Origin: a virus
Lineage: Duplodnaviria; Caudoviricetes
IMG/VR virus record: IMGVR_UViG_3300033564_000222
Coordinates: 1 to 31,005 of that record
Strand: one strand, 5' to 3'
DNA length: 31,005 nucleotides
Positions 1 to 31,005 of the stretch are shown in pieces. The notes under the pieces were generated by a model. The model searched no databases. It was not told where the DNA came from and saw only the letters and a list, made by a program, of their open reading frames with translations. Both the position numbers and the translations under genes were made by a program. Positions within the stretch are counted from its first letter, which is position 1; each line of letters begins with the position of its first letter.

Positions 1-362
1 ATAATCATTGCTATTGCGATATTCTCTAATTCATGTCAGTCATTAATAAATATTAAAGGTGATATAGATAAAGTTAAAAATCTTGAAAGTATCGCACTTT
101 TAAATGTTTACATTTGTCCGCCATCCCTTCCTGTTTTTCCAATTGTAGATGTTGCATTATATTCTGCAGGTTATAACAGTATTTATAGCGATATTAATAT
201 GTTCCATTTTACACACGCTGATTCAATAGTAAATTATTTTGGTTCTCAATTGGATAAATATTCTCCAAGCAGAGTAATTTATGGAGATAGCCTAAATAAG
301 ATATTAACTGCAAAAGCTTTAGATAGCAATAATATAATTACTTATCCTTTATTTTTAAATAA
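1..362 (+). pseudogene. Host-like lipoprotein gene, 5'-truncated by the window and interrupted by the phage end
   Basis: Frame 1 is open from base 1 (IIIAIAIFSNSC..., hydrophobic stretch plus lipobox-like Cys) and very AT-rich. It reads across the TG at 363 and stops at 402 inside the phage end. The listed 199..402 ORF is its distal part. Confidence 0.6.
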
Positions 363-439
363 TGTTTATTACCAAAATATTTTCGTTTCATTACCACATT
401 AATCTTTACAAAATTACAAAGATTTTCTTAATGTGGCAA
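363..439 (+). repeat. Tail-side phage end with putative transposase-binding sites
   Basis: TIR at 363..378. Motif TTRCCAMAWTA-like copies at 369..379 (TTACCAAAATA), 391..401 (TTACCACATTA), 406..416 (TTACAAAATTA), and inverted at 429..439 (TTGCCACATTA on the - strand). Confidence 0.72.
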
Positions 440-445
440 CAACTT

Positions 446-898
446 TTATACCTCAATATTTTCGCTTTCTTCAACGCTTAAAATCATCCTTGTTGGAGAT
501 AGCTGTCTGCCTATAATTTGGCAAATGTTGTCGTTAGCCTCAGACAACGTCAAAGAATAGTATGGCGACACAGAAGAAGCAAACAAAATGCCCGTTCCAA
601 TTGTTTCTGGAGTTACATATTCTCCTGTTGTTGCATATCTACCGACAGTGTCTTCGTTGCCACTTGTCAAAGCGATACCAATTACTGGTCGATTGTTAGA
701 CGCAATTACAGAAGGCTTGTATGCTTTGTCGCCAACTATTGTAATTAACTGCCCAGCGGAGATAGCTTCACCATAAACAATAGCAACCCCATCACCCTGC
801 GATGTTGGCAACACTGAACTGCCAGATGTCCTCCGCCTATAATTTTGATTCAAAGCTAATCTTAGCGAGTTTGGTGCCATAGGATAATTAAGTGGCAT
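446..898 (-). CDS. Virion structural protein, cement/DUF2190-like beta fold (last tail-module gene)
   Basis: GEAISAGQLI...PVIGIALTSG pattern resembles capsid-cement-type domains. Overlaps the stop of the upstream tail gene. Confidence 0.5.
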   Translation of the reverse strand: MPLNYPMAPNSLRLALNQNYRRRTSGSSVLPTSQGDGVAIVYGEAISAGQLITIVGDKAYKPSVIASNNRPVIGIALTSGNEDTVGRYATTGEYVTPETIGTGILFASSVSPYYSLTLSEANDNICQIIGRQLSPTRMILSVEESENIEV

Positions 899-2684
899 TT
901 TGATACTCCGGAATTAATTCAACAGTAAGTTTGCCAGATTCAACCTCCCAAGTTAACGTAACAATTCGCCAATATGTTGGTCGGTTAGAATATCGTGGAG
1001 CTAATTTTGAACAGTCAAATTTTATGCGTCTATTGTAATCCAAGAGTTCCTTATAAAGAGAAATAGGGACTTCTAAAGTAAGCTTTTCAGACAATTGGCA
1101 ATGCTCAAACAATGACGCTCTGCTCATCCCAGCATGTCCTAAAAATAACTGCCACACATAGTGAACGCTCGAAGGCTCTGCGACCTGCATCGCAAAATTA
1201 TTCACGTGGTTATAAAACCAACCAGGAGCGTGTTGTAAATCATCGCTGGAATAGCTACTATTAAAATTCACTTTAGGGCGTGGGTTAACCATTACCCACA
1301 GATTATTGTTGCCGAAAGTCTCCCAAACTGTCGTATAATAATAGGCGGATGTATGACCTCGATAAGGCTTTTCCAACAACTTATTTTTTATCACATACAA
1401 CTTCATTGTTTCGCCACCATGCAAAGTAACGTCAACTTCTTTCACCCCTTCATCTTCTGTCGGGACTAATTGGCTGATATTTTCGACGATTGGGATAGTA
1501 TAAGAAGTATCTCTATCTGTTGTGCCACTTTTGGGCGAAAATATCTCTTCTACATCGCCCTCATTAAACTCCCAAAGCGAAGCCACAATTGAATTAATTT
1601 TAATTGGGGCATGTTGAAGTTTTTGCCTCGTAGTATCGTCTTTGATAATTTCAATTTCGCTTAAATAATCAGGGTAAATTCTAATAAATGAAACATAGTC
1701 GGCTTCATAATCGAAAGTGTTGTAAGATTGTTCAGCCATGTCTGCAAGATAATCGTACATGTTCGAGTACTTCCCAAACATACCGTTTTTATTTTCTGTA
1801 AACAAATAGCCATCTATGATTTCTCCATCAGATACTTTTTTGATATATGCCAAATGGAAAAAGCTATAAAAGTCAACTTCTGCCCCTCTCACATCGGTTG
1901 CTCCAAACGACTGTTTGTATAGCTGCTCTTGAGGCATATACAAAACAGAAGTGAACTGGTTTGTTCTTGACAATGCCAAAGTTAAAGCATCATGGGCTTT
2001 TATTAGCTGGTAATACTTTTGGTATATGCGATAAAAGGCAAAATTAAAACTCTCGCCATCGCTATAATCACGCACAACTGATGCCTCATAGTCCGCACAA
2101 TGTTGAGTCTTGAATATGTAGCTAAAAACCCAACTTTGATCTGTTGCAATGTATAAATCAGTCGCTGGGATTACTTTTGTGATTTGTTTAAAATCAACGC
2201 TTTCCATTACGTGACGGCTTAAATGCTCAATTGTCAAATCAATGCTGTTATTTTCCGAATCATACAAATCTTCGATGCCGTCAATTTGCAAACCTGTCAT
2301 TAACTTTTGGTATCCATTGCCATCATCATCTTTAAATAACTCCCAAATTGTGCCTGCGGTTATTGTTAAACTATCCCAAAAATGCGAACCGGTTAAAGCC
2401 ACAACTTTTTCAACCTGTGGAGATGTTATGGCATCACGGAAAGCTTCATAATCATCATCGTTTGGTAAATATTCGAGATTTAATGACACTTTAATATATG
2501 GAGCTTTTGCCATGCCTATCAACCTTTCTTGCTTCCCTTTTGAAAACTCTTTAAAGCTAATCACTTCTTCAGGGATTTGGATGTAACTGCCGTCGCGGTC
2601 AATAATGCCGTCGCCGGCTGGGACAATGTTAATCATCATATCCCAGCCAGTTGCAGGGTCTTTCCATAGCCATTTAAATAACAT
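888..2684 (-). CDS. Tail tip / baseplate hub-like protein
   Basis: 598 aa, downstream of the tape measure and Dit-like gene. C-terminal WRIVTLTWEVESGKLTVEL beta motif is typical of hub proteins. Confidence 0.55.
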   Translation of the reverse strand: MLFKWLWKDPATGWDMMINIVPAGDGIIDRDGSYIQIPEEVISFKEFSKGKQERLIGMAKAPYIKVSLNLEYLPNDDDYEAFRDAITSPQVEKVVALTGSHFWDSLTITAGTIWELFKDDDGNGYQKLMTGLQIDGIEDLYDSENNSIDLTIEHLSRHVMESVDFKQITKVIPATDLYIATDQSWVFSYIFKTQHCADYEASVVRDYSDGESFNFAFYRIYQKYYQLIKAHDALTLALSRTNQFTSVLYMPQEQLYKQSFGATDVRGAEVDFYSFFHLAYIKKVSDGEIIDGYLFTENKNGMFGKYSNMYDYLADMAEQSYNTFDYEADYVSFIRIYPDYLSEIEIIKDDTTRQKLQHAPIKINSIVASLWEFNEGDVEEIFSPKSGTTDRDTSYTIPIVENISQLVPTEDEGVKEVDVTLHGGETMKLYVIKNKLLEKPYRGHTSAYYYTTVWETFGNNNLWVMVNPRPKVNFNSSYSSDDLQHAPGWFYNHVNNFAMQVAEPSSVHYVWQLFLGHAGMSRASLFEHCQLSEKLTLEVPISLYKELLDYNRRIKFDCSKLAPRYSNRPTYWRIVTLTWEVESGKLTVELIPEYQNAT

Positions 2685-3039
2685 CCCAGACCTCCAAATT
2701 TGGGATCTTTAATCTCTTTGCTAAACCGGCTTCAATGGAAGCCCCTTCCGAAGACTGCCAAGAAGGCAAAAGGAAAACAAAATCCATCCCAACCAAAGAA
2801 GCAATGCATTTTTTCATGTACCATTCCCAAGTTTGACCTTCAATTAGCTTCAATGGGTTCCAAACCTCAAAGCCTTTTGCTTTTAAAAACTCTTCAGCTT
2901 TCGCGAACAAATCTAATTGCTCTTGGGTTGCGGATGAAATCTTACCAATCAACTGCACTTTTATTTTTCTTGTTTTCGCAGAGGATTTCTCTTCTATTTT
3001 TGGAGTCTCTTTTAATGCTCCGATTGTTCTTTTTGCCAT
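2674..3039 (-). CDS. DUF4406 (nucleoside 2-deoxyribosyltransferase-like fold) protein
   Basis: Motifs F..AE..L...G.EV.NP, WEWYMKKCI..L, and LLPSWQSSEGASIE..LA are characteristic of DUF4406. Confidence 0.8.
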   Translation of the reverse strand: MAKRTIGALKETPKIEEKSSAKTRKIKVQLIGKISSATQEQLDLFAKAEEFLKAKGFEVWNPLKLIEGQTWEWYMKKCIASLVGMDFVFLLPSWQSSEGASIEAGLAKRLKIPNLEVWDVI

Positions 3040-3055
3040 TTTATAGCCTTTTCAC

Positions 3056-3517
3056 TTAATTAAACAATGGTTTTAATCTGTTACAATTTAATTGATATAC
3101 TTTTTGACCTGCTTCATGGTCGTGGGTAGTAGATGGCTGTACAGTTGCCGATTCTATCAGCATAGCCTTGTCTTCTGTTATAAATCGGTAAGGATATTTC
3201 GTACCTTCTTCTTGACCTGCTCCATCCATACATATATATTTATAAGGTGCCGCCAATTTCATTGCTATTGCTTTTAATACATCCATGCCACTTGGGAAGC
3301 TGAACGGAACTAAGCCAAAAGTAAACTTCTGCCTTTGCCCTATAGATCCTTCTGTCCATGGTTCTATTGTCGGGTCTGCAAATTCTAAATCCAAAGCCAC
3401 CCAATTAGTAGGGTTGACAACCGCCAAACTTCCCGGCAATGAACTAAGATCAATTTCACTATTAGCATCAGAAACCGTATAAACGTCACTCGATGCTAAC
3501 CAAATTCGCCACATCAT
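3056..3517 (-). CDS. Distal tail (Dit-like) protein
   Basis: 153 aa, coupled by a 4-bp overlap directly after the tape measure. Call is positional. Confidence 0.5.
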   Translation of the reverse strand: MMWRIWLASSDVYTVSDANSEIDLSSLPGSLAVVNPTNWVALDLEFADPTIEPWTEGSIGQRQKFTFGLVPFSFPSGMDVLKAIAMKLAAPYKYICMDGAGQEEGTKYPYRFITEDKAMLIESATVQPSTTHDHEAGQKVYQLNCNRLKPLFN

Positions 3518-6500
3518 CTCCTTACCTCCTGTGCTTGTTTAGTCAAGCTCATTTTATATAATTCTTTTGAATCAGTTTTAATTGTTAGCTTTTGATTTGC
3601 CTGTTGTAACCTTGTCAATCGGACTTCTTTTATTAAAACCTCTGTCCGTTCAGCCATAGCTTCATTGTTCATATTTACAACTATATTGTTACTACTACCA
3701 TATTTCGGGTTCATCTGCAAAAATTGCTCAATCGGTTTCCCAGATTTATTAAAAGCCGTCAAAAAATCAACATTGTTACCTGCTTTTGTCGTTTGATTTT
3801 TTACAATGAATTCCGGCATGCCTCCTTCATTCCAAGTGATTGTTTTTTGACCGCCTTTTTGTAAACCTGTAGCCCCTTTAAATCCGAATAAATTAAGACC
3901 ACCGTGGAAAAATTGTAGCGAACTCACTTTTGCAGATGCAGCCGAAAGCAAACCTGTCAACAAAGCTGTTAAGCCAGTTGCTGTTGCTATACCAACGAAT
4001 GATTTTGACGCGATTTCTTTTGCATATATCTCCGCTATAAATATTGGGACTAACGCCTGCAAACCTTTTAATGAAGCTACAACGAACGCTTTTACTGCAC
4101 TTTCGCCATCTGCAATCATTTGAAGGAAGGTTGCTCCTGTTTGTATGCCGACATTCATATATAAATCGGTCATCAATTCTGATGATTCTTCGATGTTTTT
4201 TGTTTGCATTTTTTGCAAATTGGTCAATTCATCGTTCAAACGATAATATTCATCAAGATTGCCATTAACTAATGCCTGTATTGCTTCTTTACTTTTCGCT
4301 GCCGAATCAATATCCATTTGCGTTCTGGCACCAAGCAAATCTGTATATTGTTTGCTCAAGCCTTCAAATTCACTTGCATAGCTTTCAGCAATTGCTTTTG
4401 AAGTTGCCGATATTGATATAGCCAACTGCTCTCCAAAAGTTACCTGTGCTTCTTGTAGCTCTTGTAATTTCGCAATTCGCTGATCATCTAAATCATTCAA
4501 GTTTTTTATATACTCTTCGCGATCAATTTCGCCTTGCCGATAGCTATCTTTTAAATCTTCTGTTTGCTGGTCAATTGATTTGATCTCTTCGTTTAAACCT
4601 TCAATTGCTTCTCTATTATCCGGCAATTCAAAACCTGTCGAAAAGTTCGACGCAAAGGCTTGGCTGATTGATATGACAGCTTTTTGAGTCCTACTTAAAT
4701 TCTCAATTAGATAAGCCCTGCTTAACTCATCTTTTTTAGCTTCAAATTCTGCAAACGCTCTGTATTCTGCATCAAAATTGCCTTCAGCTAATTTCAATCT
4801 TTCTGCATACTGTTTTTTCGCCTGGAAAACAGCCAATTCCGTTTCTCGTTTATAGAAATCGTCAATTTGCTTTATTCTTGCCTCTTCAGCTGCCAAGTTA
4901 TAGGAAAGAGATAGGTCGTCAATCTTTTGCTTTTGTACAATCAATTCCGCATTGATTAGCTGATCGGCTTGCAAAATGCTATTTCTTAATTCAAGCAATT
5001 CCCTGTTAGCTTTGTTTTGCTCTTCCACGCCTGCATTGCTTACAATTAATTTCGATACTTCCAATTCCTTTTGTGCATATTCAGCGTTTTGGCTTAACAA
5101 TTCATCAATCCTTGCTTGATTTTCACGAGTTGCAATAGCCGCTTCCGTTGCATATCTCTCTTGTAATGCTTGGATAGAATTCCCTTGGATTGTCGCCAAC
5201 TGTGCTTTCATAATTGCAATTTCTTCAGAAGCCGATTTCGCCAATCTATCCTTAGTTTTTTGCTGATTTTTCACTGCCAAATCATCAAGCAAATCATTTT
5301 CTTCCTGTGCATTTAATTCATTTTGTGCTTTTAACTGCTCATTCAAAGCTGAAATCATTTCTGATTTTTGTTTTGAAGATACATTCTTCGCGTCTTTCCA
5401 CTTTGCAGTCTGCTCTTCTATTGCTCTGATTTCATCTGCATTTTGATTTTTAAGCGATGCCATTTGAGCCTTAAATTCATCATCAATGCCTTTTACAACC
5501 AATGACTCTCTCATGTCTTTAGTTTTTTGCAAAGTAGCTTGAATTTGGTCGTTTATATCTTGTAAAGTTTTCCCGGCTGGCTTTGTCGCTTGGGTTAATG
5601 CTTCAATCCTCTTTTTAAGTGTTGCAAATTCATCAGCTGTTAATTTGCCTTTTTTTGATGCCTCTGTTATGCCATTTAAAAGACCACTTTTTGATTCATC
5701 AAACTTAACTTTAGTCAACGTTTTTGAATCTTGAGCTAATTTAATTACGGCAGAACTAAACTTAGCATATTCAACTTGAGTGTCTTTTACATCTTCTTTT
5801 GCATTTTTGGTATCGGCTTCAAACTTTGTTGATTTTTTTTCCGGTAATTCATCAATCAATCCTAAAAATTCATATACCTGCCTTTTTGCGTCGTTTATTT
5901 TTTCTGAAAACCAACGTACATTCTTCGCCCAAGCATTTATGTTATCTGCAATTTTTTTTGCTACATTTTGAGCGTCTTTCATGCCTGTTGTAGTGCCTTT
6001 CACAGGAGCAAGAATTGACATTGCTGCATCGGCAACCTGCCAAAGTAAATTGAAGATAGATGATACTGGTTCATATACCAAAATAAAGGAGTCTTTGATT
6101 TGCAAAATTGTAGGGAGGAAAAAATCAATTACATCTGAAAGCACACCTTTAAGACCTGTTTGTATATCATCAAGACCAGCCCCTGCACCGCCAAATATCT
6201 CTCCAAACTGTTCTGTCAATCTTGCCGAAGCTTTTACTGCTGCCTGGTTGTTATCGTAACTTTCTTTAGCCGCTCCATTCAACTCTGTAAATTCGCCTTT
6301 AATATCGCTCAATGTTAGCAAATATTGCAAACCAGCATCCTCACCAGCTCCGCCAAAAATATCAGCAATGGCAGTACCGACGGCAGCACTATCGGCAGGG
6401 AGCTTTTTCATTTGTGCAGATACTTCTTGGATAATATCAAAGGTTGTTTTTGTCCCATTTGCCAATTCATTTTGGATCCTGTCCGCAGAAAGCCCAATGC

Positions 6501-7434
6501 CTTCTAAAGCATCTCTTGTAGATTGAGGCAACTCTCTTAATCTTAAATTAGCTTCTTTTACAGTATCGATAGCTTTGTCGTCGAATATACCAGCTTTTGA
6601 AGTCTGCTCAATAAATGCCATTGCTTCTTTTGCAGAAAATCCTGCCTCTTTAAAAGCATTACCATACTCTTGCATTATTGGCATTAGTTCAGTAGTTGTA
6701 TTGACGCCTCTTGCTAAAGCCTGCTCTGTCAACTGCAACGCTTCTGCTTGGCTAACTCCCATTTGTTTTGAGAAGTTGTTAACTGATTTCAATATCTCTT
6801 CAGTATCAACTCCATACCTTTCAGCCAATGCTCCATATTTCGCGGTTTGCTCTACTAAATCTTGACCAGAAGCCCCTGTAAATGCAGCAACTTTTGTTGC
6901 AGCTTCTTGGTATTCATTAATTTTAGAAATCAATACCCCAATACCAGCTATTGCTGCCGTTGCTATTGCTCCGTAAGGTCCTAAATTTGTAGCCAAACCG
7001 CCAAGCGAATCCATAACACCACCAACGCCACCCTGAACCATGTCAAGAGCTGATGAGATACCTCCACCGAATGAATCGCCTATGCCAGAACCAATGCCTT
7101 TGCTTTTTTCGTTTGCTTCTCCCAAACTATCAGCCAAGCCGTCCGCACCTTTTTTAGCTTTTTTAAGTTCGGTATCTATCCCGCCAACCGACGAATCGAT
7201 TTTTTTACCTTCTTTAGCGGCATCACCTAAAGCATCGCCTAATTTTTCAGCTTCTTTTTGTCCTTTTTTAAATGCTTTCCCGGACATGAAGTCATCCATT
7301 TCGCGAGTTGTTTCAATGTTGATTTGGCTATCAACATTTTGCAGTTTACGCTCTACTTCTTGAGCGATTCTTTGAATATCCGCGTCGTTTGCGGTTATAT
7401 TCACTTTTACATCTAATTGGGTAGTTTTTGCCAT
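3514..7434 (-). CDS. Tail tape measure protein
   Basis: 1306 aa, Ala/Gly-rich N-terminal region with GIFDDKAIDTVKEANLRLRE and ADIFGGAGEDAG motifs, long coiled coils, follows the tail chaperones. Confidence 0.92.
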   Translation of the reverse strand: MAKTTQLDVKVNITANDADIQRIAQEVERKLQNVDSQINIETTREMDDFMSGKAFKKGQKEAEKLGDALGDAAKEGKKIDSSVGGIDTELKKAKKGADGLADSLGEANEKSKGIGSGIGDSFGGGISSALDMVQGGVGGVMDSLGGLATNLGPYGAIATAAIAGIGVLISKINEYQEAATKVAAFTGASGQDLVEQTAKYGALAERYGVDTEEILKSVNNFSKQMGVSQAEALQLTEQALARGVNTTTELMPIMQEYGNAFKEAGFSAKEAMAFIEQTSKAGIFDDKAIDTVKEANLRLRELPQSTRDALEGIGLSADRIQNELANGTKTTFDIIQEVSAQMKKLPADSAAVGTAIADIFGGAGEDAGLQYLLTLSDIKGEFTELNGAAKESYDNNQAAVKASARLTEQFGEIFGGAGAGLDDIQTGLKGVLSDVIDFFLPTILQIKDSFILVYEPVSSIFNLLWQVADAAMSILAPVKGTTTGMKDAQNVAKKIADNINAWAKNVRWFSEKINDAKRQVYEFLGLIDELPEKKSTKFEADTKNAKEDVKDTQVEYAKFSSAVIKLAQDSKTLTKVKFDESKSGLLNGITEASKKGKLTADEFATLKKRIEALTQATKPAGKTLQDINDQIQATLQKTKDMRESLVVKGIDDEFKAQMASLKNQNADEIRAIEEQTAKWKDAKNVSSKQKSEMISALNEQLKAQNELNAQEENDLLDDLAVKNQQKTKDRLAKSASEEIAIMKAQLATIQGNSIQALQERYATEAAIATRENQARIDELLSQNAEYAQKELEVSKLIVSNAGVEEQNKANRELLELRNSILQADQLINAELIVQKQKIDDLSLSYNLAAEEARIKQIDDFYKRETELAVFQAKKQYAERLKLAEGNFDAEYRAFAEFEAKKDELSRAYLIENLSRTQKAVISISQAFASNFSTGFELPDNREAIEGLNEEIKSIDQQTEDLKDSYRQGEIDREEYIKNLNDLDDQRIAKLQELQEAQVTFGEQLAISISATSKAIAESYASEFEGLSKQYTDLLGARTQMDIDSAAKSKEAIQALVNGNLDEYYRLNDELTNLQKMQTKNIEESSELMTDLYMNVGIQTGATFLQMIADGESAVKAFVVASLKGLQALVPIFIAEIYAKEIASKSFVGIATATGLTALLTGLLSAASAKVSSLQFFHGGLNLFGFKGATGLQKGGQKTITWNEGGMPEFIVKNQTTKAGNNVDFLTAFNKSGKPIEQFLQMNPKYGSSNNIVVNMNNEAMAERTEVLIKEVRLTRLQQANQKLTIKTDSKELYKMSLTKQAQEVRR

Positions 7435-7448
7435 TTTCTTTTCCTACT

Positions 7449-7472
7449 AAAAAGGGAGCATTTAGCCCCCTT
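7449..7472 (-). terminator. Intrinsic terminator-like hairpin before the tape measure
   Basis: - strand AAGGGGGC-TAAAT-GCTCCCTT-TTT (one G-U pair). Confidence 0.55.
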
Positions 7473-7492
7473 ATTTATGTCAGTATTATTGC

Positions 7493-7798
7493 TTATCGTC
7501 GTTTTTTTTCTATTGGTTCAAAGTTTATAGCGGCTTGAGTTAGATAGTAACGCCATACGTCGCTCATCGCCCATTCATTGTATAATTTGTTGCATTCTTC
7601 GATATTGTTGGCAATTTGATTGCAAAATATATAATTGTCATCTTCATTGCCCAATAATTGCTTTGCGGTTAGGTATTCAATCTTTGCTTTGTGATACTTC
7701 TCTTGGAGCAAAGGTTCCATACGTTTAGAGTTTATTTCAAGATAATTTACGATTTTCCATTTTTGATAATTTTCAATTATTAAATCATCAATCGCCAA
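7493..7798 (-). CDS. Tail assembly chaperone C-terminal (gpT-like) portion, probably made by frameshift
   Basis: Lies between the gpG-like ORF and the tape measure, in the +1 frame, with only a weak TTG start. Confidence 0.65.
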   Translation of the reverse strand: MAIDDLIIENYQKWKIVNYLEINSKRMEPLLQEKYHKAKIEYLTAKQLLGNEDDNYIFCNQIANNIEECNKLYNEWAMSDVWRYYLTQAAINFEPIEKKRR

Positions 7799-8342
7799 TT
7801 GATCTACGAAAAAATTGCAACCCTTCTTTTAAAAGGTTCACATCCTGCTCTAACCAAAAATCATTGCTTTGCCAATCGAAAATTGGTATTGTTGAATTTT
7901 GGAAAATCGCTTTATAAATTTCGCAAGAAACCTCAAGTTGAATTTGCTCCTGTTCATCTAATGCCAATGTCAAAAGGTTTTGCACTTTCTCTTCATAAGC
8001 TATCAAATTGCGGTACTCATCCATGTTGGTCGCTCTTAATTTAAGCGAAAACTGTTGTGCAGCTTCAGTTCTGACATTCCCAATAATGATTTTGTTGAAT
8101 GAATTTTCAGGGAAACGCTCTGAATATCTTTCAACTGCCTCTGCTATGTATTTTGCTTTTTCTTGAGCTATTGGGCTGTCATACATTAAATCAAACTCTT
8201 GAGATTCAAGGCTTTTTTTAAGAGATTCCATTTTGTTTGCTAAAAGCTTTTGTTGCTTTTTAAAAGCATCACGTGCGGCACCTGTCGGTGCCTTCACGGT
8301 TGCCAAATGTTCTATCCCGTTGTATTTCAGTTTAATTTCCAT
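7788..8342 (-). CDS. Tail assembly chaperone (lambda gpG-like)
   Basis: Start MEIKLK at 8342 by TAATG coupling to the tail tube stop. Ends ...LQFFRRSIGD. Position between tube and tape measure. Confidence 0.7.
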   Translation of the reverse strand: MEIKLKYNGIEHLATVKAPTGAARDAFKKQQKLLANKMESLKKSLESQEFDLMYDSPIAQEKAKYIAEAVERYSERFPENSFNKIIIGNVRTEAAQQFSLKLRATNMDEYRNLIAYEEKVQNLLTLALDEQEQIQLEVSCEIYKAIFQNSTIPIFDWQSNDFWLEQDVNLLKEGLQFFRRSIGD

Positions 8343-8950
8343 TATGCAGCCTTCGCTATCCATTCAATGTTGAATGCTTCACCAGCTTCAATTTTCATCG
8401 ATGCAGGCACTGTGATTAATGCAGAAGACAAGACAGAAGAGATTTCCAAATCAAACTCCGCTTTGATACCCGCGGCAGTAATTTTAGGAGCATTTGTAGC
8501 TGTTGCTGATTGGATGTCCGAATAGGAAGTTAAAGGGATAGTTACTAAACCCGCTTTTACTTTTAGTTTACCAGTTGTATCTAACTCATCACCTTCTTGA
8601 CCATATACAACGACCAAGACCAACTCGGTTGATGTACCTGATTCACCATAAGCTTTCACGCCATTTTCGTAAACTCTCTCCGCAACATTGCCTCCGCCTG
8701 ATGCACCACAAACGGCTTTTAAGAAAGCTAAATAAGCAGCACTATCGACATCTTGGTCCCAACTTATTTGTGGGAGACCAGAAGCATCAACCTGGAAGTC
8801 GGTTTGTACCGTTTTGTCCAACAACAGCGAATATTCACTGTATAAGTCGGCAATTGTAGTGCCGTTGATTTGCCTTAACTCGTAAGCTGTTAATGCCTCA
8901 TTTTTCTTCACTCTATAGAAGTAAGCTTTGTTTTGTCCACCGAATGACAT
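8342..8950 (-). CDS. Major tail (tube) protein
   Basis: 202 aa, Ala/Gly/Val/Thr-rich, directly upstream of the chaperone pair and tape measure. No sheath gene is present. Confidence 0.65.
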   Translation of the reverse strand: MSFGGQNKAYFYRVKKNEALTAYELRQINGTTIADLYSEYSLLLDKTVQTDFQVDASGLPQISWDQDVDSAAYLAFLKAVCGASGGGNVAERVYENGVKAYGESGTSTELVLVVVYGQEGDELDTTGKLKVKAGLVTIPLTSYSDIQSATATNAPKITAAGIKAEFDLEISSVLSSALITVPASMKIEAGEAFNIEWIAKAA

Positions 8951-8984
8951 TTTGTTACCTTTTCAATTAGTTAAACATTTAAAT

Positions 8985-10169
8985 TTAAAATCCACTTTGT
9001 AATGTCGCTTTTAACCATGCTCCGCCTAAAATAATTTGCCCTATTCCGTTGTCTCTTTCTTTTGCTATCTGCAAATAATAATTCTGATCGCTATTGCTTT
9101 CTACTATAAATTGATAATTCAGAACGTAGTAAAATGGGGTTTGGTACGCAGTATCATTTAGGAATGACAAAGCGTCATATAAATTATATACGATAGGATT
9201 GACACTATTTAAGTGCGTTTCTCGGTTTGTTGAAGAGCGTTGCCCATAAGCTGTCGATATTGGCAATAAATCGTTTTCATTAATAGTTGTGCCACTTGCC
9301 ATAATTATATACTTCCACAAGTGATTACAATGCGATAAATAATCGTCATCAGAATTGAAGCCAAATTTAAAACCATCTCTTGCTGTAAGAGCATTGCTAC
9401 ATTTAATTATGAAATAACCTTCAACATGATAAACGTTGCCTTGTTTTAGCTCTACGAATAGCTCTGGTACATTTGCCAAAGTAGTGCTGTCGAAAGTAAA
9501 ATCATCAAAAGTTGTTGCTAAATTTTTAGGCTCTTTTTGGATGATACCATCATTTGAAATGAGGTTGTTTAATCTTCCAGAATAGGCAGGATTTATATAA
9601 GTATTAAATATTTTATGGCTATCATCGATTATAACAGAGATATCACCTTCTATATTTCTAAATATAAAATTTCTTGCAACAGCAACGCTGTTTGATTTTT
9701 CTCCAATTTCTAAATGGACATTATTGCCATTTAATACAATTGGATAACTTAATATTTCATCTGAAGTAGTAGCTTCAATGTTTACTGCCGATTCATCGCC
9801 ACTTGCTGTAACGTATAAACGGCTTGGAATGTCAGTTACTCCATTGTGCAGCTGTATCTCTGGGGTCGCTTCAACATCTGTCCCTGCTTTTGAATTTAAA
9901 CTTATAATTTCAGATTCTGTATCGATTTTGATTAAATCATTTACAATTGGCTCATCCAAAAGATTGTACGTGAGGGTTTGGCTAAATGTACCGTCTGGCA
10001 AACCGCCACCATCTAAATCAAACTGATCAACCTTATCTAAACATTTTTGGACAGTATTGTCTGTAGTCTCAAAATTCTTAGAAAAAGCTGAAGCTTCAAC
10101 GTTGACCATTGACGCGAATAGTTTTTTTAACTTTAATATACCATTTTCTATAATTCTAAAGAGTGTCAT
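8985..10169 (-). CDS. Fibre / receptor-binding-like virion protein
   Basis: TDNTVQKCLDKVD fibre-type N-terminal motif. C-terminal beta domain begins DSTTLANVPELFVELKQGNVYHVEG. Confidence 0.55.
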   Translation of the reverse strand: MTLFRIIENGILKLKKLFASMVNVEASAFSKNFETTDNTVQKCLDKVDQFDLDGGGLPDGTFSQTLTYNLLDEPIVNDLIKIDTESEIISLNSKAGTDVEATPEIQLHNGVTDIPSRLYVTASGDESAVNIEATTSDEILSYPIVLNGNNVHLEIGEKSNSVAVARNFIFRNIEGDISVIIDDSHKIFNTYINPAYSGRLNNLISNDGIIQKEPKNLATTFDDFTFDSTTLANVPELFVELKQGNVYHVEGYFIIKCSNALTARDGFKFGFNSDDDYLSHCNHLWKYIIMASGTTINENDLLPISTAYGQRSSTNRETHLNSVNPIVYNLYDALSFLNDTAYQTPFYYVLNYQFIVESNSDQNYYLQIAKERDNGIGQIILGGAWLKATLQSGF

Positions 10170-10180
10170 AATTTTTCCAT

Positions 10181-10203
10181 AAAGCCTCCCCGGAAGGAGG
10201 CTA
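10181..10203 (-). terminator. Hairpin / weak terminator after the capsid cement gene
   Basis: - strand AGCCTCC-TTCCGG-GGAGGCT-TTAT. Confidence 0.5.
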
Positions 10204-10217
10204 TTAATAATCGAGTC

Positions 10218-10649
10218 TTATGAAATTACTTTCCAATATTTTACTAATAAAACTTTGCGGACATCGCCTGTTCCGCCAGCTTCAAGTAAAATTGCGTTTA
10301 CTAAACCAGTTGCCGCAATTGCGACACCTGTGCCGTCAGATTTTGAAGTCAATTCTGCTCCAACTGTTAAAGAGTTTGCTCCTAATTTTAAGTAGGAAAT
10401 GCCTGCAGTTTTGATGTAGCCATTTTCGGTGTCGTCAATGGCACCGAACTGCGAAATACCGATACATGCTTCAGCTGCACCGGCTGGCTCCATATCTAAG
10501 CCGACAAATAAATTTGCTGCAATGTCCGCACCAGCTGTAATTTCAGCGATATTTTCAGCAGGGACAACCTTTCGGTCATGGCTGACTATATCGAGAACTT
10601 CAAACTGATTTGGAGTTGTAGCATTGGTTGGTTGGGTTGATGTTGCCAT
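10218..10649 (-). CDS. Capsid cement / decoration protein (DUF2190-like)
   Basis: AGADIAANLFVG...IGISQFGA...LTVGAELTSKSDGTGV...AILLEAGGTGDVRKVLL pattern. Strong AAGGAGG RBS. Confidence 0.72.
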   Translation of the reverse strand: MATSTQPTNATTPNQFEVLDIVSHDRKVVPAENIAEITAGADIAANLFVGLDMEPAGAAEACIGISQFGAIDDTENGYIKTAGISYLKLGANSLTVGAELTSKSDGTGVAIAATGLVNAILLEAGGTGDVRKVLLVKYWKVIS

Positions 10650-10660
10650 TAGTTACCTCC

Positions 10661-10969
10661 TTACTTAATTTCTGGATATTTAATAGCATCATTCACAGTT
10701 GGGAATTTTTTGTCTTTCAAAATTTCTACAGCAGAGCGTAAAAATTCGCAAACAGTGTCATCCCATTCGGTGGCAGTTTTTTCAGCTTTCTCTTCTACCC
10801 ATGTAATGATTACATCTAAGATTGTATAGATTGGGATGATTCCCAATATTTTGATTAAGATTGATTTTACCCATGTTGGCATATCGTTGTTCTCCTCTAT
10901 AATTTCAATTATCTCTTGCGTTGGAACCGCAACGCTCGGTTTTAAAAATTCAATTATTTTAGTCCACAT
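10661..10969 (-). CDS. Small lysis-cassette protein (holin-like or accessory)
   Basis: Follows the endolysin, with hydrophobic ILIKILGIIPIYTILDVIITWV and KTATEWDD motif. Starts possible at 10969 (MWTK) or 10882 (MPTW, GAGGAG RBS). Confidence 0.45.
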   Translation of the reverse strand: MWTKIIEFLKPSVAVPTQEIIEIIEENNDMPTWVKSILIKILGIIPIYTILDVIITWVEEKAEKTATEWDDTVCEFLRSAVEILKDKKFPTVNDAIKYPEIK

Positions 10970-11567
10970 ATTGGAAGCCTCCAAAACCTTTAATTATCAA
11001 ACTGCCATATCGTTCGTTAATGCTTCTTATTCTGATGTAATTTCCGCTTCCTTCCCGCTGACTGCCGATTTTTCCATTTCCTGTATTGCAGCCCATCGTT
11101 TGATACTTTCCTGTTGCCATAATTGCTATTATTCTTTCTGTATGACCTTTGACTGTATTCGGTATGTAAAAAAAAAGCAAGTCGTTTTTTTGTCCTACTG
11201 GTGGAGTTTTTTTGCCGGACTTTTTAAACCTTCTAAAACACTCTTGGCTTCCGGCTGTTTTCAACACCTCTAAATTTTGCCAGCTTTTACCATTGGCTAC
11301 CCAAAAAAAGTAGCTTTGTGCCATCTGGCAGTAAGGGTAGTTCTCTTTTTTATCGCTATAACCCAAGCCTATTGCTTTGTGATATTCGCGGATATGCTCG
11401 CCATCGTTACGACTTTTCGCTTCTTTCAGCCCAACATGCTTCATCATCACATTAGCCGATGAATCGACTAATCGCTTAGGCATTGGCAATTCGTAACGCT
11501 CAACAGCTGGAAGAGATCCCAAACTGCAAAATGCTAAAACTAATATTATTATCAGCTTTTTAAACAT
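10959..11567 (-). CDS. Endolysin, CHAP-like amidase/peptidase with N-terminal signal peptide
   Basis: VGLKE...NDGEHIREY, PYC (catalytic Cys), GHT (catalytic His) and GCNT motifs. MFKKLIIILVLAFCSLGSLPA signal sequence. Confidence 0.75.
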   Translation of the reverse strand: MFKKLIIILVLAFCSLGSLPAVERYELPMPKRLVDSSANVMMKHVGLKEAKSRNDGEHIREYHKAIGLGYSDKKENYPYCQMAQSYFFWVANGKSWQNLEVLKTAGSQECFRRFKKSGKKTPPVGQKNDLLFFYIPNTVKGHTERIIAIMATGKYQTMGCNTGNGKIGSQREGSGNYIRIRSINERYGSLIIKGFGGFQYVD

Positions 11568-11856
11568 AGCCGTTCGCCATCAAATATGCACAAAGTTGAA
11601 TTATTGAAGTTAAAATCGCGGAACCTAAAGCAATGTTGCCAATATTAGCAGAATATCTACTGTCAATAGTGAAGCTGACAGAGCTGATACCCCACAAAGC
11701 TAAATTTGTGAGCAAACCCCACATTGCAAAGCTTTCAAATGTTATAGCGTAAAGCACTAAACTTTGAGGGACTAAAGTTGTAGCGATGTGAGAAGCTATC
11801 ATCATCATCACAAACACTAAATTTTTTATCCAGAATTTTTCGTTTAAGGCATTCAT
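11560..11856 (-). CDS. Holin-like protein, three predicted TM segments
   Basis: 98 aa with three hydrophobic stretches, overlapping the endolysin start. Confidence 0.55.
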   Translation of the reverse strand: MNALNEKFWIKNLVFVMMMIASHIATTLVPQSLVLYAITFESFAMWGLLTNLALWGISSVSFTIDSRYSANIGNIALGSAILTSIIQLCAYLMANGYV

Positions 11857-11858
11857 TT

Positions 11859-12158
11859 TTACCTATTTTCTATTAGTTTAACAATTAAGTCGAATTTTTT
11901 ATCCACTTCAGTAAATTTGTCATCAATCTTTTTGTCGATGTTGCACAACTGCTCATTTATAACGTCAAATTTGCGGTCGCCTTGGTTCAATCTTTCATCT
12001 ATTTTAACATGTTTTTCTTTATGCTCTTTGACTTCAGCCATACATTGATCTTCCTTGCGATTTTTACTATAAACAATTAAATAGCGGACAGTTCCATAGC
12101 CACCAATTATGGCAAAGACCTTTACAAATATTTCAAATATGTAGTTTGCTAAATCCAT
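11859..12158 (-). CDS. Single-TM plus coiled-coil lysis-cassette protein (holin/XhlA-like)
   Basis: N-terminal TM (IFEIFVKVFAIIGGYGTVRYLIVY) followed by a charged coiled coil. Confidence 0.5.
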   Translation of the reverse strand: MDLANYIFEIFVKVFAIIGGYGTVRYLIVYSKNRKEDQCMAEVKEHKEKHVKIDERLNQGDRKFDVINEQLCNIDKKIDDKFTEVDKKFDLIVKLIENR

Positions 12159-12682
12159 TCTGGCAAAGTGCTTTTATAGTTTGCAATAATGTAATTTACA
12201 TCTTCTACATTTAGTGCGTTGCTAATGCCAGACATAGCAGAATGGCAGACTGTTGAGCAATCTTCAACAAAAGCTCTTACTTTTGCAACATATTCATCTG
12301 TATATTTTGTTAAATTTCTACGACCTAAACCAATCGAACGTTGAGTAGGTTCATCAACATGATCTAAAATATACTCTTCTGTCATATCCACTATTTGCAA
12401 AATAGCCGTTTGCTTTGCACGAACTATAACAGCTTCTGGCAAGTTTGACAAATGCTCAACATACAGTTCAGAACTGTATTGTTCAGCCAATTCAACCGCA
12501 TCTAAAGCCCACATATCAAACCTATGTGATGTTGCTGGATTTGATAACCGGAAAATCCATTTGCCGTTTTCTTCGCCATACTTATCAATCCTTTCAATTG
12601 TTATGTTTGATTGCTCTGGCAAAGAATCAATCAAATAATAATAAACATTGCTTTTTCTACTTTTTAAAGTAACTTTGAACAT
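12149..12682 (-). CDS. Fibre assembly chaperone-like protein (DUF4376-like C-terminus)
   Basis: Directly after the fibre gene. C-terminal helical ...VRAFVEDC...ISNALNVEDVNYI pattern. Confidence 0.45.
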   Translation of the reverse strand: MFKVTLKSRKSNVYYYLIDSLPEQSNITIERIDKYGEENGKWIFRLSNPATSHRFDMWALDAVELAEQYSSELYVEHLSNLPEAVIVRAKQTAILQIVDMTEEYILDHVDEPTQRSIGLGRRNLTKYTDEYVAKVRAFVEDCSTVCHSAMSGISNALNVEDVNYIIANYKSTLPEWI

Positions 12683-12693
12683 TATCTTACTTC

Positions 12694-13419
12694 CTATAAT
12701 TTTGAGATACTTAAATATGAATCTTTTAACAACATCGCTATATTGCCTGCATTGCTTATTTTTGTCTTAACAGTAAATGTGCCTGACTGTGATGTGTTGA
12801 GAATTATATCAGCAAAAGAATACACCCTTACAACGCCTTCGCCAACCCCTGTATAATTCCTATTAACAAATGCACTAACGCGGGTCCAATGGGTTAGAAC
12901 ATTAGAATTAGCGAACAGATAAGCATAGCCACTCGCGCTATTATGATCAAACGATTCCCCTACGCAATTGCCAGTACAACCAGATGGGAAGTCTAAATAA
13001 AAATAGACAGGTTGGATGTCGCGGAAGGAAAAAGATAGAAATATTTTATATGATGCGTTAGCTTCTAAACTAAAAGTAAAATCTGGTATAGAATTTTCTG
13101 TTGTTGAATTAACAGTCAAATTGCTTGATAATTTTAGAACTTGAGAGCCACCACTTATTTCAATATCCCCAGACCCTAATAAGCTTACATTGTTTAAAGT
13201 TTTTATCCCCACGCCAGAAACCAATGCATCTTGTTTGCCTGCAAGCGTTGTTGCCAAATTTGCAACATCTGAAATCGCAATTGGGCTTTCCAGCTTTTCG
13301 CCTAATGCAGCATCCAAATCAGTTTGATTTGCCAAAGTGCCATCAATGGCACCCCAAATTGCACTACCAGGATTTTCTCCGAAGCCTTTTTCATTCCAAT
13401 ATAATAATTTCGTTGACAT
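12694..13419 (-). CDS. Short fibre protein
   Basis: Fibre motifs WGAIDGTLANQTDL, ISDVANLATTLAGKQD and IKTLNNVSLLGSGDI, plus a C-terminal beta head domain. Confidence 0.68.
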   Translation of the reverse strand: MSTKLLYWNEKGFGENPGSAIWGAIDGTLANQTDLDAALGEKLESPIAISDVANLATTLAGKQDALVSGVGIKTLNNVSLLGSGDIEISGGSQVLKLSSNLTVNSTTENSIPDFTFSLEANASYKIFLSFSFRDIQPVYFYLDFPSGCTGNCVGESFDHNSASGYAYLFANSNVLTHWTRVSAFVNRNYTGVGEGVVRVYSFADIILNTSQSGTFTVKTKISNAGNIAMLLKDSYLSISKL

Positions 13420-13754
13420 TAGTAGCTATTCCTATTGCAAGTGATAGTGATATAACCTTCATCTGTCGTTGAGTTCGCAATATACTTAACAGCCAATTTA
13501 GGAGGAGTAACATCAACCATAAGGCTAATCTTTCGCAAAACACCTATCAACTGTTCGCCAATTTTAACTTCGTTGCCACCATTCAAATCAGCTGCGTAAT
13601 ATTCAATTACACCAGGTAATTCTTGACCTTCATCATCAGCAACAGCAATCACGGCAAGAACGCAACCTTGGAGAGCAGGCGACCAATCAGCAACTGCCAA
13701 AGAGCTATCTTCAGTTAAATCGTGATCAGTTAATAAATTTTGATAAGTAAACAT
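13419..13754 (-). CDS. Virion structural protein (hypothetical, possible fibre anchor)
   Basis: 111 aa with GGAG RBS, between capsid and fibre, TAATG-coupled to the fibre gene. Confidence 0.5.
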   Translation of the reverse strand: MFTYQNLLTDHDLTEDSSLAVADWSPALQGCVLAVIAVADDEGQELPGVIEYYAADLNGGNEVKIGEQLIGVLRKISLMVDVTPPKLAVKYIANSTTDEGYITITCNRNSY

Positions 13755-13770
13755 TTTAATCTCCTATTAA

Positions 13771-13797
13771 TAAAAATGGGGGCGGGGCAGCCCCCAT
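13771..13797 (-). terminator. Intrinsic terminator after the major capsid gene
   Basis: - strand ATGGGGGC-TGCCCC-GCCCCCAT-TTTTA. Confidence 0.75.
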
Positions 13798-13818
13798 AAG
13801 ACAATCACTTAACGCACA

Positions 13819-14781
13819 CTATATTTTTAAATTTCTAATTCTACGGACAGCATATTTATCTTCGATTTTCCATGCACCGCGAATTTCGCCTTTATAAATA
13901 GAACCTTCTTGAGGTTCAGCATCTGGCTCTTTCCACTCAAGACCGGAATTACTTACAAAGCTGAAATTCATTTCACCAGGAGCAGCAGCATAAATTGAAG
14001 TAGTAACAGCGGCGGCAGCATTGTCCGCTTCGGTTTTGGTTATTGTTTCATCTTTCATCACATAGATTGGGATGCCATTGTAGTTCACAATAGGTTGATT
14101 AAACATGTCGAGAGTAGTAGTAATGTTGCGTTGGTTGTGAGCGATAGTAAGCAAACGAGAACGCATTGATTGATTCATGATTAAAGCTGTTGGGTTGTTT
14201 ACTTCAGCCAACCAACTATCGATTTTTTCAAGGAAGTAAGCCCAATTAGATGAGTTTGTTAAATCTAAACTATTTGGGGATCCTGAAATACCATAAGCGG
14301 CATCAATTACACCGGTTAAATTATAACCTGGCATATTGGTTGTGCCGTTTAAAATGTTTGCTAAACCTTTGAAAGCCGAATCAACGCCACTACCTTGGAA
14401 GGTGTTGATGTCATAAGCCGCTGCAAAAGTTTTGATCATCCTTTGTAAGTCTTTTTTCCAATACTCGGCAGTTTTGCCCAACTTCATGTCTGCAATATCC
14501 GAAGCATCAATTACGAATTTAAAGCCATTATACTTTTGGCTGTTTGATTGACGACTGCCCATCTGTTTAAATTCGGCATCGTAAGCTTCTCCCTTAGCTC
14601 TTGACTGCAATGTCAAAGCATCGTCTGGAGTGTAGTAATCGAAAGCATCTGTATCAAGCTCAAAAGCATTAGCATTTTCGAGCATTGCCAATAAAGGCGA
14701 ATTTTGGAGAATCAACGCAAGGGCTTCATTGCCCATGCCGGAAGGTGATTCTATGTTAGAGATTTGAGCTAATCTACTCAT
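13819..14781 (-). CDS. Major capsid protein (HK97 fold)
   Basis: 320 aa with FKGLANIL, LIMNQSMRSRL, FNQPIVNYNGIPI and TTSIYA motifs. Follows the scaffold and is followed by a terminator. Confidence 0.88.
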   Translation of the reverse strand: MSRLAQISNIESPSGMGNEALALILQNSPLLAMLENANAFELDTDAFDYYTPDDALTLQSRAKGEAYDAEFKQMGSRQSNSQKYNGFKFVIDASDIADMKLGKTAEYWKKDLQRMIKTFAAAYDINTFQGSGVDSAFKGLANILNGTTNMPGYNLTGVIDAAYGISGSPNSLDLTNSSNWAYFLEKIDSWLAEVNNPTALIMNQSMRSRLLTIAHNQRNITTTLDMFNQPIVNYNGIPIYVMKDETITKTEADNAAAAVTTSIYAAAPGEMNFSFVSNSGLEWKEPDAEPQEGSIYKGEIRGAWKIEDKYAVRRIRNLKI

Positions 14782-14809
14782 GTTTATTTCCTTTTTGAAT
14801 ACTTAATAA

Positions 14810-15454
14810 TTAAATTTCTTGCTGGTTTACGTATTTTAAAAAATTTGGGTTGACCATCCCCAAAGTAGGTTTAGCAGTCTTGCCGTCGGCAGATGTTTGA
14901 GGCGACTGTTGCCCTGCTTTTTGGTTAGAAACAACAGGCTTCCTTGCTTCAATTTCTGTTTTCCACGAATCGTAATCTTTTTCTAAAAGCAATTGGTATT
15001 TGCTTTTTTTGTCAGCTTCTTCAAAATAACCGCCCTCTTCGGTAGCCAACTTTCCATCAGCAACTGCTTTTTCAAGGAAGACTTTGATTTTGGCTTTGTT
15101 TTCTGCGTCAACTCTTTTTTTCATTTCCTCTTCGTAAGACTTGGTTTTGTTTGCCTGTTCGCCGATGATGTCTTTCAAAGTTTTAATTTCACCACCGAAT
15201 GTTTCGGCGATTTTTTTCAATTCGCTCTGCATTTCTTCAAATGTGTAACTTGATTTTGGGGGTTCCTGCTTCGGTGGGCGATTAAATAATGATTTAAACT
15301 TTTCCATAAAGTCTGGTGGTGTGTCTTGAGGCGAAACAATAGATTCAATTTCCTCCGACGTAAGTTTATCAACGCCACCCTTTGTGGCGGCAAGTTTGAT
15401 AATTGCTTCTAATATTTTTGCAAAATCCATAGATGAATCCGTTAAATTAAACAT
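14810..15454 (-). CDS. Capsid scaffolding protein (no protease domain)
   Basis: Charged coiled coil with FLEKAVADGKL, like the Mu gpI/gpZ scaffold region. The listed TTG at 15484 lies inside the promoter, so the start is likely 15454 or 15430. Confidence 0.68.
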   Translation of the reverse strand: MFNLTDSSMDFAKILEAIIKLAATKGGVDKLTSEEIESIVSPQDTPPDFMEKFKSLFNRPPKQEPPKSSYTFEEMQSELKKIAETFGGEIKTLKDIIGEQANKTKSYEEEMKKRVDAENKAKIKVFLEKAVADGKLATEEGGYFEEADKKSKYQLLLEKDYDSWKTEIEARKPVVSNQKAGQQSPQTSADGKTAKPTLGMVNPNFLKYVNQQEI

Positions 15455-15481
15455 AGCGACATATTCGCCACAATCACAGTT

Positions 15482-15555
15482 CAAAATTAATGCTATACTA
15501 TTTTAATTTATAGTCATATACGACTATTTATAATTTTTTTTTGACTTTAATTTTG
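15482..15555. promoter_or_regulatory. Back-to-back late promoters with a central palindromic site
   Basis: TAATTTTG (-7 element) on - at 15482..15489 and on + at 15548..15555. ATAGTC-N6-GACTAT at 15510..15527 lies exactly 20 nt from each. Confidence 0.72.
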
Positions 15556-15590
15556 AATTAGACTTTTTGAACTGTTAAAGTGGTTAAATT

Positions 15591-15953
15591 ATGCCGTTTA
15601 TTAGCAAAGTTGAATTTGAAAAATTAGCCGGAGCATCCGGTACTCGAAAATTAATTGCCAAATTAACCGATGAAGATTTCGATGGCTTTGAAGCTCAAGC
15701 AGCTTCAATAATAACGTCGATAACGTCGCTTGATGTGCCGGCAGATAATGCAGACGCCCCCAATTGGGTTAAACTGCCTGCAATGTGGCTAATTCAATAC
15801 ATTTACGCTCAAGGTGCCGACAGCAAAGAAAACACCGAAACCTATAACAACATTTACGACAAAGCAATTAACATTTTAACAAATCATAGCGACGGGGGAG
15901 ATTCTCCTGCACGGTCAATGACTGGTAGCATGGAGGGCTGTTATGAATTTTAG
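15591..15953 (+). CDS. Head-tail adaptor (Mu gp36/DUF1320-like)
   Basis: 120 aa with MPFISK..F N-terminus, A...I.S, P.WVK and YDKAI..L motifs. Confidence 0.62.
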   Translation: MPFISKVEFEKLAGASGTRKLIAKLTDEDFDGFEAQAASIITSITSLDVPADNADAPNWVKLPAMWLIQYIYAQGADSKENTETYNNIYDKAINILTNHSDGGDSPARSMTGSMEGCYEF

Positions 15954-16368
15954 CGATACGGAAGCTGCATTAGTAAAAAAGCTAACTGACTACGCAACAG
16001 GGTTGCAAGTGCCAACGGACAACATAGTAGTTGGCAAAATTGGCGAAATACCAGCGATGGCTTCTCCTTTTATAGCGATTTACACAGCTCCTTATGCTGG
16101 GAAGAAGTATGAATCTGGCATGGTTGAAGGGGCGATGGATACAACAATTCTTTGCAGTGCCTCTGCTGAGGTTTCTGATGTCCAAGCTCACAAATCATCC
16201 GCAATTTTGCTAACATCACGGATCTTAAATTTATTAACGGCATTTCGAGGGTTTGAATTGAAAAGCATTGATATATTTAGCATATCAATGGAAGATTGCA
16301 AAATAGCATTAGAAGGTTTGTTTTGGGGCGTCGATTATTACGAAGATTTATATACGGAAGAAGATTAA
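15943..16368 (+). CDS. Tail terminator / completion protein (Mu gp37-like)
   Basis: 141 aa after the gp36-like gene, with PAMASPFIAIY motif. Call is largely positional. Confidence 0.5.
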   Translation: MNFSDTEAALVKKLTDYATGLQVPTDNIVVGKIGEIPAMASPFIAIYTAPYAGKKYESGMVEGAMDTTILCSASAEVSDVQAHKSSAILLTSRILNLLTAFRGFELKSIDIFSISMEDCKIALEGLFWGVDYYEDLYTEED

Positions 16369-16892
16369 TGAGAAGAGCAAGAAAAGCATTAAAACTGCCA
16401 TTGGATACGCAGATTAGAATAGCTCGTGATTTTTTACAAAAAAAGAAATCGACACCAAACTATTCCATGAAAGACCATGCAATTAAACACAATTGCAGTT
16501 ACGAGCAGGTTCGCTCTTATGTCGAAAAACTAAAATTAGGTCGTTATGCTTTTACAGACTCCTCGGTTTCGCAAGCAAGAATGGCAGAAATTTACAACGA
16601 GCTGCATATTAAAATTGATGAAAGCGATGTTGATGTTTTGATGCAACAAATTTTAGTAATCGAAGAGCAATTAAAAAGAACCGATTCTTTCAAGCCAGAA
16701 GAGCGGACAAAAATAGCTATGGAATTGGCAAAGCTTAAAAAGTTACGCGAAGACGTATTGAAAGCACAAAATGAAAATGAAAAATATACACTAAAAAAAG
16801 AATTCCTTTACAGATTTGCAAAGCGATTGAAATCGACAATAACCGAAAGCGATGCAATTAAAATAGCTCGTGAGGTTGCCGATGGACTTTAA
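16368..16892 (+). CDS. Terminase small subunit (putative)
   Basis: Start at 16368 by TAATG coupling. N-terminal HTH (SMKDHAIKHNCSYEQVRSYV), helical C-terminus, overlaps TerL. Confidence 0.6.
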   Translation: MRRARKALKLPLDTQIRIARDFLQKKKSTPNYSMKDHAIKHNCSYEQVRSYVEKLKLGRYAFTDSSVSQARMAEIYNELHIKIDESDVDVLMQQILVIEEQLKRTDSFKPEERTKIAMELAKLKKLREDVLKAQNENEKYTLKKEFLYRFAKRLKSTITESDAIKIAREVADGL

Positions 16893-18468
16893 AAGTGTAT
16901 TCCGGCAAGAGCTTGACAAAGAGATAGCTTTATGGCTTAGAGATTATCAACTTCGCTCGTCTATTGAAGCCAGCACTGGATTTGATGAAAGCGAACTTAC
17001 GGAAGACAAAAGGCAAAAACGGTTACAATTGGCACAAAAAGACTTCTGGGCATTTGACCGGATCTATTTCCCATCAAAAATATATAGGCAAGGGTTTTCC
17101 AAGCCAGCAACATTTCATCATAGAATTGTCGAAATCATGAATCTTTCTGGCATTCATTTTATAGCCGGTCCAAGAGCTTTCGCAAAATCAGTAACAGGTC
17201 GTAAATTCCAACTATGGGAACTATTGACAAGGAAAAAGCGATTTACAGGAGCTATTTCAGAAGATTTGCCACCTGCACAGGCATACATTGCTTTTATGCT
17301 CACATTCCTTTCGCAAGGTCGCATTATGCAGGATTTTCGACCAGATATACAAATTGCTTCAAAAGACGTTTTGCAATTTTCTTGCACTCTTTTCCCTTCC
17401 GGTACTGCCGTTTATAAAGCCTTCTCAATCGATCGTTCAGTACGCGGTCAATTGGAAGGTTTGGATAGACCAGAAAGTTTAGTCGCCGATGATATTGAAA
17501 CATTAGACAGCTCTTTTACAAATGAAGCTGTAAGCAAAAGATTAGCTAAATTGCAAGAAGCTTATGAATCTTTGGATGTAAGTTCAGCGAATTTGACAGT
17601 TTTTGCGAACAATTTTGATAGAAGGTGCCTAACCAATCGACTAATTGAAGAGCAAGAAAAATTCAGCGATGAGGAATTGCAAGAAACAAGGCTAAAAGTT
17701 CACGTATTTAGAGCATGGGAAAAGGGACGTTCACTATGGCGTTCACGTTTCCCTGCAAATTCCGAAGCTGATTTACGCAGAATGTTAGGCGTTACTTCCG
17801 AATCATCATGGCAAGGCAACTATCAACAAAATCCAATGCCAGCTGATGGCGAAATTTTCAAACGAGAATATTACCAAGAGTGGAGTGAATTGCCAAAAGA
17901 TTGCAGAGGTGTCATCTATACCGACCAAAACTTGGCAAAAAAAGGAAAAGGTGACACAACTGCAATCACTGCATGCTTGTTTTCCCCAAAAACAGGCAAA
18001 TTCTATATCAATAGTGCTGTATGTCGCTCTTTCAGTAGTTCGTTAGAATTGTTCAACAACATCCTTTCGATGATGACGAGAGAAATTGTACAGGTTTGCT
18101 TTGACGGTAACGTGTCGCAAGAAAGCTACTGGAGAGATTTATTAGATGCCCATGGGGATAACAACGAGGACATCCGACTTCTAGACAATTATTCCGTCTT
18201 CAAAAGATATAAAACTGACGAGCTTTCAGCCAACTGCCAATTGCTTTATGAACAAAGCAAAATTCTATTCCCACCAGGGTTCGCAAATTCAAAAGATGGC
18301 AAACAATACCTCTCACAGCTTTTTTCTTTCAGAGGGAAAAAGGCAGGGAAAACCGATGACGCACCAGATTCGCTGATTTGCTCTATTCAAGCAATTTTTG
18401 ATAGAGGTTTTGGTCGTCGCTCTGGAACTAATGATTATAAAGTTTTCACTTTTAAGGATAAGATATGA
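16882..18468 (+). CDS. terL: Terminase large subunit (Mu gp28-like)
   Basis: Walker A variant GPRAFAKS, RG...RP.SLVADDIE Walker B, YQQNP, nuclease motifs YTD..GKGD.TAI and TDDAPDS. GAGG RBS before 16882. Confidence 0.92.
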   Translation: MDFKSVFRQELDKEIALWLRDYQLRSSIEASTGFDESELTEDKRQKRLQLAQKDFWAFDRIYFPSKIYRQGFSKPATFHHRIVEIMNLSGIHFIAGPRAFAKSVTGRKFQLWELLTRKKRFTGAISEDLPPAQAYIAFMLTFLSQGRIMQDFRPDIQIASKDVLQFSCTLFPSGTAVYKAFSIDRSVRGQLEGLDRPESLVADDIETLDSSFTNEAVSKRLAKLQEAYESLDVSSANLTVFANNFDRRCLTNRLIEEQEKFSDEELQETRLKVHVFRAWEKGRSLWRSRFPANSEADLRRMLGVTSESSWQGNYQQNPMPADGEIFKREYYQEWSELPKDCRGVIYTDQNLAKKGKGDTTAITACLFSPKTGKFYINSAVCRSFSSSLELFNNILSMMTREIVQVCFDGNVSQESYWRDLLDAHGDNNEDIRLLDNYSVFKRYKTDELSANCQLLYEQSKILFPPGFANSKDGKQYLSQLFSFRGKKAGKTDDAPDSLICSIQAIFDRGFGRRSGTNDYKVFTFKDKI

Positions 18469-18749
18469 GTTTTGAATATAAAAACACTTGCCCATTGATT
18501 AATGATGCAGCAAAAAGCATAAAAGAAGGGTTATACGACAAGCTTTCAGAAAGTTTCAGCTCTAAAACTGCTACTGCAATGTCCATTGACATTTATGATT
18601 GGATCGAAGAGTACATTGAAGATGTTAGAGAAACTAACAGCAAAATGAGAGAAGAAGCCGACAATCAAGTTTGCAATTTGGAAGATGAAAATGAGAGATT
18701 GCAAGCTATAATCAAAGAATTAGAGCAACAAATTATAGATTTATCTTAG
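18465..18749 (+). CDS. Hypothetical phage protein (coiled-coil C-terminus)
   Basis: 94 aa, ATGA overlap with terL, NTCP.I...E..R..N..MRE pattern. Confidence 0.65.
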   Translation: MSFEYKNTCPLINDAAKSIKEGLYDKLSESFSSKTATAMSIDIYDWIEEYIEDVRETNSKMREEADNQVCNLEDENERLQAIIKELEQQIIDLS

Positions 18750-18753
18750 GGTT

Positions 18754-19039
18754 TTAAAATGGCATTTATTTGGAATATTTTGAGGATGGCTTGTAATGAG
18801 TTCAAAAGATTCTTCCGATTTTGAAATTGGTCAGTCAGTTTTTCTGAAAACCGACATCGCCCAATATGAACGGATAGTAACAGGCATATATATACGCCCT
18901 GAAGGGATTACGTACACGTTAGTGAATGAAACTACAGAATCTTATCATTACAGCTTTGAAATTTCGAGCAAAATAAACTTAGGCAAAAAACTTGGCTTCA
19001 ATAATCAATAGGTGTTAAAATGGCATACATTTGGAATAT
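18754..19039 (+). repeat. 25-bp imperfect direct repeat duplicating the portal start
   Basis: TTAAAATGGCATTTATTTGGAATAT (18754..18778) vs TTAAAATGGCATACATTTGGAATAT (19015..19039), 23/25 identical. Confidence 0.85.
18796..19011 (+). CDS. Small hypothetical protein (SH3-like FxIGxxV motif)
   Basis: FEIGQSVFLKTD...RIVTGI...YTL...YSFEIS; GAGG upstream. Confidence 0.65.
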   Translation: MSSKDSSDFEIGQSVFLKTDIAQYERIVTGIYIRPEGITYTLVNETTESYHYSFEISSKINLGKKLGFNNQ

Positions 19040-20243
19040 ATTTAAAACGCGGAACTATCCAACATTCCCAGAACTTTTCGCTGCACAGGTGAAAGCTGAT
19101 AATGAAAAGGCAGAAAACCGCGATGTCCGGCAATTAATGTCCGCATTAATGCAACTGGAAGTTGTCAACGAGCGTGTAAGTGGCAATATAACAACTCGCA
19201 AAACAGCAGTCAAATCATTTGATTGGAAGATTACAGCCGATGACAAAAGCAACACACAACATGCCGAACAGTGCAGAATAGCTGAACGGCGTTTAGAGCG
19301 TGCAATCAACTCTATCTTTGACTTTAGAATCCAAGCAGCGATGTATGGGGTTTTTGCTCTCCAATGGGATTGGTCGAACCTATATTCTGACGGCAAAAAG
19401 ATGCCTTCTTTGTTTAAAAGATTTGATCCAACTGAAATAGAGAAGTATAGCGATTTTGAGGTTGCTTTTTTAGATGCAAGTTCAAGCACTTTGAAAAGAG
19501 ATTTTGTTTTATCTGTCAATGATTTGCAAAATAATTACATTTTAGAGATTAATTCCGATTTCAGAAGAGGCGGAGTTTTGCGACGCATAATTCAAACAGG
19601 CGGAATTTTACTTAATGACAACTTAAAAGAGTGGTCAAATTTCAATAAAAAGCTAAAAGGGATTGTGCAGGCGACTTATCAACGCGGAGCGACTGACGAT
19701 GAAATTACATCGGCAGAATCAGCCGTTCAATCTGTTGTGAGCAATAACTACACTATGTCGTCTGATGCCATTAGCTTTATGTTTCACTCGATGACCGACG
19801 CAAAAGGAAGCACATCTTTTGAAACTCTTGTTGCTAAAATGGAAACTGCAATTTCGATTGCAATTTTAGGTCAAGCCAACACAACCGAACTACCAACATC
19901 TGGTGGAAGTCGTGCAGCTTTACAAGTTTTGGCGAAAATGTCATCTGACATATTTTTGAGTGATAAATATGCGACTGAATTATTAGTTAATCAGCTGATC
20001 GCACAAGATTACAGGGTTAATTTTGATTCTTCGGCTGTTTACGCACCATGGCATTTTGAAATTACAATCCCAGAAGATGTTGACATGACGGAAAGAGCTG
20101 ATTTTATAGAGACTTTGAAAACCAATGCCATTCCAACTACTTCTGATGATGTTTACTCAATTTTGCGATTGAATAAGCCGGACAATACACCAGACATACT
20201 TTTTGAAAAGGCTGAAGAACCAGCAGGTCAACAATTCTTTTAG
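19020..20243 (+). CDS. Portal protein (Mu gp29/DUF935 family)
   Basis: RKTAV..DW, A.MYGV...W and ISIAILGQANTTE...GGSRAALQV motifs typical of DUF935. Confidence 0.9.
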   Translation: MAYIWNIFKTRNYPTFPELFAAQVKADNEKAENRDVRQLMSALMQLEVVNERVSGNITTRKTAVKSFDWKITADDKSNTQHAEQCRIAERRLERAINSIFDFRIQAAMYGVFALQWDWSNLYSDGKKMPSLFKRFDPTEIEKYSDFEVAFLDASSSTLKRDFVLSVNDLQNNYILEINSDFRRGGVLRRIIQTGGILLNDNLKEWSNFNKKLKGIVQATYQRGATDDEITSAESAVQSVVSNNYTMSSDAISFMFHSMTDAKGSTSFETLVAKMETAISIAILGQANTTELPTSGGSRAALQVLAKMSSDIFLSDKYATELLVNQLIAQDYRVNFDSSAVYAPWHFEITIPEDVDMTERADFIETLKTNAIPTTSDDVYSILRLNKPDNTPDILFEKAEEPAGQQFF

Positions 20244-20253
20244 GAAGTAGGGG

Positions 20254-20793
20254 ATGCTAAAATTAGAAGTTACATTAACGGAAGCTGATTTAAAAAAAGT
20301 AGCTTTAAAAGCAGTGGAATTGATTAAAAAAAGAACTGCATCCGGCAAAGACGCAAAAGGCAGTGCTTTTAAAAAATATTCCGAGCGGTGGTTCGCAAGA
20401 CCTGCGGGTGGCATTACAAGAAGCAAAATGAAATTGCTATCGAACGAGGCTAAAAGAAGCAATGATAATGTAGTTTTTTTCAAAACAAAAGCTGGCAAAT
20501 CTTGGCTGTTGATAAACGGATATAAAAAGTTCAAATCTATTGTTTATCCTGATGAATTTCAAGGTGGCACAGTGAACCTGAGAGCGACTGGCGATATGTT
20601 GGACGGCTTGGGGTACATCAATGCGGATTCAAAGGCTATGAAATTCACGTTGGGCTGGGTGGATACCGAGTTGGCTGAAAGGGCTTTCTTTAACGAAGAA
20701 AAAGGACGCTCTTTGTTGGGTTTGACTGACGATGAAATTTCAATTTTAAATGATTTCGCTGCCAATCTTGCAAACATAAGTTTTAAGCAATAA
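20254..20793 (+). CDS. Virion morphogenesis protein (Mu gpG-like)
   Basis: IKKRT.SG.D..G..FKKYS, VNLRATGDML and R.LLGLT..E motifs. Confidence 0.72.
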   Translation: MLKLEVTLTEADLKKVALKAVELIKKRTASGKDAKGSAFKKYSERWFARPAGGITRSKMKLLSNEAKRSNDNVVFFKTKAGKSWLLINGYKKFKSIVYPDEFQGGTVNLRATGDMLDGLGYINADSKAMKFTLGWVDTELAERAFFNEEKGRSLLGLTDDEISILNDFAANLANISFKQ

Positions 20794-20820
20794 AAAAGCC
20801 CGCATTTGCGGGCTTTTTTT
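20792..20820. terminator. Bidirectional intrinsic terminator
   Basis: AAAAAAGCCCGC-ATTT-GCGGGCTTTTTTT between convergent genes. Confidence 0.9.
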
Positions 20821-20986
20821 ATCTTCTCATCAAAATATAGCTGCCGTAATCCTCGACCGACCAGCCGGCTTTATCGGCTTTTTTTTTGAACACTTCAGGA
20901 TTGTCCATTTCTTTATATTCTACACGCATTTGCGTACAAATTGGTGAACATGCTTTCACCCACGAATTGAATGTATATTTTTTCAT
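20819..20986 (-). CDS. 55-aa hypothetical protein (not in ORF track)
   Basis: MKKYTFNSWVKACSPICTQMRVEY...ILMRR*, GGAG RBS, stop abuts the terminator. Confidence 0.6.
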   Translation of the reverse strand: MKKYTFNSWVKACSPICTQMRVEYKEMDNPEVFKKKADKAGWSVEDYGSYILMRR

Positions 20987-20996
20987 TTCTACTCCA

Positions 20997-21530
20997 CTAA
21001 TTGCTTATATATTTATCAGCATATTTTACCGCATTTGCAGTCAGAATAGGATACACACCTGCTTTAAACTGTTCAAGAGAGTTGTATTTATTAATTTCTA
21101 TGCCTATAAACCTTTCCAAAGAACTACGCAACACCATGCAAGATTCATAAGTGCCGTTTTTATAATAAGCAACGACTGTAACCATTTTTAAGGATGGATA
21201 ATAATAGAAATACCTTGCTGGATCAATTAAAAAGTGAGCTGCAAGAACAGTTTTGTTTGCGAAATAATCTGCATTCAAATCGTTTTCTTTTAATTGAATT
21301 GTCAAAGTTTCGTTTTCGCCGTCGTATATTACCGAATCGACGACTCCTTTTGTAAATTCGCTTTTTATATTTTCTATTAACTCTGATTCAAACTTTGCAT
21401 TTTCAGCGGATCTCTTTGCATCTTCTGCGTCGAAATCCTCTTTATTTGTTATATAAACAATTGCAAACAATAACAACACTGCAATAGGGAACGATACGGC
21501 AATTAAGCCTGTTTTTACTGATTTTTTCAT
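20997..21530 (-). CDS. Membrane-anchored periplasmic/surface protein
   Basis: Start MKKSVK at 21530 (AAGG RBS). TM GLIAVSFPIAVLLLFAIVYIT followed by a soluble domain. Confidence 0.7.
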   Translation of the reverse strand: MKKSVKTGLIAVSFPIAVLLLFAIVYITNKEDFDAEDAKRSAENAKFESELIENIKSEFTKGVVDSVIYDGENETLTIQLKENDLNADYFANKTVLAAHFLIDPARYFYYYPSLKMVTVVAYYKNGTYESCMVLRSSLERFIGIEINKYNSLEQFKAGVYPILTANAVKYADKYISN

Positions 21531-21540
21531 AGTGAACCTT

Positions 21541-21720
21541 TTAAAATAAGTGATCGAATAGTGATTCAATTGCAAATAATGTGGCAAATATTATGATGGC
21601 AAATGCCACTGATAGCCATCTTGTTTTTCGCTTTTCACGTGCCATATATTCATCCATATCGTCGTGATAGCGGCGTTTTTCTGGGCGGTTGCCCATATTG
21701 CGTAGGTCTGACCATTTCAT
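21541..21720 (-). CDS. 59-aa single-TM protein (not in ORF track)
   Basis: MKWSDLRNMGNRPEKRRY...WLSVAFAIIIFATLFAIESLFDHLF*; AAGGAG upstream. Confidence 0.62.
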   Translation of the reverse strand: MKWSDLRNMGNRPEKRRYHDDMDEYMAREKRKTRWLSVAFAIIIFATLFAIESLFDHLF

Positions 21721-21746
21721 TTCATAAACTCCTTAATTTCCACCTG

Positions 21747-21777
21747 CAAAATTATAAATTATTTTGATTTATGCAGA
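21747..21777 (-). promoter_or_regulatory. Bacteroidota-type promoter for the membrane-protein cassette
   Basis: TAATTTTG at 21747..21754 (- strand), with TCTG 19 nt upstream. Confidence 0.5.
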
Positions 21778-22107
21778 CAGTATTAGTGCTTTTTTATTAG
21801 TAAAATGTCCAAGAATCTCTTCAATGATTTCATACTCATACCTATTTTTCAAAAATATGTAATCTTCTATAATCATAATAGAATTTAGGACTGTCGCGTG
21901 GTCATAACCGCCGACGCAATGACCGACTGTTTTCAGAGGCAGGTTATACACTCTTGCGAGTATATAAGAAGCGATTTGCCTTGCGGTGAGTATTTCATGC
22001 TTTTTTGACCGGCTTAAAATGCTCTCAATAGGGATGCCTGTTTTTTGGGCAACCACTTCCAGAACTTCATCGCGTAAAGCCTCATTTAGTATATTCCGAT
22101 TATTCAT
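21769..22107 (-). CDS. Stand-alone DnaA domain IV (Bac_DnaA_C) HTH protein
   Basis: ILSRSKKHEILTARQIASYI...LKTVGHCVGGYDHATVLNSI matches the DnaA C-terminal signature. Confidence 0.85.
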   Translation of the reverse strand: MNNRNILNEALRDEVLEVVAQKTGIPIESILSRSKKHEILTARQIASYILARVYNLPLKTVGHCVGGYDHATVLNSIMIIEDYIFLKNRYEYEIIEEILGHFTNKKALILSA

Positions 22108-22333
22108 TGTTTATCCTTTTAATCTGTAATTTTAATTTGCCTTTTTCGCTTCTTCCTGCTGACAATAGGCGAATATTGTGCAGCATTTCATAATTATCGG
22201 CGATGTCGTTTATTTCAAGCCATAAGGCATGAATTGCCTCTTGCTCTGTCATCTCCTTTTGCTTTGGGGGTTTGAGATCGCCAAATATGTTCTTTAAAAA
22301 TTCTGGTGTTAAGGTACCTATTGAGTCGCTCAT
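22100..22333 (-). CDS. Hypothetical protein
   Basis: Start MSDSIG at 22333 with AAGGAG RBS and TAATG coupling. Confidence 0.6.
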   Translation of the reverse strand: MSDSIGTLTPEFLKNIFGDLKPPKQKEMTEQEAIHALWLEINDIADNYEMLHNIRLLSAGRSEKGKLKLQIKRINNE

Positions 22334-22560
22334 TATTTGCTCCTTATATTGCAATCTATTAGAATATACCCTTTAGCTTGACCTTCCAACTCCGCGAACC
22401 TGCAATGACCAGTGTTGCGGTCATTATAAGGGCAAAAAGCATTCTTGCACAACGACAAGTCTTTTAAAGCTGGATGCTCTATCATTGTAACCATGAACGT
22501 ACCTACTTCACTTGCGAAGACTGTTGTGCCATCCATGTATTCCTTGCTAACCAATTCCAT
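22333..22560 (-). CDS. Hypothetical protein (Cys-containing)
   Basis: Start MELVSK at 22560 with GGAGGAG RBS and TAATG coupling. Confidence 0.6.
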   Translation of the reverse strand: MELVSKEYMDGTTVFASEVGTFMVTMIEHPALKDLSLCKNAFCPYNDRNTGHCRFAELEGQAKGYILIDCNIRSK

Positions 22561-22727
22561 TATTTGCTCCTCCAATTAATTTGCTGTTTGCAATGAGGGC
22601 AGTCCGCTTTTTTATCTAACCGGCTTTCGCAATTTGGGCAATAGAATGTGAACCATTCATTCCCAAATATTGTTTTACCGTGACTGACCCTAACAACCTT
22701 TAATACTTTATTTTTCATTGTTTTCAT
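22560..22727 (-). CDS. 55-aa zinc-ribbon protein (not in ORF track)
   Basis: MKTMKNK...YCPNCESRLDKKADCPHCKQQINWRSK*; ATGA and TAATG overlaps with both neighbours. Confidence 0.68.
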   Translation of the reverse strand: MKTMKNKVLKVVRVSHGKTIFGNEWFTFYCPNCESRLDKKADCPHCKQQINWRSK

Positions 22728-22909
22728 CGTTTTTTATATTTTACGCATGCTGTTTTGTTACAGTTGATTTTTTGTAATTTGTTAAAAGTCCTGTTTGAAG
22801 CAGTAACACCACAGTATTGGATGTTACGACCTCCGCACCGCCAACTTTGCCGGTTTTGGCATGTCCGGCAGGTTGGAGTTTTTTCGTTTGTTTTGTCAAA
22901 TAATTCCAT
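22724..22909 (-). CDS. Small Cys-rich hypothetical protein
   Basis: TCRTC...YC...C...AC..Y pattern common in small phage proteins. Confidence 0.62.
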   Translation of the reverse strand: MELFDKTNEKTPTCRTCQNRQSWRCGGRNIQYCGVTASNRTFNKLQKINCNKTACVKYKKR

Positions 22910-22910
22910 A

Positions 22911-24212
22911 TTACCATTTTAGATAAAATACAGGTGGATATACTTTGTTGTTAAAGTTTTTTTGTCGGTTTAATCGCCTTAAAGTTTCAAAATCTGCATA
23001 CGAATCAAAGTTAGAGCTATTGAGAATTTCAAGCATTAACTCTATATTGCTTTCGACGGCATTCTCTTCAACGTAATACTCTCTTTTTTGCAACAATACA
23101 TTCGCTTTATCAAATATTGCTTGTTTTTCTTCTTTGACTTTAGATAGCAATTCTGATTTGTTTGGCGTGGTTTTTTTTGGCAGGCTTTCTGTTTCAATCA
23201 GCCTGCGGTTTGCTTTTTTATATTCTTCGTGAAGCTCCAGTATTTGCTTTTCGACATCTGGGCTGTAACGATAGTTAAACATGATTTCAGAACTTTTATT
23301 CCAGTCATTATTCCGCATTGTCGTGTTATGATCGGAAAGTCGCAGAACATAAATATCATCGCTTAAATGGCTGTCTGGCAATTGTTTTTTTATTTTTAGG
23401 TAAGTAGATATTGAACTACCAGATTTTGACTTCACAACGTCAAATTTTGCACCGATTTTTTCTATCGCTTTTATAAGATTTTTATTGTTCGTTATTTTGT
23501 CAATAATTGCATTTAGCAAGTCTTTTTCTTCCACAGGTGCCACCTCTTTTTTAGAATCAACAGAATCAACAACTGGTTCCCAATGATGGCGGCAGTTATA
23601 GCCACCCATATATGCTTCAACTGGTTCGCGTTGTCCGTTACGCATTTTCCGTATTTCAGATATTGAAAAAACCTTGCCAACATTTCGTTTGCAGAGGTCA
23701 TGCTCTGTCCCTGATGTTGGACCTGCATATTTGAAATTTTCAACACCTGCGGACAATGCCTGTTGAATTGTGTTTAGTCTGTTGAACCCTTTTTTTGCAG
23801 TTCTGACAATCGTATTTGCTCTAAATTCGCCAAGATTAAATTTTTTGCTAAGGCTTTTTGAAAGTTCGCTGGCAGATTTGCCATCTTTTAAACCCTCTTC
23901 AACAGTTTTAATTGCTTCTTCTGGGCTATTTTTCCAAACTGCAACCAAATCTTTGTCGGCTTCTTTTAAAACTTTTGTTGCAATTTGCCTTGCTTCTGGC
24001 TTCGCAGTAGCTCCGAATAAAAACTCTTTGTATCGCTTCATTTCGGCTTCAATATCAGCAAAATTCCGCTTTTTATCGGTTTCAAATGCTTTTTTTGAAC
24101 TTTTCAAATAAGCAGTCAAACTTTCGGATATTTCTGCTTGTGATTTACCTGCGTTTATGCCTGCTTTGACAATGTCGCGAGCTTTCTTTTTTATCAATGT
24201 TATTTTTGCCAT
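22911..24212 (-). CDS. MuF (gp30-like head morphogenesis / minor capsid) protein with C-terminal extension
   Basis: RA.TIVRT, FKYAGP...LC...VGKVF and GGYNCRHHW motifs, followed by about 215 extra residues. Confidence 0.8.
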   Translation of the reverse strand: MAKITLIKKKARDIVKAGINAGKSQAEISESLTAYLKSSKKAFETDKKRNFADIEAEMKRYKEFLFGATAKPEARQIATKVLKEADKDLVAVWKNSPEEAIKTVEEGLKDGKSASELSKSLSKKFNLGEFRANTIVRTAKKGFNRLNTIQQALSAGVENFKYAGPTSGTEHDLCKRNVGKVFSISEIRKMRNGQREPVEAYMGGYNCRHHWEPVVDSVDSKKEVAPVEEKDLLNAIIDKITNNKNLIKAIEKIGAKFDVVKSKSGSSISTYLKIKKQLPDSHLSDDIYVLRLSDHNTTMRNNDWNKSSEIMFNYRYSPDVEKQILELHEEYKKANRRLIETESLPKKTTPNKSELLSKVKEEKQAIFDKANVLLQKREYYVEENAVESNIELMLEILNSSNFDSYADFETLRRLNRQKNFNNKVYPPVFYLKW

Positions 24213-24466
24213 AATTCTATCTGCCTGTAGTTATGTCGATTTTCAATGGTTTTGAAATATTGATTTTGTAGTGCCGGAATTAACTCTTCAGCTTCTTCAA
24301 TTGGCACATGCTTTTTGCCCTGTCTAATGCTGACTAACTTTTGGACTGCCCAAAACTGTGTAAAACACTCTTGGCATTCTAAAAGCCGCTTTTCTGTTTC
24401 CACATCTCGCCGATTAGGCGAATGGTAAACTCTTATGTCGTCAGATTGGCAGACAGGGCATAGCAT
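24200..24466 (-). CDS. Ogr/Delta-like (NrdR-N-like) zinc-finger transcription regulator
   Basis: MLCPVCQS...RVYHS...KRLLECQECFTQF. Confidence 0.68.
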   Translation of the reverse strand: MLCPVCQSDDIRVYHSPNRRDVETEKRLLECQECFTQFWAVQKLVSIRQGKKHVPIEEAEELIPALQNQYFKTIENRHNYRQIELWQK

Positions 24467-24876
24467 TAGTTCAACTCTTCTAAAGTTATTATCATTTCAG
24501 CTATTTTCACGGCATCAATTAAGTAGGTTTGACCATTAATTTCAACTATTACATAATGTTCGTATGACATTACATTGTTTAGCATCACTCTTTCTTTCAC
24601 GGAATAAAGCGAAACTGTATGGTTTTTAATTGTAGTAGTCCAGTAGTGGTTTTTATTCCAAAATTGCGACGGGGGCACGTCTAATTTTTTGCAAAAATGC
24701 TCAATAAAATCAATAGGCGATTTTTGCTCTTCTATTTGCGATTTAACAGACTCAAATATTTCAACTCCGCTTTTTGAAGTGCTGTTTTTTTGAGTTGGTT
24801 GAGCTTTCTTTTTTTCAACCGTCAATAATTTGGCATTGTTGACTTTAATGGCTGGTTTTACAACAGCTTTTTCCAT
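24466..24876 (-). CDS. Hypothetical protein
   Basis: 136 aa, translationally coupled within the early operon. Confidence 0.65.
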   Translation of the reverse strand: MEKAVVKPAIKVNNAKLLTVEKKKAQPTQKNSTSKSGVEIFESVKSQIEEQKSPIDFIEHFCKKLDVPPSQFWNKNHYWTTTIKNHTVSLYSVKERVMLNNVMSYEHYVIVEINGQTYLIDAVKIAEMIITLEELN

Positions 24877-25841
24877 AGGTTTTTCTCCTGAATTTTTTCT
24901 AATAATATTTCAACATCTACGAGGTACTTTTCGCCATCAGCGTTAAACACATATTCGCTGCCTTTTGGCACGGTGTTTTTATCATCTTTTCTTACGTAGC
25001 TTGGGTAATCAATTGTAAGTTGTTTCGCGTCTTCTTTTGTTGGGTTGGCTTCTTTTTTCCTCTCTTTAATGACTTTAATCGGCATCAGTGTATTGCGATA
25101 AAAGTCATAACCAAGTGGTTTAAAGATAGCTTTGATTTTTTCTATTAATTCATTATAAACTGTCCCTGCTTGGGTGCCATTTTCCAATGCTTTTTGGCTA
25201 TCCATCCAAAACTGAACTAATTCATTCGCTTTTTTTGGACTGCCCCCAACTTGAGTCACGGCATCGACAAAAGATTGAGCTATATCGTTGCTCATAATTG
25301 TAGCCAACATCTCCGCTTTTTCGTAAGATATGCCCAAATGTTTTGCAATTGATTGAGGAATTTTAAGCGGTTTATCGAGATTAATACCCAGCTTTTCCGT
25401 TAAGGCAAAAACGGCATTATCTACGTCGTTTGCTGTGAAGTTAACTCCTTTTAACATTTTAAGTTGCGACAAGTGGCTCAATTTTTGCTTGTACTCCGAA
25501 TATTCGCGTCCTTTTATTGCTTCATTTTTTACTCTTTGGAGGTTGAAAGCTAATAAAAGATAGTCGCAAAAATCACGGTTTGGGGCAGAGTCAATTATAC
25601 AAGGCAATTCTGCAATGTTGTTTAGTTGTGCCGCTTTCAACCTACGGTGACCAGAGAGAAGAGTATAGCGCTTTTCTACATCAGGGTAAGGTAGCTTTGA
25701 TTCGACGACGTGGAGAGGCTCCAAAATGCCAAATTTAGCAATGGATTCTTTAAACGACTCGTCAATATCAGGTTCGCCATAAATTGAACTGTTTATCGGA
25801 TTTACTTCTATTTCATCAATGTTGATTAAGATAGCTTCCAT
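24858..25841 (-). CDS. ParB/Srx N-terminal domain protein
   Basis: IDEIEVNPIN, SIAKFGILEPL.V and YTLLSGHRRLKAA (GxRR) motifs. Confidence 0.85.
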   Translation of the reverse strand: MEAILINIDEIEVNPINSSIYGEPDIDESFKESIAKFGILEPLHVVESKLPYPDVEKRYTLLSGHRRLKAAQLNNIAELPCIIDSAPNRDFCDYLLLAFNLQRVKNEAIKGREYSEYKQKLSHLSQLKMLKGVNFTANDVDNAVFALTEKLGINLDKPLKIPQSIAKHLGISYEKAEMLATIMSNDIAQSFVDAVTQVGGSPKKANELVQFWMDSQKALENGTQAGTVYNELIEKIKAIFKPLGYDFYRNTLMPIKVIKERKKEANPTKEDAKQLTIDYPSYVRKDDKNTVPKGSEYVFNADGEKYLVDVEILLEKIQEKNLWKKLL

Positions 25842-25843
25842 GC

Positions 25844-26383
25844 TTATTCCACCTCGATCGCATTTTTAATTTCATATTGGAAGATCTCATCTTGAGTGAT
25901 TTCCAAGCCCATTGCTGACAATTCAGAATCGGATATTTCGCCACCTTTTTGGCATGCTAAAATGGCATCTTTATCCATTTCAATTTTAGTTCTTAAAAAG
26001 GTTTTTGCCCAAGTTACTGATTTTTCGATTAATCCAACAGCGGCTTTAATTGTGATGCCTTTTAGAGTTGACACCTTCGGAGGTGTTTGTCGGAAAAAGA
26101 CCGACCCATGTTTTAAATCAACGGATTTTTTCTTGCCAAATTCTTCCCTGTTTTCTTCGCAATAGGTTTTAATTGATTTTTCGATAATAGCTTTTTGCTC
26201 TCTCATTGGAGCTGTTTTTGCGGTTACTTCATTCCGTAATTGTTGTTCGGTTTCATTATATTGGTTTTCAATCAACATAATTTTTGCGTCTAATTGAGAT
26301 ATTTCAAACAACGCACCATCAACTTCATTAAGTGATGAGAATTCGATTGGTTTTGGTTCTGCGACCTTTGTTCTTTTAGCCAT
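25844..26383 (-). CDS. gam: Mu Gam-like host-nuclease inhibitor (DNA end-binding)
   Basis: YCEENREEFGKKKSVDLKHGSVFFRQTPPKV, LRTK.EMDKDAIL and GL.I.Q.E.F motifs. Start MAKRTK at 26383. Confidence 0.88.
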   Translation of the reverse strand: MAKRTKVAEPKPIEFSSLNEVDGALFEISQLDAKIMLIENQYNETEQQLRNEVTAKTAPMREQKAIIEKSIKTYCEENREEFGKKKSVDLKHGSVFFRQTPPKVSTLKGITIKAAVGLIEKSVTWAKTFLRTKIEMDKDAILACQKGGEISDSELSAMGLEITQDEIFQYEIKNAIEVE

Positions 26384-26720
26384 TTTGTAGCCCATAATTA
26401 AGTTTAACATTCAGATCTTTAATTTCAGCTCTTAACGCGTTGTTTTCTGTCAACGCACGATACAAAAAGATGTCTTTGCTTTCCATTGTTACGCAGTAGC
26501 GTATTAATTCAGCTTTTGGATTGATAATTAACCACTCAATAGTGTCGATGACCTTGTTCAGCTGTGAATGTAACTCCGCACCAATCGCAGAAGCATCTTC
26601 GCCGCCGATGTAAACCCAACTGTTGAATTTTTTTTCAAGCAATTTTAACATCCTTAACTGCCTTTTAAGATTGTTTTTAGCGATTTCATTTCGCTCGGAT
26701 GTCATTACAATCTCTTCCAT
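26376..26720 (-). CDS. Hypothetical protein
   Basis: 114 aa, TAATG-coupled in the early operon. Confidence 0.6.
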   Translation of the reverse strand: MEEIVMTSERNEIAKNNLKRQLRMLKLLEKKFNSWVYIGGEDASAIGAELHSQLNKVIDTIEWLIINPKAELIRYCVTMESKDIFLYRALTENNALRAEIKDLNVKLNYGLQNG

Positions 26721-27373
26721 TAGTTTACCCTCGTTTGCAAATCGTTTTGCAAATTCGTTTTATTTGTTTGGACGACATTCAGCATTTGACCAGCCCTAAC
26801 GGTTAGGTACTGTAATTGCTCGATTGATGCGTCGCTCCAGTAGAATTTTGTAGTGTCTTTGATGCGTTGTTTGAGCATGCCTTCTATTAGCCATTTGTTT
26901 AGAAGCGGGTTCACGAAAGTTGCAAAAAGGCGGTTGCGAACTCGCTCTGGCAATTGGTTTGCTCTAAATTTTTCTTGCATCCAATTTCGGAGAGCATTCC
27001 CGGAAAGAGTATGCCCTTCGATGATGTATTCCCAGCTGTCATAATTTTGATTAAGCAAAGTCATTTCAAGAGTGATTGCCATAAGTTTTGCAACCAATCT
27101 ATCATGCTTTTGTTTGGCTGTTTCGCTGTCTTTATACGTCCTTTGCCTATCTTCTTGACGTTGGAGCATTGCAGATATAAGATGATTTGCTTGCTTTTCT
27201 GTTAACTGGCTATAATGCTCAATTTTAGGATATAGAGAAGTCATAAAGCTATCTCTAACTATTTTTACAGTGTCCGAATTGCTTCGCTCGTGTGGCAAAA
27301 CAAGAGCTTGAGCTGCATAATATAGTTTTTTGCGTTGCTCTGGTGTAATGTAATTTTCTGTTAATACTGACAT
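26720..27373 (-). CDS. GemA/gp16 (DUF1018)-like protein
   Basis: ITPEQRKKLY...HYSQLTEKQANHLISAM pattern, in a Mu-like early region. Confidence 0.5.
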   Translation of the reverse strand: MSVLTENYITPEQRKKLYYAAQALVLPHERSNSDTVKIVRDSFMTSLYPKIEHYSQLTEKQANHLISAMLQRQEDRQRTYKDSETAKQKHDRLVAKLMAITLEMTLLNQNYDSWEYIIEGHTLSGNALRNWMQEKFRANQLPERVRNRLFATFVNPLLNKWLIEGMLKQRIKDTTKFYWSDASIEQLQYLTVRAGQMLNVVQTNKTNLQNDLQTRVN

Positions 27374-27381
27374 AACCTCAC

Positions 27382-27798
27382 CTATCCAATTAATGCCTTA
27401 ATATCAGCATCGATTATTTCACCGTTCGCTTCCATCAACTGCATTTCTTCGTATATGCCGTCGAATTTAGCTAAACAAGCATTATATTCGCTTTCATTAG
27501 TACGTAGTTCAGCTTTTAATGCGTCAAGTGTTTTCATCGGTTCAGAAGCGGCTAAGGCTTGTTTAAATTCAGCTTTTTTAGCCTTAACATCTGTTTCAAT
27601 TTCTTGTATCAATTTAGCTTGATATGTAGTAACTGCTGATAATTGTCCTAAATTCATTAGAACGTTTTGGATAAAGTCTTTTTTTGACTTTGGCAAGCTA
27701 TTGGCTTTTTCAAGTGCTTCTTGTAGCTTTTGTGGCGAATATGAAGCTTTTGTTTGCACTGGCACAATGGCTTGATAATTTTTTGGGCGACGTCCCAT
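27382..27798 (-). CDS. Coiled-coil hypothetical protein occupying the MuB position
   Basis: 138 aa, helical, with an N-terminal GRRPK basic motif and no Walker A/B. Confidence 0.65.
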   Translation of the reverse strand: MGRRPKNYQAIVPVQTKASYSPQKLQEALEKANSLPKSKKDFIQNVLMNLGQLSAVTTYQAKLIQEIETDVKAKKAEFKQALAASEPMKTLDALKAELRTNESEYNACLAKFDGIYEEMQLMEANGEIIDADIKALIG

Positions 27799-27800
27799 AG

Positions 27801-29744
27801 TTATAACTCCTTAAGTTGGGTTTGAATTTTAGACCTCAACTCTCTTAATTTAGAAAAATTTGATTTAACTGGTTGGATTGCATTTGTGATTGAAGTTGAT
27901 TCTACTAATTGCTTTGATGCTTTGTTGATGTCGTTACCAGAAGCGTCTTGAGCATCTGACAATTGATTAATCCAGCCTTTGCCGTCAATCAAATTGCGGG
28001 GGGAATCAACGGCAATAGGCAGGATCTTTGAGGAAGATTTTTTGATAACATCGTCAAGTTGGCGATTCGCTGTTTCTCTGATTTTACGAGACTCTTTGCG
28101 GAACTCTTCCGATTCGGCTAAGCTTTCAGCGATGTAATTTTTAAAGATGCCAATAAATTCTGGGTTGGCTCTATTATCAGCTCTCATAACAAGGTATTGA
28201 CCTTCATACCCTGGCAAATTACAAGGCATGACAGCAACTTTATGAGATATTAAATTGGAAGTGATTGCATCGCTAACTATATTGACATTTTGACCATCAA
28301 TAGTGCAGGTTAAACGATGGCGATTTTTAATAGTAATAAGATTTTTTTGAGATGTCCTATTTGGCTGTGCAAAGTATATGATGTTTGCATAACGTTCAGC
28401 ATTAAGCTGAGGGAGCATCCTGTCGTTATTGTGATTGTAATGATCAAAAGCTTCTGCAATTGTGGGTTGGAAGCCGTGGCGGCGGCTAACTTTGCCAAAA
28501 ATCGATATGCGAGGACGGTTCACGAAGGTTTCATAGAGCCAATTCCAAAGCATAAACCAATAATCTTCGTATTTTGTCAATTGCAAATCTAAAGGGAGAT
28601 TAGTTACGTTTGTTAAGTTAAAATAAGGCATTGCTGCACGAGTGAGAGTGACCGCTTCTTGACGTGATCCGCCTTGGTATTGCTTAGGGAAGTAAACCGC
28701 ATCAAATTCATCTTTTACAAGTCTAAATTGGCGTTCAATCATAGCTTTCCCTGCAAAGCGAGGCACGTGAGGCACGTTGTGGACTATTGGCGACGGAGGA
28801 CAACCGAAAAGTTGTGTAATCCAAGTTTGATTTTTGAAATTCATCAACTCTTCATCGGTATAAAGTGATTTTATAACTCCTTCGACATTCGCATTTTTCA
28901 TTGCTTGTGAATTTTCAATAACCCAAACGGTGTTAGGGTATAGCCCATATTGGAATGCGACTAATAAAATTCCACGAGCGACAGCTTCAGTCGTGATTTC
29001 ATCGCAAGGCATATAAAGTAACGGATAACGAGTTAAACCATCGATGAATGCCAAGCCTTTGGTCATAATCGCTTGACCGTTTTTATCAACCCAGGCATCA
29101 CGCTTAAAGTCATCGATTACAATTATACGACCGGCACCATAACCATCACCTGCTAACCCCGCAGATTCGAGCATCGCGAAATAATCATAACGTGGCACAG
29201 CTTCTGAAAGATCACTTTGGTTTCTTTTCATGTTGCGTTGGCGGATGTCTTCCCAGTTGCCGTCAGGATCAGAAAAGAAGACGCCTTTTATATCGCGATG
29301 GCGTTCAGATCGTTTAATTGCTTTGTAAAATCTTGTTGGGTCCGCATCGTTGAAGCCTTCTATTTGCAAATTGTTGCAAATTATCTCACATATCAATTTA
29401 AGATTAGCTTGGCTGTGGTTTATGTAAGATTCTTTTATCTTTTGGACCCCGACGCCCCAAGTTTTTTCGCTTATGCTTCTTGGTTTTGATTTGTCTGACC
29501 GTTCGGACCGTTTAGCAATAGATGCTGAAGTCGTTTGCACTGGTAGCATACTGTTGTATCCCCATAATGTTAATGCGTCGAAAGAATATAAGGATGTTGA
29601 TCTACCTCTTCCTGATGGAGATGGTATGCCATACATAAAGTAGTCATCAATGCCGATTTTTTCGCGAACATTCTTAACATTGATGCCTACAATGTCCGCT
29701 ATCTGCATAGGAGTTAACCCATCTTTATATTGTGATTTAATCAT
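27801..29744 (-). CDS. MuA-like DDE transposase
   Basis: N-terminal HTH (LTPMQIADIVGI...GRG...LY...L), RSERSDKSKPR linker, and RNase H core IVIDD, FIDGLTR, G.YP...IEN, KAMIERQF. Confidence 0.88.
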   Translation of the reverse strand: MIKSQYKDGLTPMQIADIVGINVKNVREKIGIDDYFMYGIPSPSGRGRSTSLYSFDALTLWGYNSMLPVQTTSASIAKRSERSDKSKPRSISEKTWGVGVQKIKESYINHSQANLKLICEIICNNLQIEGFNDADPTRFYKAIKRSERHRDIKGVFFSDPDGNWEDIRQRNMKRNQSDLSEAVPRYDYFAMLESAGLAGDGYGAGRIIVIDDFKRDAWVDKNGQAIMTKGLAFIDGLTRYPLLYMPCDEITTEAVARGILLVAFQYGLYPNTVWVIENSQAMKNANVEGVIKSLYTDEELMNFKNQTWITQLFGCPPSPIVHNVPHVPRFAGKAMIERQFRLVKDEFDAVYFPKQYQGGSRQEAVTLTRAAMPYFNLTNVTNLPLDLQLTKYEDYWFMLWNWLYETFVNRPRISIFGKVSRRHGFQPTIAEAFDHYNHNNDRMLPQLNAERYANIIYFAQPNRTSQKNLITIKNRHRLTCTIDGQNVNIVSDAITSNLISHKVAVMPCNLPGYEGQYLVMRADNRANPEFIGIFKNYIAESLAESEEFRKESRKIRETANRQLDDVIKKSSSKILPIAVDSPRNLIDGKGWINQLSDAQDASGNDINKASKQLVESTSITNAIQPVKSNFSKLRELRSKIQTQLKEL

Positions 29745-29749
29745 GTGGT

Positions 29750-29956
29750 TTAATTTGATGTTACTAATTTGTTAAATTCAGATCTTGTTTCATTTCGTAC
29801 ACGTAGCTCATCTACTACATCCGCGAGGTATTTGTTTGAACCTCTTTTTATGCTGTTATAAACTGTTACAGGTGCGGCACCTCTATTTGTAGCAACTTTT
29901 AGAAGTACACCTTTATATTCGCCTTTGCGAAAATCAACGTTCTTTAAGTTTTCCAT
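29750..29956 (-). CDS. Ner/Cro-like HTH regulator
   Basis: 68 aa with HTH (LLKVATNRGAAPVTVYNSIKRG), first gene of the early operon, divergent from the repressor. Confidence 0.68.
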   Translation of the reverse strand: MENLKNVDFRKGEYKGVLLKVATNRGAAPVTVYNSIKRGSNKYLADVVDELRVRNETRSEFNKLVTSN

Positions 29957-29991
29957 ACGTTTTAAATTTTAAATGTTAAACAATTACAATT

Positions 29992-30023
29992 CAAAATTAA
30001 ATATTTATTTTGAATTAACCAAA
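29992..30023 (-). promoter_or_regulatory. Early promoter (Pe-like), Bacteroidota consensus
   Basis: TTTG (30023..30020)-N20-TAATTTTG (29999..29992). Overlapped by a 10-bp inverted repeat AATTCAAAAT (29988..29997) / ATTTTGAATT (30007..30016), a candidate operator. Confidence 0.65.
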
Positions 30024-30122
30024 TATTATTTGTAAAAAACCAAGAAAAATTTGTATTTAGCAAAGAATTATTTGCTTTTGGCAAATTGTGTATTAATTAA
30101 TTTCATATTTAACAAACTTTTA

Positions 30123-30153
30123 TTTGACTTTTTGAAATATTTATATATTTTTG
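30123..30153 (+). promoter_or_regulatory. Repressor promoter (Pc-like), Bacteroidota consensus
   Basis: TTTG (30123..30126)-N19-TATTTTTG (30146..30153). Confidence 0.62.
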
Positions 30154-30178
30154 CATATTGTTAATTTTATTAAAAAAA

Positions 30179-30574
30179 ATGAGTATTCATAAAAGAATTG
30201 TTGAGTTTGCAGAAAAGCGATACGGTAGTGTTGGGAAGCTGCAAAAAAAGGTAGAAGAAATATCCGGCAAAACGCAAGATATGTTTCGATTTACGAATGG
30301 GGTGAAGCCCAGCACGGTAATGCTACTATATTTACAAGAAGCTGGATGCAATATTAATTGGCTGCTAACAGGGGCTGTTTATAATAAAGGGGAATATCCA
30401 GAATATGATCCTGGTGGAGAGACTATAATCGGATTAAAGAATGAAATTGAGATACAGAAGCGGGTCCAAGACAATCAGAATAAAGTGATAATAGAAATGT
30501 TGTCTAATTTGGTTGCCAACACTCATGATGATTTGAAATTAATAAAAGAGAGTGTTGGAAAAAATGCCAAATAA
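30179..30574 (+). CDS. Phage repressor (XRE-type HTH, no S24 peptidase domain)
   Basis: Start MSIHKR at 30179. KPS...L...GCNINWLLTG HTH signature, coiled-coil C-terminus, divergent from the Ner-like gene. Confidence 0.8.
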   Translation: MSIHKRIVEFAEKRYGSVGKLQKKVEEISGKTQDMFRFTNGVKPSTVMLLYLQEAGCNINWLLTGAVYNKGEYPEYDPGGETIIGLKNEIEIQKRVQDNQNKVIIEMLSNLVANTHDDLKLIKESVGKNAK

Positions 30575-30577
30575 AAA

Positions 30578-30845
30578 CGTATTAAACGTATTAAATTATG
30601 GTTGTTTTGTGTTTGCGAATTGCCAAAATAAAGCGTATTATAACGTATTTAATTGATGATTATCGCGTATTAAACGTATTTTTGTTATTAATCCTTTTTT
30701 GTAACCAAATTAACGTATTTAATTCTTATCCTATTTGTAGTCGCCATATTTAATTGTAAATGCTCTTTTAATTTACAAAGGAAATATGTGTTGATTGAAA
30801 AAATGTTATTGCTTGGTTATATAGTAGTTTGGCAACGTGCGTATT
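30578..30845 (+). repeat. CGTATT repeat array near the repressor-side end
   Basis: CGTATT at 30578, 30587, 30634, 30644, 30666, 30675, 30714 and 30840. Confidence 0.85.
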
Positions 30846-30919
30846 AAATAAAATTCCCAAATAATGACCAAAACGCCCATAAAAACAGGACGAAACAAAA
30901 TTTATTAGAATACTTCTTT

Positions 30920-30935
30920 AATTTGGTAAAAAACA
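30920..30935 (-). repeat. Repressor-side phage end (terminal inverted repeat)
   Basis: - strand TGTTTTTTACCAAATT matches 363..378 at 14/16 positions. Confidence 0.8.
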
Positions 30936-31005
30936 ATATTGTTAATTTTATTAAAAAAAATGAGTATTCATAAAAGAATTGTTGAGTTTGCAGAAAAGCG
31001 ATACG
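30936..31005 (+). repeat. Exact 70-bp copy of 30155..30224 (repressor 5' region) joined to the CA end
   Basis: ATATTGTTAATTTT...GAAAAGCGATACG is identical in both places. The match begins immediately after CA at 30934-30935. Confidence 0.95.

Follow-up and report, generated by a model that had tools for sequence, protein, structure and literature searches.

A probable self-insertion junction at the right end of a transposable phage genome with no detectable MuB

The stretch of DNA analyzed here (the window), which is 31,005 nucleotides long and makes up an entire viral record, contains a whole transposable phage genome of 30,573 bp (363..30935) that begins with TG and ends with CA. Its limits were drawn from the terminal inverted repeats, the borders seen in two further contigs (L001 and L002), and the head, tail, and Gam genes. 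The tail-side repeat (TGTTTATTACCAAA at 363; 363..376, plus strand) starts with TG, and the repressor-side repeat (30922..30935, minus strand), which places the CA-3' end on the plus strand, is its near inverse, the two being alike at 13 of 14 positions. L001, a JGI contig, is identical to 29403-30935 and ends exactly at CA, and L002 carries the same phage left end with a different flank. Close to the right end lies a 131-aa gene (30179..30574, plus strand) for a putative CI-like repressor. Its product had no direct match in Pfam, PHROG, or NCBIfam, but it resembled the HTH_3 protein found at the same position in another phage locus, L021 (BLASTP E 2e-09), and its homologues in relatives matched repressor PHROGs. 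A promoter of the form TTTG, 19 bases, TAnnTTTG was predicted ahead of this gene (30123..30153, plus strand; box at 30146-30153), and a divergent early promoter of the same type was predicted at 29992..30023 on the minus strand; both predictions rest on matches to TTTG/TAnnTTTG, which we take to be the Bacteroidota promoter consensus.

On the minus strand, a small 68-aa gene (29750..29956) occupies the position of Ner and may act as its counterpart; a homologue stands ahead of the transposase in locus L003. It is followed by genes for a 647-aa protein with a MuA/TnsB-like fold (27801..29744), a 138-aa, likely coiled-coil protein in the usual place of MuB (27382..27798), a Mu Gam-like protein (25844..26410; PF07352, E 1e-28), and a protein with a ParB-N domain (24858..25841; PF02195, E 1e-07), the last of which was also found in relatives G078 and G062. 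A stand-alone DnaA C-terminal HTH protein (21769-22107) accompanies the ParB-N protein in the early operon, and the two are possible partners in target choice or in control of host replication. The large terminase and a Mu-type portal (16870..20243, plus strand) were identified by family matches (Portal_Mu, E 2e-24; terminase), as were a capsid and a tape measure protein. Neither GemA nor Mor/C was found among the 30 window proteins scanned, and the GemA matches in two relatives were weak and below threshold. Eight of the window's 15 CGTATT sites are clustered between the repressor stop codon and the phage end (30578..30845, plus strand), with none near the left end; these boxes are candidate binding sites for the repressor or the transposase.

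The predicted model of the 647-aa protein (pLDDT 88) matched TnsB (E 2e-11) and MuA (E 2e-09) of transpososomes in Foldseek, and the Atlas places it among Mu-transposase clusters. The protein had no match in Pfam, PHROG, or NCBIfam, and no relatives were found by sequence in viral contigs, in 50,697 phage records, or in the PDB. The predicted catalytic residues are D211, E277, and E337. In an alignment of 69 transposases the first and third columns were invariant (D211 in 69/69, E337 in 69/69), and position 277 was Asp in 35 sequences and Glu in 34. The window's transposase is one of the 34 family members that have Glu rather than Asp as the second catalytic acid.

No MuB could be detected. 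The MuB ATPase family AAA_22 had no match in the record at E<=1 (all 14 controls were found), the best match of the L021 MuB to the window had an E value of 1.4, and Walker A-like strings in the window occurred only in structural-gene or closed frames. Across 18 loci, BLASTP gave no match to MuB. For the five relatives whose ends we could delimit, the best E values were 0.033 to 4.5, and the match at 0.033 spanned only N-terminal residues 10-83. A MuB homologue was present on another contig in two of the five host genomes and in none of the other three, and the phage may still use an ATPase that has diverged strongly or that acts from another place in the host. Family searches with the 138-aa protein, including Pfam, PHROG, and NCBIfam, gave no usable match, and a complex prediction for it with the transposase (score 0.00) gave no usable answer either way. 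In 8 of 10 loci the gene after the transposase is an ORF of 122 to 155 aa, and the pairwise similarity among these ORFs is weak. An AT-hook role for this protein was considered and rejected, the motif being confined to the three closest homologues.

The alignment of 69 transposases was used as a search profile for relatives, and it matched 11 of 301 genomes of the class to which genome G001 belongs and 4 of 401 genomes of the phylum of G078, all four of which were already among those known. Seven loci with long flanks were then searched for every TG...CA pair bordered by a duplication of 4, 5, or 6 bp. Five were delimited, all in genomes of one class, and each of the five had a 4-bp duplication with a central TA: G078:C107:100162-131623 (31,462 bp, ATAT), G080:C1:2719883-2749477 (29,595 bp, GTAG), G173:C5:48182-77818 (29,637 bp, ATAC), G027:C16:33492-60921 (27,430 bp, TTAG), and G067:C4:32432-60030 (27,599 bp, ATAT). 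The G080 border pair ranked first of 17,734 candidates by both scores used. The G078 pair ranked first of 4,615 by combined score and fell outside the top three by 30-base identity, and the G027 and G067 pairs ranked first of 2,465 and 3,562, respectively, by 30-base identity and fourth by combined score. The G173 pair ranked third of 15,994 and was picked for the likeness of its ends to those of G080. The borders are supported by the similar sizes of the elements and by phage genes within and other genes beyond them, and a TGCAAA box near both ends is common to four of the five. Candidates with a central TA made up only 0.6 to 12% of the candidate lists (0.4% for G173), yet all five delimited relatives have one. 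The border search gave no resolved pair for the ends of G062 and G230, and G202, G196, G155, and G078:C129, which are on short contigs, stand outside the delimited set. That the window phage and its five delimited relatives are without a detectable MuB, and that the relatives make 4-bp duplications, can be regarded as largely shown.

A general taste for AT-rich surroundings was rejected as an account of these sites, only two of the five being more AT-rich than their flanks. The G027 prophage (L048:3493, L049) lies in a stretch of 20% G+C between two divergent host genes, presumably hrcA-like and purM-like. Two copies in G001 (L003:8527-8911 and L004:8519-8903) share an end region in which TG would follow TTAT, again NTAN; their other ends, terminase, and Gam were looked for and not found. 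A second layout, with the repressor and transposase in mid-genome and the terminase upstream, was seen in L045 and L054 (G080), L042-L059 (G173), and L052 (G230). Candidatus Kapabacteria bacterium is the source name attached to the 90% cluster of the G078 transposase, and the host of the window phage presumably resembles those of its relatives.

Beyond the right phage end the contig runs on for 70 bases (30936..31005, plus strand), and the last of these is the last base of the contig. A preliminary description of this DNA had held that this flank is an exact copy of 30155-30224, that the target lies 2 bases past the -7 element and 24 bases ahead of the ATG, 781 bp inside the same end, and that it falls between a promoter and a repressor ORF. 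All of this was borne out, with both the promoter and the repressor as predictions. The copy is identical at 70 of 70 bases with a spacing of 781, its target 4-mer is ATAT (30155..30158, plus strand), the distances from the TAnnTTTG box, from the ATG at 30179, and from the phage end agree, and the target is flanked by the predicted promoter box and by a gene that is repressor-like by its likeness to the L021 protein and by the PHROG matches of its relatives. The surrounding DNA has 16% G+C, and ATAT is also the duplication of G078 and G067. The letters preceding the two copies are unlike (A at 30935, C at 30154), which places the join precisely after the terminal CA with no microhomology, and the join creates no new promoter consensus. 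The further proposal of a strand-transfer junction draws support from this exact CA join and from the agreement of ATAT with the 4-bp, TA-centered sites of the lineage. We consider the self-join to be probably a genuine product of strand transfer because its target fits this rule, ATAT occurring at only 0.7% of phage positions (NTAN at 6.8%). One expectation, a 5-bp duplication at the reciprocal junction, did not hold, since the lineage duplicates 4 bp and ATAT would precede the left-end TG. The reciprocal junction itself was absent from 59 loci, searched with a pattern that permitted a longer spacer, and its pattern had five matches in viral contigs, all in unrelated viruses without further likeness. 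The pattern of the phage end had no match in viral contigs, nor did the exact pattern of the self-junction, in a collection from which the phage's own records may be missing.

The left flank of the window (1..362) is non-phage DNA that ends in ATAA. Because ATAA on the left and ATAT on the right do not form a duplication, the two flanks likely derive from different insertions. This bears on one alternative, in which the arrangement is fixed, either because a single clone carries a stable nested prophage or because a host locus beyond the end holds another repressor-like gene. The long left flank is what a resident prophage would show, but the 4-bp duplication is missing, the copy is 100% identical and starts at the target 4-mer, and other flanks occur in other data sets. 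We consider a fixed arrangement to be the least probable of the explanations weighed here, together with one regulatory reading taken up below.

We investigated how the right end continues in other data by aligning contigs from 8 of 12 listed sequencing runs to this end only. All eight are sets of contigs, which drop rare variants and so give only an indirect view of the reality and the rarity of the join; all but one of the loose contig ends were covered. Runs X1 to X4 are possibly the window's own source. Five of the eight runs (X1 to X5) reached the right phage end, and X6, X7, and X8 stopped short of it. X1 agreed with the first 8 letters of the copy, allowing for one possible difference, before continuing into 21 other letters; X2 departed from it after 3 letters; and X3 agreed for 4 letters and differed at the fifth. 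X4 and X5 ended after 5 letters, ATATT, which is compatible with the self-junction or with any other ATATT site. Thus, three of the five runs left the copy for other DNA, two stopped after 5 letters, and in none of the five did a contig continue into the copy past 30943 (8 letters). Contig depth was 0 across the last 40 bases in four of four runs and across 30948-31005 in the other four of four. Contigs of all five end-reaching runs crossed 30155 unbroken.

The flanks in X1 and X2 were non-phage, their best matches to the window being 16/21 and 18/27 letters. Five flanks had enough letters to be placed (window right, window left, X1, X2, and L002), and one of them was self. Variable flanks were seen at both phage ends in several data sets, which suggests that the phage occupies many host sites. 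TA stood at places 2 and 3 of the four flank letters in all seven readable flanks (window right and left, X2, X3, X4, X5, and L002; X1, with one uncertain letter, was omitted), and from these letters the window phage, too, would make a 4-bp duplication. Together with its genes, the flanks suggest that the phage would replicate by transposition and form virions.

A library chimera or an assembly artifact, in which a fragment of the phage end was ligated or misjoined to a repressor fragment, would account for a join that was seen in one assembly only and was absent from the eight runs and, by exact pattern, from viral contigs; the 70-base dead-end tail also suggests that very few reads lay behind it. 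A random join is unlikely to fall both on CA and on ATAT, however, there is no overlap that could have guided a misjoin, and the X1 flank shares just 8 letters with the internal site. We therefore regard an artifact as unlikely, though less so than the other alternatives.

The explanation that we think probable is that the last 70 bases of the contig record a single, rare self-insertion by the phage transposase, which the assembler retained from among many end flanks. Self-insertion has a precedent in the natural phage-into-phage junctions of the Pseudomonas saltovirus Ab30, at 0.4% of events (PMC5977238); at that rate one self flank in five would have a chance of about 2%, a figure that takes no account of the selection of the window for this very feature. 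The transposase would nick at the CA ends and attack NTAN sites with a 4-base stagger. With many host sites occupied, assemblies would break at or just past the phage ends, and here the assembler would have followed a lone molecule past the end, one whose target had been an ATAT within the AT-rich DNA of its own promoter region. If the end attacked the same strand of its own molecule, the products would be pieces of 781 bp and 29,796 bp with one end each; insertion into a sister copy would leave an identical junction. We lean modestly toward same-molecule attack, because a target at the same end, in this orientation, and within 781 bp would arise in about 2% of cases under even site use (a post hoc figure), and because PMC5977238 describes the intergenic segment next to the Mu repressor as an enhancer that is held with the ends. 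By either route the self-insertion was likely an accident with no regulatory role. Retroviral autointegration, in which an element that attacks its own DNA on the same strand gives rise to deletion circles, is an analogy to same-strand self-attack only, the event in the window being known from one linear junction.

The preliminary description had gone further, suggesting that self-insertion, if recurrent, could serve as a transposition-driven commitment to lysis. Several observations agree with recurrent, programmed insertion that severs the repressor from its promoter, or with a site that is at least a strong hot spot: the target lies just past the predicted -7 box, MuB was not detected, X4 and X5 both break off after ATATT, and one of the five placeable flanks is self. 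Recurrence did not find support, since none of the five end-reaching runs follows the copy beyond 8 letters and the contigs of all of them pass intact through the target. Commitment to lysis is also disfavored by the product itself. Insertion into a sister copy would add an intact promoter and repressor, same-molecule attack would part the two ends that are needed for replication, and the transposase would be made only after derepression. A programmed event or hot spot is therefore very improbable in our estimate, and we give marginally less credence still to the proposal that this MuB-less lineage repeatedly attacks the AT-rich repressor promoter near its own end, with self-insertion as an irreversible switch or a limit on replication.

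The preliminary description had pointed to the part of MuB in keeping Mu from inserting into itself and to the preference of MuB-less reactions for nearby targets in the same molecule, and the searches above found no MuB in this record. In wild-type Mu, 0 self-insertions were reported in about 10 million events, and in a MuB deletion there were 85 in 90 million reads; transposition without MuB was about a hundredfold lower (PMC7350765). Because most of the genome immunity of Mu is independent of MuB according to the same source, the lack of MuB alone does not predict frequent self-insertion. Background on immunity, with mention of protection by BAF, is given in PMC2837660. Ab30 provides a parallel, with phage-into-phage junctions as in the window, and also a difficulty for a single rare self-insertion: its first 900 bp are nearly spared from self-insertion and AT-rich DNA is cold (PMC5977238), whereas here the target lies 781 bp inside the end, and the DNA around it has 16% G+C.

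The window phage shares with Mu its TG...CA ends, an end repressor transcribed outward, a small gene followed by the transposase, Gam, and the Mu-type portal, and the predicted model of its transposase matches the Mu transpososome. It differs in having no detectable MuB, in its Glu as the second catalytic acid, and in the 27- to 31-kb genomes of its lineage, and the 4-bp, TA-centered duplication contrasts with the 5-bp duplication and CYSRG preference described for Mu (PMC8705779, PMC5977238). B3-like and Leptospira prophages are likewise delimited by a short duplication and have two genome layouts, as do the relatives here, but their duplication is 6 bp and their core includes TnpA and TnpB (PMC8705779). 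A CI-like repressor at the genome end is shared with hankyphage, Ca. Mubacviridae, fF4, and L021, all of which differ in having an ATPase adjoining the transposase; Bacteroidota transposable phages are described as carrying the ATPase (PMC12135933, PMC7761591, bioRxiv 2026.05.11.724261). The MuA of L021 (16136-20369, with conventional MuA and MuB) matched the window transposase only at E 0.82. Because this phage otherwise has its repressor, Gam, terminase, portal, and layout in common with the window, the comparison suggests a swap of the transposition module in one lineage or the other.

A self-junction alone would be ordinary; what is novel is a MuB-less lineage with a 4-bp, TA-centered duplication. 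No description of such a group was found in the literature covered, which consisted mostly of open papers and had the 2023 ISME J survey by Zhang et al. outside its scope. Where these sources treat the subject, TnpA and the TnpB ATPase make up the whole set of core proteins in transposable phages and duplications are 5 or 6 bp (PMC8705779), cores of 5 to 6 bp are used (PMC13626063), and a category termed "transposase without MuB" is not classed as Mu-like (bioRxiv 2026.05.11.724261). A MuB-less, 4-bp group would escape surveys of this kind because they define transposable phages by the ATPase and because their border finders assume repeats of 5 to 6 bp or longer (PMC8705779, PMC13626063, bioRxiv 2026.05.11.724261). 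Pfam, PHROGs, and NCBIfam likewise gave no match to the transposase. The lineage offers a natural system for a question of the Mu field, how targets are captured and self is avoided when MuB is lacking. It also supplies a candidate for a transposase that would work as a single protein, on a simple NTAN target. CheckV rated the record as 38% complete despite the presence of both ends, and on such a rating phages of this type may be catalogued as fragments. The 138-aa protein has been recorded from 9 contigs of up to 33,220 bp, which may hold further flanks.
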